In this document: in pieces, positions 1-64,000 of the stretch | How positions within the stretch are numbered: the stretch's first letter is position 1 | Layout of the letters: every line of letters starts with the position of its first letter | DNA from: a virus | Virus record (IMG/VR): IMGVR_UViG_3300035698_012504 | Span: 186,694 to 250,693 of that record | DNA length: 64,000 nucleotides | Strand: one strand, 5' to 3' | Program-made: the position numbers and the translations under genes | The notes under the pieces: model-generated | Database searches by the model: none | What the model was told of the DNA's origin: nothing | What the model saw: the letters and a program-made list of their open reading frames with translations, nothing else

Positions 1-3000
1 GTATAGCTGCAGGATTCCGAGGCATAGCCGGGCACATTGGTGCAGCAGTAGGCGAAGCACTTAAGTTCCCAATGAAAGCTATTAATCTTGGACTAGAAGC
101 TGTAAGAGCAACCATACATGCAACGTCAAAGGCGATTGGATCAGCGCTTAATACTGGATTCAAAGCATTAGGTTATGCTGTTCAAGCAGTAGGAGAAACA
201 ATTAAAGTCGGGTGGAGAGGATTCAAAGCAGTAATAACTGCACCATTTAAATTCATTTCTAATTTTCTTAAGAAACCTTGGGAAGCAATGAAGAAAGGTG
301 TAACCAAACTTAAAGATAAATTGTTAGGTAACGAAGTTATTGGTGTGGACTCAATGGGCGAACCCATTAAAGCTAGATGGCCAGGTGCAATAATTAGACA
401 CCTAGTAGGAATAAAACGTAATACAAGTGCGATGGCTGCACACTTCAGTGGTAAAGAAGAAGGAAGTGACGAAGCGCAAGAACAAAGTAGGTACCGTGGA
501 ATATGGGATAGGATTAAAAAGAAGAGAGAGAAGAAAGATGAGAAAGGTGGAGGCGGTGGAATGGGCGGCGGAGTATTTGGCGGCATGCTAGGAGGCATAG
601 GTCCCAAATTATTAGCTGGACTTATTCCGATGATAATTGCTGGAGCAATAACCGGAGATGTTAAGACAGCAATGTTTGCTGGTGGTGGAGGAATGATAGG
701 TGGAATCCTCGGTGGTATTATTGGAATGGCAGGAGGACCTGTTGGTTCTGTTGCTGGGTTTGCAGTAGGTACAGCATTAGGTGGCCTTCTTGGAGGATTT
801 GTAGTTAAACCATTATCTGAAGTATTAGGTGAACATCCTATAATGGGTGGAGTAAGCCTAGGTGTTGGTGCAGCTGTTGGTGCTGTCCTTGGTGGATTCC
901 TAGGATCAGCCGTACCAGTACTTGGTACCATATGGGGTGTTGGTATTGGTGCAGCTTTAGGTGGAGCTATAACAGGATTCGCTATACCAAAATTAGCAGA
1001 TGCATTTGGACCAGAGGTCCCAGCAATGGCTGGAACTGGAGCAGTACTCGGTGGTATCCTAGGTGGTATGCTTGCTGCTCCTACGCTTGCAGGAATCCCA
1101 TTTGGTATAGCTGCTGGTGCTGCCATTGGTGGTGCAGTAGGTACAGTCGTAGGAATTTCAGGTGGGTTCTTTGGAAACATGGCAGAAAAATTAGGACTTC
1201 CGAGAGAGATAGGTAGTGGTGCTGGTATGGGTGCAGCAGCCGGAGCAATACTTGGTGGAATAGTTGGAACTGCAATGGGTGGTCCAATTGGATTACCTAT
1301 AGGTCTCGGACTTGGTGCTGCTCTTGGACTAGCAGTTGGAGCTATCGCTGGCGGTGCTGTATGGACTATTAAAAAAATGATAGGTGTATTTGGCGGTGAC
1401 GATAAAGACATGGCTAAGGGTGGATTTGCATCTGGTGCTATGAATTCTACCTCAGCAATGGCAACCGGAGCATTAGTCGGTACTATTTTAGGTTTCATGA
1501 TGGGTGGTCCAGCAGGTGCTGGAATAGGTGCAGCAGCAGGTGCAGCAGCAGGACCTATGATTATGTTAGCTATGTCTGCAGCAAAGACTGCTAAAGAATT
1601 AAAGGCAGCAAGTGAAAGCGAGAAGAGACTTACACAGAATCAAAAAGCGGTTAGATCCATGGGTGGGGTGATGGCTGGAAAAGAAAAAGGAAAACTTGAA
1701 CGCCTAGATTCTAAGGCCGCCGAAGCAATAGAGTCTGAAGAATCTCAAGGAAAAAGAAAAGAAGAAGCTGGTCGCCTTTATAGGCAAGAATTAAGAAATA
1801 CAAAGACAGAAATGGATTCCTCAAATTCCTCAGTATTTACTGGTTGGAGAGAGAGCTCTGTATACCAACAAAGAAAATCAAAATTAGCAGAGTTGAAAAC
1901 AGATGAAGGAAAAGAGAAAAGACTCAAACAACTCGAAAGAGAAATTAAAGAGAAAGAAAGAAAACGAGCGTTAGAGGGAATGGGTCAGGGTATTGATTAC
2001 GGTAGTATGTCACCCGAAGAAAAAATAAAAAATATATCTGAACTACTTGAAGCTGCAAAAAAAGAAGGGAACCCAGACAAAGTAAGACAGTTGGAAATGA
2101 GATTAAAAAATACGAAGCTGCTGAAGGAAAGAGAAGATAATAAAATGGGTGCAGCCCCACCAAAATTCCACTCAGGTGGAATCGTAGAAGGACAACCTGG
2201 AAAAGATGTTCCTGCTATATTAAAAGCAGGAGAAGCAGTCTTAACTGAAAAGCAACAGGCTGCCATCGGAGATTTCTCTCACCCAGATAATAAAGATTGG
2301 ATGAAATCTAAATCCCTATCTAAGTCTATGGACTTAAGTGAAGACGATATGATGAAGAAAGTTATAGCAACTACTCCTCTTGGTTGGGCTATTAATAACT
2401 GGGAAAAAGTAGACGAAGGGTTAACTAAAGCTGTATTTGATTGGGTTAATAGACCATCAGATACAGATACAATGGCTGATAAGATATCCAATGCTGTCTC
2501 TAGTTCAATTAGTAATGTGGCGGGATCAGCTCAACGAGGACAGCAGGCTGGAGCAAAGGCTGGAAGATCAGTAGGTGGAGCAATTGGTGGCGGCTTTGGT
2601 AAAAAAGCAGGCGGGGCAATTGGTGGTGCTCTTGGTAAGGTAGCTGGTGGCGCTACTGGATTGTTAGATGAAGCTACTGGTGGGGCCATTGGTATGACTC
2701 CAGGAAGCGATTACTTTGATGAGCAAAAGAGAAGTATATCTGATTCCTTTATGCAAGACAATGCTCCTGCTGGCGGCGATGCAGAAGTTAATAATAAGAC
2801 AGCATCAATAGGTGCAGCTTCTATATCAAATGGTATTGCATTTCCATCAGATCATAAATATATTACTTCTCCATGGGGTCCTAGATCTGTTAGAGGTGGA
2901 AGTAGTTATCATAAAGCTGTAGACATTAGAGCTAAGACAGGCGATCCTATTTATGCTTCTATGGGTGGAGTAGTAGTAGATGCTGGTGGAAAATATGGCG

Positions 3001-3602
3001 GTGTGGTTATAGATCATGGAGGCGGATTAAAAACTAGATACCTTCATATGTCTAGTATAAATGTCGGACCAGGCCAGCAGATATCTACCGGGCAAGTTAT
3101 AGGAATGGCAGGCGGTCGTGGACCAAGTGGACCAAATTCATACCCATCTCACTTACACTATGAGATATCAAAAGACGGAGTTAAATATGATCCAGAAAAT
3201 TTCTTAAGTAAATCTGGATTTGCAATGACTGGTCTTACAAACAGAGACCCAGGACAGTTCCTAACATTCCCAGAAAATGCAGCAGTAGGTGGAATAGAAG
3301 ATCCTCCAAGTGCTAGTATAAACCAATCAATACCTACTAGAGATAGATCAGCCCTAGTAGATAATAGTGTGAGCTATGATTTAGCAAGAGATCAAGGAAC
3401 CGGAAATGCAGTTGAGAAAGGCATGGCTGGTGTAGGAGAAACAATGAAGAAAAGTCAAGAGCAAGGATTAATAGTAATAAATAATATGGTATCATCTATT
3501 AATTCTATGGCTAGTAGTTTAGCGGGTGGTGGTGGAAATAGTGATAAGTTTGATGAAGGTGCAGATCCTGATCTACATGCAATATTAACAGGTAACTTAT
3601 AG
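1..3602 (+). CDS. Tape-measure-like virion protein with C-terminal M23 (lysostaphin-type) metallopeptidase domain; 5'-partial, reading frame open to the window edge
   Basis: No stop codon between position 3 and the ATG at 72 in frame 3. Gly-rich hydrophobic segments and a Lys/Glu-rich coiled coil are present. M23 motifs read HKAVDIRA...DHGGG...SHLHYE. Confidence 0.75.
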   Translation, partial: IAAGFRGIAGHIGAAVGEALKFPMKAINLGLEAVRATIHATSKAIGSALNTGFKALGYAVQAVGETIKVGWRGFKAVITAPFKFISNFLKKPWEAMKKGVTKLKDKLLGNEVIGVDSMGEPIKARWPGAIIRHLVGIKRNTSAMAAHFSGKEEGSDEAQEQSRYRGIWDRIKKKREKKDEKGGGGGMGGGVFGGMLGGIGPKLLAGLIPMIIAGAITGDVKTAMFAGGGGMIGGILGGIIGMAGGPVGSVAGFAVGTALGGLLGGFVVKPLSEVLGEHPIMGGVSLGVGAAVGAVLGGFLGSAVPVLGTIWGVGIGAALGGAITGFAIPKLADAFGPEVPAMAGTGAVLGGILGGMLAAPTLAGIPFGIAAGAAIGGAVGTVVGISGGFFGNMAEKLGLPREIGSGAGMGAAAGAILGGIVGTAMGGPIGLPIGLGLGAALGLAVGAIAGGAVWTIKKMIGVFGGDDKDMAKGGFASGAMNSTSAMATGALVGTILGFMMGGPAGAGIGAAAGAAAGPMIMLAMSAAKTAKELKAASESEKRLTQNQKAVRSMGGVMAGKEKGKLERLDSKAAEAIESEESQGKRKEEAGRLYRQELRNTKTEMDSSNSSVFTGWRESSVYQQRKSKLAELKTDEGKEKRLKQLEREIKEKERKRALEGMGQGIDYGSMSPEEKIKNISELLEAAKKEGNPDKVRQLEMRLKNTKLLKEREDNKMGAAPPKFHSGGIVEGQPGKDVPAILKAGEAVLTEKQQAAIGDFSHPDNKDWMKSKSLSKSMDLSEDDMMKKVIATTPLGWAINNWEKVDEGLTKAVFDWVNRPSDTDTMADKISNAVSSSISNVAGSAQRGQQAGAKAGRSVGGAIGGGFGKKAGGAIGGALGKVAGGATGLLDEATGGAIGMTPGSDYFDEQKRSISDSFMQDNAPAGGDAEVNNKTASIGAASISNGIAFPSDHKYITSPWGPRSVRGGSSYHKAVDIRAKTGDPIYASMGGVVVDAGGKYGGVVIDHGGGLKTRYLHMSSINVGPGQQISTGQVIGMAGGRGPSGPNSYPSHLHYEISKDGVKYDPENFLSKSGFAMTGLTNRDPGQFLTFPENAAVGGIEDPPSASINQSIPTRDRSALVDNSVSYDLARDQGTGNAVEKGMAGVGETMKKSQEQGLIVINNMVSSINSMASSLAGGGGNSDKFDEGADPDLHAILTGNL

Positions 3603-3613
3603 GAGATAACAGA

Positions 3614-6136
3614 ATGCCAATAGGTGATTATGATATAAATTCTGGATCGTTTGAGGGAATTACAGGTGCAGATAAAGGACCGGGATTGTCTCCTGCAATG
3701 AATGTACCAGAATCGGCAGGCTCTGGACAGAACCAACTAATAGAAAATACTAGCAAAGAGAGTGCGGCAGGGATTATCGGACTCCCTCCTCAGGCCTCAT
3801 ATAATGTTGGTCCTAATACTGGAGGAGGAGGATCGACTCCTGATATATCTGGATTAATGGAGGGTATGGTATTAAATACTATGCCTGTCTTAGATATTCA
3901 TCCCATGCTTCCTGTATTTTCGAAGTCTAGTGGAGCACAAGCAGGCGCTACATTATACGGATTAAAAGATGCGGGTGCGGATTATAAAAAGATATTAACT
4001 AAGTGCGGGATAGAAGGTGCCGGGGTTAAGATACCTATACAAGTTGCATTTTTAAATGACGTATCTATATCAGAATCATTCAGTGTAGACTTTGGAGAAT
4101 CTTCTTTTGAGAGTATGGGTAATATGGCTTCTCAAAAACTTCAGGAGTTACGATTTGTAACTGGTGAAAAAGAATCAGGGAATGCATTGTCTCAAATTGG
4201 AGAAGATGGAAAAGGAGTGATGGGTGCTTTAAGTAAGTTTGGATTAGGTGCAGCTGGCGGGATTATGAACATGGCTAGTGGTGGGTTAAATGAACTAAAG
4301 GAAGGACTAGGTAATATTCTTGAGGGAGACAAGGTAGACTTTCCAAAAATATGGAAAGGTGTATCTTATACTCCATCTTATTCTGTTACCGTAAGATTAT
4401 ATAATCCCTATCCGAATGATATGACTGCCCATGAGGATAATATAGTTATTCCTGTTGCTAGACTACTAGCAATGGTTGTACCAACATCATCTTCAAACTT
4501 TACATACAGTTATCCTTTAATGTGTAAAGTAACTTGTCCTGGATTGTTTCATATAGATGCAGGATACATATCTGGAATAGATGTTATTAAAGGTGGGGAA
4601 AGTAATGATATTTCTTTTGATCAAAGAGCAGGAAGTGTAGATCTAAAAGTAACATTTCAAGAAGTATATAGTGTAATAATGTCTATGCAAGAAGGAGACA
4701 CTATTGATCCGTTGAGACCAACCTTTGCAAAATATATAGATACTTTAAGAAAGAGTACTACTCCACCAGATATAAAACGTCCGAATGGTAGCAGTAGTTC
4801 TACAAATAAAGGTATCAATTTAATGGATGATTTGATTCCACTCGCACCTGTGGGGGCTTCAGGATTAGACACAAGAGGATTAGAATCCCCATTAAGATTG
4901 AATGTAGATGACCTCGACTTAGGTAAACAATTATCTTTAAACAATGGATCATTCCTAGGACAGAATGAAGCACTCGGTGGAATGTTTAGTGCGACAGATA
5001 GTATAGGAGATCTATTTAACTCTGCGGGAGACCTAGGAGGATTAGGAGATTTAGGAGGACTAGGAGATCTAGGACAGCTTGGGGGATTAGGAGATCTTGG
5101 TGGTGTAACTGATGGTATATTCTCTCCAGTTACAAGTATATTAAGTGGGGGTGGTGGTATAACAGGAAGCCTTGGAAACGCGATGGGTGGGGTTATGGGT
5201 GGACTAGATTCAGTAACAGGAGTGGCTGGCGTCGCCAGTGGTGGGTTAGGATCTCTAGTGACTGGTGGATTAGGAGGACTAACTGGAGGATTGACTGATA
5301 TCTTGGGTGGGTTGTTGGATAGCTTAGATGGATTGACTAGTTCACTTATGGGAGATGGTGTAGGAGATATGCTGACCGGATCATTAGGTGGGTTAATGGG
5401 TAACATGGATATATTGGATAATGGATTTGGCGATACATTAAGTGGAGCATTAGGTGGACTTACTGGAGGACTTAGTGCAGATGCATTTAGTCTAGACGCA
5501 TTAACTGGTAGCCTAGATGGAGATCTATCAGGTAAATTACAAGAAGCTACTAATCTTCTTAGTGGAGTAAGTGGATCTAATCCATTAACGGCGGTTTTAA
5601 ATTCTAATATATCTGGATTGGCCGATGCCGAAGGATTAATGTCGACCATTACATCCTTAAGTGGAGGTATAACAACTGACTTATCTAGTCTTATAGAAGA
5701 TCCAATAAGCAATGCTGGATTAGATTCTAGTATATTGGATAACTTAGATGAATGTATAAGCAAATCTATAGACGTTGAATCATTCTTTGGTGGTATGGAA
5801 ACAGATATGGATTGGGTTGATAAACAAATGCCGGAGATGTTTACATTCGACAATGCTAATTATGCAGACTTATTACCTATTGCTCCGGGCGCTGCTGCCC
5901 CTGCATTACCACCCATATTCTTTACAGATTTAGCAGCGTCCGCAACATCACCAACATATTATACTGGCGCTGGAAAGGTGGATGCTGATGATATGCTAGC
6001 AATATGCGGAGCAACATCAATTATTAAAGAAGCTGGAGAGATAGCAGGTACAATGAAAGATACAATGACTGTTGCGAATGCATCCTTCGGGGTTGCAAAA
6101 AATGAAGTTAGCTTTTGGAACGGCGAGAGCGTATAG
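3614..6136 (+). CDS. Virion structural protein with Gly/Leu/Asp-rich tandem hexapeptide (DLGGLG) repeats
   Basis: 840-aa ORF with an RBS-like GGAGATAACAGA before the ATG. The protein contains (G)DLGGLGDLGGLGDLGQLGGLGDLGG and many GGL/TGGL repeats. Confidence 0.5.
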   Translation: MPIGDYDINSGSFEGITGADKGPGLSPAMNVPESAGSGQNQLIENTSKESAAGIIGLPPQASYNVGPNTGGGGSTPDISGLMEGMVLNTMPVLDIHPMLPVFSKSSGAQAGATLYGLKDAGADYKKILTKCGIEGAGVKIPIQVAFLNDVSISESFSVDFGESSFESMGNMASQKLQELRFVTGEKESGNALSQIGEDGKGVMGALSKFGLGAAGGIMNMASGGLNELKEGLGNILEGDKVDFPKIWKGVSYTPSYSVTVRLYNPYPNDMTAHEDNIVIPVARLLAMVVPTSSSNFTYSYPLMCKVTCPGLFHIDAGYISGIDVIKGGESNDISFDQRAGSVDLKVTFQEVYSVIMSMQEGDTIDPLRPTFAKYIDTLRKSTTPPDIKRPNGSSSSTNKGINLMDDLIPLAPVGASGLDTRGLESPLRLNVDDLDLGKQLSLNNGSFLGQNEALGGMFSATDSIGDLFNSAGDLGGLGDLGGLGDLGQLGGLGDLGGVTDGIFSPVTSILSGGGGITGSLGNAMGGVMGGLDSVTGVAGVASGGLGSLVTGGLGGLTGGLTDILGGLLDSLDGLTSSLMGDGVGDMLTGSLGGLMGNMDILDNGFGDTLSGALGGLTGGLSADAFSLDALTGSLDGDLSGKLQEATNLLSGVSGSNPLTAVLNSNISGLADAEGLMSTITSLSGGITTDLSSLIEDPISNAGLDSSILDNLDECISKSIDVESFFGGMETDMDWVDKQMPEMFTFDNANYADLLPIAPGAAAPALPPIFFTDLAASATSPTYYTGAGKVDADDMLAICGATSIIKEAGEIAGTMKDTMTVANASFGVAKNEVSFWNGESV
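5030..5110 (+). repeat. Tandem 18-nt repeats (gga gat cta gga gga cta) encoding GDLGGL units
   Basis: ggagacctaggaggattaggagatttaggaggactaggagatctaggacagcttgggggattaggagatcttggtggt. Confidence 0.6.
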
Positions 6137-6147
6137 GAAGGAATAAA

Positions 6148-7416
6148 ATGACAGCAAATTATTATGTAGATATAGAGGCCCTTTCTGAACTAGAAGATCT
6201 ATCTAGTTTAGGACAGCTTGGAGAATTAGCATCCCTTGGAGAGCTAGGTAAGCTGGGAGATATTACAGGGATAAGTGAGATGTATAATCTTTACAGATTG
6301 GAAGAACTATCTGCTCTAAGTCAATTAGAACAGCTTGGAGAGCTAGGACAATTAAGTAGATTAAATAATCTTGGGAATAATATTGATATAAAAAGACTCG
6401 CTGATCTAGGAACATTGGGTTACCTTGGTGATCTTGGAGATATGGGAGATGAGTTGTGGGATCTTAGCAAACATAGAACTGACGTTAACGTTGGAGATCT
6501 ATCAAACCTAAATGAATTAGCTGACTTAGTCTCATTAAAAAATTTAGAAAATCTTGAGGTTCTTGGAGTACTTGGAACATTATCAGCATATGAATTTCCA
6601 ACTCTCAATGATGCATCAACATTAAGACTTAAACAAAGTCTAGGGTATCTAATAAATTTATCTAACCTTGGTAAGCTAGGAAACTTATGGAAGTTATCAA
6701 AACTATCAAGACTATCGACACTAGGTGAAAGTGTAACGTATGGAAATTTACATGATCTGCTTTCTGGATTTAGAAGTTTGATGATATCTATATTAGGATA
6801 TATAGATGAGTTGGAAAGAGAAATTGATGGCGGGGTTAATTCTACTACAGTGATAGGGTTACTATCCAATATGACAAATTCAATCAATGGGAATGAACCA
6901 AATATATTTGGAGTAGAAGAGTTAGGAATCTATAGTGTTAATGAAAACACAGGAGTCCATTCATATACTGGGATGGTATATAATCTTTTACAATCGATAG
7001 ACATTTATATAAAAATACTATCTTCTCATATTCCAAAGATTAGTAATATAACTAGTTTCCCAGCAGATATTCCCAGAGGGTTAGATAATATTAATGCTGG
7101 AAATATAGAAAAATTGAAGAACATAAAAAATGCAGATCTAACAGCACCTCTTGGAACTATGTATAGATCTGTACAATCAGAAGTATCGGATCTGTCTGAA
7201 AAAATTACAACATTCCAGTCAGTTATATTAGAAGGTGTCTCCGAAATAGAATTAATTATTTCTACATCCCCCACCCCAGAACGGATTCAATCTAAAATAG
7301 ATATTATGAAACTAACGATAAACGATTCGTTTCTACGAAAATTTGAGGCTACTGTGTCAAATTTATCTGACACAATAGCCGGGGAACTAAGTACGTTTGT
7401 TAATTATCTTAAATAA
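6148..7416 (+). CDS. Repeat-containing protein (LGELG / LSxLxxLG short leucine-rich repeats), probably structural
   Basis: ORF in the track. I chose the ATG at 6148 as start because a purine-rich stretch precedes it. The N-terminal half consists of L-G/S-x-L-x-x-L-G repeats. Confidence 0.4.
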   Translation: MTANYYVDIEALSELEDLSSLGQLGELASLGELGKLGDITGISEMYNLYRLEELSALSQLEQLGELGQLSRLNNLGNNIDIKRLADLGTLGYLGDLGDMGDELWDLSKHRTDVNVGDLSNLNELADLVSLKNLENLEVLGVLGTLSAYEFPTLNDASTLRLKQSLGYLINLSNLGKLGNLWKLSKLSRLSTLGESVTYGNLHDLLSGFRSLMISILGYIDELEREIDGGVNSTTVIGLLSNMTNSINGNEPNIFGVEELGIYSVNENTGVHSYTGMVYNLLQSIDIYIKILSSHIPKISNITSFPADIPRGLDNINAGNIEKLKNIKNADLTAPLGTMYRSVQSEVSDLSEKITTFQSVILEGVSEIELIISTSPTPERIQSKIDIMKLTINDSFLRKFEATVSNLSDTIAGELSTFVNYLK

Positions 7417-8493
7417 TTATACACATATTTTTGACCTCATGAACATAGTAATATAATGACAGAAGAACATATTCAATTGAGAAGAATTTAACTTCTTTAA
7501 TTGATATCCCATTTCTGTTTCATAGAGGACCTTTAGTATTTCTTTTCTCACCTCGTAGTTAACAACCTTTACTTTTGATTCTATTTTTCTAACCAGAGAA
7601 TTTCTCTTATTCTCTAAACAAACATCCTTTGGATTTCTTATTCTACAAATCAAAATCAAAATAAATTTGATTTTATCTCTATAGGCAACAGATGATAATT
7701 CAGATATTAACGGGACGCAAGTCTCTTTTTTTAATCCACTCATTGATATGGCCTTCAATAATGCTATCTTATCTATCTGCTCATATGTACACATAACAGT
7801 ACTCAATTTATCTGCTAGTCTTTCAATAACCTCTCCTTCTTCTTCTCCATCAGACGATGTAATACCTTTAACATTAGACTCATATAATTCATAATAAAGA
7901 TTGGCAAACGATCTCATCGATTGTTCTATTCTACTTCTTAATGCATATACAAAATCAAATATTTGTTTATCGGTTGTAGCCTTTAATAGTTTAGGATATA
8001 TCTTTGCAAATTCTGCATCAGATATAAATGTAACAGCATTAGGAACACCTTTATGTACCTTAAATAAATGACGAGGGGAAACTTGATTCAATGCTAACTC
8101 CCATAAATCATTCCTACAAAACTCTGGAAAGTATTTATGAACCAAGTGACTGTATTGTTTTACAGCTAGGAACTTGTAAATTAAATTTACAAAGTTCTTA
8201 TTATTTTTGTTAGTATAATGTATTATACAAATGTAAAGAAATACATTAAAGCTATCATTAAATATAGCAAACTTTTTAAACTCAGGACTCATAAACTTTT
8301 TGAATTCTTTTATTTGTTTAGCATCAAAGTTTGTTGTCTTATGTAGATCTCTCCAGTATTTAATAAATTTTGGGAAGTAACATGGCCCAGATATGTTAGA
8401 CACTTCGAAAGCGACTATCTTTGATAACTGTCTATAGAATTTACTGTCATCAGAATTGCTCATATTGAGACCGAACTTGCTCATATTTTCCAT
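7417..8493 (-). CDS. Hypothetical protein (last gene of the minus-strand baseplate module)
   Basis: 358-aa ORF. Its start overlaps the stop of the upstream gene by 1 nt, which suggests an operon. Confidence 0.4.
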   Translation of the reverse strand: MENMSKFGLNMSNSDDSKFYRQLSKIVAFEVSNISGPCYFPKFIKYWRDLHKTTNFDAKQIKEFKKFMSPEFKKFAIFNDSFNVFLYICIIHYTNKNNKNFVNLIYKFLAVKQYSHLVHKYFPEFCRNDLWELALNQVSPRHLFKVHKGVPNAVTFISDAEFAKIYPKLLKATTDKQIFDFVYALRSRIEQSMRSFANLYYELYESNVKGITSSDGEEEGEVIERLADKLSTVMCTYEQIDKIALLKAISMSGLKKETCVPLISELSSVAYRDKIKFILILICRIRNPKDVCLENKRNSLVRKIESKVKVVNYEVRKEILKVLYETEMGYQLKKLNSSQLNMFFCHYITMFMRSKICV

Positions 8494-11321
8494 TATCTAA
8501 CCTCTATCAATATACTATTCCTATCGAAATATACTAGCTCAGGAGTGTATGTGAGTAGCTGTGACTGAGAAAAATCATTTAGCGGATCATACTTAAAAAA
8601 TATATCATGTGAAGGTTTTAATACTTTACAATGATCAACGCCTTCTACTTCTTGTACTACCTTTGTAACATCAGACATATATAGTCCAGTGTCGTAACCA
8701 AATATATTATATAATTTATTAACTAAATTTGTTTTGACAGTTTCTACTACAGCGTAATCAGTATATGGTTTAGATCTATCTATCCATATAACTATATGAA
8801 GTTGGATAGGTATTTCCTGTAAAGGATCTTCAAATGTTTCTCCATTAAATATATATTTCTGAATTATATTTCCTGAGAGGTTTCCTAAATCTTGATCAAC
8901 TACTAAATTAAATTGATCATTAACAATTAATCTTTCATACACCCATCCACCAAATCCGCTACTAGCAGTAGAGTCATACTCTGCAATAAATCCATCAGAT
9001 GTTCCATCTGTATTAGTCGGATATCCCCATGGATTAACATCTGGTGCCTCACTCACAGCATATCTATCTCCATTCACAGGAACAATAGGAAGGGTATCTG
9101 GATTTATTCCTATGACTGGTTCTCTTGTTGGAGGATTGAGATACATATTATCTAGTTGACCTGTAGTATTACTAAATTTAAGATTTATAAAATCTGTTAA
9201 CATCTTATAATTGGCAACATCAAATGTCATTATTTTTTGATATACAAATAACTCAAAGTTATCTTGATCTACGTTGTCATAGTATAATTTTTTAATAACA
9301 GGAACATTATATATTACTACATTCTCATTCCCTTCTGTTCCACTTATATCTACATTACTTAACATAAACTCAGATAGATTGCTATGGATAGTTATGGTTG
9401 CTTCGGATTTATTTATACTTCCGAATTGTTCCCATGTACCATATGTAGGATTCTGGACCCACTTCTTAGATATTAAATCAGTAGGAGTCACAAGTGTTTC
9501 ATCAACAACCTCATAAGTAGAAAAGAAAAACTGTACGTTGTCTTCTGGTATATCTGATAAAGAGAACACGTATTTAAATTTAAACACAGGTTCGGAATCG
9601 TTATGTGAATATTGTGAAGTCATATATAATTCTTCGCCCGACCAACTAGGAACAACTAAACATCTAATTGTTGTAAGATCTATAAGACTTAATACATCTA
9701 TATCAGTAGCATCATGTTGATAAGGACTGTATATGTTCTTCAATGGATAGTAATTAAAATAAACCTCTATCTTTGGATCAGTTGAATCAGATTTATCTAA
9801 AGTAAAAGTAGCGCCCTCGGGTTGTATTATAGATTCTGTATTATCACTTCTTCCTAGAACGAGTGATTTTGTAATATCATCAAGTAAATATTTATATATG
9901 GCTGTTTCTTGATCTATATCTATACTTATATTAAACATACTTACATATTCTTCTCCACCAATACTAAACACGTCTCCAGTAAATACATCTAGTGCTTCTG
10001 CGCTGGTAGTATCAATTGATAATGATTCATTTCTAGTTGGAACCAGGGCCTTCTCAAAGATAAGATCTGTGAAAAGAGATATCTCATTACACTGAATGTC
10101 ACTTCGCTTGAGGACATGGATAACATTATTGATAGGTAGATCGCTTATTATTTTCTTAGCATTCTTATAGTCTTGATTAGATACTAGTCTTTTGTTTGAT
10201 GATACTCTTGCAATAGCGTTCGCTCTTATTTCATCAATAGATAATTCATCTCTTCCCCCCATAGCAGGGATAGTATTTATACATGAATATTGTAAGTACC
10301 TAGTAACTGGAGCATTATTAATTGTATCTACTACAGCAAATCTATCTCCAGTTTTGATAGAACCAGCAACTACATTTCCTGATTCTCCCTGTGTCAATGA
10401 ATATGATATTTTTGCAAGGTATCCTGAAGTCGGTTGAACTCCAATTATACCATTACCAAAGAATAATTTTAACCCCGAATTTTGATTCGTGTTTGTCATC
10501 CTATATACAAACCCTCTATAATTATTTGGGATCATAAATAAAGAGTTTCCTTTTATAGGAGAATCTGGGTCATCTGGTCCTCCCCATGTATATCTAATTT
10601 TATTAGCATCAGTCGCAGTGGTCTGCTTCTCTTCCGTTACCAATCTTACACGATGTAATTGTCCAGGTTTACCAAATTTAATTTCGTGTGTAAGGAACTC
10701 ATATGGTTTTAATGTTGGGATAGTAAACTCCTCAACAGGATCTATCTCTTCTATTTGAATTGTATTGATAAGAAAAATAAGTTTACCATCTCTAATATTA
10801 GATGGGATTATTTTTGTCCCGCCACTCTCAAGACTCTCAGTAACTATAGCTGTTTGTAATTCAGAATATATTGTAGCAGTCACTGAATTTTTTGTAGTAA
10901 ATACTGTTTCAAGACCAGCATAGAATTTAAATGGTTCTGGATCTTCTATGTCTTTTCTTAGTCCATGAAAGACTAACTGGGTTACGGGTTGTGTAAATAC
11001 AATAGGTACTTCCATCATTATGGGAACTTCTGCAGGAAGGGGTGGAGCATCAGATGTAGGATTATATCCTAGCATTGTTGCCAAGTTCAATACAGATTCT
11101 TTTTGAATTGCTCTCGTTAAAAAGAATTCTCTATATACACTTGTATTATAATACATTAAGTTAGTTGTAAGAATAGAAAGCATGTTAATAATATATGATA
11201 AATAAGATGCCTTAGAAAAATCTAAGTTTTCTAGTTCGAGATAATCTCTACTGTATTCTAATAACTGTTCTCTAATTCTATCTCTGCTCGAGTAAATTTG
11301 AATATTTCTATCGTTAAACAC
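8493..11321 (-). CDS. Large baseplate wedge protein, gp6/J-like (putative)
   Basis: 942-aa ORF positioned 3' of a gp25-like gene, as in myovirus baseplate modules. There is no diagnostic motif, so the call rests on size and position only. Confidence 0.35.
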   Translation of the reverse strand: MFNDRNIQIYSSRDRIREQLLEYSRDYLELENLDFSKASYLSYIINMLSILTTNLMYYNTSVYREFFLTRAIQKESVLNLATMLGYNPTSDAPPLPAEVPIMMEVPIVFTQPVTQLVFHGLRKDIEDPEPFKFYAGLETVFTTKNSVTATIYSELQTAIVTESLESGGTKIIPSNIRDGKLIFLINTIQIEEIDPVEEFTIPTLKPYEFLTHEIKFGKPGQLHRVRLVTEEKQTTATDANKIRYTWGGPDDPDSPIKGNSLFMIPNNYRGFVYRMTNTNQNSGLKLFFGNGIIGVQPTSGYLAKISYSLTQGESGNVVAGSIKTGDRFAVVDTINNAPVTRYLQYSCINTIPAMGGRDELSIDEIRANAIARVSSNKRLVSNQDYKNAKKIISDLPINNVIHVLKRSDIQCNEISLFTDLIFEKALVPTRNESLSIDTTSAEALDVFTGDVFSIGGEEYVSMFNISIDIDQETAIYKYLLDDITKSLVLGRSDNTESIIQPEGATFTLDKSDSTDPKIEVYFNYYPLKNIYSPYQHDATDIDVLSLIDLTTIRCLVVPSWSGEELYMTSQYSHNDSEPVFKFKYVFSLSDIPEDNVQFFFSTYEVVDETLVTPTDLISKKWVQNPTYGTWEQFGSINKSEATITIHSNLSEFMLSNVDISGTEGNENVVIYNVPVIKKLYYDNVDQDNFELFVYQKIMTFDVANYKMLTDFINLKFSNTTGQLDNMYLNPPTREPVIGINPDTLPIVPVNGDRYAVSEAPDVNPWGYPTNTDGTSDGFIAEYDSTASSGFGGWVYERLIVNDQFNLVVDQDLGNLSGNIIQKYIFNGETFEDPLQEIPIQLHIVIWIDRSKPYTDYAVVETVKTNLVNKLYNIFGYDTGLYMSDVTKVVQEVEGVDHCKVLKPSHDIFFKYDPLNDFSQSQLLTYTPELVYFDRNSILIEVR

Positions 11322-12201
11322 AGGTTTGTACCTCCAATCCCTCTAAGAATTTTTTAAATTCTTCTTTATTATATTTTGCATTCTTCCTCAAATTTTCTTT
11401 AGCTGGAAGAAATTGTAAATTGCTTTCATGATTTATTAATTTTAAATCATAAATATTATTATCTGTAAATGCCTTTATAGGAAAAATATGATCAACATGA
11501 ATATTTGGATTATTAATATTATTCTTTTTTCTGAGTTTTCTCTTATAACTATTACTTAAACTTTGTAGTTCTAGAACTATTCTTATTTTTTTCCTATCTG
11601 GATTCCACATATATGAATTTGATCCAGACAATGCCTCTATTTTACACCTTCTACATTTAACACCATTTAATAAACTACTAAGTGATATTTTAGTAGGATT
11701 TCCACATGAACATAATGAATCTACAGAATCATTATATCGTACATATTTCCCAATTAATTTAAATCCTCTTTCTTCAAACAATTTAAACACTTCTTCCTGT
11801 GTATATTTAACATTCCCTGAACAATTCATACATCTCCGACCAGCCTTAAATGATTTAAGTTGTGTTTTAGATATATTTCCACATGAACAACGGTATCTTA
11901 ATGTTTTTGCATTGTTACCGTCATATATGTCTAACAATTCACAACCACTATCTATAAACGTATTCTCCACCTCTTCTTGAGACAATCTCAGCTTCGACCC
12001 TACGTTTCTATAATGACATTTTTTACATCTTTTTTCGTTATGTATAAATGAGCTTACTTGTATAATAGATTCGTTCCCACATGGGCAAATATATTTTACT
12101 TTAGATCTTGATGTAATACTATCGGAATATTCTTCTAATAATACACCACCTCTTTTTTCAAATTCTTCTTTTATCTTATAGTAACCTAGGCATTTACCCA
12201 T
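11314..12201 (-). CDS. HNH endonuclease with 3 tandem Zn-ribbon (C-x-C-G-N ... R-C-x-x-C) modules; probably a free-standing homing endonuclease
   Basis: Repeats read Y.C.CGN.S...F..G.RC..C. The C-terminus has HVDHIFPIKAF...NLQFLPAKEN, an HNH motif. Confidence 0.75.
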   Translation of the reverse strand: MGKCLGYYKIKEEFEKRGGVLLEEYSDSITSRSKVKYICPCGNESIIQVSSFIHNEKRCKKCHYRNVGSKLRLSQEEVENTFIDSGCELLDIYDGNNAKTLRYRCSCGNISKTQLKSFKAGRRCMNCSGNVKYTQEEVFKLFEERGFKLIGKYVRYNDSVDSLCSCGNPTKISLSSLLNGVKCRRCKIEALSGSNSYMWNPDRKKIRIVLELQSLSNSYKRKLRKKNNINNPNIHVDHIFPIKAFTDNNIYDLKLINHESNLQFLPAKENLRKNAKYNKEEFKKFLEGLEVQTCV

Positions 12202-12206
12202 ATTAT

Positions 12207-12680
12207 TTATCCACTCTTAGAAAAATCTGGAGCGTGCTTCGCCACGCGTGTCACGACAGCATCTTTGGCCTTTTCTATCTGAGCCCTACCTTTTTCTTTA
12301 ACTATTTGGAGCATTGATCTTTTTGATTTTAATAAAGCTGCTAGCTCTTTGTCTTTTGCTTTTAATGTCGTTCTCAAATTACTCATCTCAGTTCTTTTAA
12401 TCTTTGCAGCTATGATCTTTCTTCTCTTAATTAAATTTCTTATAGCTATAGATATCCTATTCCATATTACCTTTAATCCTCTAGACATATCTTTAGCTAG
12501 ATTCGCCTTCCCTTCATCTAACATTTCATCCCTATGTAGATTAATATATTGTTCTTCTAATCTTTTTTCTAAACTATCTAGCTGTTCATAATTGAGATGT
12601 TCTAAAAAAGAATCGAAGTCATTCGTATCAATTCTCTCTGACTCTAAAAAAATAAGAAAGCTTTCTGATAAATTGTTCAT
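12207..12680 (-). CDS. Hypothetical coiled-coil protein
   Basis: 157-aa charged helical ORF. Confidence 0.4.
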   Translation of the reverse strand: MNNLSESFLIFLESERIDTNDFDSFLEHLNYEQLDSLEKRLEEQYINLHRDEMLDEGKANLAKDMSRGLKVIWNRISIAIRNLIKRRKIIAAKIKRTEMSNLRTTLKAKDKELAALLKSKRSMLQIVKEKGRAQIEKAKDAVVTRVAKHAPDFSKSG

Positions 12681-12683
12681 GTT

Positions 12684-13352
12684 TTAATCCTCTATAAAAT
12701 AAAATCCAGATGTGTTATCAAATAAACTATTAAGTCGTGTAGACATAGAAGCTGATCTCTCTTGTAATCTTAATAAGAAATTAGCATTCTCTAACGGCAA
12801 AATAGTCTTAGTAAACTCTAGAAATTTCCAATGTGTAGACACTTGTAGTTCTAAATCCCTCACTGCGTGCGGAGCACCTTTTAATTGACACTGATATATA
12901 TTATAAAAATCTCCGAAGTGTGCCAAGTTAACATTAGTAACAACCATCAATCTTTCATTTACTGACTCAGTTTTTATTCCAAAACTAATATCTACGAAGT
13001 CCCCTTCTGCTGGTTTTAATCCATATACAGAAGGGATTGCTAATTGTGTACTAATAGATGCTCCGAATCTTAATCCTTTTTCCTCAGAGTCTCCTGTTGG
13101 TTGAACTTGTTCTAATCCAAATACAGGTAACAATGATATTTTTATCCACTGTTGTCCAGATAGTTCGCCCACTCCTAGCTTCTCATATGAACCACCTAAT
13201 AAATTTTCATTCTCCCATACAGTTTCATCGTGATCTGTAGCATAATATGTTACTGGAAACGCTGGGTATTCTTTTATATAATGTTCATAAGCTGTTTCAA
13301 AGTAATCACTTATATAATTATATCTTCTTAACCAAGGTTGTACTGTAGACAT
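12684..13352 (-). CDS. Hypothetical baseplate-module protein
   Basis: 222-aa ORF immediately downstream of the gp25-like gene. Confidence 0.4.
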   Translation of the reverse strand: MSTVQPWLRRYNYISDYFETAYEHYIKEYPAFPVTYYATDHDETVWENENLLGGSYEKLGVGELSGQQWIKISLLPVFGLEQVQPTGDSEEKGLRFGASISTQLAIPSVYGLKPAEGDFVDISFGIKTESVNERLMVVTNVNLAHFGDFYNIYQCQLKGAPHAVRDLELQVSTHWKFLEFTKTILPLENANFLLRLQERSASMSTRLNSLFDNTSGFYFIED

Positions 13353-13353
13353 T

Positions 13354-13782
13354 TTATTTCTCCATTGTAGTAAGTAGAGTCTCGTCTACATCAATAGAAA
13401 CTCGTTTAGACTCACCCTTATATGATATTAAAAAATTAACTCGGAAGCCTTTCTTATTACTGAAGTATTTAACTGAGTATGTTATAGTGGCAAGGTGTTT
13501 ATAATATGCAATAGCATCATCTATCTCCATCCTTGCTCTCATGTTTGTCTCAGTATCAGATGGTTCGAATATTAATTTATATAAATCGGATCCAAATTCT
13601 GGATCAAATGGGTACGTCCTTCTAGCAGTTAATAGAGTATTCTTTATTCCCTGCACCACTACATCTACCCCAGATAGCTCCCTAAAATCACCTGTCTTTG
13701 TAATAGTAGAGTGGACATCTATAGGTCCATCTCTGCGACCAGGTATTATTTTTAAAAAATCACTTGTAGTTATATTATTCAT
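13354..13782 (-). CDS. Baseplate wedge protein, gp25/GpW-like
   Basis: The stretch IKNTLLTARRTYPFDPEFGSDLYKLIFEP matches the GpW/gp25 family signature (I..LL.T..GER...P.FG..L..L.FEP). Confidence 0.6.
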   Translation of the reverse strand: MNNITTSDFLKIIPGRRDGPIDVHSTITKTGDFRELSGVDVVVQGIKNTLLTARRTYPFDPEFGSDLYKLIFEPSDTETNMRARMEIDDAIAYYKHLATITYSVKYFSNKKGFRVNFLISYKGESKRVSIDVDETLLTTMEK

Positions 13783-14553
13783 TTATACTTTTTCCTCAAC
13801 GTAATTTTTAAACTGAGTTGAATTATATTTTCCCTGTTTGCTTAGATTTTCCTTAGCTGATAATAGTTGTAAATTATCTAATGAATTAATAACTTTAGGA
13901 TCGGTAATTCCATTTTCAACAAATGCTTTTACTGGAATAATATGATCAACGTGATAATGATACGAATCCTCTTTCCAAGCGTCAAACAAAGGATCTTTCC
14001 TTAAATGGTTTAAAAGATCTTCTCCAGAATATCCAAGTAATTTATATGTTTTAGTATTTTTTAACTGACCTGTAGATTTTAAACTATGTCTTATTAACGA
14101 TTTTGATAAACTTCTTACTCTTTCTTTTAATTTTATATACTCTCTATCAATAATCCAATTATGATTTTTTCGACCTGACTTTATTATTGATCTATATTTA
14201 TTTGCACACTTCATACATCTTTTTCCATTTTTAAAATTCGAAAAAGATATTTTAGATATGTTTCCACATTTACATATATATTTAACAGGATCGTGAGATT
14301 TTTTATATATTCCTAATAACTCGCAGTTATTATCTCTAAAATATTGAGATACATACTTTTGTGAATATTTAGGAGTTCCGGAACATTTCATACATCTGCA
14401 TCCTTGCCTAAATTTATCAAAATTTATATATGATATATTACCACAAGAACATTTATATTTCATCTTAGTTTTAGCATTCTTATAAAAAGATAGTAATTTA
14501 CAATCATTATCTTTAAAATACTTTTCTATATATTCCTGAGAATGTTTCTTCAT
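13783..14553 (-). CDS. HNH endonuclease with 2 tandem Zn-ribbon modules
   Basis: Two KYKCSCGNIS...RCMKC modules. The C-terminus has HVDHIIPVKAF...NLQLLSAKEN. Confidence 0.75.
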   Translation of the reverse strand: MKKHSQEYIEKYFKDNDCKLLSFYKNAKTKMKYKCSCGNISYINFDKFRQGCRCMKCSGTPKYSQKYVSQYFRDNNCELLGIYKKSHDPVKYICKCGNISKISFSNFKNGKRCMKCANKYRSIIKSGRKNHNWIIDREYIKLKERVRSLSKSLIRHSLKSTGQLKNTKTYKLLGYSGEDLLNHLRKDPLFDAWKEDSYHYHVDHIIPVKAFVENGITDPKVINSLDNLQLLSAKENLSKQGKYNSTQFKNYVEEKV

Positions 14554-14625
14554 TTACTTGACTCCGTATATTTCTGTAGATGCTTCTTTCATATGAACTT
14601 ACCTCATCATAATGTAACTACTTTA

Positions 14626-14640
14626 AAATTTGTCCGTAAT
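14626..14640 (-). promoter_or_regulatory. Promoter-like motif (sense strand ..ACGGACAAATTTT..)
   Basis: aaaatttgtccgtaat, 75 nt upstream of the minus-strand gene starting at 14553. Confidence 0.4.
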
Positions 14641-14889
14641 TTTTTAGGGAAATGATTAATAAAAAAATAGAGGGTAAAAATACCCTCTATTTCCTTCTAT
14701 TTCTTTCGGCGTGTGGACTCTTCCATCTTCTTACGCTTCTCTTCTTCTAGGTCAAATTTCCATTTAATGGTATCAATAAAGAATTTATATGGCATAATCA
14801 TTATATCAGTATAATCTTGCTTCATAAGCTCCATCATAGATCTAATATTTTCTTCTAAATTCTTTTGAAATCTTTCAGATTCTTCTTGA

Positions 14890-16047
14890 TTAGACGAGTG
14901 CGACCATTCGAAAAAATTGACTTGATATTTCCACTCCCAGATCGTTTTCTGAACCACACTGTGTGCAGTTCCAAACAGCCTTAAGGTCAATACCATACTG
15001 ACCAAACTCATCTCTGAATTTTTCAATGAGTTTAATCTGATCTCTAGGTGGGAGACTTCTATACGCCATTATAATTTCTTGTCTTTCAGTAACACTGATC
15101 ATAGGGATAGTTTGACCTGGAGCATATTGATCAAATCTTTCAATGATTAATGTTTCATAAATGATATCAATCTGTGCTCTCTGAGAAAAAGGAACACTAC
15201 TCATCATTTGTTCTTCATCATGTAGAGTTGGTTGTCTTAGCGTAACAACTACATTGGATACTGGTAGTTCAAACTGAACTTTCTTTAATAGTATATCTGA
15301 ACCAAGATCCATAGTTCTAGCGAGATCTAATTCAGTAGGCTCCTGGTTTCTAACTACTGGCTCTTCAGATACTTCTGGTGCCTCCTGAAGACCCCTGAGT
15401 GACCCAGGAGTGACATCGATGTTAGATTCAGGCAAACCAGGTGGTTGAGATAGCGTAAGAGGCTTAGAAGGCTCTACAGGAGGTTCGGGAAGATCGAGCG
15501 GTTGTGTAGTTTCCTTTCCAGCATTCTTCTGTTTAATGGCTTCTTCCATTACATCATCTGGTTCAACATCATTTGATTGAGAAAGTTTATAACTTTCCTG
15601 TAAACCGTCACTACCAGGATACGAATTCATATTAAACATCTGTGAAATATTTACTTTAATGTCTTGCTTATTAGCACACTGTTTACATGTAACATTAAAA
15701 TCTGTTTCGTTTCCAAATGTGGAATGATATAATCCATATAATAGTGCGTCTCTATCTCTTACAGTAACTTGCTTTTTAAATGAATCATAGTCCTTTACTT
15801 CCGGTGGACTATTTTCTAATGCATCAAATATACATTTATTAATTGACTCTGTAGCTTTCGTTGGGGTCGTGGCTGAGTTCTTCAGCTTTGAAACCTCTGA
15901 AACATTCAAGCTCCTAACATCATAAGCCGTTCCTGTTTGTGGGGTTACAACAGAATATGTTGGGTACTTAAATTTAAATCCTCTGAATGGGGTACTCATA
16001 TTACACTCTCTCCTATTTTTCTTTTGTCTTGGCGCAGTTTGCACCAC
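14890..16047 (-). CDS. Hypothetical structural protein. The true start may be the internal Met MSTPFRG. A 109-aa ORF at 14697..15026 in another frame overlaps its 3' end.
   Basis: 385-aa ORF lying between the 272-aa structural gene and the HNH/gp25 module. Confidence 0.45.
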   Translation of the reverse strand: MVQTAPRQKKNRRECNMSTPFRGFKFKYPTYSVVTPQTGTAYDVRSLNVSEVSKLKNSATTPTKATESINKCIFDALENSPPEVKDYDSFKKQVTVRDRDALLYGLYHSTFGNETDFNVTCKQCANKQDIKVNISQMFNMNSYPGSDGLQESYKLSQSNDVEPDDVMEEAIKQKNAGKETTQPLDLPEPPVEPSKPLTLSQPPGLPESNIDVTPGSLRGLQEAPEVSEEPVVRNQEPTELDLARTMDLGSDILLKKVQFELPVSNVVVTLRQPTLHDEEQMMSSVPFSQRAQIDIIYETLIIERFDQYAPGQTIPMISVTERQEIIMAYRSLPPRDQIKLIEKFRDEFGQYGIDLKAVWNCTQCGSENDLGVEISSQFFRMVALV

Positions 16048-16126
16048 TAAATTTTAAAAGTTTCCTTCCATTGATTACATAAGCTTAAACAAGACATAAC
16101 AATATCTTATTCCCCTCATGTTTCAA

Positions 16127-16140
16127 AAATTTGTCCGTAT
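16127..16140 (-). promoter_or_regulatory. Promoter-like motif (GGACAAA core)
   Basis: aaatttgtccgtat, upstream of the gene starting at 16047. Confidence 0.4.
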
Positions 16141-16166
16141 ATATTTTAAGGGTTAATATTATATAA

Positions 16167-16202
16167 CTGGATCCTCAAGGAAATAAATCCTCAAGGATCC
16201 AG
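16167..16202 (-). terminator. Hairpin downstream of structural gene 16235..17053 (candidate terminator/attenuator)
   Basis: ctggatcc-(20 nt containing a direct repeat of atcctcaagga)-ggatccag. Confidence 0.35.
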
Positions 16203-16234
16203 CATTAATAATTGTAATAAATAAATTAATTAAA

Positions 16235-17053
16235 TTATGATGTGTATGGTGCGTAATCTCCTGACTCGGCTTCGCCATATACCTTACCAATTTCACCACC
16301 ATCGGTGACACCATTCCAAGCTTTACCATAGAATATATCAGATAGATCTTGAGCGTTACTTAATACCCAATCTTCGTGCCATAAGTAATCACAGTTAAAG
16401 TCTATATCTATTTCTAATTTATCATTAGTTGTAATATCAGAACTAAGTAAATCAGTAGGATCTTTCTTCGGGAACATACCACTCATACAAGATGCATATT
16501 CTACAAGATGACCATCAGGTTTAGTAACCCAGTAATACATTGTTGCAGCATATTCTGTCTTGATATATGCACCATCCCCATCTTTTTTTCCACCAGAGTC
16601 TAGAGGTGTAACTCCAGATCTGTAATCTCTAATCATTCTTGTCCAACCATGGAAGATAGCATGAATCGGAAGTGAAGAGAGTTCTAGGAACCTAAGTGTT
16701 ACAGTATTATCCCACTCTACATTAGTAGGGACTGCCCACTTTACTCCACCTAGTCCAACAATATCAGTAGTGTTTACTGTTCCACCAGGAATAGTAACTG
16801 ATAAACAAGTTGAATGTAGAGTACTAGCAATAGATTTAAGACCATCGTCACCTTTACCAATACCATCTGGGCCTGCGGCGTGGGATACATTATTGGCCAA
16901 TTGCTTAGGTAGGTATGAAAAATGGATGAAAAAATAACCTGAGATAAAAGGTTCTACTGCACTGTTAGTAGTACCAAACTTTCTTGTAAATCTATTTTGA
17001 AATCCGTGTAGTGATGCGAAACTATTAGAAACTGACATTATTAAATCCTCCAA
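16235..17053 (-). CDS. Virion structural protein (first gene of the minus-strand structural block; tail-tube/baseplate-like, unassigned)
   Basis: 272-aa ORF. The promoter-like motif lies 40 nt upstream, and a hairpin at 16167..16202 follows the gene on the minus strand. Confidence 0.45.
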   Translation of the reverse strand: MEDLIMSVSNSFASLHGFQNRFTRKFGTTNSAVEPFISGYFFIHFSYLPKQLANNVSHAAGPDGIGKGDDGLKSIASTLHSTCLSVTIPGGTVNTTDIVGLGGVKWAVPTNVEWDNTVTLRFLELSSLPIHAIFHGWTRMIRDYRSGVTPLDSGGKKDGDGAYIKTEYAATMYYWVTKPDGHLVEYASCMSGMFPKKDPTDLLSSDITTNDKLEIDIDFNCDYLWHEDWVLSNAQDLSDIFYGKAWNGVTDGGEIGKVYGEAESGDYAPYTS

Positions 17054-17092
17054 ATTTTTGATTATTGTTAAAACTCAGCTCTTGCTGTTTAC

Positions 17093-17106
17093 AATTTTGT
17101 CCTCAT
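17093..17106 (-). promoter_or_regulatory. Promoter-like motif (GGACAAA core)
   Basis: aattttgtcctcat, 40 nt upstream of the gene starting at 17053. Confidence 0.4.
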
Positions 17107-17338
17107 TATATGAGGGCGTCTACTTCTTTATTTCTATAATATATTAAATTCGATATGTGATACTAAATATGAAGTGAAATTCGATTCCTACTAAATATAT
17201 TAAATAGTGAGGTAGCCGAATTCTTCTTAATTCTCTATGAGAATTAAGTCCTTTTTATTCTTCGAAAAATAAATGGACCGGTCTCATGTTAGAAACCGAT
17301 CCTGAGCCACCATTGAGGGGGGAAGGCGACTCCCGCAA

Positions 17339-17352
17339 TAGTTTGTCCGCAG
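17339..17352 (-). promoter_or_regulatory. Promoter-like motif (GGACAAA core), second copy in the divergent intergenic region
   Basis: tagtttgtccgcag. Confidence 0.3.
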
Positions 17353-17435
17353 ATTTCATATTGATATGGACTATATATATTAAAACATGAGTACAGTTTT
17401 TTAGTATGTGTTACACTTTCTGAAATCGCAACACA

Positions 17436-17915
17436 ATGAAGAGGATGAGGACTATGGGAAATACGGACAAATTCTCGGCATCAACCCGCGAAGCAGCAGA
17501 GGCATTGGGTATGACTTATGTTTGTCTTGCCGCCAGGACAGAGCTCCGGGAAAAGTATGCACGAAACGTAGGTACAGGAAAGAAGGGGCGATTTGCCTGG
17601 GACGTCAATGCAATGAAGAAGGATGGGATCAAATCCACTGGACGTGGAAGACCTTCTGCTCCGACATCTATCGGTGAGGGCGGGCTCCCTGGCAGTATAC
17701 TCAAGGCAATCCGCAAACTGTCCGAACCGACGCGCAAGCAGCTGGAGGAAGTGATGCAGGCACGGCAAGGAATTGCCAAATTGCAGGCACATTGGCCCAA
17801 AGACAAGGACGTCGTCGCTCTGGCTAATAAGAATCAGAAGCGCTTTGCGATGATCCTGGCCAAAGAAATGGAAGCGAGCGAAGTAGTTCAGGACATGCTC
17901 GCGTTGGCTTTCTAG
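17436..17915 (+). CDS. Hypothetical protein encoded on a GC-rich island
   Basis: 159-aa ORF. Its base composition is strikingly GC-rich relative to the flanks. A 15-bp perfect hairpin follows it. Confidence 0.4.
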   Translation: MKRMRTMGNTDKFSASTREAAEALGMTYVCLAARTELREKYARNVGTGKKGRFAWDVNAMKKDGIKSTGRGRPSAPTSIGEGGLPGSILKAIRKLSEPTRKQLEEVMQARQGIAKLQAHWPKDKDVVALANKNQKRFAMILAKEMEASEVVQDMLALAF

Positions 17916-17990
17916 GTTACCCATAGTCCAGCGATCCCGGAATGGCTCCAGGGGATGGTGGCTGTTTCGAAGAGATCGCAGGTTCCGCTA

Positions 17991-18038
17991 GGGAGCGGGG
18001 TGAAACACGGAGTATTAACATACTTTCACCCCGCTCCC
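17991..18038. other. 15-bp perfect GC-rich inverted repeat (hairpin) at the edge of the GC-rich island, immediately upstream of tRNA-Arg
   Basis: gggagcggggtgaaa-(18 nt)-tttcaccccgctccc. Confidence 0.6.
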
Positions 18039-18053
18039 CTCGTTATTCAATTA

Positions 18054-18130
18054 GCCCCAATAGCTCAGCTGGATAGAGCGACGGCCCTCTAAGCCGTAGG
18101 CCGCAGGTTCGAGCCCTGCTTGGGGTGCCA
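18054..18130 (+). tRNA. tRNA-Arg (anticodon TCT)
   Basis: Cloverleaf: acceptor gccccaa/ttggggt, D arm tagctcagctggatagagc, anticodon arm acggc-cctctaa-gccgt, T arm gcaggttcgagccctgc, CCA encoded. Confidence 0.8.
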
Positions 18131-18162
18131 TTTTTTTCGAAGAACAAACGAAGGAGGATATC

Positions 18163-18621
18163 GTGCAGGTAATTAAAGTAGGAACGTTCGTTCGATATTT
18201 CGACGCTGAACGAGGCGTCATAATTCATGGACAAGTGGATGGATTCCAAACAGTTGGTAAGATCAATGTTGTTCCCTTTGATGGAACAGACGATCAAGTT
18301 GCAATTGAGGATACTCAAATTGTATGCTTCTCCAACGAAACGGGAGTCTGTCCCACCAGAGATGGATCGTATATCCCATATTCCTTTTTCGCAAAAAATA
18401 AATATCCTTTGGCCGCAAAGGCAGCATTAAGAGGAATCGTAGAACCGCTTCGGGAAGAAGAACCTATCGACGATGAACCACATGATCATTCGGGGATCGC
18501 TGAGGGAGATGGGGTAGGTGTCGAAGATGTAGTAGTCCAGCCCAAGAAGAAGGTAATCACTACGCTGGATACGGATGCGATCCTTCACAGGAAGGGACGA
18601 TTCGGTAGAAGTTACATGTGA
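18163..18621 (+). CDS. Hypothetical protein
   Basis: 152-aa ORF between two tRNA genes with an RBS-like GAAGGAGGA. Confidence 0.4.
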   Translation: MQVIKVGTFVRYFDAERGVIIHGQVDGFQTVGKINVVPFDGTDDQVAIEDTQIVCFSNETGVCPTRDGSYIPYSFFAKNKYPLAAKAALRGIVEPLREEEPIDDEPHDHSGIAEGDGVGVEDVVVQPKKKVITTLDTDAILHRKGRFGRSYM

Positions 18622-18630
18622 GTGAAGCAT

Positions 18631-18707
18631 GGGCGGATAGCTCAGTTGGTTAGAGCGCGACACTGATAATGTCGAGGTCGAAGGTTCAATTCCTTCTCCG
18701 CCCACCA
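18631..18707 (+). tRNA. tRNA-Ile (anticodon GAT)
   Basis: gggcgga/tccgccc acceptor, tagctcagttggttagagc D arm, cgaca-ctgataa-tgtcg anticodon arm, gaaggttcaattccttc T arm, CCA. Confidence 0.85.
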
Positions 18708-18907
18708 TTTTTAAGAGATGAAGGATATGCTCGATACGTTCTTGTAAATAATGAAAGACATTGGGAACTTATACCTAAGGCAGAACTAACACCAGAGAAA
18801 CCAGTACCGATCCTACCTACTGGATACTGGTGTTGGATATCGGAAGACGGAAAGATTATTTATACTGAGAGAGATCAGTGGGATAAAACCCCTAACCTGG
18901 AGGAAAT

Positions 18908-19471
18908 ATGGAAGTCACTGGCTATACCATAAGAGAAGCATTAAAGTATTGGAATTTAAAATTAGAAGCATTGAGTGAACAGTTCCCAACAACAATCTTT
19001 GGATTTGAAGGCGACGAGGAAGCAGATCCAAGCGATTTATTTGTAGAAATAGTTGAGGCAGAATCAGCAATTGTAAGATTACAAACATTACAACAAAAGT
19101 ATAACCTTAGTATTGAGGTTATTATTAAAGATACTAATCAACATCGCTCTGTTATGCCATTGGCAACAGCCATAAAAATAGCTGGGTATATGGGGAGATT
19201 TGAAAAACTATGGAAAACTTCCATGTCTACTTCTAAGGGTAGAGGCATGTTTGGAGAACGATTTGGGGGAGGCGGTGCCGAGACCAGGAAGGTAGACGAC
19301 ATGGTAGCCAAACGGAGAATCTCAATCGTGGCATGTAGAAATAATTCATTAAGCTTTTCTAAACTTGCAAGTGCCTGTAGATCTGTTATTGCAGAAGCAA
19401 ATGGTACCGCTGTAACTCTCGGAGAGGGAGAGTTCGTAGGTTTTGACGACTCATTGTTCAGTGTCCTCTAG
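18908..19471 (+). CDS. Hypothetical protein
   Basis: 187-aa ORF. Confidence 0.4.
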   Translation: MEVTGYTIREALKYWNLKLEALSEQFPTTIFGFEGDEEADPSDLFVEIVEAESAIVRLQTLQQKYNLSIEVIIKDTNQHRSVMPLATAIKIAGYMGRFEKLWKTSMSTSKGRGMFGERFGGGGAETRKVDDMVAKRRISIVACRNNSLSFSKLASACRSVIAEANGTAVTLGEGEFVGFDDSLFSVL

Positions 19472-19735
19472 GATTACTGGATGATGACGAGTCCGCTGAG
19501 ACGTTGAAAACCTCCTTGGTCAAAGGAATATACCTCCACTGGTCATCCGTATCACCGATGCTCACAAACCAGCCCGCATGATTCTTGAAGAGCGGAACTT
19601 AACTGGTACCAATAAAAGGTGTAGACGAGACCAATTCCTAGCTCATTGCTGTTCAACGTCTCAGCAACTTTTTTAATTCGTCTGTAAAATGTATGTATAT
19701 AGAAGGGATTTAGATTTTGAAAAAAAGGAGAAAGA

Positions 19736-20971
19736 ATGTTTAAGAAGATTATGTCGTTGGTATTAGTTTCGTTCATGGTAATCAGTTTAACTGCTGCAGC
19801 ACAATCATATGATTACTCACATAGAAAATCATCTGCTACCATCGAGGTAACAGATTTGAGTGGTAATGCTGCGCCCGGCGTGAGTGTAGAAGTCACACAG
19901 ACCGGTCACGAGTTCCTATTTGGTATGGGTCCAGGAGTATTCTATAAACCAGAACTCCTGGATAAAGTTGATGATGTCTTCAACAATGCTACACTCGGGT
20001 TGTATTGGTCTAGCTTAGAAAGCCCACAAGGTACCTATAAGTTTCCAACACTTCAGATCCAGGTAGATTGGTGCAAGACAAGAGGGTGGCCTATGAAAGG
20101 ACATCCAATTCTTTATACTATAGCACAACCAACATGGGGCGCTACGCCAGAAGCACAAATAGAACATATTAATAAACTATTAAATGAATATGCAGATGAC
20201 TTTATGTTCTGGGATACGGTGAACGAACCTATTAATAATCCTGGAATAGATATAGGATCTGTTCATTCTTATATAAGAACATTACCATACAATGACTTGA
20301 AGATAGGAATTAATGAATATGGAATCCTTGGTGGTTGGTTGAATCTTGCTACTATACTGAAAGGTGTTGGAAGCCAATTTGACTATGACTATGTAGGAAT
20401 TCAGTCTCATATTCCAGACGATAAAGAATATGATATTAATTATATAAAATCAAAGATAGAAGAATTTAATGATCTTGGAAAACCTATTCACATTAGTGAA
20501 GTATCTGTTCAGTCCGCTGGTGGAATTTGGAATGAAACCAATCAAGCAGACTATGCAGAGAAATTATATAGATTGTATTTCTCAATACCCTCAGTAGAAG
20601 TTATTACCTGGTGGAGCATTCCAGATGGAGATCCTTGGAAACCTACGATTGGATTATTCAGAACGAATGGTACATCGAAGCCAGCATTCGATAGATTGAA
20701 AAATCTTATTACAAATGAATGGTATACTAAATTAACAGTTGAATCTAATAGTGAAGGTAAAGTAATATTTAATGGGTTCCGTGGCAATTATAAAATATTG
20801 GTAGAAGACGTAGAGGTTCCGCTTACTTTAGATAAGAGTAATCCTACTGTTACAGTCGCGGTTGCTGTTGAAGTAGTTGAACCAGAACCCGATCCTGAAC
20901 CGGATCCGGAACCAGTTCCAGAACCAAAACCAAGGAAAAGATGGTGGAAATTCTGGAGATGGGGTAGATAG
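19736..20971 (+). CDS. Secreted glycoside hydrolase (clan GH-A, GH5/GH26-like) with Pro-Glu repeat linker and Trp/Arg-rich C-terminal tail
   Basis: N-terminal signal peptide MFKKIMSLVLVSFMVISLTAAAQS. VNEP catalytic acid/base motif and ISEVSV nucleophile motif. C-terminus EPEPDPEPDPEPVPEPKPRKRWWKFWRWGR. Confidence 0.6.
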   Translation: MFKKIMSLVLVSFMVISLTAAAQSYDYSHRKSSATIEVTDLSGNAAPGVSVEVTQTGHEFLFGMGPGVFYKPELLDKVDDVFNNATLGLYWSSLESPQGTYKFPTLQIQVDWCKTRGWPMKGHPILYTIAQPTWGATPEAQIEHINKLLNEYADDFMFWDTVNEPINNPGIDIGSVHSYIRTLPYNDLKIGINEYGILGGWLNLATILKGVGSQFDYDYVGIQSHIPDDKEYDINYIKSKIEEFNDLGKPIHISEVSVQSAGGIWNETNQADYAEKLYRLYFSIPSVEVITWWSIPDGDPWKPTIGLFRTNGTSKPAFDRLKNLITNEWYTKLTVESNSEGKVIFNGFRGNYKILVEDVEVPLTLDKSNPTVTVAVAVEVVEPEPDPEPDPEPVPEPKPRKRWWKFWRWGR

Positions 20972-20975
20972 ATAG

Positions 20976-21347
20976 ATGGAATACTTTACCATGGGAAGTG
21001 ATCATGTTTATCCATTGGGGGAAAAATTCGTAGTGGATTACTATATCTCTGGTACTTGTTCCACTGGCAAAGCCTATAGGCTCCTTGAGACATTAATTAA
21101 TACATTGACGTTCGTTAGAACATATGACCGGAGTTATAAACGACAACAATTAATTTTATTAAAGACATGGCACGACAGAATATGGAATGCTATTGAGTTA
21201 GGATATATTGATAATAAGACTGATGACGATTTAAGAATATTTCTTCCTTCTGAAATGCATCCCAAGAGGGATAAAAAAGTTCGAATGGATTTTCTAAGGG
21301 ATCAGTTACACCGACTGATCTCTGAAAACGCAGGGCTTATAATTTAG
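20976..21347 (+). CDS. Hypothetical protein
   Basis: 123-aa ORF. Confidence 0.35.
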   Translation: MEYFTMGSDHVYPLGEKFVVDYYISGTCSTGKAYRLLETLINTLTFVRTYDRSYKRQQLILLKTWHDRIWNAIELGYIDNKTDDDLRIFLPSEMHPKRDKKVRMDFLRDQLHRLISENAGLII

Positions 21348-21355
21348 GAGGAAAG

Positions 21356-21490
21356 ATGGATATACATCCTGTCCAGAAGAAAAAAGGATTTACATTAATA
21401 GAATTGATAATTGTTGTTGCCATCCTTGGAATATTAGCACTCGGGGCAATTGTCGCTGGTGTTATATTGTTTATGTTCATTCTTTCATAA
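21356..21490 (+). CDS. 44-aa prepilin-like peptide (type IV pilin/pseudopilin N-terminal motif)
   Basis: This ORF is absent from the track because it is under 60 aa. A strong RBS AGGAGGAAAG precedes the ATG. It translates to MDIHPVQKKKGFTLIELIIVVAILGILALGAIVAGVILFMFILS, which carries the G-FTLIELIIVVAI signature of prepilin cleavage/methylation domains. Confidence 0.45.
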   Translation: MDIHPVQKKKGFTLIELIIVVAILGILALGAIVAGVILFMFILS

Positions 21491-21594
21491 AGGAGATTAA
21501 TGCAGTATTGTATTGGTTGTGGATTACCAATTCGCGAAGGATTTGTGAATTGTATAAAATGTAAAATAAAAGAAACTAATGAGGAGAAAGTGGA

Positions 21595-21978
21595 ATGCCT
21601 AGAGGTAGACCGGCAAAATTAATGACCGCAGATTTAGAAAAATTTAACAAAAAATTACAGGCTACTTTGGTTAGAAAATTAGAATCAGATGATAGTGATA
21701 ACGAATCACTTATCGAATTAGCGATGGCTGGTAGATTTCTACATCAAGTAGACCAAAGAGATTCTGGAAAAATTTCAATAGAGTTGAGAAAAGTTGATGG
21801 ATCGGTTGCACATACTTTATACATTGAACCTGAAGATAGTGAATTACTAGCAGAGTTGATGGCAGATGATGCCAATGAAGTCCTAGTAACGAGTACTAAT
21901 CCTCCTAGCGATACTGAGATCCTTAGTGAAATCATGGCGGAAGATAAAGACTCAATAGACGAAGAGGTTCCCATCTAG
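21595..21978 (+). CDS. Acidic hypothetical protein
   Basis: 127-aa ORF with an RBS-like GAGGAGAAAG. Confidence 0.4.
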   Translation: MPRGRPAKLMTADLEKFNKKLQATLVRKLESDDSDNESLIELAMAGRFLHQVDQRDSGKISIELRKVDGSVAHTLYIEPEDSELLAELMADDANEVLVTSTNPPSDTEILSEIMAEDKDSIDEEVPI

Positions 21979-22000
21979 AGGAACTTAATGTTTTTGTTTT

Positions 22001-22134
22001 GGAGGAGTAGCTCAGTTGGTAGAGCGCATGCCCGTAAAAATGCCCTATTCGATATTTTCCCCTTCAAGGGTTATGAGGAACAGGGTTACTTCGCAAAAAG
22101 CAAGAGGTCGCCAGTTCGAGTCTGGTCTCCTCCA
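22001..22134 (+). tRNA. tRNA gene with a ~60-nt insertion in the anticodon-loop region (candidate intron). Anticodon tentatively GTA (Tyr) if the insertion sits at the canonical 37/38 position.
   Basis: Perfect acceptor stem ggaggag/ctcctcc. Canonical D arm tagctcagttggtagagc and T arm gccagttcgagtctggt. Between them lie 75 nt instead of 17+5, namely catgc-ccgtaaa-[60 nt]-a-gcaag. Confidence 0.5.
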
Positions 22135-22192
22135 AAACAATTTATTTAAATAATATATTAAAAGAATTTAAAATTCTTTTATATTAAAAATT

Positions 22193-22208
22193 TTTAGGAC
22201 AAATAAAA
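22193..22208 (+). promoter_or_regulatory. Promoter-like motif (GGACAAA core) upstream of tRNA-Asn
   Basis: tttaggacaaataaaa. Confidence 0.35.
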
Positions 22209-22211
22209 AGA

Positions 22212-22287
22212 TCCGGGGTAGCTCAGTTGGTAGAGCGGGTGGCTGTTAACCATCAGGTCGCAAGTTCGAACCTTGCTCCCGGAGCCA
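22212..22287 (+). tRNA. tRNA-Asn (anticodon GTT)
   Basis: tccgggg/tcccgga acceptor, tagctcagttggtagagc, ggtgg-ctgttaa-ccatc, gcaagttcgaaccttgc, discriminator G, CCA. Confidence 0.8.
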
Positions 22288-22315
22288 TTTTTAAAGAGAG
22301 GGAGATTGGAGAGTT

Positions 22316-22594
22316 ATGGCTACAACTAGAGAAGATATCCAAAGCTGGATAGACGAATCAGGTGATAACCAATTTCTAATGATTGTATGTGATACATTTG
22401 ATTGGGAAGATTATCCAGTTAGAGTAAACGATGAAGCTCATTTAATTTCAGAAGTAAAAAGAATTAGGTCTGTTGGTATGCAGAAGATAATGGAAGTATA
22501 TAATCTCTCTGGAGACGTACCAAAACAACTTAGTCAACATAGATCTTGTGAAGTTCCCAGATCTGTTCTTGACGAAACCGGAGCTATACTCTAA
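22316..22594 (+). CDS. Hypothetical protein
   Basis: 92-aa ORF. Confidence 0.35.
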   Translation: MATTREDIQSWIDESGDNQFLMIVCDTFDWEDYPVRVNDEAHLISEVKRIRSVGMQKIMEVYNLSGDVPKQLSQHRSCEVPRSVLDETGAIL

Positions 22595-23253
22595 TGGAAA
22601 TGTCTGATATTCTTTACGCCCCAACCATTGCAGATGATAGAGATCGGGAAATATTTACAGCATTTGAATTATTCATACACGATTGTATATTCGGTGGGTC
22701 ACTAATCGAAGCAGCAGCAAATAGACATTTTCATACAATCTTTCCTAATTGTAATGCTTATGCGACAGCAGTAAGATACTTCAAACCCAGTATATCATTA
22801 TTAATAAACCATCTAGCTTTTAGACATGCGCTCGAAACGTATGCTAAAACTAAGAATTTTGAAGCTTGTAAAACAAATGTATGGAAATCAGTACCCGGTA
22901 ATACATATAATACATACACTGGATATACTTTTAAAGATATAGTAGGTGCAACTAATAATTACTGGTTGAATACAAGATGTAAGAGTTATATAGAATTATT
23001 TGAGATATATGGATCTGTTATAAGAAGAATAGAAGACGATGCTATTGAGCGCGGCCTACATCCACAATATGCTCCACATGTAAAAAATATGAGAGGCATT
23101 TATTACATTAGTAAAATTCTTCTTGGTGCCTATGGTGCTTACGAGGTAATGGATAAGATGAGAAATATAGCACTACTGTTTTCAAACGGAAGAAGTACAG
23201 ATGTAATTATGAAACACTTCCTAAGTAAAGGAATTGTATTCGAAGACATTTAA
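22594..23253 (+). CDS. Hypothetical protein
   Basis: 219-aa ORF. Its start overlaps the stop of the previous ORF (ATGA). Confidence 0.4.
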   Translation: MEMSDILYAPTIADDRDREIFTAFELFIHDCIFGGSLIEAAANRHFHTIFPNCNAYATAVRYFKPSISLLINHLAFRHALETYAKTKNFEACKTNVWKSVPGNTYNTYTGYTFKDIVGATNNYWLNTRCKSYIELFEIYGSVIRRIEDDAIERGLHPQYAPHVKNMRGIYYISKILLGAYGAYEVMDKMRNIALLFSNGRSTDVIMKHFLSKGIVFEDI

Positions 23254-23271
23254 TGTAAGACATATTAAAAA

Positions 23272-23362
23272 GCCGGGGTCGCATAGTTGGTCGATTGCAC
23301 CGGACTTGTAATCCGGATGGCTTTACGCCGCATCGTAGGTTCGAATCCTACCCTCGGCTCCA
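23272..23362 (+). tRNA. Type-II-shaped tRNA (18-nt variable arm, 3-bp D stem) with anticodon TGT (Thr-decoding) and discriminator U
   Basis: gccgggg/cctcggc acceptor, ccgga-cttgtaa-tccgg anticodon arm, variable arm atggctttacgccgcatc, T arm gtaggttcgaatcctac, CCA encoded. Confidence 0.55.
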
Positions 23363-23441
23363 TTTTTAATATATATGTTCATCCAGAATCAACGGATTGA
23401 GATTGGGCAGGGTTGTTTAAAAGAAACAAGAGGTGATAAGT

Positions 23442-23747
23442 ATGAACGAGGCAGGGCCATGGAGATTCAAGTACCAGCTTTCTGAGGAGCAAATGAAAGC
23501 AGTAGGCACTGAAATACATAGAAAGATCCACGGGGAAATTATAACAATCGGAGTAGATAAAAATGATTCGATTGTGGAATTGATTGGAGACAAAGGCATG
23601 GAACTTCATCTTGTTGATGGGAATGGTCTGTCAAATAGCGAACTTGCTCTGCTGTTCCCAGTCGACCACTTGAAGATACTTGGAAAGTTATGTATCTTCG
23701 TTGGGTCTCTTATTGATATGGGAACAATTCCAAAGGCAACAATGTAG
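23442..23747 (+). CDS. Hypothetical protein
   Basis: ORF with RBS AAGAGGTGA before the ATG at 23442. Confidence 0.35.
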   Translation: MNEAGPWRFKYQLSEEQMKAVGTEIHRKIHGEIITIGVDKNDSIVELIGDKGMELHLVDGNGLSNSELALLFPVDHLKILGKLCIFVGSLIDMGTIPKATM

Positions 23748-23838
23748 ATTTCTCAGTGGGGGTGTGGTGGAATTGGCAGACACGCGAGACTCGTACGGTT
23801 ATCGCAATCATCAGTGTATTCCTGATTTGGACTATTAT

Positions 23839-23853
23839 TTTGAGGACAAACTC
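23839..23853 (+). promoter_or_regulatory. Promoter-like motif (GGACAAA core) upstream of an HNH gene
   Basis: ttttgaggacaaact. Confidence 0.35.
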
Positions 23854-23872
23854 TTAAAAGGAGAGTTCTCGA

Positions 23873-24463
23873 ATGAGTTGGAAATCCAAAGAAGAAAGAC
23901 GCTGTATTGATTGTGATAAAAAGGGTGTTGTAGAAAGAAGACGGTGTAAGGAATGTGTTAAAGAATACAATCGAGCGCGTGCGAAGGAAAGACACGCTCG
24001 GTTGGGAAGACACAATTATGGTATATCCACATGTCCTATATGTGGAAAACCCATGACAATGTGGAGAAAGACCCAGGCAACGCATGCTACATGTATACCT
24101 AAAACGACTGGGGATTATAACTTAGTCGGGAGGTCTCCATCTGGCAGAACATTGGGTCGACAGAAGATGATTGACGCTGGCGTCGATGTCCCAACCGAAT
24201 TCGTTGTTCACCATCTGGACGAAAATCCAGATAATAACGATCTTGGGAATTTGATAGCAGTGAGGCGGTCGTCACACACAACCCTACACAGAAATCTACA
24301 GTATCATAGGTCGCTGTTCCTGAAAGAGAACAGTAAGTATTCCGAGGATTGCTGGAAACCCCTTAGAGATCATCTAACCAAAGCATGGATGGAAACGTCG
24401 AGTGCGAAGGTTCTAAAAATAGATGATATTGGGCAATCAGCAGCCGAGCCTCTAAACTCCTAA
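23873..24463 (+). CDS. HNH endonuclease
   Basis: Cys-rich N-terminus, then VVHHLDENPDNNDLGNLIAVRRSSHTTLH (HNH motif). The GGACAAA promoter-like motif lies 25 nt upstream. Confidence 0.7.
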   Translation: MSWKSKEERRCIDCDKKGVVERRRCKECVKEYNRARAKERHARLGRHNYGISTCPICGKPMTMWRKTQATHATCIPKTTGDYNLVGRSPSGRTLGRQKMIDAGVDVPTEFVVHHLDENPDNNDLGNLIAVRRSSHTTLHRNLQYHRSLFLKENSKYSEDCWKPLRDHLTKAWMETSSAKVLKIDDIGQSAAEPLNS

Positions 24464-24600
24464 TAAGGAGCAAGAGGAAGGTTCAGAGGCCATGCACGGA
24501 ACACCTACGTCCAGATTGGATATGGTGAAGATATGGTCCAGACTTCAACAATCGATGTCTTTAGATTGGTTGGTGAAAGCCAATGAGGTATGTAAAATCT

Positions 24601-24645
24601 CGTGATCGCAAGATCGTGTGGGTTCGATTCCCACCATCCCTACCA
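24601..24645 (+). tRNA. tRNA 3' fragment: hairpin + T arm + 3' acceptor strand + CCA. No matching 5' half adjacent.
   Basis: cgtgatc-gcaa-gatcgtg hairpin, gtgggttcgattcccac T arm, catccct-a-cca. A possible 5' partner gggggtg lies about 840 nt upstream at 23768. Confidence 0.4.
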
Positions 24646-25065
24646 TTTTATATTATACCCAGTTGCCCATTTTCTAACTGCGTTATCTGAGACTTTGTAC
24701 TTTCTACCCAACGCCGAAAAAGAACTATTTCGAATTTCAAGTTCTAATATTTCTTTTGTTGGGCGTGATACTTTTCTTGGGCGAAGTTTACCACTACATG
24801 ATTTACATCTAACTGCACCTGCAGATATATGTTTATGACAATCAATACACACATTGATTTGTAATTTAGGTCTTACTTTAGATGTCTTTTGTTTGATCAC
24901 ATTTTTCCGACCCCTATATGTAGGTGTCTGTGCATGACAGTTCGGGCATATAATTCTTAAATTTTCCAATCTATTATCATTATTAATGCCATTAATATGA
25001 TCTAATTCCAGAGAGATAGGTTTATTATTCCATTCGGTTAGTCCACACATCTCACATACATACAA
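24640..25065 (-). CDS. HNH endonuclease
   Basis: DHINGINNDNRLENLRIICPNCHAQT HNH motif plus a C-terminal CxxC zinc ribbon. Confidence 0.7.
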   Translation of the reverse strand: MYVCEMCGLTEWNNKPISLELDHINGINNDNRLENLRIICPNCHAQTPTYRGRKNVIKQKTSKVRPKLQINVCIDCHKHISAGAVRCKSCSGKLRPRKVSRPTKEILELEIRNSSFSALGRKYKVSDNAVRKWATGYNIKW

Positions 25066-25299
25066 TTTAAACCCTTCTTTTATTAATCTCTCTCTAAGTT
25101 TAGACGAACTGATACTATTTCCTTTATTTGTTGAGAGCTTTACAAAATTCTATAATTCTCTTAATGTGGTGACTCTTGTTAAAACAGTAATATGTATTAT
25201 TGGAATTGGATTATATATTATGGCGGCGAGTAATCCAGATATACTGAAGCGTTCTCCACAAACCGAAGAGGTAATATCAACTGAAGAGGAACCTAATGT

Positions 25300-25713
25300 A
25301 TGAAAGTAATTCTGTTAGGCATCGTAGCTTTAGCAATTGCAGTGCTTCTCGTTATGAACAACAATGAAAAATTGAAGGGGTATCTTCAGAAAGCAAAAGA
25401 ATTTATTTCTAATGGTACAGATGGAATGATTGCTATATCGTTTGCATTGATATGTGTGAATTTACTTCAGTTTGTATACTGGGCTAGGTATTCAGAGATG
25501 TTATCTTTCTTCGTATTACCTTGTGTCCTCTTCTGTGTATTAGTTGGGGTAATTATATTATTCACATGTATGTATGCAGATCAAGAAAGAGAAGATCCAA
25601 TGAAACTTGTTCCCAAAGTATTAGTTGGTGTTATCGGAATAATAAGTCCCATCATATTCTCTCTTACACTTATAATAGATATAATGGTTAAGACATACGT
25701 AAACAGCTTGTAG
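25300..25713 (+). CDS. Small membrane protein (3-4 TM helices)
   Basis: 137-aa hydrophobic ORF. Confidence 0.4.
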   Translation: MKVILLGIVALAIAVLLVMNNNEKLKGYLQKAKEFISNGTDGMIAISFALICVNLLQFVYWARYSEMLSFFVLPCVLFCVLVGVIILFTCMYADQEREDPMKLVPKVLVGVIGIISPIIFSLTLIIDIMVKTYVNSL

Positions 25714-25718
25714 CTAAA

Positions 25719-25796
25719 TGAGGTGTAGCTCAATTGGATTAGAGCACCAGAATTTGGATCTGGATGTTGGAGGTTCGAGTCCTCCCACCTCATCCA
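25719..25796 (+). tRNA. tRNA-Gln (anticodon TTG)
   Basis: tgaggtg/cacctca acceptor (U1-A72), tagctcaattggattagagc, ccaga-atttgga-tctgg, ggaggttcgagtcctcc, CCA. Confidence 0.8.
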
Positions 25797-25826
25797 ACAC
25801 AACCCCCGAACCCAAGGAGAAGACAA

Positions 25827-26675
25827 GTGGCAATTAGAGGGAAAAACACTCAGCTCCTGGTCATCGATCCACAGGTGGACTTTTGTGATCCGACCGGAGC
25901 CCTATTTGTACCTGGCGCTGTGGAAGATTCAGTCCGCCTTGCGACAATGATCGACCGACTAGGAACCGGTATCAAAGATATCCACATTACACTGGATTCG
26001 CATACCCAACTTGACATTTCCCATATTATGTGGTGGAAGTATGTGGATGGCCAAGCAGTCAAGCCGTTCACCGTAGTCATTACGCGGCATGGTCGGATAT
26101 ACGGAATGGAGATCAACCTGACGGATGGTTCTCTTGGACCGGAACGCGAACTCATCACGGCGGCTCCCTTCGCGGCGCAGAGGACTCTCGACTATCTGGA
26201 AGCTCTCGAGAAGAGCGGGCGGTATGGTCACACAATCTGGCCGGATCACTGCATCATCGGATCAGTGGGTCACAGCATAACCCAATCCATCTTCGATGCC
26301 GTTCTTGGTTGGGAACAGAAGATCTTCGGTAGAGCCCAGCGAGTCGTGAAAGGCTCCAACATCTGGACCGAACACTTCGGTATCGTCAAGGCTGAGGTGC
26401 CCGATGACACCGACAGCTCGACACAAGTCAACACGAAGCTCATCGATATCTTGATTGCCGCAGACGAAGTGTTTCTTGCCGGGCAAGCGTCCACCCATTG
26501 CGTGGCAAATTCCGTGATGGACATCGCAGATGAATTCGGTGACGAGAACATTCACAAGCTCATCCTTCTCGAAGATGCGACTTCACCCGTTCCCGGATTC
26601 GATGCCCTGGAAGCTGACTTCAAAGCGAAAATGACTGCGCGGGGCATGCAGTCCGCCAAAACCACAGACGTATAA
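25827..26675 (+). CDS. pncA: Nicotinamidase / pyrazinamidase (isochorismatase-fold, PncA-like)
   Basis: GTG start after RBS AAGGAGA. The stretch LLVIDPQVDFCDPTGALFVPGA matches the PncA N-terminus (LLVDLQNDFC..GALAV). Conserved Cys context GQASTHCVANS. GC-rich gene. Confidence 0.7.
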   Translation: MAIRGKNTQLLVIDPQVDFCDPTGALFVPGAVEDSVRLATMIDRLGTGIKDIHITLDSHTQLDISHIMWWKYVDGQAVKPFTVVITRHGRIYGMEINLTDGSLGPERELITAAPFAAQRTLDYLEALEKSGRYGHTIWPDHCIIGSVGHSITQSIFDAVLGWEQKIFGRAQRVVKGSNIWTEHFGIVKAEVPDDTDSSTQVNTKLIDILIAADEVFLAGQASTHCVANSVMDIADEFGDENIHKLILLEDATSPVPGFDALEADFKAKMTARGMQSAKTTDV

Positions 26676-26689
26676 GGAGACAGATACAA

Positions 26690-27481
26690 ATGCCTTCATT
26701 CGAAGATATGGTAGACCAAAACATTACGGGAAGCGAATTCCATTTCTCCTCAGTAAATATTGACAAATTAGACGAGCTCAAGTACACGGTCGCAAACATC
26801 TCCGCCGACGTAAGCGGTAGTATGTGGGGGGAAGAAGCCAAAGTCGATGAGGCGTTGCAGCGGATTATCAAGACATGTCAAAATGCTGCGACAGCCGATA
26901 ACATCCTTCTGAGGCTCATTGCATTCAACAACTCCGTGCAGGAAATCTTCGGGTTCAAACCGATCCACACGATTACCCCTGCTGATGTCGCAGTGCCGTC
27001 GCCCGGTGGAGGTACGGCACTGAATGATGCCGTGTTCAGTTCGGTAGGTGCCGTGGAAGACGAATGCGTCCAACTCTTTGATCAGTCCTGTGATACCAAC
27101 GGCATCGAGGTTATTATCACGGACGGCTATGAGAACTCGAGCAAATCAAGCAACAAGAAGGTTCGCAATCGGATCAAATCGATGAAGAAAAACGAGGCGA
27201 TGGAGTCGAACATCAGTATCCTCGTTGCAATGGGTTGCGACACCAGCACCGACAAAGCATACTTCACCAAGTTGTGCACGGACCTTGGCATCGATCACTT
27301 CTTGCCGTTCCCGGACATGACCGAGGCGACGTTCGGCAAGTTGGTCCAGCTCATCTCGCAGTCGATCAGCTCACAGAGCAAGGCGCTTGGGAACGGTGGT
27401 CCTTCTCAGATCATCAACCCACTTACCGGCGCAGTGTCCCAGCCTGTTACGGGTGGGGCTTCAGTGAGTCTCTCGATATAA
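26690..27481 (+). CDS. von Willebrand factor A (vWA) domain protein, TerY-like
   Basis: MIDAS motif DVSGSM, then GGTAL and ITDG motifs. GC-rich like pncA. Confidence 0.7.
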   Translation: MPSFEDMVDQNITGSEFHFSSVNIDKLDELKYTVANISADVSGSMWGEEAKVDEALQRIIKTCQNAATADNILLRLIAFNNSVQEIFGFKPIHTITPADVAVPSPGGGTALNDAVFSSVGAVEDECVQLFDQSCDTNGIEVIITDGYENSSKSSNKKVRNRIKSMKKNEAMESNISILVAMGCDTSTDKAYFTKLCTDLGIDHFLPFPDMTEATFGKLVQLISQSISSQSKALGNGGPSQIINPLTGAVSQPVTGGASVSLSI

Positions 27482-27548
27482 TCCGCAGATCCTTGGGGGT
27501 GGGGGGTCGAAAGACCTTCTGCCTCCACCATCTTTTAGGAGGTACGCC

Positions 27549-28430
27549 GTGATAACTAGCGATGCGTTTTTGGCAATTGGTGCCACTCACGCAATGTGTG
27601 AAGATTACATCAGAACTGGAATCATTGGACAACACATAGGAGAAGATGTACCATTTGCCATAGTTTCAGATGGATGTTCAGGTTCTCCAAATACAGACAT
27701 AGGGTCAAGACTCTTAACAATTGCTGCAGAGAAAACAATTAAAACTATTCATTCACTTAATTCTGCTCTTTCATTTGGAACCGATTATCGTAGCTTAGGA
27801 TTTATAATCTCTAACGAAGCCAATCAGCTGAATGCTGGTAATACTGTAACTCCAAAACAATGTCTTGACGCAACATTAATAATGATGGCTGGTATGAAAA
27901 CTGTATATGTTTACGGAGACGGATATATTATTCTACAATTCACAAGTGGAAGAATTATAATTATTGAACTAAGTTGCTATAAAGGTGCACCTCCGTATCT
28001 TTCTTATCAAACTCAGCCCGAGAGATTGGACATGTATAATAGTAAAGTCCCGAAGGCAGCCATTAAAGTGAAAGCCTGGGAACTAAATGGGGGACCAGTA
28101 ATAGAATTTAATGGATGGGAATTTGGGTACCAGGGTGGTAAGTTTCAATTCAATGTATCCGAGCTTATCCATGTTGATATTGGTTCCTTCGAAGAAATAA
28201 CAACCACATTAATTTCATCTGATGGACTAGGTTCGTTTATTCATGTTCCAACTGGAGAGCAAGTACCAGTTGATGATATAGTTGCAAAACTATTTGATAG
28301 GATGCCTAATCATGGGAAGTTCATTCAGAGAAGAGCTAAGCGGGTTCTCAAGGAACTTGCAAAGGATCAAATAGTCCACAACGACGATGTCTCTATCGCC
28401 GGTATGACATGGAGGGAGGATCAGGTATGA
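27549..28430 (+). CDS. PP2C-like (PPM) Ser/Thr phosphatase (putative)
   Basis: GTG start after AGGAGG. GATHAMCEDY (motif 1-like), FAIVSDGCSGS (motif 2, DGHGG-like) and LISSDGLGSF (C-terminal DG motif). AT-rich gene. Confidence 0.5.
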   Translation: MITSDAFLAIGATHAMCEDYIRTGIIGQHIGEDVPFAIVSDGCSGSPNTDIGSRLLTIAAEKTIKTIHSLNSALSFGTDYRSLGFIISNEANQLNAGNTVTPKQCLDATLIMMAGMKTVYVYGDGYIILQFTSGRIIIIELSCYKGAPPYLSYQTQPERLDMYNSKVPKAAIKVKAWELNGGPVIEFNGWEFGYQGGKFQFNVSELIHVDIGSFEEITTTLISSDGLGSFIHVPTGEQVPVDDIVAKLFDRMPNHGKFIQRRAKRVLKELAKDQIVHNDDVSIAGMTWREDQV

Positions 28431-28560
28431 TGTTTAAAATCTTTCTATGCGTAATAGCATTTCTTGTAGTATCTTATTTCGTTACATATCCAGAAGAGAT
28501 TCCAAGAGACTTCAAAGATTTGTTTGAGAAGTTCAAAGGGAAAGATAAGGATGATAAATA

Positions 28561-30312
28561 ATGGCTGCGATATCTGTTATAAATGAGGCGACAGGTAAAA
28601 CAGTTAAGTTGAAAGATAAACAATTCTTGGCTTCTGGAGGAGAAGGAAAAGTATTTCTAGTCAATGGAGTAATATATAAAGTATGCCATGATATATCTAA
28701 TATGATACCTAAAGAAAAAATACAGGAACTATGGGCGCTGTCGTCTCATGGAAATATTGCTTGTCCAGAAGATATTCTTGTAACATCCAATAAGGCAAGA
28801 ACACCAATAGGATATACTTCCAAATTCATACCAAACTCTATCCCTATTGCTAAGCTTGTCTCGAATGGGTTCAGAACCAAACAAGGATTTGGTGCAGAAC
28901 AAACTGTAGAATTAGTAGAGAGTTTAGTTAAGATGGTTAAGTTTGTTCATTCTCATCCAGGAATTTTGATAGTAGATCTTAATGAATTTAATTTCCTAGT
29001 CAATGAATTGAAGTTAACAGACCCATTTGCAATTGATGTTAATTCATGGCAGACACAGAACTTTCCTGCTTCTGCTATAATGCTACATATAATAGATCAT
29101 AAGACCAGTAAGTTTTCAAAGTTAACAGATTGGTTTTCATTAGGAGTTGTATCTACTATGTTGTTCTTAGGAGATGGTCCATACGGAGGAAGACATCCGA
29201 ACTTCGCTGCAAGAGATATCAAAGCAAGACAAGCAGCAACCGCTTCCATATTTGGACCAGGCGTAACCCTTAATAAGAATATAAGATCATTCGATGTTAT
29301 TCCAGATCAGTATAGAAGCTGGCTGGAGTCAATGTTTCAAAAAGGAATGAGACTTCCTCCTCCTGATGTGTTGGGACTGATGAGTCTGGAGAGCATCGTA
29401 GTGAAATTACTTACTGGTAGTGACTTATTTGAAATAGTAAAATTGTCAGAATATACTTCTGATGTTATTGAATGGCGCTCCGTTAATAATACAGTGATAT
29501 GTATTACAAAGAACTCATTGATTGTAGGGAATGAAAGCAAAAAAATTAGACGGAATGATTTAGATGTAGTAGTAACTGATGAATCACGTACACCAATTGC
29601 TATCGCTATTAAGAAAGATTCAACTACCTCAGGATTACCATCAGGATACGGTCTACTTTCTCTGGTGAATTTCTTAACAAATGATCCTATAGGTGGAGCA
29701 TCCTTGGCTGCGAAAGGATTCTTTGTTGCTGGTAATAGAATATATGTTCTCTCAGTAGATAAAGTAATTGAATTAGGTATTCGTGAAATGGGAAGTAAGA
29801 TAGTTGCTGCTGTTAATAAAGAGTGGGCATTTCAAAGCTTGTCAAGTACAGTATATTCTGGATTAATATATTCTGACATATTCGGCAAACCATACCTTAC
29901 AATCCCATATGCTGTAGGAAAATGTCTGAAGCGACACTTCCCAGAACTTGACGGGATCAAAATTACAGACGCCAAATATGAATCAGGTGTCGCATTTGTA
30001 ATAGGTGCAGACCAGGATGGTAAATATAACAAATATATATTTGTGTTCGATGAGAAACACAGCACACACACTACAATAGAAGAAAAGGATATTACTCCAA
30101 GCGATATAAATTTCACTGTTCTTGATAATGGAACGGTTGCATATATAGATTCAAATGACGCACTGGTACTCTTCAAGAAAGATGCACCAGATAAACGAAA
30201 AGAAATAAGAGACCCAGCCGTACATGGCGGGATGACTCTAACGAAAAGAGGGACTCAGGCAATGGCATTTGTAGGCAAGACGGTCTATACCATTTCCATG
30301 AAGACCCCATAG
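28561..30312 (+). CDS. Protein kinase-like (Ser/Thr kinase fold) protein
   Basis: Gly-loop SGGEGKVF, VIYKV lysine, HSHPGILIVDLNEFNFLV catalytic-loop-like segment. It has a long C-terminal extension. Confidence 0.5.
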   Translation: MAAISVINEATGKTVKLKDKQFLASGGEGKVFLVNGVIYKVCHDISNMIPKEKIQELWALSSHGNIACPEDILVTSNKARTPIGYTSKFIPNSIPIAKLVSNGFRTKQGFGAEQTVELVESLVKMVKFVHSHPGILIVDLNEFNFLVNELKLTDPFAIDVNSWQTQNFPASAIMLHIIDHKTSKFSKLTDWFSLGVVSTMLFLGDGPYGGRHPNFAARDIKARQAATASIFGPGVTLNKNIRSFDVIPDQYRSWLESMFQKGMRLPPPDVLGLMSLESIVVKLLTGSDLFEIVKLSEYTSDVIEWRSVNNTVICITKNSLIVGNESKKIRRNDLDVVVTDESRTPIAIAIKKDSTTSGLPSGYGLLSLVNFLTNDPIGGASLAAKGFFVAGNRIYVLSVDKVIELGIREMGSKIVAAVNKEWAFQSLSSTVYSGLIYSDIFGKPYLTIPYAVGKCLKRHFPELDGIKITDAKYESGVAFVIGADQDGKYNKYIFVFDEKHSTHTTIEEKDITPSDINFTVLDNGTVAYIDSNDALVLFKKDAPDKRKEIRDPAVHGGMTLTKRGTQAMAFVGKTVYTISMKTP

Positions 30313-30322
30313 GAGAACGCCT

Positions 30323-30805
30323 GTGAAGTTTCTAAGGTTCAGTCTAAGGATGCTTTGGGCAACAGCCATTGGACTGTGTAAAGGCACCATCGGCGGTGCA
30401 AAAATGTTCTGGAAATTTCTTATGAATACAAATTGGAAACAAAAAATAGGTGTAGTTATTGCTACAATACTCATTGGGTTTTGGGGATTCTATGGATTCA
30501 TGTCGGAAGAACTGGTTATCAATGTTAACAAAACTGAGAAAGTAATTGATGCAGTACATGGTACATCTGTTTACAGAGTATCAAGCTACAACCTCACTGA
30601 TGAGAAAGCGGAGGTATTTGTCAATAAAGATTCGCTTGCGTATTTTAAGTGGAACTCTGCAGATGTAGATAACATCCTATCTCCATATGGCCTCTTCAAA
30701 GTTCGTGTGTGGGGAGTACGATTCGTCTATATGTCTTGGTTCAGAAATGTCATTTCAGCAACACCATTTCCTGGAATAAAACCGTTAACGGCTCAGGCGA
30801 ACTGA
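30323..30805 (+). CDS. Membrane protein
   Basis: 160-aa ORF with N-terminal TM helices. Confidence 0.4.
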   Translation: MKFLRFSLRMLWATAIGLCKGTIGGAKMFWKFLMNTNWKQKIGVVIATILIGFWGFYGFMSEELVINVNKTEKVIDAVHGTSVYRVSSYNLTDEKAEVFVNKDSLAYFKWNSADVDNILSPYGLFKVRVWGVRFVYMSWFRNVISATPFPGIKPLTAQAN

Positions 30806-30825
30806 ATCACAATAGGTGAATATAA

Positions 30826-31119
30826 ATGAAAAATTTGATCAGCCTATTATGGGCACCTAAAGCTGAGGACAAATATAAAGATTGGTGGAAAGTAAGAATT
30901 GGAGATTTCTGGATTAAGAGTACAAGAAATAATGAATTGATTATTACACTAAATAGATTGAAGGCTGCTAAATTCAGTTGTAGAGATGCGGCTGATCTGT
31001 TGGTAAAATCCACAAATGGATGTTTGGTAAGTAGGTATTGCAACAGACGTAGAGTTGTTGTACATGAATGCCAACCATTACGAGAAGATGGACTTCGAGA
31101 AGAATCTCCCATCAACTAA
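30826..31119 (+). CDS. Hypothetical protein
   Basis: 97-aa ORF. Confidence 0.35.
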   Translation: MKNLISLLWAPKAEDKYKDWWKVRIGDFWIKSTRNNELIITLNRLKAAKFSCRDAADLLVKSTNGCLVSRYCNRRRVVVHECQPLREDGLREESPIN

Positions 31120-31692
31120 ATATATTAAATAGTGACTAACAGGTTTCATCTTTGTGGGGGTGACCTGGTTTCGACGTGGGTGAATGGAAGGATGAGTTGC
31201 GTACCGAGGACTCCGATGGCCTCGTAAAAAATCGGAAAACGCTTAATTGCGAAAAACGTAGTAGACTTCGCTAGCCGTGTGGCTTCCAAGATCGCAGATG
31301 TTGTGGCTCCGGCCCCCGCGTTCGCACTTGCTGCCTAATCGGATGAACTAGCTGTCTCGTTCTAGACGCCCTCTATGGGATGAGACAACGACAGAGGGAC
31401 TGGACTCGGTAAGATGTAATCACTTGTAACCGAGAAGAGTACTTACTAGTGGTATAGGCGAAAGGAACCGTGCCTGACGGGTTCTGAGCTGAAACTAAAT
31501 GAAAGGCTATGTACGTAGACGCTTGTGCGGATACACTGACGGACGCGGGTTCGATCAATCTGGTCGACTTGGGAAGTAATTCCCTCGATTAAAGAGTGCT
31601 CATACGGTGAAAGCTAAGTCGTGCAATACGATAAGCCAATACCGTGGGGTTGAGGAAGAAATTCCAAAAGCCCTGTAGAGACTTATAGACAC

Positions 31693-32136
31693 CTAACTCT
31701 CACTGAGACATGGTGTACTAGGATGGAAAAATTCTTCCTGAAATTGTTCCTTTGCTATAGTGGCGGCGTTGTTGTACTTCCCATTCCGTGGGGTTACTTC
31801 AATATACCGATCTATCAGAAGATCGGTACGTCGGATCTTATCCGGTTCTCGGAGATAAGGTCGAAGTTGTTCTAGGAATTGTATGGCCTTCCTACCTTGT
31901 ATTGCCCAAACAAACGACGGTTTGTGGTGATCTTTGTAGGTTTTCTTATGGGATATGCACCCACCATAATTGGCTTTCATGAACTCTAGTAGTTCATACG
32001 TTGTGCTTGCAATAGAAACAATGGGTCTTCTCCATAGATCTGATCGTTTCTGTTTGGTCACCGTTACACTTCCTTCGCCATCAAACAACCCAGCAGCATA
32101 GGAATCATTCAGTTGTGAATCTTTCATAATACGCAC
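31693..32136 (-). CDS. LAGLIDADG homing endonuclease (single-motif, I-CreI-like)
   Basis: YAAGLFDGEGSV motif. 147 aa, typical of homodimeric LAGLIDADG enzymes. A promoter-like TTTGTCC motif lies 20 nt upstream inside the intron. Confidence 0.8.
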   Translation of the reverse strand: MRIMKDSQLNDSYAAGLFDGEGSVTVTKQKRSDLWRRPIVSIASTTYELLEFMKANYGGCISHKKTYKDHHKPSFVWAIQGRKAIQFLEQLRPYLREPDKIRRTDLLIDRYIEVTPRNGKYNNAATIAKEQFQEEFFHPSTPCLSES

Positions 32137-32151
32137 TCCTCTTGAAGTTTA

Positions 32152-32165
32152 TAGTTTGTCCTCAT
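32152..32165 (-). promoter_or_regulatory. Promoter-like motif (GGACAAA core) inside the tmRNA intron, upstream of the LAGLIDADG ORF
   Basis: tagtttgtcctcat. Confidence 0.4.
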
Positions 32166-32245
32166 TAGGATAGGGCTTCGAGATGAAGGTATAGTCCAGG
32201 CCTTTGCGAAAGCATTGGATCCACCTGTCCCGCCACCTCCACCAT

Positions 32246-32323
32246 CGGGTAGTAGCGCAGTCCGGTTAGCGCACTTGCTTTGGGAGCAAGGGGTCGTGAG
32301 TTCGAATCTCACCTACCCGACCA
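32246..32323 (+). tRNA. tRNA-Pro (anticodon TGG)
   Basis: cgggtag/ctacccg acceptor, tagcgcagtccggttagcgca D arm, cttgc-tttggga-gcaag, gtgagttcgaatctcac T arm, discriminator A, CCA. It starts 2 nt after the tmRNA CCA. Confidence 0.8.
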
Positions 32324-32495
32324 AATATTTCATGTACAATAAGCGTGCCCGGCGAAGGAGATGAGAACATCCGGGATTGGCCGTCAACGCGGTGACTTAA
32401 AACTCCTATTGTACATTTGCATCCGTTTCAGGGAGATCTTGTTCTCCAGCTCGAGGTTGTGGGCTTCCCCCAATCTCGGGTTTCAGTTTCTATGA

Positions 32496-32572
32496 CGCAG
32501 GGTAGGGCAGTTGGTCAGCCCGCTTGACTCATAATCAAGAGGTCGTGAGTTCGAATCTCACTCCTGCTACCA
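32496..32572 (+). tRNA. tRNA with CAT anticodon (Met or Ile2). The 1:72 pair is a C:U mismatch, so it may be initiator-like.
   Basis: cgcaggg/tcctgct acceptor, tagggcagttggtcagccc, cttga-ctcataa-tcaag, gtgagttcgaatctcac, CCA. Confidence 0.7.
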
Positions 32573-33042
32573 ATATTCAGATGGTAACTGGGTTGCGTGT
32601 ACCTCGGATACTCCTATACCCTTCGGGGCTGGAAACAAACATGGCACTTTAAAATGTATCCGCGCCTCTGATGTTCATGTATGTGCTTCTACAATGTGGG
32701 ACCGATCACCCCGTTTAAAGCACACCCATGGGTGACTCTTTCCGTAGTGTCCACCAATGAATTGCTCCCTCCAAAGGAGAACGAATGGGAAATGGGCATG
32801 CCCATGTAGAGTGTTGTAGCACTCATATCAAGTTTAAATCGGAAAGAATTGTCGTATCCTGTTGTTGGGAGCCGTGGGCATATCGACGCCGCGCAGTACC
32901 AACAACGAAAGCGAATGGGAGTGGGCCCACATACTCGCAAGGTGTGTGGAGAAACTGTTAGTCCTGGGGGAGCACGGTACCCCGGCGGACGCAATCTGCA
33001 GAGGCCGTTCGAATCGGCAGCTAACTTTACCCATTGCTTCTA

Positions 33043-33119
33043 GGGCTCTTAGCTCAGTTGGTCAGAGCACCGGCCTCATAAGCCGTTGGTCCTCGGTTCA
33101 AGTCCGAGAGGGCCCACCA
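33043..33119 (+). tRNA. tRNA with CAT anticodon (elongator Met or Ile2)
   Basis: gggctct/agggccc acceptor, tagctcagttggtcagagc, ccggc-ctcataa-gccgt, ctcggttcaagtccgag, CCA. Confidence 0.75.
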
Positions 33120-33220
33120 ATTTTCAAAAATCCTAGGTAGCATTCCGCTGCCTAGGTTGGATCGGGAACACATCTCGATTTTTTAGTTTCAGACTTAACG
33201 CAAAGAAAGGGCAGATTAAT

Positions 33221-34018
33221 ATGCCAAGCAATGAAAATAGAAATCAGCTGCATGCGCTTCTTGCAGCCGATAACGATAAATCCAAACTACTTATCGGATT
33301 TCTCAGAGAAGCACAAAAGACGTTCCAGGAGCGGCGAGGCCACTTCGACGGACTCACCACCTCGGTCGAGTTCTACGATGATGAGCGAGCGCTCCAAGAG
33401 AACAAAACCGAAGTGAAGCGGATGGAAGAGACCGTCTACGGAAAGCTTCGGTATGTGTTCGCACATGCTGCACAGGCATTCAATCTCGGTACATCCAAAG
33501 AACGCACCAACACCATAGCCACAGCTGACTTGATCGTCAATGGGGTCACGGTGGCGAAAGACGTGCCAGCGGCGGAGCTTCTGTATCTAGAGAAGAGGAT
33601 GAGTACCATTCGCGAACTGCTTCATCAAGTTCCAACACTTGCTCCGGGTAAGGTTTGGACTGAGTTGACAACTGTAGCGGAAGAAGGGGTATACTCTTCC
33701 CCAGAGGAGCTGACCACAAGAACGGAAAAGGAAACAGTCTCACTCGAACTTTCACCGGCTACGGAAAAGCATGCCGCACAAGTCCAACCCCAGGTGAAGG
33801 ACGTTCGTGTAGCGAAGATACTGAAGTCCCACCAGTCGAGTGCGGTTACGCCCCTCACCAAATCAGGGATTCTGGCGCGTTGTGATGACATCATCTCGGC
33901 AACCCGTGCCGCACGAATGGCTGCGAACACTGCAACAGTGAATCAGCAGACATACTCCGAGAAACTTCTTGCGTACATTCTGGATGGAGACGAAGCTCTG
34001 TCAGAATCCTCCGAATAG
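33221..34018 (+). CDS. Hypothetical protein on a GC-rich island
   Basis: 265-aa ORF preceded by AAAGAAAGGG. Confidence 0.45.
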   Translation: MPSNENRNQLHALLAADNDKSKLLIGFLREAQKTFQERRGHFDGLTTSVEFYDDERALQENKTEVKRMEETVYGKLRYVFAHAAQAFNLGTSKERTNTIATADLIVNGVTVAKDVPAAELLYLEKRMSTIRELLHQVPTLAPGKVWTELTTVAEEGVYSSPEELTTRTEKETVSLELSPATEKHAAQVQPQVKDVRVAKILKSHQSSAVTPLTKSGILARCDDIISATRAARMAANTATVNQQTYSEKLLAYILDGDEALSESSE

Positions 34019-34209
34019 GCATTGAGCCTCCCCTGTGGAGGCTGGGTCTAGTGTAAGTCTTATGATTCAGATTCAACGATTGGGAAATTGGAGAGGTTAC
34101 GAATCTCTTCTAAAAACCCATGGTCAGAGTCAGATTATTGAGACCCACAGATTCAGCTCGCAGGTTCAACATAGAACCCTCTCTTTATATCCTGGTGAAA
34201 TCAATCAAC

Positions 34210-34287
34210 GAGCAGACGCGAGTTCGATTCTCGTCCAGGCCCCCATAAATATCATCGGCCTGGTCGTCTAGACGGTAGGACATGCTC
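34210..34287 (+). tRNA. Candidate circularly permuted or rearranged tRNA: 3' half (anticodon stem 3' strand to CCA, 34210..34245), 11-nt linker, 5' half (acceptor to anticodon stem 5' strand, 34257..34287)
   Basis: 3' half: gagca-gac-gcgagttcgattctcgt-ccaggcc-c-cca. 5' half: ggcctgg-tc-gtct-agacggta-ggac-a-tgctc. The acceptor strands (7/7) and anticodon stem strands (5/5) are perfectly complementary across the two halves. Confidence 0.4.
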
Positions 34288-34374
34288 GCTAAGACTGAAG
34301 GTTTTGCAGAGGAAGAATGAGAGAGATCAACACGGGCCCATCAACATGTAAGACATGAAATCTTATAATAAAAG

Positions 34375-34803
34375 ATGGCAATCAGCCCGGAGTCGACGGG
34401 AATTCGGCTCCGGGCTTCTTTACTCAACAAACGATATGCTCAACGAGGAGGAACCGGTATGTATAGTATGCTGACGATACTACTCGATTTTGCGATGGTT
34501 TTCATCAATGCATTTTTCCTGCAGTCCACTTGGAATCTTACACTCCCTCATTTGTTTGACACTCCGTATACTGGTCCGATCATTTTCATACAAGCTCTAG
34601 GAATAGTTTGTTTCTATTCGATATTTAAATCATGTGATGCAACTATAATGGAACCATCTGAATTTAAGGATGTAGTAAGGATATTTAATGAATCTGATGA
34701 GGATACACTGGGACGGAGCTTAGGTTCCAAGGGAATCCTCTTACTTGGGAAATCAATATTTGTTATATTTGTATTTGTAATTGCCCACCTACTTTGGATA
34801 TAG
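34375..34803 (+). CDS. Membrane protein
   Basis: 142-aa ORF with TM helices. Confidence 0.4.
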   Translation: MAISPESTGIRLRASLLNKRYAQRGGTGMYSMLTILLDFAMVFINAFFLQSTWNLTLPHLFDTPYTGPIIFIQALGIVCFYSIFKSCDATIMEPSEFKDVVRIFNESDEDTLGRSLGSKGILLLGKSIFVIFVFVIAHLLWI

Positions 34804-35174
34804 TTCTTAAATAGTTATCTTTCTAAATTGGAAAGAGGCTATTTGATATGATTGATATGAACCATAACCTTTTTTATTTTAGGAGAAAACGTGGTTATTG
34901 ATATAGGAAAAGATAAAACATTATATAAACAAATGTAGGTGTACCCGTACACGTAAAGGAAAGTTAACTATAAAGGATTAATATATGTTTATTGAAGTTG
35001 GGCCGGGTAAATTTGTGAATGAAAATCGAGTAGAATATATTAAGTTTAAACCCAAACATGTTTTTATATTAACAACTCAGGATGAGTATAAAGTTCCTGA
35101 ATTGGTTTTAGTGGCACTGGAAGAACTTACAATGAGAAGTTAATTATTCCCTCAACAAACAAAAGGAGGTATCC

Positions 35175-35435
35175 GTGGTTAAGTTTACCACACAAACAGC
35201 GACTGGGCCTTTGATTGGGCTCGGCGTATCCGAAGGAAATGTGGAACGATTGAAAAAGGGTGAGCCCATATTAGTTGAATTAAATGAGATTGGACAAGGC
35301 GGCGGGCAAATACTATTGATGTATGGTGAAACGGAGAAAGCCATAGTGGCAGAATTAGAGTCAAATGGATTGATGACAACTGAAACAGTTGTACAACATC
35401 CTGATGCAAACTTCCCAACAGATAGTAAACACTAA
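35175..35435 (+). CDS. Hypothetical protein
   Basis: 86-aa ORF with RBS AAAGGAGG and a GTG start. Confidence 0.35.
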   Translation: MVKFTTQTATGPLIGLGVSEGNVERLKKGEPILVELNEIGQGGGQILLMYGETEKAIVAELESNGLMTTETVVQHPDANFPTDSKH

Positions 35436-35743
35436 TGTTCGCATACATAGGTGGGATGGTTTTATATTTCATAATAGGATTTGTATCTGCAATATTAGTT
35501 GGTAAGATTATAGTAGTATTTAAAATATGGGATATACATAATGATTATTGTGGAGACATGGGGGATGAGTTCTCTGGTTCAGGATTCTTTTCATTCATGA
35601 TGGGCGGGTTCTTAATAGCTTGGCCACTGTTCGGAGCAGTTTCATTAATCGTAGTTTTTGCTACTGGTGTAATATATACAATAGAACATTCTGTTGCATT
35701 GATTAAGAAACTAGTAGATCCAATTGGATTATTAAGGGTGTAG
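35435..35743 (+). CDS. Small 2-TM membrane protein, paralog 1
   Basis: Shares the AWPLFGAVSLIVVFATG-type motif with the next two ORFs. Start and stop overlap the neighbouring genes. Confidence 0.4.
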   Translation: MFAYIGGMVLYFIIGFVSAILVGKIIVVFKIWDIHNDYCGDMGDEFSGSGFFSFMMGGFLIAWPLFGAVSLIVVFATGVIYTIEHSVALIKKLVDPIGLLRV

Positions 35744-35774
35744 TGGGTGGTCACAAACATGTGAAGGAGAAATA

Positions 35775-36113
35775 TTGATGGTTACATTTCTTGCGTTAGT
35801 CGGTATATTGTTTTGTTGGATCGTGATTGGAATAGCTTCCACATATTTACTAGCATTTCTCGTACGAAATAAAGACATTCCGAAACATTCATATGTTATG
35901 TCTAATCCAGATGAAGGAGACTATGAATTTTTATGGTGGTTAGCATTAACAGTTCCACCAGGATTTTATATACTGCTTGTAGTTGGCCTGATTGTAAAAG
36001 TAGTTGAACCAATAATAAGTGGTATCAGTTTTAAGAACATAATAATCAAACAGCGTGAATCAGTTCGAAAGAAAACGGATGCTCCTGTGAAAATTGAAGG
36101 CGATTCACGATGA
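35775..36113 (+). CDS. Small 2-TM membrane protein, paralog 2
   Basis: ILFCWIVIGIASTYLLAF...VPPGFYILLVVG. Similar to 36110..36394. Confidence 0.4.
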   Translation: MMVTFLALVGILFCWIVIGIASTYLLAFLVRNKDIPKHSYVMSNPDEGDYEFLWWLALTVPPGFYILLVVGLIVKVVEPIISGISFKNIIIKQRESVRKKTDAPVKIEGDSR

Positions 36114-36394
36114 TTATCTTAGCTTTGATCGGAGGCATAGTCCTCTGGCTAGGAGTAGGAATTGCAACTACATTTCTAATAACATATATATCACGGACTT
36201 GGATAGAGGAATCAAAGACAGATCCAAAAATAACTGCAAAGGCTATGCAAGAAAATATATTAGCACTTAAAGTAATAGCAATAATAGTCCCACCACTATT
36301 CTATCTTCTACTCATTGTGGGGGGAGGTTGGGAAATAGTCCATAATCTTTTTAAGTACCAAGATAAATTGTTCCAAGAAGAAGAGAAAGATTAG
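36110..36394 (+). CDS. Small 2-TM membrane protein, paralog 3
   Basis: IVLWLGVGIATTFLITY...VPPLFYLLLIVG. It overlaps the previous stop (ATGA). Confidence 0.4.
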   Translation: MIILALIGGIVLWLGVGIATTFLITYISRTWIEESKTDPKITAKAMQENILALKVIAIIVPPLFYLLLIVGGGWEIVHNLFKYQDKLFQEEEKD

Positions 36395-37298
36395 AAGGGA
36401 TTTAAATGGACGAGGATACTGCATTAGAAATATGTAACTTCTGTGGCAAAGAAGAATATTGTACTCATACTACTGACCCATATATGTATGAAGTATTTGG
36501 AGATACTAGAGTGGATTGGTGGTGTGGTAATTGTTTATATGAACGATCAAAAAAAATAGGGTTAGCATAATATGGATGATTGTGAAGAAAGAATAGCTAA
36601 GTTATTAGATGCATTAGAAAGAATAACTACCTTCGGACATACAGAGGGTTGTAATTGTCAATGCGCCCCAGTATATGAATGTGGCTGCTATGAGGAAGAT
36701 CAAGCAGACATAGCAAGAAAAGCATTAGAGGAGTATGGATACGAATGAGTGATTTAAATTCTTTAAAAGAAAAAGCTGAATTAATTATTGCAAGAATGAC
36801 AAGCAATATAGGATTACTAGAAATGCAAATGGATGAATTAAAAGAAGTTATGATATTAATCCAAAAGAGAGATGTCGATGAAGACATTCATATCACCAAC
36901 GGAAATGTTTAAGGAGGAATAATGTCGGATGATAATAAGTATTCTGCGTACACGGCCTTCGCAGCAATGGGAGAATATATAGCATATGCAATAGTTATCT
37001 CTGTGCTTATTGGCTCCTGTGCATTTATAAATGTGAATCGTGACAATCAGAGACACGAATTAAAGAAATTAGAAATACAGATGGAACAGCAGGAGAAACC
37101 TCAGTAAGGGAGGATATATGTTAGCGACCTGGCCTTTCTCTGTTATCGAAACCCTTATTGGGGATATCCTCATAAGATTCATCAAGAAAATAAGAGACAC
37201 TTACTTCGAAATATATAAAGCAATCTATGTAGCCATCCTGGAAAATATTTTGACACCAGAAGAGTTGGAACAAAAGATGAAAATGTAATTCGATTTCT

Positions 37299-37383
37299 AG
37301 GAGGAGTAGCGTAATTGGTAACGCAGCGGTCTTGAAAACCGCCGCCTTCGGGCTTGGGGGTTCGAGTCCCTCCTCCTCCGCCA
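37299..37383 (+). tRNA. tRNA-Ser (anticodon TGA), type II
   Basis: ggaggag/ctcctcc acceptor, tagcgtaattggtaacgc D arm, gcggt-cttgaaa-accgc, 14-nt variable arm, gggggttcgagtccctc T arm, discriminator G, CCA. Confidence 0.8.
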
Positions 37384-37405
37384 TATTTATAGAAAGGATA
37401 TTGTC

Positions 37406-37951
37406 ATGGATGTCGGAGTGTTCCTAGGAAGAATGTGCCCTATTCATTTAGGACACCAACATGTTATAGAAAAAATGAGATTAGACTATGGCCGAGATTA
37501 TCTTATAATACTAGGAAGTTCAAATGAAATTATTACTCATAGAAACATATTTTCTTACAGGCAGAGGACATCGTACATTAGAATGGTGTATGGGGAAACT
37601 GCCCGTCTAATAGGATTGGGGGATCATGGTGGAAGAAACTTTCTTGATGACTTGGCTGAGTGGCTTGCCGAACTAAAAGATACAATTAAATTAGCTTTTT
37701 ATGGGCAAGATGTTCATCCAATATTTTATAGTGGAAGTGAATTTGATATTAGTTTCTTTGTTAATAATGATATGAGATTTAAGATAGTAAATAGAACTGG
37801 GCCTGGCTCTTATGATGTAGCCGGAGAAGATATAAGAAAACATCTGTTGCGTGAGGAACATGATCAATTAGGAGGACTCCTTGATCCGAGAATTATTCCT
37901 CATGTATTAACTGATTTCGAACAAAACCTAAAAATCCTTTTGTCTATGTAA
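37406..37951 (+). CDS. nadM: Nicotinamide/nicotinate mononucleotide adenylyltransferase (NadM/NadR-type nucleotidyltransferase)
   Basis: The N-terminal GRMCPIHLGH matches the GxFxPxHxGH signature. A later GEDIRKHL segment is SxTxIR-like. 181 aa, the size of archaeal/bacterial NMNATs. Confidence 0.6.
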   Translation: MDVGVFLGRMCPIHLGHQHVIEKMRLDYGRDYLIILGSSNEIITHRNIFSYRQRTSYIRMVYGETARLIGLGDHGGRNFLDDLAEWLAELKDTIKLAFYGQDVHPIFYSGSEFDISFFVNNDMRFKIVNRTGPGSYDVAGEDIRKHLLREEHDQLGGLLDPRIIPHVLTDFEQNLKILLSM

Positions 37952-37984
37952 ACGCAAAACCCAAAGTAGGGAAGGACATTATAT

Positions 37985-39454
37985 ATGCCTACGGCTAGTC
38001 AAATGAATTCCGTGATGGCCAAAAACGAGCAACTAGAAAGTGTGCTCGAAGAAGCCAAAGAAACAATAATAGCTCTTGAGGCGAGGCTTGTGGAGATAAC
38101 GACTCCTCCTCTTTCAGTGAGTACAGTTCAGAGTGTCGATTTGGAGAGTGGGGTCTGTTCATTAGCAACAGGTGAATCAATAATAGACGTATTGATTCCA
38201 GCCCATATGAAAGACACTATCGTAATTGGTGACGTAGTACAAGTAGAATCCATGTCGAAGCAAATCATCGGCCCTTCCGGCTGCGCGACAATCGGAGAAA
38301 TTGCATTAATTAAAAGAGTGATTGATAACAACACAGTAGAAGTTGATGTTGGTGGTACAGTGAAAGTAGTAACATATAATAAATTATTCAAACATGAAAA
38401 AGGCGACAGAGTTCAATTAGATCTGACAAGAAATATCATAGTGCGAAACCTTGGAAAAGACGATGAGCAGTTCAAGTTCTCAGGCGAGACGGCAGTCACC
38501 TGGGATGATATCGGTGGGCTCGAAGATGCGAAACTCTCTATGAGAGAAGCTCTCGAGTTGCCATATCAATACAGGGAAATTTTCGCACACTACTCCAAGT
38601 CGCCTGCAAAAGGAATCCTATTATGGGGTCCTCCTGGTTGCGGCAAAACACTTCTTGCAAAAGCAGCTGTATCATCCATTGCTGCCACGCATGGAGCGGA
38701 GACAACGAATACGGCATTGATATATGTTAAGGGTCCTGAGATCCTCAGTAAGTGGGTAGGTGAATCAGAAGCAGTCATTCGCGGACTCTTCCAACGCGCC
38801 AGAGAGCACCACAAAGAACACGGATATCCTGCCGTTCTGTTCATAGATGAGGCCGAGTCCATTATGAATAGAAGAGGATCAGGTATCAGTTCGGACATGG
38901 ATAGAACAATCGTTCCCATGTTCTTGTCTGAGATGGACGGTCTCGATGAATCCCATGCAATAGTAATAATGGCAACTAATAGACCCGACATGCTCGACCC
39001 AGCCGTCACAAGAGATGGTCGTGTCGATAGAAAGATTGAGATTCCAAGACCAAGATTAACCGAAGCAAGCAGTATCTTCGGAATCCATCTTCGGAACAAA
39101 CCACTTGCCAAGAAAACTAAAAGTGAAACATTGGTAGAACTGGCATGCGAAATGCTTTTCGATGACGAATTGAAGTTGAAGAAAATTGTGATGAAAGATG
39201 GCGGATCAAGATTCCTTCGCATGAAGCATGTCTTGAATGGAGCTATGATCGCCACCCTTGTCGAGAAGGCAACTGGTATCGCGATCAGACGCGACATCGA
39301 ATCAGGGAAACCTTCGGGGATCACTGAGGGGGATATTAAAGAAGCCATTGAAGATGCGATTGTTGAAAATAAAGGATTGGGTCTTAAGACCGAAGTTAAA
39401 GAATTAATGGGTGGAAAAGTGAGTGGTGTGGCCAGCGTAGAGAGAGTGATATAA
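37985..39454 (+). CDS. AAA+ ATPase of the classic clade with N-terminal coiled coil and OB-like domain (proteasomal-ATPase/ARC/PAN-like architecture)
   Basis: Walker A GPPGCGKTLLAK, Walker B LFIDEAES, second region of homology ATNRPDMLDPAVTRDGRVDRKIEI. The N-terminus has a coiled coil (EQLESVLEEAKETIIALEARL) followed by a beta-rich segment. Confidence 0.8.
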   Translation: MPTASQMNSVMAKNEQLESVLEEAKETIIALEARLVEITTPPLSVSTVQSVDLESGVCSLATGESIIDVLIPAHMKDTIVIGDVVQVESMSKQIIGPSGCATIGEIALIKRVIDNNTVEVDVGGTVKVVTYNKLFKHEKGDRVQLDLTRNIIVRNLGKDDEQFKFSGETAVTWDDIGGLEDAKLSMREALELPYQYREIFAHYSKSPAKGILLWGPPGCGKTLLAKAAVSSIAATHGAETTNTALIYVKGPEILSKWVGESEAVIRGLFQRAREHHKEHGYPAVLFIDEAESIMNRRGSGISSDMDRTIVPMFLSEMDGLDESHAIVIMATNRPDMLDPAVTRDGRVDRKIEIPRPRLTEASSIFGIHLRNKPLAKKTKSETLVELACEMLFDDELKLKKIVMKDGGSRFLRMKHVLNGAMIATLVEKATGIAIRRDIESGKPSGITEGDIKEAIEDAIVENKGLGLKTEVKELMGGKVSGVASVERVI

Positions 39455-39457
39455 GTT

Positions 39458-39712
39458 ATGGCTCGGGCGCAAGCTACCAAGAAACGTACCAAACAATCGT
39501 CTGGGGTAAGTTCTGCTCCACTTAAGACATCTACTCATACTGGACAATTCAAAACAACAAAGGCTGGAATACCTGGCGGCGATGTGCTTGGTGCTATAGA
39601 TGAAGCTTTGTCAGGTTCTTCGGATTTGAAAGAGGAGCTGGCCAGGGAGTGGGAGGCGAAGAGGTCCAGCTGCTGTGGTAGCAATTGTTGTGACAGTGAT
39701 GATGGTTATTGA
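39458..39712 (+). CDS. Small Lys/Ser-rich protein with C-terminal Cys cluster
   Basis: 84-aa ORF. Confidence 0.3.
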   Translation: MARAQATKKRTKQSSGVSSAPLKTSTHTGQFKTTKAGIPGGDVLGAIDEALSGSSDLKEELAREWEAKRSSCCGSNCCDSDDGY

Positions 39713-40169
39713 AAACTTAGTAGCTGCTATTTGGGTGTGCCTAGCAGTCGGTTCAATTTCTCTGACTATTACTAAGTCTGTCATATTCTCTCCGATAAGA
39801 GATTTCGTTGAGAAGAGATTTGGACGGGATAGTAAAATAGATGAATTGTTCAACTGTTCATATTGTATGTCACATTGGGTGGCATTATTTCTAGTAGGAA
39901 TATCAGGACTAAGAGTTACGTACTCTAACTTTATTGCAGATTTTATTATCTCCTGGTTCGCTGTCGTATCCATATCGACAGTAATAATTTGGATAGTATA
40001 TAGATCATTTCATTATTTACAAATACCTAATGTCGATAAGTTAAGAAGTTTACTAGAATTATCGAAAGAACGGTTGATGGAGCTGGAGGAGAAGACTACC
40101 AATCTCGAGCAAGAGAATGCAGAGTTGCAGGAATTGCTCGTTAAAAATATTGAGTCCTCACAGGATTGA
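39675..40169 (+). CDS. Membrane protein with C-terminal coiled coil
   Basis: 164-aa ORF: TM helices, then LMELEEKTTNLEQENAELQELL. Confidence 0.4.
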   Translation: MVAIVVTVMMVIENLVAAIWVCLAVGSISLTITKSVIFSPIRDFVEKRFGRDSKIDELFNCSYCMSHWVALFLVGISGLRVTYSNFIADFIISWFAVVSISTVIIWIVYRSFHYLQIPNVDKLRSLLELSKERLMELEEKTTNLEQENAELQELLVKNIESSQD

Positions 40170-40196
40170 TATTCATACATGCGTAAGACAAGAGGA

Positions 40197-40238
40197 GAGA
40201 GGCCCTAAACAGATATTGATTGGGCCTCTCATTTTTTG
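40197..40238 (+). terminator. Rho-independent terminator
   Basis: gagaggccc-(16 nt)-gggcctctc followed by attttttg. Confidence 0.7.
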
Positions 40239-40250
40239 AAAGGAAAGGAT

Positions 40251-41789
40251 ATGAAAGCACCACCTGGTATGGAGGATGGTATGTCTTCCAAGGTTGTTGA
40301 CGCGACGAGTGGAGAAAGTTCCAATCCATGGGTTGATAGACGCGGACTGGCATTACTTACAGACTTCTACGAATTAACAATGGGTGCAGGGTTTTTTAAG
40401 ACTGGCAAAGCAGAAGATGAATCATGCTTTGAATATTTCTTCAGAGGTCTTCCTGAGCACAATGGAGTTGGTGTCTTCTGTGGAATCCAATCTGTTCTCA
40501 AGTATCTCACGCACTTCAGATTCACTGAGGATGACATATATACTTTAGAACGTACTAAAATGTTTACAGGCGAATATCTAAATTACTTGAAAAATATGGA
40601 GCTGAAACTCACGGTCAGGGCTGCTAAAGAGGGAACACTTGTTTTCCCTGGCGAGCCCCTAGTCCAAGTTTCAGGTCCATTAATTCAGTGTCAATTAATT
40701 GAGAGTGCCCTCCTTAATTTTCTTAATTTTCAAACTTTAATAGCGACAAAAGCTGCCAGAATGGTAAGAGCAGCTAACCATGAAATGGTACTTGACATGG
40801 GATTGAGAAGAGCACAAGGCCCCGATGGTGCTCTATCTTCATCGCGCGCACAATACATTGGTGGTTGTTCATCAACATCAAATACTCTTGCACATAAATA
40901 CTTCGGAATTCCAGTCAAAGGAACAATGGCTCACTCATGGGTAATGATCTTCGATACTGAGATTGAATCGTTCCGAGCATATGCTGATACCTTTCCAGAA
41001 AGTTGTGCGCTGTTAGTAGATACATACGACACTATTAGATCAGGTGTACCAAATGCAATAACAGTATTTAAAGAACTGGCAAAACACAATCCGATGATTA
41101 GACCAGCAATACGATTAGACTCCGGTGACCTTGCAAAGCTAAGTAAACAAGCACACCAGATGTTTGTAGATGCAGGGTTCAAAGATCCTCTCATTGTCGC
41201 ATCGAATGACCTTGACGAACATTTGATTGCAGATCTTAAGAGACAAGGTGCCAAAATTAATGCTTGGGGAGTTGGAACAAAACTCACTACAGCATATGAT
41301 CAACCAGCTCTTGGCGGAGTCTACAAATTGGTAGCAGTGAAGGAGGGAGAAACTTGGGCTCCTAAAATAAAAGTTTCATCAAATATAGACAAAATAACAA
41401 ACCCTGGGCGTCACGATGTCGTTCGATTTTTGGATGAAACTGATTCACCAATTGGGGATGTGATATACGAACAAGGGGAAGCGAAGAATGTCGCCGGAGT
41501 TGGAACTGTTGTTGTAACTGACGCAACCAATCTCTGGAAGGAAGTAAAAATAAGAGGAGCCCATAAAAGGGTGAATCTATTAGATGATGTTTTTGTAAAT
41601 GGATCGACTGTCAACGTAGATACTAGAACTATTGCACAAATAAGAACCGATGTAATACTTCATCTAGATAGATTGGATGATGAATTCAAGAGACTTCTAA
41701 ATCCTGAATATTATAAGGTAGCTCTTTCAACTGGATTAGGTGAAACAAAGAAACGGCTCTTGCAAGAGGCACAAGATATGGAGGGATAA
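40251..41789 (+). CDS. pncB: Nicotinate phosphoribosyltransferase (NAPRT/PncB family)
   Basis: LALLTDFYELTMGAGFFKTGK...ESCFEYFFRGLP resembles the NAPRT N-terminus (ALLTDLYQ.TMA.GYW...FELFFR). GTMAHS motif present. RBS AAAGGAAAGGAT before the ATG at 40251. Confidence 0.8.
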   Translation: MKAPPGMEDGMSSKVVDATSGESSNPWVDRRGLALLTDFYELTMGAGFFKTGKAEDESCFEYFFRGLPEHNGVGVFCGIQSVLKYLTHFRFTEDDIYTLERTKMFTGEYLNYLKNMELKLTVRAAKEGTLVFPGEPLVQVSGPLIQCQLIESALLNFLNFQTLIATKAARMVRAANHEMVLDMGLRRAQGPDGALSSSRAQYIGGCSSTSNTLAHKYFGIPVKGTMAHSWVMIFDTEIESFRAYADTFPESCALLVDTYDTIRSGVPNAITVFKELAKHNPMIRPAIRLDSGDLAKLSKQAHQMFVDAGFKDPLIVASNDLDEHLIADLKRQGAKINAWGVGTKLTTAYDQPALGGVYKLVAVKEGETWAPKIKVSSNIDKITNPGRHDVVRFLDETDSPIGDVIYEQGEAKNVAGVGTVVVTDATNLWKEVKIRGAHKRVNLLDDVFVNGSTVNVDTRTIAQIRTDVILHLDRLDDEFKRLLNPEYYKVALSTGLGETKKRLLQEAQDMEG

Positions 41790-41790
41790 T

Positions 41791-43722
41791 ATGCAATTAT
41801 GTAAAATTGGCACAACATGTATCTCAACATTAGTGGGTGATTTCGAAGGGAATGTGAATAGAATAATTAGTGCAATTAAACTTGCCGAGAGACAAGGTGT
41901 ACAGATTCTAGTAACTCCAGAGTTGGGAGTAACCGGATATAGTCTGGGGGACCGAGTTCTTTGGGATGATATTGAATTGAAGTGCGAAGAAGCTATGCGA
42001 AAAATAAAAGAGCATTGTTCTAAAGTTACTGTGTTTGTTGGTCTTCCGATATTCGCAGATGGAAAAATATATAATGGAATGGTTTGTATTTGTGGTAGAA
42101 AGTATTGTGGGGGATTTCTAAAAGCCCACCTACCAAGTTATAATATATTTTATGAAACAAGAAATTGGTCTCCGTATGATGGAGAAGATAGCATACATCA
42201 TGATTTATATGGATACTTAGGTCATAATATTATAGAAATTGGTGGGGTTAAAATATTTGGGGAAATATGTGAAGATGTTTGGGCGAATTCCCAGACTGTT
42301 TCTCAAGCAGTTAGTGGAGAAAATGGAGCCGTACTCGTTGTCAATGGTAGTGCTTCTCCATTCTCACCACAAAAGAATGTATCTAGAATGAAATTGATTC
42401 AGACAACTGCACAAAAAAATATATGCGTATATGCATATGCAAATCAATTAGGATTAGACGAAGGCAGGACTGTATTCGATGGTGGTGGAATCATCGCATC
42501 TCCGGATGGTATATTGTCTGCTGGGAAAATACTTAGTGATGCTGCGTTTACTATTAACACTGCCGTAGTAGATTTTGATAAGATAAGAAGACAAAGAAGA
42601 GAAAACAATACATGGAAATCTATAAAATCGAAACATATGTCGCGGATCCATAGCGAATATACCAAACCTATTTTAACAAATTATCAACTGATAAAAGAAA
42701 TGCTAGAATGCGATAGATACAAAGAAGCACATTACTCTTCTGCAATAGATGAACGCCAAATATTTAAGGCATTATCTCTTGCGTTAAGAGATTATTTTAT
42801 TAAGGCTGGTTGTTTTAATCATATCCTAATTGGTCTATCTGGAGGTAGAGATAGCGCATTATGTCTATTGGCTGCCCATACTGCAGTTCATAGCATGGGT
42901 AAACTCCCATCCGAAATAATAAAGACAGTGTATTTAGATCATAGTAGAAATAGTAGTGACAGAACAAAACAAGCAGCAATTGCTTTAGCTGGGGCACTAT
43001 GTATTCCGATTGAAGTAGTTAATATTGACGAAGCATCTGATATATCAAACACATTCGCGCATGATATGTTAAAGAAAAGTTCTAATCTTGATAATCCTCC
43101 GTTGGATCGAATCACTATGCAAAATACACAGGCAAGAGTTCGTGGGGCATTCATGCTCAACTGGGCAAATGCAATAGGTGGATTAGTAATAGTAACTGCG
43201 AATATGAGTGAAACTGCTGTGGGATATTGTACGACCGGTGGAGACAATCAAGGCGGGTATTCACTCCTAACAAATGTTCCGAAGACTATGGTTAATTCCA
43301 TTCTAGTTGACAGAACCATTGTATACAAACCAATGGGGAATCCTATTTCAAAAGCCATTCGAGAAATATTGAATATGAAACCAAGTGCAGAACTGGAACC
43401 AGATCAAACAGATGAAGATGATCTAATGCCATATCAAGTATTGGATAATTTACTAGTATTATATATAAAAGAAAGAAGACCAATAATAGAATGTTTAGAA
43501 ATTCTGAAGGTGATGTACGAAGTTGATTTTTATATATTTGGAAAGCTGACTAAATATTGTAAACGATTTATTCAGATGTTAGTTAAAAATCAATGGAAGA
43601 GAGACCAGCATCCAGTGGGTCCAAGAGTAATGGACTTCGATCTCGATCCAAAAACTGGATTCAGATTCCCAGTACTCCAAGTACTAGAGGAAGATCTTGA
43701 GTCACTAGAAGGGAAGTTATGA
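41791..43722 (+). CDS. nadE: Glutamine-dependent NAD+ synthetase (N-terminal nitrilase/CN-hydrolase domain + C-terminal NAD synthetase PP-loop domain)
   Basis: CN-hydrolase triad context VTPELGVTGY ... ICEDVW. PP-loop LIGLSGGRDSALC. ATG at 41791 after GGAGGGA. Confidence 0.8.
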   Translation: MQLCKIGTTCISTLVGDFEGNVNRIISAIKLAERQGVQILVTPELGVTGYSLGDRVLWDDIELKCEEAMRKIKEHCSKVTVFVGLPIFADGKIYNGMVCICGRKYCGGFLKAHLPSYNIFYETRNWSPYDGEDSIHHDLYGYLGHNIIEIGGVKIFGEICEDVWANSQTVSQAVSGENGAVLVVNGSASPFSPQKNVSRMKLIQTTAQKNICVYAYANQLGLDEGRTVFDGGGIIASPDGILSAGKILSDAAFTINTAVVDFDKIRRQRRENNTWKSIKSKHMSRIHSEYTKPILTNYQLIKEMLECDRYKEAHYSSAIDERQIFKALSLALRDYFIKAGCFNHILIGLSGGRDSALCLLAAHTAVHSMGKLPSEIIKTVYLDHSRNSSDRTKQAAIALAGALCIPIEVVNIDEASDISNTFAHDMLKKSSNLDNPPLDRITMQNTQARVRGAFMLNWANAIGGLVIVTANMSETAVGYCTTGGDNQGGYSLLTNVPKTMVNSILVDRTIVYKPMGNPISKAIREILNMKPSAELEPDQTDEDDLMPYQVLDNLLVLYIKERRPIIECLEILKVMYEVDFYIFGKLTKYCKRFIQMLVKNQWKRDQHPVGPRVMDFDLDPKTGFRFPVLQVLEEDLESLEGKL

Positions 43723-43883
43723 ATTGTCCTAATTGTAATGAACCATATACCTCTAAAGAAATAGAGGATTCCGGGGAACCATTTAATTGTCATATGTGTG
43801 GATCAGAACTAATAACAAGTGGCCCCAAATTAAAAACGGTTAAAGCGGTGATGAATGAAACTGAACCAGAGGATTTTCAATGA
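43719..43883 (+). CDS. 54-aa zinc-ribbon protein
   Basis: MNCPNCNEPY...FNCHMCGSEL, two CxxC pairs. ATGA overlap with the nadE stop. Confidence 0.4.
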   Translation: MNCPNCNEPYTSKEIEDSGEPFNCHMCGSELITSGPKLKTVKAVMNETEPEDFQ

Positions 43884-44188
43884 ACAAAGAGCGGGACGAA
43901 TTAATAAAACTTGCATTAGATGTAGAGGAAGAAGTAACATTAAAAATAATAAGACCGGCACATATAATAATTTTTGAACCAAAAGATATAATTGATATTT
44001 ATAAAAGACATAGTGAACATAATGAAGAAATAGATATTTCTGAAGCAGCTTTATTATTGGATCAACTAATGGATGATATGGAAGCTGAGATCACCCCTAT
44101 AATTGAAGAACGGATATTTGAATTACTATCCCAACAACGAGAGGACAACGCCAATGGGAACCAAGACGGAGATTTTTCCACCGATTAA
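43880..44188 (+). CDS. Acidic hypothetical protein
   Basis: 102-aa ORF. Confidence 0.35.
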   Translation: MNKERDELIKLALDVEEEVTLKIIRPAHIIIFEPKDIIDIYKRHSEHNEEIDISEAALLLDQLMDDMEAEITPIIEERIFELLSQQREDNANGNQDGDFSTD

Positions 44189-44528
44189 AACTGAAACCAG
44201 TCTTTCTTATTTCGGATTCAAAACGAGATACGGAATATTATTTAAAGTTTACTTACCAGAAGCAAATGAAATTCGAGAAATAAATATAACCAAACCAATA
44301 TTTGTGGTAAAAAATGGGGTTAGAAGTATGAGAGAACAAGCGAAGGTTTCTTTGTGTGAGCCGACTGCAGTGTTCCGTGGCGGGGATTTAATGATAATGA
44401 CTAAGATGATGAAGATTGCAGCAGTTGTTGCGAAGAGATTAGAAGATGAGGAAGACGCAACTACGTTGATAAAGGGTACTGTCAATTACAAACGATTTAA
44501 AGAATTAGCTGGAGCGGAACCATTATAG
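44154..44528 (+). CDS. Hypothetical protein. It ends at a TAG that is in frame with the downstream DHH gene.
   Basis: ORF 44103..44528 in the track. The internal ATG at 44154 fits the overlap better. Confidence 0.35.
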   Translation: MGTKTEIFPPIKTETSLSYFGFKTRYGILFKVYLPEANEIREINITKPIFVVKNGVRSMREQAKVSLCEPTAVFRGGDLMIMTKMMKIAAVVAKRLEDEEDATTLIKGTVNYKRFKELAGAEPL

Positions 44529-44609
44529 GAGAATGTCATAGAGGAAGATAGCAAAAATGTTTTAGAAGGGATTTTTGAAAATTCTGTAGGTAAGTCGGCT
44601 GCAATTTTC

Positions 44610-45563
44610 ATGCATAGAAATCCCGATCCTGATTCATTAGGTGCAGCCATATGTATGAAGTTTATATTATCAAATAAATTTGGGATTCATCCAACTATAT
44701 TTTTAGAAGGTGAGGTTAGTCATTTACAAAATCAAACGATGGTTAATATATTATCAATTCCTCTCATCAAGGTAGAAGAATATAAAAAAGATGAATTCGA
44801 TTTTGTAATAATTTTAGATACTACAACAAAGAATTCATTTCCAGATGAGTCAATTTTAACAATAGATCACCATAGGTCTGGAGATAGTAACGCGGCCAAT
44901 TCTCAAATAGAAGAAATAGGATCGACTTGTACTTTCATGTGGGAACATATGAAAGCTCTCAATTTAATAGAATTGGATGAAGATCAATCAATAAGAACTG
45001 CCCTAGTTTGTGGTATAGTTACAGATACTAATTTTCTAATCGAGCCTACTGTAACCAATAGAGATCAGGCAGCATATCAAGAACTAGTTCAAAATGTAGA
45101 TAAGAAAAAGTTAGATACTTTTCTCAATTATCCACTCCCTACTTATTACTTTGATCTTGAACGAAAAGTATTTGAGCCAGATAATTTTATAGAAGATGAT
45201 ACGTTTTTTATTGGTGGGACGGGGATTATTAGTGATGCCAGGCGGGATGTGATTCCTATGATTGCGGATAGGCTTCTTCGGAAACAAGGAATCGACACGG
45301 TATTCATATTTGGAATAATAGGAACCAGTCTTGTCTTTAGTGTTAGAAGTAAAAATTCATCGTTAGATGTTAATACATTCTGCCAGAAGGCCACCAACAC
45401 AAAGGCGAGTGGTGGAGGAAAACAAGGAATGGGTGGAGGTAGGATTTCATTGGCGGGTATTTATGAAACAACTTATCCAGATGAGCTGAAGGCTCACTTC
45501 TGGACATACGTCAAAGGAAGTATGTTTCATAGAGTTTCTAGCCTCCTATCAGGCGAACTATAA
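44610..45563 (+). CDS. DHH/DHHA1-family phosphoesterase (NrnA-like nanoRNase / pAp phosphatase fold)
   Basis: MHRNPDPDSLGAA (motif I), ILDTTTKN, TIDHHRSGD (DHH motif), C-terminal GGGK...G motif of DHHA1. The true N-terminus may lie upstream: the frame is open back to the TAG at 44526. Confidence 0.65.
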   Translation: MHRNPDPDSLGAAICMKFILSNKFGIHPTIFLEGEVSHLQNQTMVNILSIPLIKVEEYKKDEFDFVIILDTTTKNSFPDESILTIDHHRSGDSNAANSQIEEIGSTCTFMWEHMKALNLIELDEDQSIRTALVCGIVTDTNFLIEPTVTNRDQAAYQELVQNVDKKKLDTFLNYPLPTYYFDLERKVFEPDNFIEDDTFFIGGTGIISDARRDVIPMIADRLLRKQGIDTVFIFGIIGTSLVFSVRSKNSSLDVNTFCQKATNTKASGGGKQGMGGGRISLAGIYETTYPDELKAHFWTYVKGSMFHRVSSLLSGEL

Positions 45564-45631
45564 CGTAAAGAGGAGCGCATCCAGGAAGTTAGATGCGCTC
45601 CTCTCGTTCGGATAGGGGAGAGTGTGGAAGA

Positions 45632-47350
45632 TTATACAACGAAGAAGTTCAGGTGAATTTGTTCAACAACCCTTGTCGGATTGAGAGTAATATTCGCTTG
45701 GATTCTCTTCGCTTTAATGTCATACTCAGATGCACCAACAGTAACACCAAATGAATATAATCCTCTTCTGTCTTGAACTGTCTTCAAGAAAGCAGAGATG
45801 TTATTGCTAATTGCACCCCAGGTTGCGGTATCGTTTAATTCAAATATATAGAATCTGCAGAACTGTTCTAGAGCACGCTTAATATAAAGAATCAATCTCA
45901 TAATATTAAGATCCTGTAGTGCAGTTGGTCTTACCTGTGAAGTAAGTTGTCCATAAACTGTGAATCCTACATTAAATTTAACAATTGGGTTAATCTGTTT
46001 CAGGTAGAATTGATCTCTCTGAGACAGGTTCGGGCTGAATCTTAGTTCTTGAATCTGAGCAATTGTCGCTCTGTTAAATCCAGCTGGAGCATACCAAAGT
46101 TCTGCAATGTTATCCGTGTAAGGAATTATATTTGCCATGTGGTATACAGGAGTCATCCAAAGATAACGTCCAGTAAACTTATCAAATATTTTTGAATATG
46201 GTTCATATATCGCAGCGTATCTAGTATTAATACCGTAGGTATCACCTCCAGATTCTGATCTAGAATCGTATGCTGCTTGATAGTTAACGTTGTCGCCATT
46301 ATCAATTATAGCAATACAATCCTGTCTTAGATCGCGGGTTAATTCTACAATGTTTCTCTTGACATTTGTGCTGTATCCACCGTCAAACACTATATTAAAA
46401 TAGTGGTCTTCTGTATCAATAACAGATTCTAATGCTTGACCCGTTAATGGGTTTGTAATGTCACCAGTGTATGCTAATGATAATATTGAATCACCAACAG
46501 TTGTAGTTACTGCTCCGTTTGCATCAAATAGAGATCCAGTTGATCCGTTCTCTAGATTAAGTGCGCCATCTAGGAATGGTATATCAAACTCACAAGATCC
46601 TTCTACTGCTGCTAAGCAGGCTACTTCATCTGCAATACAATTTAAATGTCTACTATATCTATTAACAATATCTTCGATCCACATGGACTCACCGTCGTCG
46701 TCAAGTCTTGTGCTTAAGAAAGATACCATATAGGTTTCAATTATCTCAAATTGATCAGCGCCTGTATCTGGATTTACATCGTTTTGTTTTTCATATACAT
46801 CCATTACATAAATGTCTGGTTTATCAGTTTGGACAGTTGTATTTGCTGGTTTTGTTATTTCAACTCTAAACCTATCATACCAATCACCACGACCAACTCC
46901 ATAAAACACACAGCATGTATCTTCTGAGCCTGTCTCATAAGTATTAGTAAGTAGTGTTGATAGTTCGTTTAATGTATTAACTCCTGCTTCAGATGTGGCG
47001 ACTGCGGATGCTGTACCATCAGCGCCGTACTCACCAGCTCTTTCAGCCATTAATATCAAGTTTGAATATGCAGCGTCTGTCGGAAGACATCTAACTACAT
47101 ATAGGGAATCAGATTGTTTCAAGAACGAATCTGCTACATACGGTCCTTGACCGAATGCCTTTTTCGCATAGGTGATATCTGGTCTACCGAAGTCTAGATA
47201 AAAGTCTCTAGCATTAGTGAAGATCAGTTGATTATCCGGACCATGCTCGGAAATGATGCAAATGAAACCAATGGTTGATGGTACATTTTGCACGAATTCA
47301 GACAGGTCTATAATCTTAGTATATACACCTGGAGAAATATGTTGTGCCAT
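45632..47350 (-). CDS. Contractile tail sheath protein
   Basis: The N-terminus MAQHISPGVYTKIIDLSEF...GFICIISEHGP...FGRP matches the conserved sheath N-terminus (SPGV..E.D.S......G...G.F.GP). 572 aa. Confidence 0.85.
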   Translation of the reverse strand: MAQHISPGVYTKIIDLSEFVQNVPSTIGFICIISEHGPDNQLIFTNARDFYLDFGRPDITYAKKAFGQGPYVADSFLKQSDSLYVVRCLPTDAAYSNLILMAERAGEYGADGTASAVATSEAGVNTLNELSTLLTNTYETGSEDTCCVFYGVGRGDWYDRFRVEITKPANTTVQTDKPDIYVMDVYEKQNDVNPDTGADQFEIIETYMVSFLSTRLDDDGESMWIEDIVNRYSRHLNCIADEVACLAAVEGSCEFDIPFLDGALNLENGSTGSLFDANGAVTTTVGDSILSLAYTGDITNPLTGQALESVIDTEDHYFNIVFDGGYSTNVKRNIVELTRDLRQDCIAIIDNGDNVNYQAAYDSRSESGGDTYGINTRYAAIYEPYSKIFDKFTGRYLWMTPVYHMANIIPYTDNIAELWYAPAGFNRATIAQIQELRFSPNLSQRDQFYLKQINPIVKFNVGFTVYGQLTSQVRPTALQDLNIMRLILYIKRALEQFCRFYIFELNDTATWGAISNNISAFLKTVQDRRGLYSFGVTVGASEYDIKAKRIQANITLNPTRVVEQIHLNFFVV

Positions 47351-47416
47351 AATAGTTTCCTCCTAAAATTTATTAGTTACTTATTATTAAATCACGAAAA
47401 TAAAGAGGTCATCTTT

Positions 47417-47431
47417 ACAATTTGTCCTCAA
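47417..47431 (-). promoter_or_regulatory. Promoter-like motif (GGACAAA core) upstream of the tail sheath gene
   Basis: acaatttgtcctcaa. Confidence 0.4.
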
Positions 47432-47464
47432 AAAAATGGGCCATCAAAAAAAGGAGAAAATCGG

Positions 47465-47731
47465 TTGAAAGTCTTAAGTAAAACGGCCAGTGGTGGAGCA
47501 ATTATTGAAGGTACTAAAGAGGAATTAATACTTTTATTAGGCGATCTTGAAGTCAATGATGGTCAAAATTTTGATCTAAGTAAACTAATAGACGATATAG
47601 CTACAGTTAGATGGCTTCGTACTGAAGGGATATTTGTTGCAAACTGCTTGACCGAGATGGCAAATCGTACAAGAAAAATTGAGAGTGTTGTTCCGAAGGA
47701 AAAGAAAGAGGCGGTCCCAGTGGCACCATAA
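47465..47731 (+). CDS. Hypothetical protein (TTG start)
   Basis: Track ORF 47288..47731 overlaps the sheath start. The TTG at 47465 is preceded by AAAGGAGAAAA. Confidence 0.3.
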   Translation: MKVLSKTASGGAIIEGTKEELILLLGDLEVNDGQNFDLSKLIDDIATVRWLRTEGIFVANCLTEMANRTRKIESVVPKEKKEAVPVAP

Positions 47732-47745
47732 CACATGGAGATGAT

Positions 47746-48465
47746 ATGAAAATACCCCATCAAAACCTCCATCTACATTCATATTCCATGGAGAGTGCAA
47801 AACGTCATATAGTTGGGGTAGCACTAGAAGCAAAAGAAAAAAAGATAATTACTTCTCCTAGAATGTCTTTTACCAACCATAACTTTATGTTGGATCCAGA
47901 ATTTATGACCAGTTTCTCTAGTAGATATGATATAGATTATGTTCCTGGTTTTGGATTTAAAACAAAAGAAGGAATTGAATTAAATGTTTATAATCCTGGG
48001 GATGAGTCTCTAGAGTTCTTAAATAAGTTATCTGCTGAAAAAGAATTCTGGTTATTGCTATTGATGGAAAAATTAGACGAACTAGGATATCCTATAGATC
48101 CGACTAAAGTATTAGAGTTAGTTAAAAAATCGGAATTAAAATTATTAGAAATCTGTGATATATGTAAATACTATGTAGAAGATGAATACACAGAGATCGA
48201 TACTGAAACTGAATGTTTAATTAAATTAGTACGTCCAGTGTTGGCATCCGGACTAGTTCCTATGTTGAGATTTCCTTTTGAGAAGTCTGTAGACGAATTA
48301 GCCGATTGCGAAGTATCGCTTGTAAACCCGAACGAGTTCCCAGAGTTGGTAGGCCACATAAGTATATCCAGCGTTATCTTCTGTGAGGAGACGCGAGGAG
48401 AAATAATAGAGAGCTGTACAGACAAAGGAACTCAATTGTGGTATGGGAATGGGGATTGGATATAA
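47746..48465 (+). CDS. Hypothetical protein
   Basis: 239-aa ORF. Confidence 0.4.
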   Translation: MKIPHQNLHLHSYSMESAKRHIVGVALEAKEKKIITSPRMSFTNHNFMLDPEFMTSFSSRYDIDYVPGFGFKTKEGIELNVYNPGDESLEFLNKLSAEKEFWLLLLMEKLDELGYPIDPTKVLELVKKSELKLLEICDICKYYVEDEYTEIDTETECLIKLVRPVLASGLVPMLRFPFEKSVDELADCEVSLVNPNEFPELVGHISISSVIFCEETRGEIIESCTDKGTQLWYGNGDWI

Positions 48466-48470
48466 ATAAG

Positions 48471-48516
48471 GCGGGAAGGCTAAACACCTTCCCGCCCGTT
48501 TCACTTTAATTTTTTG
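48471..48516. terminator. Hairpin terminator between convergent genes
   Basis: gcgggaagg-ctaaaca-ccttcccgc followed by ccgtttcactttaatttttt. Confidence 0.5.
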
Positions 48517-48651
48517 TTAAGAATTTATATTATTAGACTCGATATAAAATTGGAATTCTTTTTCATTCATTATCTTCAAAATACTTCCTAACATATTTGT
48601 ATGTGTGTTTCTTACTCATATTTTTAATTCCTAATATACCACATTATATCT

Positions 48652-49914
48652 CTAATCAAATACTATAAACTGTTCTATGTATTCCATGAAGTCATCTTCA
48701 TCATAATACCCATTTTTACTCATATTTTCTCTACCGGGAAGAGGCCGTAAATTTCTTTCATCATTGATTATATCTAAATCAAATATCCCATTTTCCACGA
48801 ATGCTTTTACTGGTATTATATGATCTATATGTATGTTTTTCAATGTTATATTATATTTTTTTCTGTAGTTATTTTTATATGTTGCGCTTAATTGATGAAT
48901 ATCTCTTATATTTCTAACAGCATTTCTATCAGGGTTCCAGTTATAATGGTTAGCCCCCGATATTTTTTCTGCTACTTTTTCATATCCACACTTCATACAT
49001 CTATGTCCTTGATTAAAACTACCAAATGTTACTTCTGAAATATTCCCACAACTGCATTTATATTTCATTTTAGTAACTATATTAGTATATTCATCTTCTA
49101 ATAAAATACAATCACGATCTGAAAAGTATTGTTTCACATATTCAAACGAGTGTTTTAGTTTTTCAGATCTCTTTTCATTACCACAATTATTACATCTTTG
49201 ACCTTGTTGAAAGTGGCTAAATGTTATTTCTGAAGTATTACCACACGAACATATATATTTCATTTTAGTGTTTGCATTTACATATTCATCTTCTAATAAA
49301 ATGCAGACATGGTCTTTAAAATAACTTTCAACATATTCATAGGTGAGTTTTTCATTACCACCGCATTCTCCACATCTATGTCCATGTTTAAAACTGCCAA
49401 ATGTTATTTCTGAAATATTCCCACAACTGCATTTATATTTCATTTTAGTATGATTATCAACATAATCTTTTTCTAATAATTCACAACCATTATCTTCAAA
49501 ATATTGATTTGTATATTCGAATGTATGTTTTTGTTTTTCGCCCGCTCTTTTAGATCCACACTTCATACACCTGTGCCCATATTGAAATCTGTTAAAAGTT
49601 ATTTCTGCAGAGTTACCACAAGAACATATATATTCCATATTAGTATGATTATTAATATATTCTGTTTCTAATAACCCACAACCATTATCTTCAAAATATT
49701 GCTTTACATATTTATGGGTGAGTTTTTCTCTACCACCACACTTTGCGCAACGTTTTCCTTGTTGAAAATCATTATATTTTATCTCTGAGATATTACCACA
49801 TGAACATTGATATTTCATTTTGGCGTGCGCCCTAACATACTCTTCCTCCAACAGCTCACACCCCTGTTGCTCGAAATATTCCTTTACAAATTCATAGGTT
49901 AATTTCTTAGACAT
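48652..49914 (-). CDS. HNH endonuclease with 5 tandem ~60-aa Zn-ribbon modules
   Basis: Five repeats of YV..YFE..GC.LLE.EY.N...KMKY.CSCGN.SEI.F..F..G.RC..CG. C-terminal HIDHIIPVKAF...NLRPLPGRENMSKN. Confidence 0.8.
   Translation of the reverse strand: MSKKLTYEFVKEYFEQQGCELLEEEYVRAHAKMKYQCSCGNISEIKYNDFQQGKRCAKCGGREKLTHKYVKQYFEDNGCGLLETEYINNHTNMEYICSCGNSAEITFNRFQYGHRCMKCGSKRAGEKQKHTFEYTNQYFEDNGCELLEKDYVDNHTKMKYKCSCGNISEITFGSFKHGHRCGECGGNEKLTYEYVESYFKDHVCILLEDEYVNANTKMKYICSCGNTSEITFSHFQQGQRCNNCGNEKRSEKLKHSFEYVKQYFSDRDCILLEDEYTNIVTKMKYKCSCGNISEVTFGSFNQGHRCMKCGYEKVAEKISGANHYNWNPDRNAVRNIRDIHQLSATYKNNYRKKYNITLKNIHIDHIIPVKAFVENGIFDLDIINDERNLRPLPGRENMSKNGYYDEDDFMEYIEQFIVFD
48690..49900. repeat. Five tandem ~180-nt DNA repeats (the Zn-ribbon module repeats inside the HNH gene)
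   Basis: Recurrent ...ccacaactgcatttatatttcattttagt... / ...ttccacacgaacatatatatttcattttagt... units. Confidence 0.6.
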
Positions 49915-49932
49915 TTATTCTCAGCATTCCCT

Positions 49933-50253
49933 TTATTTACATGTAACTTTTACATCAATACAAACATCTATCGATTTATCTTCGGATATAGGAATGCTAG
50001 TTTCAATTATCCCACTCAATCCATTTTCACAGTGGTCCTTAATCTGAGAAATCTTATTATCTATATCTAAATCTGGATAGGTGTTAAAAAAATCTTCACC
50101 ATTAAGCATAATATATACTGCAATATATTTTTTAAAATTTTCTATAAAGTCTTTTCCAGTATCTAAAAATTTCTTAAGTTGTAAATCCTCTTCATAATCC
50201 ACACCATCGATTGTAAAATGTCTATATTTCGAAGGGTCTATATATTCTTCCAT
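49933..50253 (-). CDS. Hypothetical protein
   Basis: 106-aa ORF. Confidence 0.35.
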   Translation of the reverse strand: MEEYIDPSKYRHFTIDGVDYEEDLQLKKFLDTGKDFIENFKKYIAVYIMLNGEDFFNTYPDLDIDNKISQIKDHCENGLSGIIETSIPISEDKSIDVCIDVKVTCK

Positions 50254-50268
50254 TATAATTTTCTTTCC

Positions 50269-50853
50269 CTACACGGCACTTTTCCAATATTTACCTTGTA
50301 GTATTTTACCTACCATTGTTCTATCAACACTAAAGATATTCGCTATCTTCTGATGTGTTAATTTTTCTTCTTCTCTTAATCTAAATATCTCTGGTATATC
50401 TGATTCTTTTAGTTTTGTATTCGGATGATTATCTCCTCTTGGGGCAGCCGCTTTTATTCTATCTTTATGTTCCTCTGATAGCTTTCGCACCTTAGTCTTC
50501 GGGGCAGAGTTTAATGAACCCCTACTCAATATATTAGTTAGATTTTCTAATCCAAATTCTTTTATACATTGTTCTTCCATATTCAATGCATCTGATTCTG
50601 AGACACCATATAATATTTTTTGAGATATTATATGTCCTACTTCATTCACGATCTTTCTATTTTTATTATAAGTCTTAATTCCATCTCGTGGCTTATACCC
50701 TTTATTAACATCTTGTTCATGATGATTAATCCTATTCCCTTTTCCTTTTCCAAAATAATATGGTTTAAATAAAAATGAAACGTTGAGTACCTGGGATGCA
50801 AATCTCCCAGGTACCCTCGGATCCAATAAGACATATGTATAAAAATTATTCAT
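50269..50853 (-). CDS. GIY-YIG homing endonuclease with C-terminal helix-turn-helix
   Basis: FYTYVLLD...YYFGKGKGNRINHH (GIY-YIG core). C-terminal LTHQKIANIFSVDRTMVGKIL. Confidence 0.7.
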   Translation of the reverse strand: MNNFYTYVLLDPRVPGRFASQVLNVSFLFKPYYFGKGKGNRINHHEQDVNKGYKPRDGIKTYNKNRKIVNEVGHIISQKILYGVSESDALNMEEQCIKEFGLENLTNILSRGSLNSAPKTKVRKLSEEHKDRIKAAAPRGDNHPNTKLKESDIPEIFRLREEEKLTHQKIANIFSVDRTMVGKILQGKYWKSAV

Positions 50854-50885
50854 ATATTTTCAATCTGATAATAGTATGATTACTA

Positions 50886-51719
50886 CTAAAAATAAATATA
50901 CCACGAAAAAACAATTTCACGAGAACTACTCTTTCTAATCGTAGAGAAGCATACTCTTGCAAACATTTCAGGATCTGGAGTGATTCTGGATGCTTCACCA
51001 ACTGTTGATGATATGCTTGTAAATAATCCTGCTTCGTTTATATCAAGATAATCATCGTCAGTGAGTCCACCATTATATTCATTAGATTCTATAGTTACTC
51101 TTACAAGAGCAATTAAGAAACTTGCATCAGGTCTACTCTCTGCTGTAACTGGATCAGTATGTAAGTTCGTTGCTCCAGTTTCCATATCAGTTGCATCAAC
51201 ATTTATATCAGATATAAATATCGGATACGATGTATCAAACGCATGATACTCTCTATTAGATGTATCAGTTACCCTGCTGCTTCCAGCGCCCACACTAGCA
51301 TGACTTAGTCTGTCTCCACCAAGTCCATAATCTGATAGTACTGGTTCATATGGTTGCAGCGGATCAGTAGATGCCGCACCCCCAGTTCCAAGTCCAAACC
51401 AATTGATCCACCTAGTGTAATCAACATCTCCTGTCTTTAATGCTTTATTAAACGCTCTTCGCATCAACCAAGAGCGACCAGTATAAACAATTAAATTAGT
51501 AGTGTCTTCAATTTTACCATACTCGGGATCATGATCTAGAGAACGTGGAAGAATTATATTATCCGTATTAGGTCTATACAAAACTCCATCATTCTTTTTC
51601 TCATGAATCTGAACTCTATTCTTAGGAAAGGGCGTTCCCGAACCTGAAATAAATTTATCAGATACACTATGTTGATCTATAAGATCTACGGAAATTCTTT
51701 CCACTTTATTTTTTTCCAT
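50886..51719 (-). CDS. Hypothetical virion protein
   Basis: 277-aa ORF directly downstream of the giant gene. Confidence 0.4.
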   Translation of the reverse strand: MEKNKVERISVDLIDQHSVSDKFISGSGTPFPKNRVQIHEKKNDGVLYRPNTDNIILPRSLDHDPEYGKIEDTTNLIVYTGRSWLMRRAFNKALKTGDVDYTRWINWFGLGTGGAASTDPLQPYEPVLSDYGLGGDRLSHASVGAGSSRVTDTSNREYHAFDTSYPIFISDINVDATDMETGATNLHTDPVTAESRPDASFLIALVRVTIESNEYNGGLTDDDYLDINEAGLFTSISSTVGEASRITPDPEMFARVCFSTIRKSSSREIVFSWYIYF

Positions 51720-51728
51720 TTTTTTCTC

Positions 51729-54700
51729 CTATGTTATATTTAAATAAGATGATAGATCCGATATTGTAACACCTATATCGGGATTTGTACAAAATTCCGA
51801 AAAGTCTATCCAACTAAGATCGGGAAACTCTTCTCTTACTTCATCAAACGTTATTTTACCATCTCCACTTGAATCTATTTGTCCAAATTTACTATACATT
51901 ATTGCCGCCACTATATAATTATGTGGTGGTACAATAGCACTTTCTTCTAGTTCTGAAATTGTCAATACTAGATCGTCATTTATATCATATACATTCATGT
52001 ATTGTTCTGCTGCTCCAGTTGCCTCACCAATGATGCTCCTTAATTCTTCAACTGAAAGTTTCTGATTATCATCTAAATCAACACCATTAAAATGATGTAT
52101 AATATAATGTGCAAAATTACTTTTTGCATATTCTGCTGTTGTCGGTGCTGTAGATGGAACTTCAATTTCTTCTATCTCAACCCTATCATAGCACTCCGAC
52201 ATATCAAGTAAAGTCTCGTGACCTGGGCATTGATCTACTATTACTAAATCAACTAAATCCATTTCCTCATCGTCTGGAATCCGTCCATCTGTCTTTACCC
52301 ATCTATTATTATTAAACATATAATATGTTGCATTTTTCTCATTAAATAAAACATCTAAATAACTAGGGTATTCTTCTTTAGACCATCTTCCAGTTGTTTC
52401 GTTATATGTAACAACATAATTATCAATGTTATTTCCAAGCTCAGTGGCAGAAGGAATACTAAGTAAATTCATTATATATCTATCACCATCTGAAGGTGAG
52501 TCTGGTAAAGCAGTTATAATTTCTTTTACAGGTGGTCCACATTCTACAATTTCAGTACTATCTATAATACCACTAGAAATTAATAGATCTCTTGTCGGGT
52601 AAATAGAAAATTCATTTGCGAGAGCATCCATTATTGTGGTTGATCTCTCTGAAATTTCCTTGGCTAAAATTACTTCAGATGTTATTATCCTGTCAGTCGT
52701 TAATCTATCTTCTACTGATGATATATCTCCCTCTTCTGATATAAGAATAGGAGTAATTTTTACACTACTTACATAAAAATCTGGAATTGGCGCAACAGGA
52801 TTTCCGTGGGTAGTAGAATCGTACATTGCTTCTATATAGAATTTAGAGTATTCGCATATGTCTTCACCTTGGTTAACAATAACTTGTTCATATGTTAATG
52901 TATAAAATTTATTAACTTCTAATTCTAATTTAGGTTCTAGATAACATAGTGGGCTTGATCCATTTTTAGTCATAGATGTACGAACACTAAACGTTTCATC
53001 TGCATCATCATTTGGGATAGTGTAACAATCTATTTCTATTTTATATGTCATTCCAGGATATAATAATCCGCTATCCTCATTGCTGCATGTGGTTACTAAT
53101 TTTTTATTATAAGTAAACCACGCCATTGAATAATATGAACCATATATATCTTCTCTTATGGGTTCTTCAAAGGTTAATGATAATCTACTTTCTGGTATTT
53201 CTCCAACACAAGAAGAGCATGTTAAACTAGGGTGTATTGATTTAATTATAGGTGCATCTGCTGAGTCTTTCCCATACGATGCTTGAGCAGTAAATCGCAA
53301 TTGATTTATGTCTGCTTCTATATCTATAGTTTCCTCTACCAATATTCTGGATATTTCTTCTGGTTCTCTATATTCTTTTCTAAATAAAATGTCACCAGTT
53401 TCAGGGTTATCAATAGTTACTGTACATATAGTTCTCATAGATACTTTATCATCATCGCCTTCATACATTCTAAACTCATATGATAAATCATATTCCCCAG
53501 CAGGAATAGATTGGTATGTAGAGTAATGAGTATGACCATAAATTGGACCTCTTCCTACTTCAAAAATAACATCATCTGCCTGTGTTAATGATTCTAATAT
53601 ATAAGCATTCGGATTCACTACAATCTCTTGCAATCTTTCTAAACTCATTAATCCATTTGAATCACAATATAATAACCAATCGCTTTCAGGAGTATATCCA
53701 TGATAAGCACCTGTTTCTTCGTATGATAAATACCCGTCATGGTTTGCATCTAATTGAGCAAACGAAGGAATCAATAAAATATATGCATATATGGGTAGAC
53801 CATAGCTTCCAACAAGATCAGTAATTCCTAGTTTACCATCCCCATCTATATCCATATCATTAAATAATTCTTGGGATATTTGAGCTCGTTCTGATGTTCC
53901 TGGAATAGTAACTAATGCTTCAGAGTATGTTAGATACCCATTGGTTTCCATTTCGTCGTGGTGTAAAACCAAATAATTATTTAGGTCAAATGCTATTAAT
54001 CCTTTTGGAAACCTATCGAACATTGCAGAGGATGTAATTCTTCCGTTCGAACTGTATTTTCTATCAAGGTGTCTGAATATCTTTCTAGTTATTTCTAAAG
54101 CATCCAATCTATGTATTGCATTTAAATTTGTTAAAATGAAATCTTCAATTAGATCATTGAAGTTTATCCAATTTACATGACTAGCCATCAACCCATTCCA
54201 AGAATTCCAAGCCATGAATGCTGCTTGCTCTCGGGAAGGTAGGAAATAATCATTACATAATTCTAAATTAGTTTCTCCAATCGCAATAGTCTCTGTTACG
54301 ACCTTCATAATATTATGTCTAACTTCTGGAATAAATGGTAATATAACCTCTATATCCATATTAATAATATTTGCTAATTCTGATTCATCTATAAGAACTC
54401 TTTCTTGATCATCATTAATATAATATCTCCAAAGTAGACCTTGTGCTATCTGTTCAACGACACCATCTTCTTCGTCATACATATCTGTAAATCTGATAGT
54501 AAATGTTTTATTATCAGATATTAAACTATCTGATAGAGGTACTAATGAATCCTTAGACAATCCTTCATCTAAATTCCAATGGCTAGTTTCAACAAACATT
54601 TCATCTAATATTGAAATATTATAATCAAGGAGATGGAGAACTGATGGGTACATGACCACATCAAATCCAGCGCCATGTAAATCATTTATGGTTGTTGGGA

Positions 54701-57700
54701 CACCATCTATCTCAGTAGGAAGATGTTCTAAATATACCATATCCGTGTTGTCTGTTCTAACTTCAACGGTTTTATTAATTGGTATAAGTTCTTCTCTAGA
54801 TTTATCTATATATCTAGCATTCGCTAATATTTCAAACTCTGCCTTACTTACATATCCATCTCCATTTGGATCAAGGATTTCAAAAAATGCATTGAGATCA
54901 TTGCCGAGCTCTGGAAAATATTCCTGCACCTCTCCATAAGTAACCCTATCGTTTCCAGATTCACCCAAATCACTAAAGTTTAATGGAGAAGTTCTACCTC
55001 CAAAGTAAACATTTCCGCCAAGAATCTGTTCAACATTAGTCATCTCTACATCATCAGTATCATAATAAACATTATCATCTCTATGATTAATAGAATCCAA
55101 ATCATAAAGTCTATATGATCTATATTTCAATCCAGGATATGTATCATCATGCATAGCTAATTCATATGCAACTTGAATTATAACTTCTATATTTAAATCT
55201 TCTTGTGGAAGACTTAGATTTTCTACCTTACTTAAATCACAGGGGATTTCTAAAGTAAAATTCTTACTCGATGGATAATGTTGTTTTAGATCCCAATAAA
55301 GAACTGAGGATCCAAGTGACTTCTCAGAATCTATTGATTCATCTCCACTAACATGTTTATATCTAGACATTACAAAAACTCTAATTGGGCCTGCGCCATA
55401 ATTAAAATTAGTAATTAGATCTATATCAAATCTTAAGTTGCTTTTTGAAGTCCATCTTACAGTAGGATCAACCCCAACATTATTCTGGAGACTAAATTTA
55501 TATATTTCATTATTATAATGTCCATGATTAGGATCATTATATACTGCTAAAGATTGGTATCTACTTGGGCGGAATATAATAGGATCCCTAGTAAGTACTT
55601 CCCTATATGGATTTGAATACAAACTATCTTTAATTACGTCTAACCATGTTTCATCCCATTCATCTTTTGCATGACCCAACAAATCTAGTAGATCATCATA
55701 AGACCAAAATCCTTTATCTAGCATAAATTGAGAAATTAAATCTTCATGGAATTCGTCGATGAGTAATGCATAATCTCCCAATGGATCATCTATTTTATAA
55801 GAAGTAATAAATTCCTTTACTCTTACTCTGAATGGTTTGAAGAAATCTATAATTGGAAATAATTTACTATAAAAATCTAGACCCAATACTATATATGATA
55901 AAGGTACATCAATTATTCCGAGGACTTCTTTTAGATAGTCTTCGAAATCTTTCATAATAGATTCTACAAGATCTTGATCATTACTAATCCCTCTGAAGTA
56001 TTCTAATTCATTTTTAAAATCTTTATTCATTGCTCTTAAAAATGTGCTAGGATTTTTTAATAATGTAAAGAAACTAGTGGAATCATAGTAGTCTAGTGGC
56101 TCTGTAAAATTACTAGTTCTATCTTGAAGTAGATTGTGTCTACTTTTTACATTCCCACTAATTGTAGACCCATATGTTTTATCCCATTTAGAACGGACGC
56201 CGCCCACCTCCTCTGGAAATTCTGTAGAGTCGTTTAAAATAGCTCCTGAGAATCTAGATACATCTGATTTATTCGGAGTATGTCTTAACAGTAATGGTTT
56301 AGTAAAAGATAATTCCTCATACTCTTCAAATACTCTTCTAAATTTATCTTCTGGATCATCGTCAACATCATCCCTAATTCCTGTTAATGTATCTTCTTCA
56401 TCAAAAGGTGCAGACGCACCATTATACATTAAAAATCTTTTATTATCAAATTGAATTTCTTTCCAGGGATAATTATCCATTTCTTTTAATTGCCATTCAT
56501 CATCTGTCCAAATATAATGAGCGCCGTCTAAATTTATAATATCTCCTTCTATTGGGATCTCATATCTATAGGTACCATTATTGTTTGCAAATAATATTAA
56601 ATTAGATACATCTGCAATCGGGTCTCCATCCATAGGATCAGGACTTGGATAAAAACATTGTACACCTTCTCCTAGCAAATATCTATGACCGGCAATCGGA
56701 GGGCCAGTTATACCCAAATCCATATCAGATGTAAATAACAGATCCATTAATTTAGAGTCTTTATATTCTCCAGTGTATACATAATATACTCCATCTAATA
56801 TAAAAACATCACCTCTATCTGGTTTTGATATAGTAGTATCGGTACCATCCCATTCAAAATAATACCCAGTACCACATTGTCCTGATGGTAGTATAATTCC
56901 CTCAGGAAGTATATATTTTTTATTTGCGTACGAGGCTGCGGGGAAAGGTGTAAAATCATTAATAAAATTGTCGGCTGTTAGAAACCCATAAACATCTTCT
57001 GGAACTATATCATTAAATAAATTTCCAATTGATAACATAACTTCCAAGAAAGAAAATGCACCATTTATTTTTGTAAGATAAACATTCTTATAAAAATCAC
57101 CAGACTTAGATGTGTTTAATTTACCACTAGTATCTTCATCAACACTTGAAACTGCTGGTAATCTCACTCCCAAATCTACCCATTCTTCTTCATTCCAAAC
57201 ATAATGGGTATCTGTGTCTACATTTAAAACAACCCAATTTTTTTCTGGTGTTGTAAATAACCAACCATCTGAGTAGGTTGCGATCTGACCATCTCTTCCT
57301 AGGAAATTAGTATCTGCACTATCTCCAATTAAATATATGTCTCCGTTGGTTGGAGAATCGGGAGGAGTAGTAACTTCTGATGTTACATTACTAGATGGGA
57401 TTAATACATATTCTATCCAATATTCATATGTCTCCTGCATCTTCCTAGATAGTATGGCCAAACCAGGGGTAACATCTAATAAGCTGACAGCACCTTCGAT
57501 ACTTATTATTGGTGTAATGGATGGTAATCCAATTACATTTGTAAGATATCCATATTCTAATTGATCTTCTGTTAATCTCCAATATGGGTCTCCATCTATA
57601 AAATCAGCATATGTCATTTCACGCATATACTCTGTATTATTTCTCTGATTTGCAGGAACAATAGGCTGAGACTTAGCATAAAAATCATGGGAAGAACTAT

Positions 57701-59984
57701 AAACAAGAAACAATTCTTGAGTATTAATTTCCATTGTTACTTCGTCACCATTATATGATTCTATTACTGCATCGAAATTTAAGACCATAGCACAATTATG
57801 AGGAGTATCAAATGTAAACGTATCACTAAATGTAACTTCTTCATTTAATCCAACATTATAAATAATAGTTTCATATACTTTATACGATAATCCAGTAGTA
57901 TCAAATGCATTAGAAAATATTCTTAATCTAACTTCTTGACATCTTGGTTGATCTCCATTAACAGAATATACTGTAAAGTTTAAGTTTAAATTATATGTTC
58001 CGGGGTGTAACATATCAGATGTATATGATCGAACATTTGTAGATTTTTCATTCGGATAAGTATTGTATGGTACTGCTGGGGCGGGTACTGTGTGGGGTGG
58101 GGAAAGTCCAATCATGTCATTAAGTATACTGAATGATGAATAAAATCCAGTAATCATGCTTTCATTTTCAAGTCCATCTGATATATCTGCTAATATATCT
58201 GGAAACGTTAGTGTACCATCTCCATCATGATCCATTCGATTGAATACACTCTCCGGAATATAATCTGCACCCATCGCACCTACGAGTGTAGCATATGTAG
58301 CATGGTCAGTTCCTAGCATCTGTCCTATAAGGAATGATAGAAAAAGAAGTCCGAATACTTCAAAATCTGGTATATTGTTCCAGCAGTCATCCAAAGTTAA
58401 TTCCCCATCATGATCAGTATCTAATACATCAAAAAATGTTCTTGGAAATGGCATTCCACCCATCTCATTCCAAAAGTCATTCCATGATACTCTATCACTT
58501 AAAGGATCGATCCCACCGACTATAAATGTTATGTAACTAAAGAAAGCCATGTAATTTGCACCATGCATCAATATATTATCTTCATCTTCATTTCGTAAAT
58601 ATTCCATTAATGAATCATATGATATATATCCAGTTTCATTAGTGTCAACTTCTCTAAAAAAATGTCGAACAATATGCTCAGGATATCCGTCCAGATCGTA
58701 TAGTATAAATACCAAATTGTCTTCAGTTAATCTACCACCACTAATCATATCTGTCCAGGAATCCTCAAGTTCTACAGGATCCATAAGCGATCCTTCCAAT
58801 ATGAGAAGTAAAAAATTCACAAATATAAATTTTAATCTAATATATGGGAGTTGATGAACAGCAGACTGGGGGGTCTCTCTTTTTCTTATCCACCATTCTG
58901 AGATAACTACATCATGTAATCCAAAATACCCCAACACTTTTTTAAGAACATCAGGTGTTCCTTTTTTATGATAGAAGTCTATTAGTTGTAAAAGGAATGT
59001 TGCTTTATTATCCCTAGTTCCTAATTCATGTGGATATGGGAATCCAAAACTTTCAATCAATTCATTTAATTCTTGACCAGATAAAGAGAATGGATCAGTA
59101 GCTACTCTGGCCTGGGTGACATTGGTTTTATTAACTGAGTACCAATCTAATATCATTCTCCTTAATCTTCTATGATCTTCTGTCATAAACGCAGGAACAT
59201 CTATAATAGTTTTAAAATACTCCAGCGCCTTTTGTCGTTCACTGAATGTTAGTTGTGCTAAGTTATCTTCAATACCTAACTCGCGGACAATCCTCTCAAG
59301 AGAATTATCGGAAAATGTAAATTGGCCTCTAAGGGCGGCAGCTTCTGGAATAACATAATCCAAATATGCGTTTCTTATAAATTTTCCACTAGAGTATACA
59401 GAGTATCTAATTTTAAAGACATCTGTTTCTTTTACATATAGTTTACCTATGTCATCTTGAATTTGATAAATAGGAATTCTAGCTAGATCTTCAGATATAG
59501 TTAGATCGATAGTTCCGATCTCTCCACTATTAGTACCCTTTCCTGTAATGGTAACTATATTAGTTTGCTTTAAAGCGGTTACTAATCCAGAACTACTAAC
59601 AGATGCAAACGAAGAATTAGACGAAGCCCATTCTACCGATGTATCATTAGGATCTAATGAAGTAAAGTTAAGAAGCATTGTATTCTTTCCTGCTTCTAAT
59701 AAAAGACCTTGATATGTTTTATAAATATTTGTACCTGACTTCAAATATTTAACAGTTGGAATAACAGTAATAAATTTTTTAGGTTGCCAGGATACTATAA
59801 TCTCGTTTACACTTGAGGATACAGAATAATATTTATCAGATATAACTACATCGTTCAATTCTACTGAATCAACAACGTAACTGTAAATGTCCTCTCCCTG
59901 TCTAAGAAGTTCCATTAGTTTGAAGAAATGTGTTATGCGTTCATGTGGAAATGACGCAAGATTAATCTCAAAATTTTGAGGCAT
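51729..59984 (-). CDS. Giant (2751 aa) virion-associated protein with multiple EF-hand/dockerin-like Ca2+-binding loops
   Basis: Loops DTDHDGELTLDD, DHDGDGTLTFPD, DPNGDGYVSKAEF, DIDGDGKLGITD, DANHDGYLSYEE and DSSGDGKITFDE are spread along the protein. Confidence 0.6.
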   Translation of the reverse strand: MPQNFEINLASFPHERITHFFKLMELLRQGEDIYSYVVDSVELNDVVISDKYYSVSSSVNEIIVSWQPKKFITVIPTVKYLKSGTNIYKTYQGLLLEAGKNTMLLNFTSLDPNDTSVEWASSNSSFASVSSSGLVTALKQTNIVTITGKGTNSGEIGTIDLTISEDLARIPIYQIQDDIGKLYVKETDVFKIRYSVYSSGKFIRNAYLDYVIPEAAALRGQFTFSDNSLERIVRELGIEDNLAQLTFSERQKALEYFKTIIDVPAFMTEDHRRLRRMILDWYSVNKTNVTQARVATDPFSLSGQELNELIESFGFPYPHELGTRDNKATFLLQLIDFYHKKGTPDVLKKVLGYFGLHDVVISEWWIRKRETPQSAVHQLPYIRLKFIFVNFLLLILEGSLMDPVELEDSWTDMISGGRLTEDNLVFILYDLDGYPEHIVRHFFREVDTNETGYISYDSLMEYLRNEDEDNILMHGANYMAFFSYITFIVGGIDPLSDRVSWNDFWNEMGGMPFPRTFFDVLDTDHDGELTLDDCWNNIPDFEVFGLLFLSFLIGQMLGTDHATYATLVGAMGADYIPESVFNRMDHDGDGTLTFPDILADISDGLENESMITGFYSSFSILNDMIGLSPPHTVPAPAVPYNTYPNEKSTNVRSYTSDMLHPGTYNLNLNFTVYSVNGDQPRCQEVRLRIFSNAFDTTGLSYKVYETIIYNVGLNEEVTFSDTFTFDTPHNCAMVLNFDAVIESYNGDEVTMEINTQELFLVYSSSHDFYAKSQPIVPANQRNNTEYMREMTYADFIDGDPYWRLTEDQLEYGYLTNVIGLPSITPIISIEGAVSLLDVTPGLAILSRKMQETYEYWIEYVLIPSSNVTSEVTTPPDSPTNGDIYLIGDSADTNFLGRDGQIATYSDGWLFTTPEKNWVVLNVDTDTHYVWNEEEWVDLGVRLPAVSSVDEDTSGKLNTSKSGDFYKNVYLTKINGAFSFLEVMLSIGNLFNDIVPEDVYGFLTADNFINDFTPFPAASYANKKYILPEGIILPSGQCGTGYYFEWDGTDTTISKPDRGDVFILDGVYYVYTGEYKDSKLMDLLFTSDMDLGITGPPIAGHRYLLGEGVQCFYPSPDPMDGDPIADVSNLILFANNNGTYRYEIPIEGDIINLDGAHYIWTDDEWQLKEMDNYPWKEIQFDNKRFLMYNGASAPFDEEDTLTGIRDDVDDDPEDKFRRVFEEYEELSFTKPLLLRHTPNKSDVSRFSGAILNDSTEFPEEVGGVRSKWDKTYGSTISGNVKSRHNLLQDRTSNFTEPLDYYDSTSFFTLLKNPSTFLRAMNKDFKNELEYFRGISNDQDLVESIMKDFEDYLKEVLGIIDVPLSYIVLGLDFYSKLFPIIDFFKPFRVRVKEFITSYKIDDPLGDYALLIDEFHEDLISQFMLDKGFWSYDDLLDLLGHAKDEWDETWLDVIKDSLYSNPYREVLTRDPIIFRPSRYQSLAVYNDPNHGHYNNEIYKFSLQNNVGVDPTVRWTSKSNLRFDIDLITNFNYGAGPIRVFVMSRYKHVSGDESIDSEKSLGSSVLYWDLKQHYPSSKNFTLEIPCDLSKVENLSLPQEDLNIEVIIQVAYELAMHDDTYPGLKYRSYRLYDLDSINHRDDNVYYDTDDVEMTNVEQILGGNVYFGGRTSPLNFSDLGESGNDRVTYGEVQEYFPELGNDLNAFFEILDPNGDGYVSKAEFEILANARYIDKSREELIPINKTVEVRTDNTDMVYLEHLPTEIDGVPTTINDLHGAGFDVVMYPSVLHLLDYNISILDEMFVETSHWNLDEGLSKDSLVPLSDSLISDNKTFTIRFTDMYDEEDGVVEQIAQGLLWRYYINDDQERVLIDESELANIINMDIEVILPFIPEVRHNIMKVVTETIAIGETNLELCNDYFLPSREQAAFMAWNSWNGLMASHVNWINFNDLIEDFILTNLNAIHRLDALEITRKIFRHLDRKYSSNGRITSSAMFDRFPKGLIAFDLNNYLVLHHDEMETNGYLTYSEALVTIPGTSERAQISQELFNDMDIDGDGKLGITDLVGSYGLPIYAYILLIPSFAQLDANHDGYLSYEETGAYHGYTPESDWLLYCDSNGLMSLERLQEIVVNPNAYILESLTQADDVIFEVGRGPIYGHTHYSTYQSIPAGEYDLSYEFRMYEGDDDKVSMRTICTVTIDNPETGDILFRKEYREPEEISRILVEETIDIEADINQLRFTAQASYGKDSADAPIIKSIHPSLTCSSCVGEIPESRLSLTFEEPIREDIYGSYYSMAWFTYNKKLVTTCSNEDSGLLYPGMTYKIEIDCYTIPNDDADETFSVRTSMTKNGSSPLCYLEPKLELEVNKFYTLTYEQVIVNQGEDICEYSKFYIEAMYDSTTHGNPVAPIPDFYVSSVKITPILISEEGDISSVEDRLTTDRIITSEVILAKEISERSTTIMDALANEFSIYPTRDLLISSGIIDSTEIVECGPPVKEIITALPDSPSDGDRYIMNLLSIPSATELGNNIDNYVVTYNETTGRWSKEEYPSYLDVLFNEKNATYYMFNNNRWVKTDGRIPDDEEMDLVDLVIVDQCPGHETLLDMSECYDRVEIEEIEVPSTAPTTAEYAKSNFAHYIIHHFNGVDLDDNQKLSVEELRSIIGEATGAAEQYMNVYDINDDLVLTISELEESAIVPPHNYIVAAIMYSKFGQIDSSGDGKITFDEVREEFPDLSWIDFSEFCTNPDIGVTISDLSSYLNIT

Positions 59985-59986
59985 TA

Positions 59987-60829
59987 TTACTCTCCCTGAT
60001 ACTCTATATAATAATCAATTATCAATACATCTCCCTCCTCGAAAGAAGAACTAAACCCGTCCCATCCAAAAATAAAATTACTTTCTCCTATTACTATTCC
60101 ATATTCTGTACTCTCCAATAAATCACCATCCTTATAAACAAACCTATCTGTTCCTGTGTATGGTAAATCAGAAACAACTATATATCCAAGAGTCACGTCG
60201 CTCTCGGTAATAGTTCTTCGGTATCTACGTATTACTAAATTAATCTCATCACCTTCTACTAGATACGCCCAAGCTTTAATTTTTTTATGTGCCTCGTTTA
60301 TCAGATATGTTTCAAAAAGATTAGATAACACATCATCACTATCGCTAAATATAGTAGATAAATTTATATTTTCATATTCATTATTAATCATAAGATCTAA
60401 ATATAGATAGATTAATTTAGAAAGTTTGGTTGATAAGGTACTATAGGTCACAGTGGTCAGATCACACGTCTGTGTTGTCCTGTAATCAAATAAAAGCTCT
60501 AACATGGGTAAAGAGTCCTCTAGATCTAAAACGTCCTCTGAGCCCGTCTCACTAGTCTTATAGCAATAAACCGTTCCTCTTTTAAAATGTATTCTATCTC
60601 TTATTGGTAATGAAAATGAGGTTAATGTAACTGACTCAAACAGATGATTATATGAAGAAGAACTGAAGGAACTAGAGAACAACAATTCTAATACAGAGTC
60701 ATCTGGGATATCATCCGTAATATTTGATTCATGTGTAGATGTTGCTATGTTATACGTTGTTATTTCGCCATACGTATCCCAGTAACTCTTAAAAAAATAA
60801 TCTAATTCTGGTATAAAGTTAGTTGCCAT
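59987..60829 (-). CDS. Hypothetical virion protein
   Basis: 280-aa ORF, 2 nt upstream of the giant gene. Confidence 0.4.
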   Translation of the reverse strand: MATNFIPELDYFFKSYWDTYGEITTYNIATSTHESNITDDIPDDSVLELLFSSSFSSSSYNHLFESVTLTSFSLPIRDRIHFKRGTVYCYKTSETGSEDVLDLEDSLPMLELLFDYRTTQTCDLTTVTYSTLSTKLSKLIYLYLDLMINNEYENINLSTIFSDSDDVLSNLFETYLINEAHKKIKAWAYLVEGDEINLVIRRYRRTITESDVTLGYIVVSDLPYTGTDRFVYKDGDLLESTEYGIVIGESNFIFGWDGFSSSFEEGDVLIIDYYIEYQGE

Positions 60830-60846
60830 ATCGGTTGTATGCTCCT

Positions 60847-61668
60847 TTAATCGCTAAAGTATTTCTCAAATGCTGAGTTTATAGTAATATATACTTTTTT
60901 AATACCCGATCTACTTGAGATAGCCATTCGATTGTTATTAAATATAACTCCCATTATAGAAACTAATTCCTTTATCTGATTTTCAGATGATACTGAAATA
61001 GGTCTAGGTACTGTTGCTGATTGAAACACTAAATCATAATCAAATATTCCGTTCTCGTCTAGGTATATTTGAGTTTTTGCTGTGGCCCAATCTTCATCTA
61101 GTTCCGAATATAATTCAAGGTCTTCCATTGGATTATTTTCATATATACTATTATACTCTTGTATTGCTGTTGGAATTCCAAATGGGATCATATTATATTT
61201 AATTATCGTTATTAATACTGCAAGCTTCACTTCTTCTAATTCATAATTAAGTATAAATGCTAAAACTATAGCAGACATTAGATCTTCATTTAAAACAGAA
61301 GCAAACATCCTAGGTATAGATGTTAATTGTTCAACCTCCGCTGCCGTTTCACAATCTAATGCTCGCTTCATTCTAGAATTTGTAATAACAGTATCGGCAT
61401 TTTCTTTTAAACGTGTTAATAACTCATCTGCATCATCGGACCCTTCATCAAAGTCAAAAATAAATGTAGACATATTCGCTTTTAAATCAGCTATTGTTGT
61501 TACCGTAGTGGTTGGGTCTCCCTCGAATGAATCTATAAATGTATCTATTGTTTCCACCATAAATTCTATTTGGCTATAATAACTGACCAACTTTGAGATT
61601 ATCTCTGATAATCCCACATACCCGATATTTACATCGACAGCCATCAGTAATATATTATTTAATGCCAT
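60847..61668 (-). CDS. Hypothetical virion protein
   Basis: 273-aa ORF. Promoter-like motif 33 nt upstream. Confidence 0.4.
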   Translation of the reverse strand: MALNNILLMAVDVNIGYVGLSEIISKLVSYYSQIEFMVETIDTFIDSFEGDPTTTVTTIADLKANMSTFIFDFDEGSDDADELLTRLKENADTVITNSRMKRALDCETAAEVEQLTSIPRMFASVLNEDLMSAIVLAFILNYELEEVKLAVLITIIKYNMIPFGIPTAIQEYNSIYENNPMEDLELYSELDEDWATAKTQIYLDENGIFDYDLVFQSATVPRPISVSSENQIKELVSIMGVIFNNNRMAISSRSGIKKVYITINSAFEKYFSD

Positions 61669-61696
61669 TATAATATTTCTCTCTTTCTATTTATCA

Positions 61697-61711
61697 AAAA
61701 TTTGTCCGCAA
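61697..61711 (-). promoter_or_regulatory. Promoter-like motif (GGACAAA core)
   Basis: aaaatttgtccgcaa. Confidence 0.4.
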
Positions 61712-61828
61712 ATAGATTGGACATTTCTTTTTCTATATATTATTAAAAAGGGCCGGATTCAATAGAATCCGACCCTTCCAATAATTTAAACAATTATTAT
61801 ATGATAAGGAAGGAGTTCCTTATTATTC

Positions 61829-63346
61829 TTATGCCTTGGCTTTTCTAGCCTGCCAAGATGAAATCTTGTTCTGGATAGAACGTCTGCATTTCTCAGGATT
61901 CTTAGCATCTTTACATGCGCGAGACTGAGAGCGTAGGGCTTTAATTGCTTGGTCAGCAGCTTGTCCACGATTCTTACCAGAACCTTTAGCTTTCTTATAT
62001 GCTAAAGCTCCTGCGGCAGAAGCTGCGGCCACGCCTGTAACAGCCAACCCAACTTTACCAGCTTTGGATTTCATAGCCTTGGCAACGTTACCAGCTGCGT
62101 TGGACAATCCTTTTCTCATTTTACCAACTTTTTCATTTCCTTTAACTGCACCAATTTTACCAGTTACATAACTCTTGGCACCAGCAGCTTTTCTAGCAAC
62201 ATAACCAGCTTTATCTTTAGCTACGGCCTTGATTTTATGTTTTCCAAGAGCTGTGCCTGTTCTAGATACAGCATTACCTGCTCTAGTTGCGCCTTTACCA
62301 GCAAGTGCTGCAGCTCTCTTACCACCTTTTACTGCAAGATTTTTAGCAGCTATAATCTGTTTTCTTACAGCTTCTATCATTTTACCAATTCTTTCTCTAG
62401 CAGCACCGGCTGCCTTACTTAACTTGGCTCTTAACTCTTTAAGTTTCAGCTGAAGCTTCCATACCGTACCTCTAACTTTAGAGTCTGTTACGGAACCACC
62501 AGAACGGCTGGATGTAGCAGTATACTCGGATAGTTCAATCTGACTCCACTCTTCAAGAATTGATGGGCTTCCTTCAATTTCAAAGATCTTGTTTGATTCA
62601 ACTATTAACTCAGTAACTTGTTGGATAGATGGGGTAAGATTATGAGTACCATATGCTAGATTATATTGAATTGCTTCATCTATAATGTAAGCCATTACTG
62701 ATTCATCAGTAATAGACCATCTTTCAAATAATGATCTAAGTCCAGCAACATCTAAGTCACCTTCTTCTAGTACATATATATCTTCGTCATCATCCTCGTA
62801 GTCTTCTGCTAACAGATCTTCGTCGAGATCTAAGTCTTGAGCACCTTCGGATAAATAAGAAATAAGATTCTCATTTACACGACCAGTAGATTCAGTAACA
62901 TATCCGTCACTAATATCTTCTGTTAATGATGCTTCGCCTTCAGTTTCATATCTTAATTTGGCTTCTTCAAGGGACAAAGCTACCTCATAAGTAACAAGAT
63001 CTAAAGAGACGGGGGCGTCGGCTTCTTCAAGATAATCGGGCTCAAGGGCTCCAATCATCTCAAGAATTGGTTGAATTGTTTCGTTCATAAAATTGGCAAT
63101 GTGCTCTTCTTTAAATACAGTATTCTCAATGACTTCCAAATGCCGAAGCTTATCTTCTGCTGGAGTGGAACTCTCCAATACTATACCACGAAGAGAATCT
63201 CTCATCGCTTCTTCTGTAAGAAAATCAAGCTCGGCATATATTTCAGAATCTGATTCGTCAATATCAATACCGTCTTCTATTCCTTGAAGGACTCCGTCAC
63301 TGCCTTCAGTGAGATAAAAGTCCAAAATTTCAAATTGCTTACTCAT
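61829..63346 (-). CDS. Virion protein with acidic N-terminal half and very basic Lys/Ala-rich C-terminal half
   Basis: 505-aa ORF. Promoter-like motif about 80 nt upstream. Confidence 0.4.
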   Translation of the reverse strand: MSKQFEILDFYLTEGSDGVLQGIEDGIDIDESDSEIYAELDFLTEEAMRDSLRGIVLESSTPAEDKLRHLEVIENTVFKEEHIANFMNETIQPILEMIGALEPDYLEEADAPVSLDLVTYEVALSLEEAKLRYETEGEASLTEDISDGYVTESTGRVNENLISYLSEGAQDLDLDEDLLAEDYEDDDEDIYVLEEGDLDVAGLRSLFERWSITDESVMAYIIDEAIQYNLAYGTHNLTPSIQQVTELIVESNKIFEIEGSPSILEEWSQIELSEYTATSSRSGGSVTDSKVRGTVWKLQLKLKELRAKLSKAAGAARERIGKMIEAVRKQIIAAKNLAVKGGKRAAALAGKGATRAGNAVSRTGTALGKHKIKAVAKDKAGYVARKAAGAKSYVTGKIGAVKGNEKVGKMRKGLSNAAGNVAKAMKSKAGKVGLAVTGVAAASAAGALAYKKAKGSGKNRGQAADQAIKALRSQSRACKDAKNPEKCRRSIQNKISSWQARKAKA

Positions 63347-63421
63347 TATTAATTCCTCCTATTTAATTGCAGGATATTTGCACTTATTTTTGTTTTACGT
63401 TATTATAAAGCAAAACCTTTA

Positions 63422-63435
63422 TAATTTGTCCTCAA
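63422..63435 (-). promoter_or_regulatory. Promoter-like motif (GGACAAA core)
   Basis: taatttgtcctcaa. Confidence 0.4.
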
Positions 63436-63440
63436 AATAA

Positions 63441-63989
63441 TTACTTAGAAAAATACTTCAGATACGCCTCCGAAGTAAACTTTAAAATCGACACGGTAAC
63501 GGATCCAGCCATGCCTCCAGAATCACTTCCCATAGCCTGATAATTTGCAGCACTAGTAGATACGTGTCTGGCACACGCTGCCAAAGCTGGTTTAGATCCA
63601 TTCTTTAAAAGAGCGGCTACTTTTCTAGAAGTAGATGTGTCTGGTGCAGCTTTAGATATAGATGAATATACTTTTTTAGTACTTACTACAGTTTTTCCTA
63701 ATGTTTTTAATGGTTTTAACATATCTCTAAATAAAGAAAATATTTCAAATACTACGACAGATAATACTGTTATCATTATAAGAACTGGAGATGATATTAA
63801 TAAAAAAAGAAATAAAGATATTAAAAAAAGAATTAGAGTTGCTACGTATAGCGAAGCCATTATCCAAGAAGCTAGACCAGTACCATATACTGTTCTCACC
63901 TCATTGAATAATTCTCCAAAACCTTTTAAAAGAACTTTAATTGCTGATGTTATATTTTCAGATTTAATTGATTTAACAAACTCTGGCAA
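63441..63989 (-). CDS. Membrane protein
   Basis: 182-aa ORF with a central hydrophobic helix. Confidence 0.4.
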   Translation of the reverse strand: MPEFVKSIKSENITSAIKVLLKGFGELFNEVRTVYGTGLASWIMASLYVATLILFLISLFLFLLISSPVLIMITVLSVVVFEIFSLFRDMLKPLKTLGKTVVSTKKVYSSISKAAPDTSTSRKVAALLKNGSKPALAACARHVSTSAANYQAMGSDSGGMAGSVTVSILKFTSEAYLKYFSK

Positions 63990-64000
63990 GACTTTCTTAG

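What the first reader, a model, noticed from the sequence alone, without database searches (positions are those of the whole stretch)
22001..22134. tRNA gene with a ~60-nt insertion in the anticodon region
The acceptor stem (ggaggag/ctcctcc), D arm and T arm are canonical, but 75 nt separate the D arm from the variable loop. The best reading is anticodon stem catgc/gcaag (one A:A mismatch) with loop ccgtaa, an insertion of about 60 nt (22039..22098), then a. That makes it an intron-containing tRNA, possibly Tyr-GTA. Bacterial and phage tRNA introns are normally group I introns longer than 200 nt. A 60-nt intervening sequence resembles archaeal/eukaryal-type or otherwise non-canonical tRNA introns. 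The same acceptor stem ggaggag occurs in tRNA-Ser at 37299, hinting at duplication and recombination.
Basis: seen in the sequence. Interest (0 to 1): 0.55.

Follow-up and report, generated by a model that had tools for sequence, protein, structure and literature searches.

The report
tRNA-shaped phage Y-RNA-like gene
The interrupted tRNA gene is real, but its 60-base insert is most likely not a classical intron: it belongs to a widespread, unannotated family of small RNA hairpins that sit inside phage and bacterial tRNA genes next to genes for the RNA-binding protein Ro60, so this gene probably makes a tRNA-shaped "Y RNA" rather than a decoding tRNA.

Summary
Window 22001-22134(+) is a genuine tRNA-like gene (Rfam tRNA 48.2 bits) with perfect acceptor, D and T arms and about 60 extra nt in the anticodon region. 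The same sequence is present in independent assemblies.

The insert (about 22033-22091) is not a group I intron, has no bulge-helix-bulge motif and matches no Rfam family. It is one copy of a structured element: an 8-bp P1 helix with strong covariation, a Y-rich strand, a small hairpin, an R-rich G-N-Y-G-W-W strand, and an invariant G-UUACUU tail. I found 48 distinct copies of this element inside tRNA genes of uncultivated phages and two in the cultured phage crAss001.

These elements lie beside Ro60/TROVE genes: 13 of 35 element-bearing viral loci have one, and 44 of 226 loci gathered by a pure tRNA-gap DNA pattern. Variants next to bacterial rsr genes carry the published Y-RNA motifs GNCGAAG and YUAY. 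A model built only from TROVE-linked copies, without the window, finds the window element at 44.5 bits.

In the window the module replaces the anticodon loop, and no canonical anticodon can be restored. Best reading: a Y-RNA-like module on a tRNA scaffold in normal tRNA order, a new variant of YrlA-type Y RNAs. No Ro60 gene lies in the 64-kb window. Ro60 binding and absence of splicing are inferred, not shown.

The parts
22001..22007 (+). Acceptor stem, 5' strand (GGAGGAG)
   Evidence: It pairs 7/7 with 22127-22133. Rfam tRNA alignment.
22010..22025 (+). D arm GCUC-AGUUGGUA-GAGC
   Evidence: The sequence is essentially the conserved D arm of the Rfam YrlA consensus (GCUCAauuuGGUAGAGC).
22026..22032 (+). 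Position 26 plus the anticodon-stem-like 5' strand CAUGC, followed by C
   Evidence: It pairs with GCAAG at 22100-22104 in 4 of 5 positions, with an A:A mismatch.
22033..22042 (+). A-rich 5' linker CGUAAAAAUG of the module
   Evidence: GUAA at 22034-37 is complementary to UUAC at 22086-89. The same GUAAA(A)UG linker is seen in L094c and L049c. About 70% of family members have GUA/GUG here (by inspection).
22043..22050 (+). P1 helix, 5' strand CCCUAUUC
   Evidence: It pairs with 22078-22085. P1 covaries across the family: 83.5% of cells are paired against at most 50% for slid controls, 7 of 8 pairs change on both sides, and 0 of 500 shuffles reach the observed values.
22051..22058 (+). Pyrimidine-rich internal strand GAUAUUUU (J1/2 with a short P1b)
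   Evidence: It corresponds to the UUUUCYC strand of class A and the CCUUGYC strand of the rsr-linked variants.
22059..22070 (+). P2 apical hairpin CCC-CUUCAA-GGG
   Evidence: RNAfold prediction. The homologous hairpins are often GNRA-capped.
22071..22077 (+). Purine-rich internal strand UUAUGAG, a degenerate counterpart of the Ro60-binding motif GNCGAA(N)G
   Evidence: The family consensus is G-N-Y-G-W-W: 42 of 48 copies have [CU]G[AU][AU] and only 2 of 48 the strict GNCGAA. The canonical motif is described in PMC4201824.
22078..22085 (+). P1 helix, 3' strand GAACAGGG
22086..22091 (+). Invariant tail UUACUU, the counterpart of the conserved YUAY of YrlA RNAs
   Evidence: G[UA]UAC is present in 46 of 48 unique copies. 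YUAY, with its UA kink, is conserved in YrlA. It aligns to 'CUAc' of the Rfam YrlA model in L160.
22092..22104 (+). 3' linker CGCAAAAA plus the anticodon-stem-like 3' strand GCAAG
   Evidence: There is no canonical 7-nt anticodon loop. CUUCGC/GCAAG could alternatively form a local hairpin (by inspection).
22105..22126 (+). Variable loop AGGUC and T arm GCCAG-UUCGAGU-CUGGU
   Evidence: Rfam tRNA alignment.
22127..22134 (+). Acceptor stem 3' strand CUCCUCC plus discriminator A; no CCA is encoded

Best explanation
The gene encodes a tRNA-shaped non-coding RNA in which the anticodon loop is replaced by a structured module of about 57 nt. That module is homologous to the Ro60 (Rsr)-binding module of bacterial and phage Y RNAs. 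The acceptor, D and T arms give an L-shaped, tRNA-like 'effector' domain. The module has this layout: P1, an internal bulged helix made of a Y-rich strand and a G-N-Y-G-W-W strand, the P2 hairpin, then the UUAC kink. It is the docking site for a Ro60-family ring protein, encoded either elsewhere in the phage genome or by the host. The resulting RNP would act as described for Ro60-Y RNA complexes: tethering or gating RNA-processing enzymes such as PNPase, or serving as a cofactor of RtcB-type RNA repair. That would plausibly protect or repair RNAs during infection. Unlike canonical YrlA, the RNA is in normal tRNA order (D arm before T arm, open acceptor stem) and the Ro60 module is closed by a hairpin.

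Shown: the tRNA scaffold, family membership, P1 covariation, and genomic linkage of the family to TROVE genes.

Inferred: Ro60 binding by this particular copy, that the RNA is not spliced, and its downstream function.
For: (1) Scaffold. Rfam tRNA scores 48.2 bits, with all arms except the anticodon arm canonical.

(2) Family. 28 distinct sequences were seen first and 48 unique copies later. All share P1, the Y-strand, P2, the R-strand and G-UUACUU. P1 covariation is strong.

(3) Independent model. CM R2 was built only from 23 copies in TROVE-containing loci, with the window excluded. It hits window 22033-22107 at 44.5 bits (E = 2e-8), the only hit in 64 kb.

(4) Linkage to Ro60. TROVE is the top Pfam family among ORFs of element-bearing phage loci and was confirmed in 9 loci, usually immediately adjacent on the same strand. 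My own TROVE HMM finds it in 13 of 35 element-bearing viral loci, and in 44 of 226 loci collected by a tRNA-gap DNA pattern alone. The cultured phage crAss001 has two copies (47.9 and 38.9 bits) in the unannotated gap right after its TROVE gene gp96.

(5) Bridge to known Y RNAs. In bacterial genomes the same architecture lies directly upstream of rsr (Deinococcus, Scytonema, Gemmatimonadota). There it carries the canonical GNCGAAG and CUUGYC strands plus a UUAY tail. The Rfam YrlA model aligns to it below threshold (30.5 bits), starting at GCCGAAG inside the insert. Microcystis phage Mvi-JY20 combines the canonical GACGAAG with the class A tail GGUUACUUC next to its TROVE gene.

(6) Precedent. 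A phage Ro60 binds hairpin-type CGAA RNAs encoded beside it and recruits host PNPase (PMC12135203). YrlA Y RNAs are tRNA mimics with GNCGAAN0-1G and YUAY (PMC4201824; 10.1101/312249).

(7) No restorable anticodon. The window copy has an A:A mismatch in the stem and no U33. It aligns with L094c and L049c, where the module likewise replaces the loop, and L094c lies about 450 nt upstream of a TROVE ORF.

(8) Redundancy. Module-bearing tRNAs in other phages duplicate normal tRNAs with the same anticodon in the same arrays, so they are not needed for decoding.
Against: - No TROVE/Ro60 homologue is detectable in the 64-kb window (tblastn and HMM; Pfam). The rest of the genome could not be read.
- The window's R-strand (UUAUGAG) is a poor match to GNCGAAG, and only 2 of 48 family members carry the strict motif.
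- The class A model does not detect the canonical rsr-linked variants, and Rfam YrlA does not hit class A loci. Homology between the two therefore rests on architecture, short motifs and shared gene neighbourhood.
- Most other family members keep flawless anticodon arms around the insert. A pure Y-RNA role does not predict that, and it would fit excision.
- Several element-bearing loci have no TROVE gene in the stretch held. One subgroup instead sits next to an uncharacterised ORF of about 700 aa.
- No expression or binding data exist.
Confidence: 0.6

Rival explanations
1. The insert is a true tRNA intron of a new, protein-dependent kind. The module is excised from the precursor by an unidentified endonuclease, possibly recruited through Ro60, and the exons are joined by an RNA ligase such as RtcB. 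This would give a functional tRNA.
For: In most other family members the sequences flanking the insert reconstitute perfect anticodon stems and 7-nt loops with U33 and A37 (Asn GUU, Lys UUU, Thr UGU, Cys GCA, Arg). The module occurs at several tRNA positions: 28/29, 26/27, the D loop and 33/34, and in one case twice in a single tRNA. That is the pattern expected of introns. RtcB genes are found near the bacterial variants. In many copies a GUA...UAC pairing brings the two junctions together (by inspection).
Against: For the window copy no deletion yields a canonical anticodon arm. The distance from the conserved core to the 3' junction varies from +5 to +11 nt, so the core does not define the cut sites. 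No bacterial tRNA splicing endonuclease is known (stated in 10.1101/312249). The module-bearing tRNAs are redundant with intact copies in the same arrays.
Confidence: 0.17
2. The insert is a small self-cleaving or self-splicing ribozyme embedded in the tRNA.
For: It is a compact, conserved, covarying structure with an invariant single-stranded tail next to the 3' junction.
Against: No Rfam ribozyme family matches, even at E <= 10. Few nucleotides are invariant. The linkers between the core and the junctions vary in length. The tail is explained by the YUAY motif of Y RNAs, and the linkage to TROVE points to a protein-binding role.
Confidence: 0.05
3. The gene is decaying: a tRNA or Y-RNA-like gene inactivated by insertion or recombination and no longer functional.
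For: The anticodon arm is non-canonical, with an A:A mismatch and no U33. No Ro60 gene is nearby. The same acceptor stem occurs in tRNA-Ser at 37300, which hints at duplication.
Against: The acceptor, D and T arms are all perfect, and the module scores as high as TROVE-adjacent copies: 44.5 bits, with P1 intact apart from one A-C mismatch. Homologous 'loop-replaced' copies are conserved beside TROVE genes in other phages. The sequence is identical in independent samples.
Confidence: 0.1
4. The module binds a partner other than Ro60, for example the uncharacterised proteins of about 700 aa or the SPFH/Band-7 proteins seen near some copies. It would then be closer to the predicted 'b7a-tRNA' type than to Y RNA.
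For: Band_7 proteins occur in 3 class A loci and near the crAss001 copies. ORFs of about 700 aa with no Pfam match lie next to the L006/L031/L093 subgroup. The strict Ro60 motif is rare in class A.
Against: TROVE is by far the most frequent neighbour and is usually the directly adjacent gene.
Confidence: 0.08

Closest known systems
YrlA-type bacterial and phage Y RNAs (Rfam RF02553; Chen et al. 2014, PMC4201824)
   Same: A tRNA-like domain with the same conserved D arm (GCUCA..GGUAGAGC) and a GUUCGA T loop. A stem carrying a G-N-C/U-G-A/U-A/U strand, followed by the conserved YUAY (here UUAC). The family is encoded beside Ro60/TROVE genes and is present in phages.
   Different: In YrlA the order is T arm, then a closed 'acceptor' stem-loop, then the D arm, and the 5' and 3' ends form the Ro60-binding stem. 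Here the order is that of a normal tRNA with an open 7-bp acceptor stem, and the module is closed by a hairpin, so the two are circular permutations of each other. The strict GNCGAAG motif is absent in the window. The Rfam YrlA model gives no hit. No Ro60 gene lies within 64 kb.
Yrl1/Yrl2 of Thermus phage phiLo (PMC12135203)
   Same: Short hairpin-type RNAs encoded next to a phage Ro60 gene. They were shown to bind phage Ro60 and to assemble with host PNPase, so a hairpin-closed Ro60 module has experimental precedent.
   Different: They carry a canonical CGAA motif and are not described as embedded in a tRNA scaffold.
Deinococcus radiodurans Yrn1 and the 'dimeric tRNA origin' model of Y RNAs
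   Same: Y RNAs with tRNA-derived arms, encoded in tRNA arrays upstream of rsr. In Deinococcus altitudinis the Rfam YrlA model spans the 3' half of one module-bearing tRNA and the 5' half of the next.
   Different: The window RNA is a single unit. In tandem phage units, cis pairing of P1 is better than pairing between units.
b7a-tRNA (the Band-7-associated tRNA-like RNA predicted by Burroughs and Aravind 2016, as cited in 10.1101/312249)
   Same: A tRNA-like ncRNA proposed as a cofactor of RtcB-centred RNA repair systems. It is occasionally found next to Rsr, and Band-7 genes occur in some class A loci.
   Different: The original paper was not available here, so its sequence features could not be compared. 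No Band-7 gene was found in the window.
Archaeal/eukaryal BHB tRNA introns and bacterial group I tRNA introns
   Same: They interrupt tRNA genes, and BHB introns also occur at non-canonical positions.
   Different: There is no BHB motif. At about 60 nt, with no group I core and no Rfam intron hit, the insert is not a group I intron. The conserved internal structure is unnecessary for BHB splicing.

Membership tests
YrlA Y RNA (RF02553) | Reaches the Rfam gathering score (69 bits) | tested here: not met
   No YrlA hit on window 21950-22200 even at E <= 10, and none on class A phage loci at E <= 1. There are only sub-threshold hits (24-32 bits) on the rsr-linked bacterial variants.
YrlA Y RNA (RF02553) | Ro60-binding motif GNCGAAN0-1G | tested here: inconclusive
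   The window has UUAUGAG at the homologous place. The family consensus is G-N-Y-G-W-W, and the strict motif is present in only 2 of 48 copies. Bridging sequences with the canonical motif plus the class A tail do exist (Mvi-JY20; L046).
YrlA Y RNA (RF02553) | Conserved YUAY after the stem | tested here: met
   UUAC at 22086-22089. The motif is present in 46 of 48 family members and aligns to the model's 'CUAc' in L160.
YrlA Y RNA (RF02553) | tRNA-like domain with conserved D and T arms | tested here: met
   Rfam tRNA 48.2 bits. The D arm is identical to the YrlA consensus core.
YrlA Y RNA (RF02553) | Topology: T arm 5' of the D arm, closed acceptor-like stem-loop, and 5'/3' ends forming the Ro60 stem | tested here: not met
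   The window RNA is in normal tRNA order with an open acceptor stem and a hairpin-closed module. Cis pairing of P1 is favoured in the family.
YrlA Y RNA (RF02553) | Encoded within about 4 kb of a Ro60 gene on the same strand | tested here: not met
   There is no TROVE homologue anywhere in the 64-kb window. The feature is met for many other family members.
Class A tRNA-embedded module (defined here) | P1 helix, Y-strand, P2 hairpin, R-strand and G-UUACUU tail, scored by a covariance model that did not include the window | tested here: met
   R2 scores 44.5 bits (E = 2e-8) at 22033-22107.
Archaeal/eukaryal BHB intron | Two 3-nt bulges separated by a 4-bp helix at the exon-intron junctions | tested here: not met
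   There are 0 strict hBHBh' motifs in the 134-nt RNA, against a mean of 2.2 in shuffles. Relaxed forms number 28 against 31 in shuffles, and none brackets the insert.
Group I intron in tRNA | A catalytic core of more than about 200 nt (P3-P9) and a match to the Rfam Intron_gpI model | tested here: not met
   The insert is about 60 nt, and no Rfam hit other than tRNA has an E-value below 2.
Functional elongator tRNA (after removal of the insert) | A 5-bp anticodon stem and a 7-nt loop with U33 and R37 | tested here: not met
   The best in-silico splice still has an A:A mismatch and C33. ARAGORN's intron readings contradict one another.
Ro60-bound RNA | Physical binding to a Ro60/Rsr protein | not testable with these tools
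   This needs EMSA or RIP. The precedent is phiLo Ro60 with its hairpin Yrl RNAs.

The most novel reading that the evidence does not exclude
The Ro60-type modules are functional inserts in otherwise competent phage tRNAs. They mostly sit in Asn-GUU, Lys-UUU and Thr-UGU, which are the species attacked by anticodon nucleases such as PARIS AriB (PMC12409363). The modules would either be removed by a previously unknown Ro60/RtcB-linked tRNA splicing pathway in bacteria and phages, or they would recruit a Ro60-ligase repair complex, or act as decoys, to defeat tRNA-cleaving host defences. The loop-replaced form in this window would be a derived cofactor of that system.
Probability: 0.15. Interest if true: 0.9.

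Novelty: new variant of a known kind. Interest (0 to 1): 0.62.

Why it matters
Y RNAs and Ro60 are conserved from bacteria to humans, yet their bacterial and phage roles remain unclear. This locus leads to a large family with no Rfam model, in which a Ro60-type module sits inside ordinary tRNA genes in normal gene order. In GenBank I checked only crAss001, where the two copies are unannotated. The module occurs at several positions, in many uncultivated phages and in the cultured model phage crAss001.

That matters for four reasons.
- It gives a concrete intermediate for the proposed tRNA origin of YrlA Y RNAs.
- It explains a class of 'broken' phage tRNA genes that standard annotation misses or misreads as intron-containing.
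- It links phage tRNA arrays to Ro60/RtcB RNA-repair biology and so to the arms race over tRNA-cleaving defence systems.
- It offers a tractable system, crAss001 gp96 with its two adjacent RNAs, in which binding and processing can be tested directly.

Tried and rejected
- **ARAGORN intron mode.** It gives contradictory forced readings, Leu-gag with a 41-nt intron and Phe-aaa. A brute-force deletion scan judged by ARAGORN accepted too many variants to be informative.
- **Simple in-silico splicing.** It works for most family members but not for the window.
- **Group I intron, BHB intron and known ribozymes.** All were rejected.
- **RNAalifold on a trimmed MAFFT alignment.** It failed because MAFFT split P1, so the untrimmed alignment A1 was used instead.
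- **Close relatives of the window phage.** An exact insert pattern in viral contigs, a search for an intron-less orthologue and a neighbour-protein search all found nothing. GenBank phages share only the generic 5' half of the tRNA.
- **Extending the window to look for Ro60.** This gained only about 2.4 kb on one side, and two edge proteins are not on record.
- **Leads from memory, considered and dropped.** The Kid/PemK toxin site UUACU, the IS608 target TTAC, and pairing of the tail with the D loop GGUAG. None was tested. The tail is better explained as the YUAY motif of Y RNAs.
- **Literature.** Searches for phage tRNA mini-introns found nothing relevant. Burroughs and Aravind 2016 and Sim et al. 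2020 were not held.

Full report
**1. Observation**

Window 22001-22134(+) reads as follows:

GGAGGAG-UA-GCUC-AGUUGGUA-GAGC-G-CAUGC-C-[CGUAAAAAUG CCCUAUUC GAUAUUUU CCCCUUCAAGGG UUAUGAG GAACAGGG UUACUU]-CGCAAAAA-GCAAG-AGGUC-GCCAG-UUCGAGU-CUGGU-CUCCUCC-A.

- The Rfam tRNA model matches it end to end at 48.2 bits, leaving 66 nt unaligned in the anticodon region. Default ARAGORN does not report it.
- The sequence is identical in independent assemblies, so it is not an artefact.
- The window is part of a large tailed phage. It carries ten further tRNAs, a tmRNA, a tail sheath, a T4-type baseplate protein and NAD-synthesis genes.

**2. The insert is not one of the known intron kinds**

- It is about 60 nt long and matches no Rfam family other than tRNA.
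- There is no strict bulge-helix-bulge motif anywhere in the RNA, and relaxed forms occur at chance level.
- Removing the insert at any position leaves an anticodon stem CAUGC/GCAAG with an A:A mismatch and a loop without U33.
- ARAGORN's intron mode gives mutually inconsistent readings, Leu-gag and Phe-aaa.

**3. The insert belongs to a large family**

I scanned IMG/VR for the window's D arm followed, 60-90 nt later, by a T arm. The scan returned 106 loci, nearly all with perfect acceptor stems. About a third of them share one element, which I call class A. Its layout is:

- a variable A-rich 5' linker, often containing GUA;
- an 8-10 bp helix P1 that always opens with C and closes with G;
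- a pyrimidine-rich strand (UUUUCYC);
- a small hairpin P2, often capped by a GNRA loop;
- a purine-rich strand (G-N-Y-G-W-W);
- the 3' strand of P1;
- an invariant G-UUACUU tail.

P1 is strongly supported by covariation. Of all cells, 83.5% are paired, against at most 50% when the partner columns are slid. Seven of eight pairs change on both sides, and no shuffle out of 500 reaches the observed values.

A covariance model of the element finds exactly one copy in the window, at 22033-22107, and 57 hits (48 distinct sequences) in the viral loci. There are often two to four per tRNA array, including in tRNAs with other D arms.

The element occupies different tRNA positions: most often 28/29 in the anticodon stem, but also 26/27, the D loop and the anticodon loop, and once twice in a single tRNA. 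The distance from the conserved core to the junctions varies.

**4. The turning point: gene neighbourhood**

The same DNA pattern in cellular genomes returned interrupted tRNAs in tRNA arrays of Deinococcus, Scytonema, Gemmatimonadota, Chitinophaga and others. ORFs next to them are enriched for Ro60 (TROVE plus vWA_Ro60) and RtcB. In four of the twelve bacterial loci sampled, all with the GGGUUAYC-type insert, the Ro60 gene lies directly downstream on the same strand.

Among ORFs of class A phage loci, TROVE is the most frequent Pfam family. It was confirmed in nine loci, where it is usually the adjacent gene. With a TROVE HMM of my own, 13 of 35 element-bearing viral loci have a TROVE ORF. 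So do 44 of all 226 loci that were collected only by the tRNA-gap pattern.

The cultured phage crAss001 has two class A copies (47.9 and 38.9 bits) in the unannotated gap immediately after its TROVE gene gp96.

**5. Link to Y RNAs**

Chen et al. (PMC4201824) described YrlA Y RNAs next to Ro60 genes in more than 250 bacteria and 22 phages. These RNAs have a Ro60-binding motif GNCGAAN0-1G, a conserved YUAY, and a tRNA-like domain. That domain is arranged as T arm, closed acceptor-like stem, D arm, and the RNA ends form the Ro60 stem. The UA of YUAY makes a conserved kink (10.1101/312249).

The rsr-linked bacterial inserts carry exactly these motifs..CCUUGYC-hairpin-GGSCGAAG-stem-UUAY.

In Deinococcus altitudinis the Rfam YrlA model aligns at 30.5 bits, below threshold. 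The alignment starts at GCCGAAG inside the insert of one interrupted tRNA. It runs through UUAC, the T arm and the acceptor 3' strand, and continues into the acceptor 5' strand, the D arm and CUUGUC of the next interrupted tRNA. The inserts are therefore the Ro60-binding module closed by a hairpin, and the interrupted tRNAs are circular permutations of YrlA. That fits the published idea that YrlA arose from dimeric tRNA transcripts.

Class A is a diverged version of this module. Some members keep GCCGAAUAG with CUUUGCC (L046). Microcystis phage Mvi-JY20 combines the canonical GACGAAG with the class A tail GGUUACUUC beside its TROVE gene.

A phage Ro60 has been shown experimentally to bind hairpin RNAs with a CGAA motif encoded next to it, and to assemble with host PNPase (PMC12135203).

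**6. The window copy**

- A model built only from 23 copies in TROVE-containing loci, without the window, finds the window element at 44.5 bits (E = 2e-8). It is the only hit in 64 kb.
- The whole RNA aligns with L094c and L049c, in which the module likewise replaces the anticodon loop. L094c lies about 450 nt upstream of a TROVE ORF.
- In tandem units, pairing of P1 within a unit is better than pairing between units, so the hairpin-closed, tRNA-order form is the conserved structure.
- Module-bearing tRNAs in other phages duplicate intact tRNAs with the same anticodon in the same array.

**7. Caveats**

- No Ro60 homologue is present in the window, and the rest of the genome could not be reached.
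- The window's purine strand is a weak match to the canonical motif.
- The class A model does not detect the canonical variants, and the Rfam YrlA model does not detect class A.
- The well-kept anticodon arms of most other members are not explained by a pure Y-RNA role. Excision, perhaps with RtcB as ligase, therefore remains a live alternative for them.

**8. Verdict**

The interpretation 'archaeal-type intron, Tyr' is not supported.

The best-supported reading is a tRNA-scaffold Y-RNA-like RNA carrying a Ro60-type module. That makes it a new topological variant of a known kind, belonging to a widespread family that has no Rfam model and, in the one GenBank record I checked (crAss001), no annotation. 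Confidence in this reading is about 0.6. Ro60 binding and the processing state of the RNA need experiments, for which crAss001 offers a ready system.

Noticed in passing
window 31164-31557 (+): A phage-encoded tmRNA: a full-length match to Rfam RF00023 at 102.4 bits, lying inside the tRNA-rich region.
   Followed up: no
window 23272-23362 (+): This tRNA-Thr(UGU) is 91 nt long and has an extra stem-loop (GGCUUUACGCC) in the variable region. A long variable arm is unusual for a Thr tRNA.
   Followed up: no
window 37406-37951, 40236-41789, 41740-43722 (+): A cytidylyltransferase-like protein (possibly a NadD/NMNAT type), a nicotinate phosphoribosyltransferase and a glutamine-dependent NAD synthase lie close together. 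Together they would make up a phage NAD+ synthesis route, possibly a counter to NAD-depleting host defences.
   Followed up: no
L234 (Bacteroides phage crAss001, MH675552) 4622-4700 and 4864-4937: Two class A module-bearing tRNA-like genes lie in the unannotated 900-nt gap between the TROVE gene gp96 and gp95. A DUF1360 gene (gp97) and an SPFH/Band-7 gene (gp91) are nearby, and the window also encodes a DUF1360 protein (39675-40169).
   Followed up: partly
L160 (Deinococcus altitudinis) 6921-7221 (-): Two tandem module-bearing tRNAs lie directly upstream of rsr. The Rfam YrlA model spans the 3' half of the first and the 5' half of the second, which looks like a living example of the proposed dimeric-tRNA origin of YrlA.
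   Followed up: partly
Viral loci L007, L024-L026, L034, L045, L047, L055, L057, L071, L086, L091, L095, L097; genome loci L204, L227, L230: A second insert class ('class B') has an ACAGCAA motif and a different hairpin. It also sits at 28/29, mostly in Lys-UUU and Asn-GUU tRNAs. Several of these loci have ORFs that hit the TROVE HMM only weakly (E of 1e-6 to 1e-11).
   Followed up: partly
Viral loci L022, L027, L028, L081, L088: These tRNAs have, in the anticodon loop, an insert that itself looks like a mini-tRNA: a 7-bp acceptor-like stem, D-like and T-like arms, and an ACC tail. It could be a substrate for RNase P or RNase Z.
   Followed up: no
Genome loci L114, L117, L133, L140, L145, L166, L182 (Fluviicola, Taishania, Raineya, Chitinophaga including isolates, Microscilla): A Bacteroidota variant of the module (AAAUUAYC-hairpin-GGUCAA, tail CUUACUUC) lies inside tRNAs of chromosomal tRNA arrays. 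RtcB is next to it in L117, and a conserved uncharacterised ORF of about 745 aa is next to it in L114, L117 and L166.
   Followed up: partly
window 23873-24463 (+) and 50269-50853 (-): An HNH endonuclease and a GIY-YIG (LEM-3-like) endonuclease gene, the first of them inside the tRNA array. An HNH gene is also reported upstream of cyanobacterial tRNA L-arrays (PMC8421152).
   Followed up: no
window 21965-21986 (+): A terminator-like hairpin followed by a T run ends the upstream ORF only 14 nt before the tRNA-like gene. No convincing sigma-70 promoter precedes the gene.
   Followed up: no
Viral loci L003, L012, L048, L070, L079, L096: Giant-virus contigs (GVMAG) carry tRNA-Tyr(GUA) genes with 42-64 nt inserts at the canonical 37/38 position, that is, ordinary eukaryote-type introns. 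These are unrelated to the module described here.
   Followed up: no

Follow-up and report, generated by a model that had tools for sequence, protein, structure and literature searches.

Four co-directional open reading frames occupy positions 25827–30312 of the window, the 64,000-nucleotide stretch of viral DNA that was analysed. In agreement with the initial annotation, the ORF list places all four on the + strand (Table 1). The vWA gene starts 14 bp past the stop codon of pncA. The reading frame of pncA opens at 25764, but an upstream extension would be overlapped by the tRNA-Gln gene; the GTG at 25827 is preceded by AAGGAG, and the JGI gene call likewise gives 282 aa. The GTG start of the PP2C gene is preceded by AGGAGG. 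A small hydrophobic ORF bridges the PP2C and kinase genes. Since this ORF is not conserved elsewhere (0 homologues by jackhmmer in 162 loci), its membership of the cassette is doubtful. The surrounding region of the window is plastic and tRNA-rich and contains homing-endonuclease-like ORFs, and unrelated genes accumulate there.

Table 1. Features of the four-gene locus and NAD+ salvage genes located downstream in the window.
Feature	Position	Strand	Basis
tRNA-Gln (UUG)	25719..25796	+	ARAGORN; Rfam tRNA, 65 bits
pncA-like nicotinamidase (PncA-like cysteine hydrolase), 282 aa	25827..26675	+	Family alignment and profile
vWA-domain protein, 263 aa	26690..27481	+	Alignment; Pfam VWA/VWA_2; phrog_7371
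GC-rich hairpin, 15-pair stem, weak T tract	27494..27527	+	Terminator-like scan; direct sequence reading
PP2C/PPM Ser/Thr phosphatase, 293 aa	27549..28430	+	Alignment; PF13672; AlphaFold2/Foldseek
Small hydrophobic ORF, 44-50 aa	28409..28561	+	ORF list; gene callers give the 44-aa version
Ser/Thr kinase with beta-propeller, 583 aa	28561..30312	+	Alignment; AlphaFold2; Foldseek; BFVD
Cytidylyltransferase-like protein, candidate of NadD/NadM type	37406..37951	+	Pfam CTP_transf_like; tblastn
Nicotinate phosphoribosyltransferase PncB	40236..41789	+	Pfam NAPRTase_N, NAPRTase, NAPRTase_C
Glutamine-dependent NAD+ synthetase NadE	41740..43722	+	Pfam NAD_synthase and CN_hydrolase

In the family alignment, the catalytic triad of the PncA-like enzyme (D14, K175, C225) and its metal site (D57, H59, H66, H141) are invariant or nearly so, and a WPxHC motif is found. 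Among solved nicotinamidases, the family profile matches yeast Pnc1 (2h0r, E = 3.8e-14, the best value) and also the enzymes of M. tuberculosis (PncA, 3pl1) and P. horikoshii (1ilw), and some source annotations of the 492 homologues read nicotinamidase/pyrazinamidase. Because the enzyme exceeds canonical nicotinamidases by 60-80 aa, another amide substrate is possible. The vWA protein, in which the motifs DVSGSM, GGTAL and ITDG are present as first reported, displays a complete MIDAS (D40-x-S-x-S44, T109, D145) with residues invariant in the family alignment. It matches phrog_7371 (E = 1e-14). Of 35 family members, 10 are recognised by Pfam VWA and 8 by VWA_2. Its C-terminal tail is rich in serine: S223, S225, S227 and S230 are invariant, S239 is nearly so, and 35 diverse vWA sequences share the pattern S.S.S..S..LG.G..S at a conservation of 90% or more.

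The third protein contains the motifs SDGCSGS and SSDGLGS and, in the family alignment, invariant residues D19, D41-G42, D124-G125, D225-G226 and D279-D280, which include the metal-binding aspartates. PF13672 was found on nearly all of its 205 homologues among the matches listed, and the family profile matches S. aureus Stp1. With an AlphaFold2 model (pLDDT 86.9) as the query, the best 50 Foldseek matches in the PDB are all PP2C phosphatases. The fourth protein is composed of a eukaryotic-type Ser/Thr kinase (residues 1-275) and a 7-bladed beta-propeller (residues 290-583). Its catalytic motifs, namely the Gly loop GGEG, K40, E56, D139/N144, D159, D190-W191 and R223, are invariant in the family alignment. 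The C-terminal half of the AlphaFold2 model (pLDDT 89.2, pTM 0.86) consists of 28 strands and resembles WD40-type propellers in the PDB, and the kinase half matches RIP2K and IRAK4; at full length, the BFVD match is a Myoviridae 'serine/threonine protein kinase' (E = 6e-28). All four cassette proteins retain their catalytic or metal-binding residues. The domain assignments of the initial annotation are thus borne out for all four genes, including the two on which it had staked its triad reading: 27549..28430 is a PPM phosphatase and 28561..30312 adopts a kinase fold.

The kinase family comprises 1,386 representatives (cut-off E <= 1e-30). In 162 kinase-bearing loci searched with jackhmmer, pncA was found in 128, vWA in 133 and PP2C in 136; 62 viral loci and 37 genomic ones have the genes on one strand in the order pncA-vWA-PP2C-kinase. 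When the 98 kinase-bearing loci with at least 6 kb of flank on both sides are considered, all three partners of the kinase are present in 61/64 viral and 26/34 genomic (bacterial) loci, mostly in the same order. PncA, initially regarded as a mere neighbour of a triad, is instead a fixed, core member of a four-gene unit, a widespread conserved module in huge phages and bacterial chromosomes. The vWA gene lies almost always directly 3' of pncA; this is the tightest gene pair of the cassette, and 77% of 128 loci keep the two genes no more than 150 bp apart. The copies in bacteria do not belong to prophages, as seen from their surroundings: in Capsulimonadaceae chromosomes the cassette is flanked by mutS, rpoC, ppk and NAPRTase genes, and in a cultured Variovorax its two halves are located 20 kb apart, the PncA-vWA half adjoining NAD kinase and Nudix genes and the PP2C-kinase half adjoining pncB. 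The cassette thus behaves as two units that can come apart, pncA-vWA and PP2C-kinase.

The two halves also differ in base composition, as had been noted from the sequence. GC content is about 0.52 over 25800-27600 against about 0.36 on both flanks, and the shift sits at synonymous sites: GC3 reaches 0.60 in pncA and 0.65 in vWA, compared with 0.28 in PP2C, 0.27 in the kinase gene and 0.16-0.30 in most other genes of the window. On its 5' side the GC-rich block is bordered by the tRNA-Gln gene. The hairpin lies between vWA and PP2C, precisely where the composition changes; judged by its sequence, it may be an attenuator, a terminator or an element that stabilises RNA. Composite acquisition, as initially proposed, is suggested by the GC3 step of 0.35, which is larger than in all 110 related cassettes (maximum 0.25). 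The step falls at the vWA-PP2C junction; no other junction is disrupted or invaded as frequently in relatives. Further ORFs of high GC3 occur in this part of the window. Moreover, the Spearman correlation between the similarity profiles of one half and the other is 0.12 in the window, below all 111 other loci (median 0.72), although comparably isolated loci are also low (0.26-0.49). These features suggest a chimeric cassette, in which the pncA-vWA half, with its foreign-looking codon composition, may have been exchanged through recombination with a relative of higher GC content. However, the proposal is weakened by a milder GC3 bias of the same direction throughout the family and by the lack of a close donor, the best match among 5.8 billion proteins being 54% identical. 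Selection on pncA and vWA, or a codon bias linked to their expression, is a serious contender for the origin of the mosaic, if not quite the reading to which we lean: the GC3 values of both genes exceed those of both PP2C and kinase in 73 of 110 cassettes (chance 1/6), and this excess holds in every genome-GC bin.

Clustering of neighbouring genes, with identities confirmed by Pfam, revealed Nudix (56 loci), NAPRTase (56), NadE (25), NADAR (19), NadD (18) and ADP-ribosylglycohydrolase (ARH, 14), and in many genomes these genes are positioned beside or within the quartet. Examples are the orders pncA-vWA-pncB-nadE-PP2C-nadD-kinase (locus L029) and pncB-nadE-pncA-vWA-PP2C-kinase-nudix (L156). 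In the window, NadD-like, PncB and NadE genes are found 7-14 kb downstream of the quartet and not adjacent to it. The NadD-like protein scores 23.5 bits for CTP_transf_like (cut-off 21) and was matched by tblastn with a locus protein, PncB shares 42% identity with its counterpart encoded next to the L132 cassette, and NadE shares 30% with the one encoded within the cassette of L021. These three are distal members of the quartet's pathway. The quartet belongs to operons of Preiss-Handler NAD+ salvage and ADP-ribose metabolism, not to Ter or defence islands. Gene neighbourhood reports functional linkage without direction, and the trio of vWA, PP2C and kinase could read NAD-related signals instead of regulating salvage.

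On balance, and with gene content and sequence as the guide, we consider it moderately probable that the quartet represents a phospho-regulated module of Preiss-Handler NAD+ salvage. The pathway would lead from nicotinamide to nicotinate (PncA), NaMN (PncB), NaAD (NadD) and finally NAD+ (NadE). Kinase and phosphatase would form a reversible switch, the likeliest target of which would be the invariant Ser-rich tail of the vWA protein, a candidate phospho-acceptor. Via its metal site, the vWA protein would act as an adaptor for gating or scaffolding of the nicotinamidase and perhaps also of downstream enzymes, and the beta-propeller might serve as the input or docking domain of the kinase. In an infected cell, the phage would use the module to keep NAD+ or restore it out of nicotinamide, as when NADase defences of the host are triggered; the module probably offsets NAD+ depletion. 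That phages synthesise NAD+ as a counter-measure or adaptation is established (PMC11662467, PMC7824862, PMC9503650). In the searchable literature no description of a coupling between the trio and NAD+ salvage was found, and its recurrence as a unit in NAD+-recycling operons suggests an undescribed phosphorylation switch on this pathway.

The invariant MIDAS, the conserved metal ligands of PncA and the tight pairing of the two genes, which in Variovorax stand apart from the kinase pair, would also fit a vWA protein that delivers or senses metal as a chaperone in the maturation of the metal-dependent nicotinamidase, with kinase and phosphatase reporting metal status. We regard this as unlikely. 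Canonical PncA enzymes are not known to require a chaperone of their own, neighbour clustering yielded no conserved MoxR-type ATPase partner in the cassette, and the Ser-rich tail and the propeller are left unexplained, even though vWA proteins have been discussed as cochaperones (PMC7824862, PMC9503650) and PMC11090510 presents TerY-P as a hypothetical metal-sensing phosphorylation switch.

The same article attributes the TerY-P triad to Anantharaman, Iyer & Aravind (2012) and the identification of TerY-P-like modules as stand-alone antiphage defence systems to Gao et al. (2020). In domain logic and order the resemblance claimed by the initial annotation stands: both comprise three co-directional genes for a vWA/MIDAS protein, a PP2C phosphatase and a Ser/Thr kinase with an extra C-terminal domain, and TerY-P is likewise regarded as a phosphorylation switch. 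Membership by sequence was rejected. PADLOC gave no TerY-P-named match for the window proteins and 10 homologues, vWA proteins of plasmid ter operons did not match the vWA protein of the window, and the kinase carries a 7-bladed propeller in place of the zinc ribbon or OB fold described there for TerY-P. That the trio is nonetheless a stand-alone conflict system of TerY-P type, which would protect bacteria against phages and, in the phage, exclude superinfection, either riding by NAD genes or using PncA as effector or accessory, is improbable. Kinase homologues have weak PADLOC matches to the kinase-containing PD-T4-6, mad6 and MkoA, and Ter-type components of jumbo phages have been proposed to exclude competitors (PMC7824862). 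However, the trio is an obligate partner of a nicotinamidase and lies within operons for NAD+ salvage, the loci examined have no Ter, McrBC/CoCoNuT or restriction genes nearby, and bacterial copies lie among housekeeping and NAD genes instead of defence islands. Neighbour clustering showed no conserved nuclease, pore or NADase effector, and a nicotinamidase does not destroy NAD+. Very unlikely is a role of the phage kinase and phosphatase, both apparently catalytically competent, as host-takeover enzymes that, like some phage kinases, reprogram host proteins and adjoin pncA without meaning in a plastic, tRNA-rich region that has homing-endonuclease-like ORFs and gathers unrelated genes. The quartet stays intact across many bacterial phyla, in their chromosomes, and in over 60 viral contigs, at frequencies (61/64 and 26/34) that chance adjacency cannot give.

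Read as a regulated NAD+ salvage module, the quartet can be compared with several known systems. Large phages encode clustered Preiss-Handler genes for NAD+ synthesis, pncB-nadD-nadE (PMC11662467), and phage NadV/NadM/NadR systems have been reviewed (PMC7824862, PMC9503650). The window resembles the jumbo-phage clusters in possessing pncA, nadD-like, pncB and nadE genes. However, these descriptions are without vWA, PP2C or kinase, whereas here the signalling trio constantly accompanies pncA, and biosynthetic genes are often interspersed among its members. ArnB of Sulfolobus is a vWA protein phosphorylated near its C-terminus. With the archaeal ArnA/ArnB network of Sulfolobus and the Deinococcus operon DRA0331-0334 (vWA, STPK, FHA, PP2C) the cassette shares the combination of vWA protein, Ser/Thr kinase and phosphatase in a phospho-dependent regulatory module (PMC7472852, bioRxiv 10.64898/2026.01.23.701218); those systems employ FHA phospho-peptide readers in motility or DNA-damage signalling, whereas the cassette has no FHA domain, bears a propeller on its kinase and is linked in its output to NAD+ salvage. 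The phage NAD+ reconstitution pathways NARP1 (Adps and Namat), NARP2 (Nampt and Nmnat) and NARP3 (PnuC and NadR-like) rebuild NAD+ from breakdown products and thereby escape NAD+-depleting immunity, which is likely the selective context here as well. In contrast to NARP1-3, the cassette would deamidate nicotinamide and continue through the nicotinate branch with other enzymes, to which a layer of kinase, phosphatase and vWA protein is added.

The cassette comprises four ORFs at 25827-30312 that all point in one direction in the ORF list of the window, which confirms the block described in the initial annotation. The first reading frame opens at position 25764, with its upstream part overlapped by a tRNA-Gln. 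The pncA-like gene itself is assigned a GTG start at 25827 with AAGGAG just 5' of it, and the JGI gene call gives the same 282-aa protein. The vWA gene starts 14 bp past the pncA stop codon and is followed by a spacer of 68 bp, which contains a 15-pair GC-rich hairpin. The PP2C gene likewise starts with GTG, preceded by AGGAGG, and the gap between PP2C and kinase harbors a small hydrophobic ORF that is not conserved. Since neither this ORF nor the downstream gene matching phrog_301 ('secreted protein') has homologues in the 162 loci fetched for comparison, both are not counted as parts of the cassette.

The source phage is a novel, contractile-tailed phage with a contig of at least 152 kb, whose sheath protein shares only 25% identity with its counterparts in jumbo phages such as phiR1-37. 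A megablast search of 50,697 phage records gave no DNA-level match for positions 25000-31000, and at the protein level the region is matched in only two huge phages, both unannotated. The cassette lies in a tRNA-rich region (18054-37383) in which ARAGORN finds 10 and Rfam 11 tRNAs; two unusually long tRNAs may hold introns.

Features of the window in the vicinity of the cassette and of the NAD+ salvage genes
Feature	Window coordinates	Strand	Remarks
ORF	17436-17915		GC3 0.57; no Pfam match
GH10 glycosyl hydrolase	19736-20971		
Long tRNA	22001-22134		134 nt; Rfam only
Long tRNA-Thr	23272-23362		91 nt
HNH-like ORF	23873-24463	+	homing-endonuclease look, by eye
HNH-like ORF	24640-25065	-	homing-endonuclease look, by eye
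tRNA-Gln	25719-25796		
pncA-like gene	25827-26675	+	predicted nicotinamidase
vWA gene	26690-27481	+	
Hairpin	27494-27527		
PP2C gene	27549-28430	+	
Small ORF	28409-28561		
Kinase gene	28561-30312	+	
phrog_301 gene	30323-30805		
tmRNA	31164-31557	+	Rfam RF00023, 102 bits, full length; unreported by ARAGORN
LAGLIDADG-like ORF	31693-32136	-	homing-endonuclease look, by eye
ORF	33221-34018		GC3 0.54; DUF7873 (E = 1e-52)
Cytidylyltransferase-like (NadD-type) gene	37406-37951		Pfam 23.5 bits, only just above the cut-off of 21
AAA ATPase	37985-39454		between NadD-like gene and PncB
PncB	40236-41789		above Pfam cut-off
NadE	41740-43722		above Pfam cut-off
DHH/DHHA1 phosphoesterase	44610-45563		just 3' of NadE
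CapR-domain protein	48652-49914		
Giant ORF	51729-59984		2751 aa

Conserved residues and profile matches together indicate that the first gene encodes a predicted nicotinamidase, which would convert nicotinamide to nicotinate. In an alignment of 34 PncA-like family members, the Asp-Lys-Cys triad (D14, K175, C225) is invariant, as are D57, H59 and H141 of the metal site, while the fourth metal-site residue, H66, occurs in at least 90% of the sequences. The site D57/H59/H66/H141 presumably corresponds to D49/H51/H57/H71 of M. tuberculosis PncA. Also conserved in the family is the motif WPxHC (W138-P139-x-H141-C142), which, in combination with a metal site of one Asp and three His, separates nicotinamidases from other isochorismatase-like enzymes. 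The single sequence stays below the cut-offs of Pfam and NCBIfam, the latter giving nothing but sub-threshold matches. The family profile matches yeast Pnc1 (2h0r) with E = 3.8e-14, and nearly all of its eight PDB matches are nicotinamidases.

The vWA protein displays a complete MIDAS, of which D40, S44, T109 and D145 are invariant in the family. PF00092 is matched by 10 of 35 family members and PF13519 by 8, and no solved structure in the PDB was matched by the family profile on the sequence level. The C-terminus forms a strikingly conserved Ser-rich tail with the pattern S.S.S..S..LG.G..S. A tblastn search of 72,556 plasmids with the vWA protein retrieved only four 'hypothetical proteins' of Variovorax and recognised no ter-operon protein.

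For the third gene, the proposed assignment as a PPM phosphatase is borne out. The metal-binding aspartates D19, D41-G42, D124-G125, D225-G226 and D279-D280 do not vary in the family, PF13672 is present in nearly all homologues listed out of the 205 found, and the confidently predicted structure (pLDDT 86.9) has PP2C enzymes exclusively among its best 50 Foldseek matches in the PDB. The kinase fold proposed for the fourth gene is equally well founded. Conserved hallmarks comprise the Gly loop (G26-G27), K40 in β3, E56 in αC and D139/N144 of the catalytic D..N loop, and extend to D159 (DFG-type), D190-W191 (the 'DxW' of αF) and R223 in subdomain XI. Searched singly, the sequence reaches 27.5 bits against Pfam Pkinase (cut-off 31.7), and many homologues carry PF00069. 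In the predicted structure (pLDDT 89, pTM 0.86), the N-terminal domain resembles RIP2K and IRAK4, and the C-terminal 290 residues are modeled as a 28-strand, 7-bladed β-propeller; a virus protein with the full-length kinase-propeller architecture is contained in BFVD. Neither phosphatase nor kinase found a match in PHROGs. The initial annotation had made its triad reading dependent on these two assignments, and both of them hold.

Within the comparison set of 82 viral and 80 genomic loci encoding the kinase, iterative searches detected a pncA-like gene in 128 of the 162 loci, a vWA gene in 133 and a PP2C gene in 136. The order pncA-vWA-PP2C-kinase on one strand is found at 62 viral and 37 genomic loci, and where at least 6 kb of sequence is available on each side, all partners are present at 61 of the 64 viral loci and at 26 of the 34 genomic ones. 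Thus, the pncA gene, originally described as lying next to a trio, is indeed adjacent to it, but is a member of a conserved quartet rather than a mere neighbor. The tightest pair is pncA-vWA, whose genes lie no more than 150 bp apart in 77% of the loci, and the junction opened most often is the one between vWA and PP2C.

Clustering of the remaining neighbor genes, with identities confirmed by Pfam, revealed Nudix (56 loci), NAPRTase (PncB; 56 loci), NadE (25 loci), NADAR (19 loci), NadD-type (18 loci) and ADP-ribosylglycohydrolase (14 loci) families. In several genomes NAD genes are interleaved with the quartet, as in the orders pncA-vWA-pncB-nadE-PP2C-nadD-kinase (locus L029) and pncB-nadE-pncA-vWA-PP2C-kinase-nudix (locus L156). 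The window itself encodes the Preiss-Handler set of PncA, PncB, NadD-type enzyme and NadE, the NadD-type call being marginal. That the quartet belongs to NAD+ salvage is concluded with high confidence, as regards both the identities of its members and the NAD linkage.

In complete chromosomes of Capsulimonadaceae the cassette is situated amid mutS, rpoC, ppk and NAPRTase genes. As these flanking genes are housekeeping genes, a prophage origin of the bacterial copies is rejected. In cultured Variovorax the two halves of the cassette lie 20 kb apart with NAD genes beside each: the PncA-vWA half adjoins NAD kinase and Nudix genes, and the PP2C-kinase half adjoins pncB. In Variovorax sp. WDL1 and SRS16 both halves are carried on 'plasmid 2', a linear replicon of about 800 kb that is itself unusual. 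This region also holds Nudix, macro-domain, NAD kinase, nucleoside 2-deoxyribosyltransferase-domain and AlkB genes, and further genes for RNase HII, peptidyl-tRNA hydrolase and a tRNA-ligase-family protein. Directly 3' of the kinase, 18 bacterial loci (L127, at 11684-13942, and 17 other Acidobacteriota/Armatimonadota loci) encode a protein that is about 750 aa long and begins with a SAM-methyltransferase domain at its N-terminus. Seen in none of the viral loci, this protein may be a lineage-specific extra component.

The mosaic base composition noticed initially was confirmed by measurement: GC3 amounts to 0.60 in pncA and 0.65 in vWA versus 0.28 in PP2C and 0.27 in the kinase gene, so the shift resides at synonymous sites. 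The GC-rich block extends from the tRNA-Gln to the hairpin. A weaker bias of the same kind is family-wide, since GC3 of both pncA and vWA exceeds that of both PP2C and kinase in 73 of 110 cassettes (loci L002-L162; chance expectation 1/6) and does so in every genome-GC bin, which argues against a simple import. However, the GC3 step of 0.35 in the window is the largest among the cassettes compared, and of 112 cassettes the window also shows the poorest agreement between the similarity profiles of the two halves (Spearman correlation 0.12 against a median of 0.72). Because other long-branch loci also score low in this half-versus-half comparison (0.26-0.49), chimerism is graded as suggestive. 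Among 5.8 billion proteins, none qualified as a close donor of the GC-rich half, the best match showing 54% identity. The composite acquisition initially proposed is therefore only suggested, and replacement of the pncA-vWA half via recombination with a GC-richer relative is plausible. HNH-like ORFs are located just upstream of the cassette. In L002, a locus of the huge phage LR745208, a 592-aa ORF with repeated modules and, by eye, an HNH-like motif is positioned at 2036-3814 between vWA and PP2C, the junction at which the composition breaks in the window. Owing to two further ORFs with high GC3 (17436-17915 and 33221-34018), pncA and vWA are not the sole GC3-rich genes of this AT-rich phage, and one GC-rich island of the window is explained by the tmRNA.

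The four proteins are kept together, are linked to the Preiss-Handler route and, judged by their conserved residues, are apparently active. On balance, the evidence leans slightly towards a regulated Preiss-Handler NAD+ salvage module. Within this reading, a phospho-switch is proposed with modest confidence: kinase and PP2C would toggle phosphorylation on the vWA tail, the vWA protein might gate or scaffold the nicotinamidase through its MIDAS site, and the β-propeller could provide input or docking. For the phage, the pay-off would be NAD+ maintained or rebuilt from nicotinamide, an established theme for other phage pathways. A more specific version, sensor-coupled NAD+ reconstitution, is put forward tentatively as possible rather than likely. 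Here the propeller would sense a consequence of NAD+ cleavage, for instance a host NADase that has been activated or a metabolite of the ADP-ribose type, the Ser-rich vWA tail phosphorylated by the kinase would switch on nicotinamidase-driven Preiss-Handler salvage, and PP2C would reset the system. If true, huge phages would possess a regulated fourth route against NAD+-depleting immunity, and bacteria a first phospho-signalling control over NAD+ salvage.

Alternatively, the cassette could be a TerY-P-type defence or exclusion system. The three-gene architecture is analogous; PADLOC searches with the window proteins (E ≤ 0.1) and with 10 homologues (E ≤ 1) matched no family by the name TerY-P and gave no defence-family assignment. 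A second alternative takes the vWA protein, with its MIDAS, to be a metal chaperone for PncA. The view that kinase and phosphatase are host-takeover enzymes whose adjacency to pncA is incidental is disfavored by the synteny of the quartet.

NAD+ depletion is a major anti-phage strategy of bacteria, and the routes by which phages rebuild NAD+ are being discovered singly. The cassette is common, with 1,386 cluster representatives (50% identity) in the kinase family at E ≤ 1e-30, and occurs in huge phages and in many bacterial phyla. It couples the entry step of salvage, from nicotinamide to nicotinate, to a kinase-phosphatase-vWA trio. If, as in the regulated salvage module, the trio regulates salvage, prokaryotes and their viruses would control the recycling of NAD+ post-translationally in response to signals, and a TerY-P-like module would gain a concrete cellular process. 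Since copies exist in cultured Variovorax, this idea is testable, and strains with the cassette offer a possible experimental system.

The pathways NARP1-3 are defined by the enzymes Adps and Namat, Nampt and Nmnat, or PnuC and an NadR-like protein. In contrast, the window encodes PncA, PncB, NadE and a cytidylyltransferase-like protein. Papers on NARP1-3 and on NAD+ clusters of jumbo phages are silent on vWA, PP2C or kinase, and no searchable article on phage NAD+ metabolism or TerY-P describes a coupling of NAD salvage to the trio. Nor does the searchable literature, the primary 2012 TerY-P paper aside, bring together a nicotinamidase, a von Willebrand protein and a threonine kinase in an operon. 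As far as searched, a putative TerY-P-like phospho-switch joined to nicotinamidase-initiated NAD+ salvage is thus undescribed, while being widespread in huge phages and bacteria.

TerY-P, as described in PMC11090510, combines a vWA protein and a PP2C with a kinase that bears a zinc ribbon; the zinc-ribbon kinase represents the Ter/CoCoNuT-associated form, and in the tested defence form (Gao et al.) the kinase carries an OB fold instead. The window resembles this system in its co-directional vWA, PP2C and Ser/Thr kinase genes, and to this extent the initially proposed likeness to the TerY-P triad remains. It differs in the C-terminus of the kinase, where the predicted propeller takes the place of zinc ribbon or OB fold. 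Due to this propeller fusion, in combination with the PADLOC result and the failure to recognise ter-operon proteins on plasmids, the trio is set outside TerY-P and filed as one that probably works like TerY-P rather than one that is TerY-P.

Follow-up and report, generated by a model that had tools for sequence, protein, structure and literature searches.

An intron-form tmRNA gene in a phage genome, with an antisense LAGLIDADG endonuclease gene inside its group I intron

A tmRNA gene in two exons

The 64,000-nt stretch analysed here (the window) is part of a phage genome: among its genes are those for baseplate and tail sheath proteins, for NAD-salvage enzymes and for at least 10 tRNAs. A tRNA-Pro gene begins at position 32246, 2 nt past the second exon of a tmRNA gene with the following parts.

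31156-31555, plus strand: tmRNA exon 1, with the 5' acceptor strand, D-like region, PK1, tag frame, pseudoknots, T-stem 5' strand and T-loop nucleotides 1-6 (RF00023 and ARAGORN)
31219-31231, plus strand: GGCCUCGUAAAAA box of the tmRNA
31249-31338, plus strand: tag frame, with resume codon GCG and 29 codons (AKNVVDFASRVASKIADVVAPAPAFALAA), then UAA (ARAGORN; positions 94-183 of the joined tmRNA)
32228-32244, plus strand: tmRNA exon 2, with T-loop nucleotide 7, T-stem 3' strand CCCGC, acceptor 3' strand CACCUCC, and ACCA

An earlier note on this DNA had proposed that a bona fide tmRNA emerges when 31156-31555 is joined to 32228-32244, and our analysis bears this out. The joined exons form a 417-nt tmRNA that ARAGORN calls with the tag AKNVVDFASRVASKIADVVAPAPAFALAA, and no tmRNA was found when the program was run on the raw, unjoined window. 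The tmRNA covariance model RF00023 matches exon 1 of the unjoined gene at 31164-31557 with 102.4 bits (gathering score 47), lacking only its last 15 positions, which correspond to the 3' half of the T arm and the 3' strand of the acceptor stem. In the joined molecule, GGGGGUG (31156-31162) pairs with CACCUCC (32234-32240) to give an acceptor stem with G3:U70, followed by the discriminator A and CCA at 32241-32244. The T arm GCGGG-UUCGAUU-CCCGC is whole again once 31555 is joined to 32228, and the predicted spliced junction reads ...GGGUUCGAU/UCCCGCC..., with the slash marking the join. These elements, the conserved box and the tag frame ending in AFALAA-stop are all present where the earlier note had placed them. 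The tag that it predicted from the GCG at 31249 is identical to the one called by ARAGORN and, at 29 residues, is long; other viral tmRNAs include some with tags of 24-28 residues. We found no SmpB gene in the 64-kb window, and the tmRNA presumably works with SmpB from the host.

The locus is 100% identical in all overlaps between contigs of four independent datasets. The whole gene is spanned by two of the contigs, which excludes an assembly chimera. When the locus and its surrounding 24 kb were compared with GenBank phages at the DNA level, a search for distant similarity matched the tRNA-Pro gene only and a search for near similarity matched nothing.

The group I intron and its antisense endonuclease gene

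The two exons are separated by 672 nt, within which we identified the following features.

31556-32227, plus strand: group I intron of 672 nt and IA type, with P7.1/P7.2; it separates T-loop nucleotide 6 from nucleotide 7 ("position 7")
31563-31567, plus strand: internal guide sequence GUCGA, the 3' strand of P1, in which G31563 is the partner of U31555 at the 5' splice site
31594-31599, plus strand: P3 5' strand GAGUGC, paired with 32133-32138 (100% of cells paired; 6 of 6 pairs covary)
31680-31686, plus strand: P7 5' strand GACU(U)AU, paired with 32191-32196; presumed guanosine-binding helix (99.4% of cells paired)
31693-32127, minus strand: homing endonuclease gene, 144 aa from the ATG at 32127, single-motif, I-CreI-like, antisense to the tmRNA and filling the P7.2 loop
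31723-31728, plus strand: P7.2 5' strand AUGGAA, paired with 32122-32127 (5 of 6 pairs covary)
32122-32127, plus strand: P7.2 3' strand UUUCAU, whose final CAU is the complement of the endonuclease start codon
32133-32138, plus strand: P3 3' strand GCACUC
32140-32183, plus strand: P8 stem UCUUGAAG (32140-32147) / CUUCGAGA (32176-32183), with a 28-nt loop (7 of 8 pairs covary)
32148-32161, minus strand: promoter-like motif GGACAAACTATAAA in the P8 loop, 21 nt upstream of the endonuclease ATG (motif enrichment)
32191-32196, plus strand: P7 3' strand AUAGUC
32201-32218, plus strand: P9 hairpin with a GAAA tetraloop and two U.U mismatches in the window copy (6 of 7 pairs covary across the family)

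The intron boundaries are fixed uniquely by the U at position -1 (U31555), which pairs with a G, and by the terminal G (G32227); the P1 U.G pair is invariant in all 28 aligned introns. When alternative boundaries were considered, only 31555/31556 and 32227/32228 combined a U at -1, a terminal G and restoration of the T loop. We then compared the insert with a hidden Markov model built from 48 compact bacterial tmRNA introns, all of them endonuclease-free. The model gives exactly two matches in the window, at 31558-31732 (E = 4.6e-25) and 32118-32224 (E = 6.1e-11), and breaks between model positions 181 and 188, at P7.2. The endonuclease gene is therefore an insertion of about 385 nt in a single loop.

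The fold is supported by covariation. In the 28-sequence alignment, the P1-P9 pairing, a structure derived from the window sequence itself, is found in 87.9% of cells, compared with 36-44% when the pairing is slid. Compensatory changes on both sides occur in 45 of 72 pairs, and none of 500 shuffles equals the P1-P9 support. P2 and P3 are paired in 100% of cells and P7 is essentially invariant. The window copy has a P1 of 5 pairs only; all of its core helices are intact, with no change in the invariant P7, J8/7 or guide sequence. The intron has both P7.1 and P7.2, each with covariation, as fits subgroup IA, and the tmRNA intron of Clostridium botulinum has reportedly been assigned to subgroup IA3. 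The profile matches and the covarying fold establish the T-loop insert, which the earlier note had read as an intron, as one of group I, and its sequence and structure predict that it is spliced in vivo.

Of the two covariance searches that the earlier note had proposed, the one with the tmRNA model passed (102.4 bits against 47) and the one with a generic group I model failed: RF00028 gives the intron 15.8 bits (E = 0.35), under its gathering score of 50. The bacterial tmRNA intron of H. wakoensis, which is of the published type, also reaches only 20.7 bits, so RF00028 is insensitive to tmRNA introns. The low score is plausibly due to the non-bacterial seeds of the Rfam group I model (10.1101/2020.01.27.920355) together with the 385-nt insertion. 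To take a failing generic search as an argument against an intron, as had been suggested, would thus have misled, and the family profile and covariation decide the matter instead.

The gene in the P7.2 loop encodes a single-motif LAGLIDADG protein in antisense, again as claimed in the earlier note. Its motif is YAAGLFDGEGSV, and a longer reading of the same frame (31693-32136, minus strand) gives 147 aa from a GTG. The protein matches Pfam LAGLIDADG_3 (PF14528; 24.6 against a cut-off of 22.5), phrog_5046 (E = 4e-23) and, in a PDB profile search, I-MsoI (E = 5.8e-8); it has 41 homologues, and a comparison with NCBIfam gave no family. The catalytic motif D16-G-E18-G is invariant in 22 homologues, and the window protein is full length and keeps all invariant family residues, including this DGEG motif and K97. 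An AlphaFold model has a pLDDT of 91.7, and its top Foldseek matches are I-CvuI, I-CreI, I-MsoI, I-Vdi141I and I-TnaI, with probability 1.0 and TM scores up to 0.69. Open reading frames on the plus strand of the intron encode 32-64 aa and are unrelated to the endonuclease. A location of the gene outside the intron, as in Bacillota, was also ruled out, because exon 2 lies beyond it.

The endonuclease gene and the ribozyme share nucleotides on opposite strands. The start codon and the last conserved codons of the gene form the P7.2 stem, whose 5' strand (31723-31728) is the complement of the C-terminal codons (F)FH. A Shine-Dalgarno (SD) sequence, GAGGAG (32141-32136, minus strand), lies 8 nt before the ATG and overlaps the complement of the P3 3' strand, such that the ribosome-binding site is the complement of P3'/J3/8.

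The earlier note had also pointed to a TTTGTCC promoter-like motif that lies inside the intron, before the endonuclease gene, and is common to structural genes. The motif occurs at 32155-32161 on the plus strand and therefore, on the endonuclease-coding strand, reads GGACAAA, which is the correct orientation. A TATAAA element follows on that strand at 32153-32148, from which transcription would be expected to start near 32135-32142. The 7-mer alone is not significantly enriched in the window (15 found against 9.2 ± 3.1 expected). The extended motif GGACAAANTNTAAA is enriched, with 6 sites at up to 1 mismatch against 0.77 expected, and 0 of 100 shuffles reach 6. Its exact copies are intergenic and lie upstream of genes on the same strand, including the tail sheath gene and other minus-strand genes. 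A simple scan for sigma-70 promoters and terminators gave nothing relevant and no minus-strand promoter at the endonuclease gene; a sigma-70-like antisense promoter is present in 8 of 11 endonuclease-bearing introns, and the window intron, one of the 11, is without it. Based on its placement and enrichment, the putative phage late-type promoter in the P8 loop, also given as GGACAAAcTATAAA, probably drives transcription of the endonuclease gene, and the protein would then be expressed.

Recurrence, proposed mechanism and alternatives

The antisense arrangement had been described in the earlier note as unusual for a phage tmRNA intron, but it is less so than was assumed there. A core DNA pattern with one variable gap led to 5 viral contigs, and the antisense-in-intron layout is present in no fewer than 6 further distinct contigs, viral or phage-like, as well as in about 20 bacterial genomes. 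These include phage-like contigs (L005/L006, L007 and L010), IMG/VR contigs (L120, L123 and L124), bacterial MAGs (L011-L014 and L016-L020) and about 12 Chloroflexota loci. Inside an intron, genes of this endonuclease family are as a rule antisense. The intron of contig L121 retains only fragments of an endonuclease gene, and those of L122 and of Bacillota have none. The arrangement is recurrent rather than unique, and it belongs to an already known kind of tmRNA gene. Searches that began from the protein were unproductive: a single-protein scan of IMG/VR gave no confirmed relative, and tblastn against GenBank phages gave distant relatives only (at most 37% identity), none of them within a tmRNA intron.

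Relatives of the endonuclease are also found as free-standing genes just downstream of tmRNA genes, 17 in convergent and 31 in co-directional orientation, with examples in Bacillota and Gammaproteobacteria, and every tmRNA gene parsed beside such a relative has, at the same site, an intron that lacks an endonuclease gene. In 27 other viral contigs the exact 32-nt spliced junction is uninterrupted and thus a potential target; ARAGORN calls a tmRNA in 25 of the 27. Neither DNA searches of GenBank phages nor the viral contigs with the 32-nt junction yielded an intron-less allele in a close relative of the window phage, and the current mobility of the element is accordingly a matter of inference.

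We consider it highly probable (about 0.9) that 31156-32244 is a phage-encoded intron-form tmRNA gene with a group I intron that holds an antisense LAGLIDADG endonuclease gene, and that the intron splices and the element homes as its sequence implies. The tmRNA gene would be transcribed together with the neighbouring tRNA cluster, and the IA-type intron would fold with a P1 made of the exon-end UCGAU and the guide GUCGA. Two guanosine-initiated transesterifications would excise the intron and join T-loop nucleotide 6 to nucleotide 7, giving the 417-nt tmRNA with its G3:U70 acceptor stem and a 29-codon tag ending in ALAA. The 144-aa, homodimer-type endonuclease in the P7.2 loop would be made from the opposite strand, probably from the phage late-type promoter. 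Its most likely cleavage target is the T-arm inverted repeat (GCGGG N7 CCCGC) of intron-less tmRNA genes, and the predicted intron-less site carries GGACGCGGGTTCGATTCCCGCCACCTCCACCA. The break would then be repaired from the intron-bearing copy, so that intron and endonuclease gene spread together.

Homing would have ceased if the intron splices and the tmRNA functions while the endonuclease gene is an inert passenger, unexpressed or cleavage-dead, in an element now inherited only vertically. This would fit the retention of an endonuclease gene in only 36 of 883 tmRNA introns (PMC11915505), the decay seen in L121, L122 and the Bacillota introns, the absence from the window of the sigma-70-like promoter of other endonuclease-bearing introns, and the fruitless search for an intron-less sister allele. 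However, the window gene is full length with all invariant residues, including DGEG and K97, its structure is modelled with confidence, a good SD sequence precedes its ATG, and the phage-type promoter motif is rightly placed and oriented, and we regard a passenger as unlikely. It is very improbable that the tmRNA gene itself is a pseudogene, broken by a mobile element that no longer splices and giving no functional tmRNA. Although the subthreshold RF00028 score and the two P9 mismatches of the window copy could be read in this way, its core helices are all intact and match a family with strong covariation (for a structure read from the window), P7, J8/7 and the guide sequence are unchanged, and both exons are perfect in acceptor stem, T arm, tag frame and stop codon.

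A different, inferential reading keeps the endonuclease active but makes it mainly a weapon, produced late to cut host ssrA or the tmRNA genes of rival phages while the intron shields the phage's own copy. Conservation of the T-arm/acceptor target is high, as the uninterrupted junction in 27 other viral contigs illustrates; the promoter-like motif is common to late structural genes; and free-standing family members always adjoin intron-protected tmRNA genes. Yet the same layout occurs equally in bacterial chromosomes, where such a role would be senseless, and we give this reading little credence.

A broader interpretation can be offered tentatively, and we think it rather less likely to hold than to fail. 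Here, the tmRNA intron and the endonuclease family would be the two parts of one system, in which collaborative homing is preserved at each of its stages; these may have run from free-standing co-directional genes through free-standing convergent genes to genes captured in antisense within the P7.2 loop. In the captured form, the ribozyme core may at the same time provide expression signals for the opposite strand: a -35 element in the complement of P7', a -10 element in P8, the SD sequence in the complement of J3/8, and the start and C-terminal codons in the P7.2 stem. In the window phage, the bacterial-type antisense promoter may have given way to the late-type promoter of the phage itself, and the late-made nuclease may convert or destroy the intron-less tmRNA genes of co-infecting phages and possibly host ssrA.

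The window locus and its relatives reveal that intron-form tmRNA genes recur in large uncultivated phages. ARAGORN found no tmRNA in eight related viral loci, and because standard annotators miss them, such genes are invisible in current phage annotations. The locus is a compact, testable case of a bacterial-type group I intron with an endonuclease gene read from the opposite strand, in which ribozyme and protein-coding constraints overlap on the two strands and the endonuclease promoter appears adapted to the transcription programme of the phage. Since members of the endonuclease family, in all three layouts, invariably accompany intron-protected tmRNA genes, the family provides a broad natural data set on how an endonuclease and an intron fuse into one mobile element. 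The enzyme is a small new I-CreI-like meganuclease, and its predicted target is the highly conserved tmRNA T arm.

Comparison with known systems

Intron-form tmRNA genes of bacteria are known (Williams 2002, as cited in PMC11915505). A survey describes 883 unique T-loop intron sequences; LAGLIDADG genes are present in 36 and mostly lie in the "P7.1 region". The introns sit at T-loop subsites 2, 3, 7 or 8, with position 7 the main insertion site (1,658 bacterial tmRNA genes), and the criterion for the tmRNA_intron covariance model is a score above 150 bits and a length above 500 bp (PMC11915505). The phylum table of that survey lists bacteria and archaea only, its text names phage only for the CDS-less form, and it leaves unsaid which way the endonuclease genes are oriented (PMC11915505). 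Our literature search found no published description of a phage setting or of antisense orientation for a tmRNA-intron endonuclease, and, when directed at antisense endonuclease genes in group I introns of bacteria or phages, it returned eukaryotic rDNA cases only.

The window gene closely resembles the bacterial intron-form genes. Both carry the intron at T-loop position 7 with a U at -1 and a terminal G, both have a LAGLIDADG gene in the P7.1/P7.2 region, and the intron cores are homologous in sequence and structure. The sizes also agree, with an intron below 700 nt in a gene of about 1.0-1.1 kb in bacteria (PMC11915505) and 672 nt in 1,089 nt in the window. The window copy differs in being phage-borne and in having its endonuclease gene antisense, and where its relatives have sigma-70-like elements for that gene, it has a phage-type promoter motif. 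Intron-less phage tmRNAs, such as ssrA of Sphingobium phage Lacusarx and those of the 25 IMG/VR contigs, are likewise phage-encoded and often lie in or near a tRNA cluster, and the T-arm/acceptor sequence of the 25 contigs is identical to that of the window. ARAGORN detects these genes directly, whereas it misses the intron forms.

The td, nrdB and sunY introns of T4 with I-TevI-III are also group IA introns of a large phage, virulent in the case of T4, with an endonuclease gene in a peripheral loop (PMC2988022). The T4 endonucleases are expressed from phage middle or late promoters of their own rather than with the host gene (PMC2988022), as predicted for the window gene. Unlike the window intron, the T4 introns interrupt protein-coding genes, and their endonuclease genes are on the sense strand and of the GIY-YIG or HNH type (PMC2988022). 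I-DirII of the Didymium iridis rDNA intron (PMC3073962; for L2066 introns, PMC9548176) has its own promoter, as is predicted here. That system is eukaryotic and nuclear, however, with a Pol II promoter, a spliceosomal intron, a poly(A) tail, a His-Cys box enzyme and an rRNA host gene. In the collaborative homing of cyanophage psbA (PMC2988022), we see a parallel to the free-standing members of the window family, which lie beside tmRNA genes with endonuclease-less introns; the window gene differs from that system in already being inside the intron. The enzyme itself resembles I-CreI, I-MsoI and I-CvuI in being a single-motif protein of about 150 aa with a modelled alpha-beta-beta-alpha-beta-beta-alpha fold and an acidic catalytic residue that ends the motif, and a pseudo-palindromic target is expected for it as for them. 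It shares 15-22% identity with these enzymes, its host gene is a tmRNA rather than a 23S rRNA gene, and its own gene is antisense.

The split tmRNA gene and its intron

The window comes from a large tailed phage that has no near relative among 50,697 GenBank phages. It codes for a baseplate wedge, a baseplate hub, a T4-type baseplate protein, tail sheath, a tape-measure-like peptidase protein, nicotinamide phosphoribosyltransferase and NAD synthetase, and carries at least ten tRNA genes. The tmRNA gene lies within the tRNA cluster, and tRNA-Pro starts 2 nt past its CCA end.

Features of the tmRNA locus
31156-31555, plus strand: tmRNA exon 1
31219-31231, plus strand: GGCCUCGUAAAAA box
31338, plus strand: end of the tag reading frame (...AFALAA-UAA)
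31556-32227, plus strand: intron (672 nt)
31693-32127, minus strand: endonuclease gene
32228-32244, plus strand: tmRNA exon 2

An earlier note, made from the sequence alone, had proposed that a tmRNA emerges here only after joining of two exons, and all of the features that it described at 31156-32244 are present. The acceptor stem pairs 5' GGGGGUG with 3' CACCUCC and has G3:U70, discriminator A and CCA; the T arm GCGGG-UUCGAUU-CCCGC forms only with 31555 joined to 32228. ARAGORN found ten tRNA genes and no tmRNA in the raw window; given the joined sequence, it called a 417-nt tmRNA with a 29-residue tag exactly as predicted. The Rfam tmRNA model, a check suggested in the note, scored 102.4 bits against a threshold of 47 (31164-31557), and because this alignment ends mid T-loop, just the last 15 model positions are absent. 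The locus is therefore a tmRNA gene. The 32-nt spliced junction occurs, exact and uninterrupted, in 27 other viral contigs, 25 of which have a callable tmRNA. The window tag is indeed long, as had been remarked, though not unique, since tags of 24 and 28 residues are found in this contig set. Because no SmpB gene was found in the window, we infer that the tmRNA would work with host SmpB.

A split gene could also arise as an assembly artefact. The DNA of this locus was recovered in contigs of four independent datasets with 100% identical overlaps, and two of these contigs cover the entire gene, which rules out that origin.

Three boundary rules (U before the 5' splice site, G as final intron base, and restoration of the 7-nt T-loop) give one solution, with U31555 before the 5' splice site and G32227 as the last intron base. 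The intron is thus between T-loop nucleotides 6 and 7 ("position 7"). In the Williams laboratory's table of 1,703 intron-form tmRNA genes, 1,658 have their intron at this position (PMC11915505). The group I covariance search named in the earlier note gave little, as the generic Rfam model reached merely 15.8 bits (E 0.35). This model, whose seeds are all non-bacterial (10.1101/2020.01.27.920355), is equally weak on the Halalkalibacter wakoensis tmRNA intron (20.7 bits). A family HMM was trained on 48 tmRNA introns of bacterial genomes, all compact (about 260-350 nt), without an endonuclease gene and stripped of their exons. It had exactly two matches in the 64-kb window.

Family HMM matches
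31558-31732, plus strand: E 4.6e-25, model positions 6-181
32118-32224, plus strand: E 6.1e-11, model positions 188-271

From these two matches, the window intron is an ordinary tmRNA intron carrying a single insertion of about 385 nt. The secondary structure read from the window comprises P1, P2, P3, P4, P5, P6, P6a, P7, P7.1, P7.2, P3', P8, P7' and P9. In a MAFFT alignment of 28 introns (endonuclease gene excised from ten), 87.9% of cells were paired, versus 36-44% with partners slid 1-3 columns. Compensatory changes were seen in 45 of 72 pairs, and 0 of 500 shuffles reached the observed values. GNRA-capped P2 and P3 were 100% paired with all positions covarying, and P7 and the splice-site U.G pair were invariant. 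P7.1 and P7.2 lie between P7 and P3' in the window intron, an arrangement that is the hallmark of subgroup IA in the Michel-Westhof classification. What interrupts the T-loop is a group I intron, much as first proposed, and it would self-splice in vivo.

An endonuclease gene antisense to the ribozyme

The intron has one long ORF, a minus-strand frame of 144 aa from its ATG. Its reading as a LAGLIDADG protein opposite the tmRNA is well founded: it clears the Pfam LAGLIDADG_3 cut-off and matches phrog_5046 (E 4e-23). Its 41 homologues are about 40-56% identical to it and range in length from 132 to 216 aa, most being 133-146 aa. Y10, A12, G13, D16-G-E18-G, K97 and a TPRNGKY block are invariant or almost invariant in the family. 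The family profile retrieved I-MsoI and I-CreI from the PDB, and an AlphaFold model (pLDDT 91.7) superposes on homodimeric I-CvuI, I-CreI, I-MsoI, I-Vdi141I and I-TnaI (TM <=0.69). The gene is therefore an intact LAGLIDADG endonuclease gene. Its product would cleave the T-arm inverted repeat (GCGGG N7 CCCGC) of intron-less alleles, and homing of the intron and endonuclease gene would result. The uninterrupted junctions in 27 viral contigs show that targets are available.

The gene occupies the P7.2 loop and overlaps the ribozyme at both ends, with dual coding on both strands at 31716-31728 and 32122-32141. The complement of the ATG forms the final three bases of the P7.2 3' strand (UUUCAU), and the Shine-Dalgarno GAGGAG is the complement of P3'/J3/8. 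ACUAGGAUGGAA, conserved in J7.1/7.2 and the P7.2 5' strand, is complementary to the conserved C-terminal FFHPS codons. Endonuclease relatives outside introns lack the FFHPS ending, and thus the opposite-strand RNA seems to account, at least in part, for the motif.

The earlier note also described a promoter-like TTTGTCC motif. This 7-mer is not significantly over-represented in the window, but its plus-strand sites group just 5' of minus-strand genes and share a longer motif, (tga)GGACAAAnTnTAAA on the gene strand, which is enriched: 6 sites at <=1 mismatch versus 0.77 expected, a number reached in 0 of 100 shuffles.

Sites of (tga)GGACAAAnTnTAAA
14622-14635, minus strand
47414-47427, minus strand
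63418-63431, minus strand
32148-32161, minus strand: intron copy, in the P8 loop
23844-23857, plus strand; also the 17096 region

Exact copies are upstream of the tail sheath gene (45632-47350), ORF 61829-63346 and ORF 13783-14553, and a one-mismatch copy is upstream of an HNH_3 endonuclease gene (23873-24463, tRNA cluster). The intron copy is correctly oriented, 21 nt 5' of the ATG. This phage-specific, promoter-like motif precedes the tail sheath and other structural genes and both endonuclease genes (LAGLIDADG and HNH_3).

On the antisense strand, TGGACT stands opposite the invariant P7 3' strand. A TANNNT hexamer follows 16-18 nt downstream in 8 of 11 endonuclease-bearing introns (window included) versus 3 of 48 endonuclease-free introns (hypergeometric about 1e-5, relatedness of sequences ignored). 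This TGGACT-TANNNT pair, antisense of P7'-P8, is listed for phage-like contigs L005 and L007 and bacterial MAGs L011-L013, L017, L018 and L020, and may be a sigma-70-type promoter made from the ribozyme core. TANNNT is absent from the window intron (32140-32200), where (tga)GGACAAAnTnTAAA is present instead. Motif placement and the hexamer contrast make it reasonable, if indirectly, to suppose that the endonuclease gene is transcribed from an antisense promoter of its own, swapped in the window for a phage-type one that would be active.

Free-standing relatives and variant loci

We surveyed the 80 best bacterial loci coding for the endonuclease family. A tmRNA gene was parsed beside the endonuclease gene at 56 loci and had an intron in every one; the intron-bearing share of bacterial tmRNA genes overall is 0.4% (1,703/421,434).

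Position of the endonuclease gene
Inside the intron, antisense: 8 loci
Just downstream of the tmRNA gene, opposite strand (convergent): 17 loci, Bacillota
60-420 nt downstream, same strand, past a terminator: 31 loci, mostly Gammaproteobacteria

The free-standing layout is found at bacterial loci L026-L090 and at L008/L040 (H. wakoensis), and every adjoining tmRNA gene has an endonuclease-free position-7 intron. In collaborative homing, a free-standing endonuclease targets the intron insertion site and lies beside the protecting intron (PMC2988022). That model predicts the observed pairing of free-standing endonuclease and intron-bearing tmRNA, and the pattern appears to fit it.

Several further loci differ in detail. 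At L068, a free-standing endonuclease gene between the tmRNA 3' end and a partial second copy (...GATTCCCGCCGCCTCCACCA; 1384-1401, 1945-1962) resembles a small island that has integrated where the tmRNA ends. In Sphingobium phage Lacusarx (L091, NC_041927.1 74324-75212), a gene annotated "HNH endonuclease", whose product is a distant homologue at 31% identity, is directly 5' of an annotated, apparently intron-less ssrA on the same strand, overlapping it by about 50 nt. The 52-kb phage-like contig L010 has a circularly permuted, two-piece tmRNA gene (2260-3130, minus strand; 51 bits against RF04321), whose acceptor piece contains a T-loop intron and antisense endonuclease gene as in the window. 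Its order is exon 2 (...TCCCGCCTGGTCCACCA), a 29-nt hairpin, then the coding piece (GGGCCAGACCTGGTTTCGAC..., tag AANDVSFRAVA); this "permuted plus intron" class is absent from the published catalogue (PMC11915505). A DUF7873 ORF adjoins the tmRNA in both L010 and the window (33221-34018, plus strand, downstream), which suggests that the phages are related. The phage-like tmRNA of L005 ends ...CACCTCCACTA (2390-2410, minus strand), so the genome encodes CUA, not CCA, at its 3' end.

Other neighbors were also recorded. A protein-kinase-like ORF (28561-30312, plus strand; Pkinase 27.5 bits, under cut-off) is upstream of the window tmRNA. The 123-kb phage-like contig L007 has a TROVE/Ro60 plus vWA gene (4905-5441) about 1.5 kb from its tmRNA and an over-long tRNA match of 102 nt just 5' of that tmRNA (3439-3540, minus strand). 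Weak, sub-threshold Rfam matches to YrlA (Y RNA-like) occur in tRNA clusters of the related contigs L001, L005 and L010. In the window, an over-long tRNA-like gene (22001-22134, plus strand; Rfam tRNA 48 bits across 134 nt) was read by ARAGORN, with introns allowed, as tRNA-Leu(GAG) interrupted by 41 nt, fewer than a group I intron would need; tRNA-Thr (23272-23362) is likewise long at 91 nt.

Recurrence of the layout and comparison with known introns

The earlier note judged the arrangement unusual, but tmRNA exon 1, position-7 intron, antisense endonuclease gene in P7.2 and exon 2 recur together elsewhere. We find it in phage-like contigs L005/L006, L007 and L010 (endonucleases about 50% identical), IMG/VR contigs L120, L123 and L124, gammaproteobacterial and Bacteroidota MAGs L011-L014 and L016-L020 (gene lengths 1,014-1,101 nt) and, judged by strand and position, about twelve Chloroflexota loci. 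The intron of IMG/VR contig L121 has a decayed endonuclease gene, and that of L122 has none. The antisense layout is typical of the family, though apparently undescribed: the antisense endonuclease genes that we met in the literature all belong to eukaryotic rDNA introns (I-DirII, for example), and we found no description of a phage setting or explicit antisense reading of intron-form tmRNA.

LAGLIDADG-bearing introns make up 36 of 883 catalogued, "most in the P7.1 region"; none exceeds 700 bp, and the longest intron-form gene is 1,116 bp (PMC11915505). The 672-nt intron and 1,089-nt gene of the window fit this class, and therefore the kind is already known. Endonuclease orientation goes unmentioned in that work, whereas it is antisense in the window, and the phylum table has no virus row, whereas the window copy is phage-borne. 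The finding is thus real and correctly interpreted, and the locus is a phage-borne, not previously listed example of a known tmRNA intron form.
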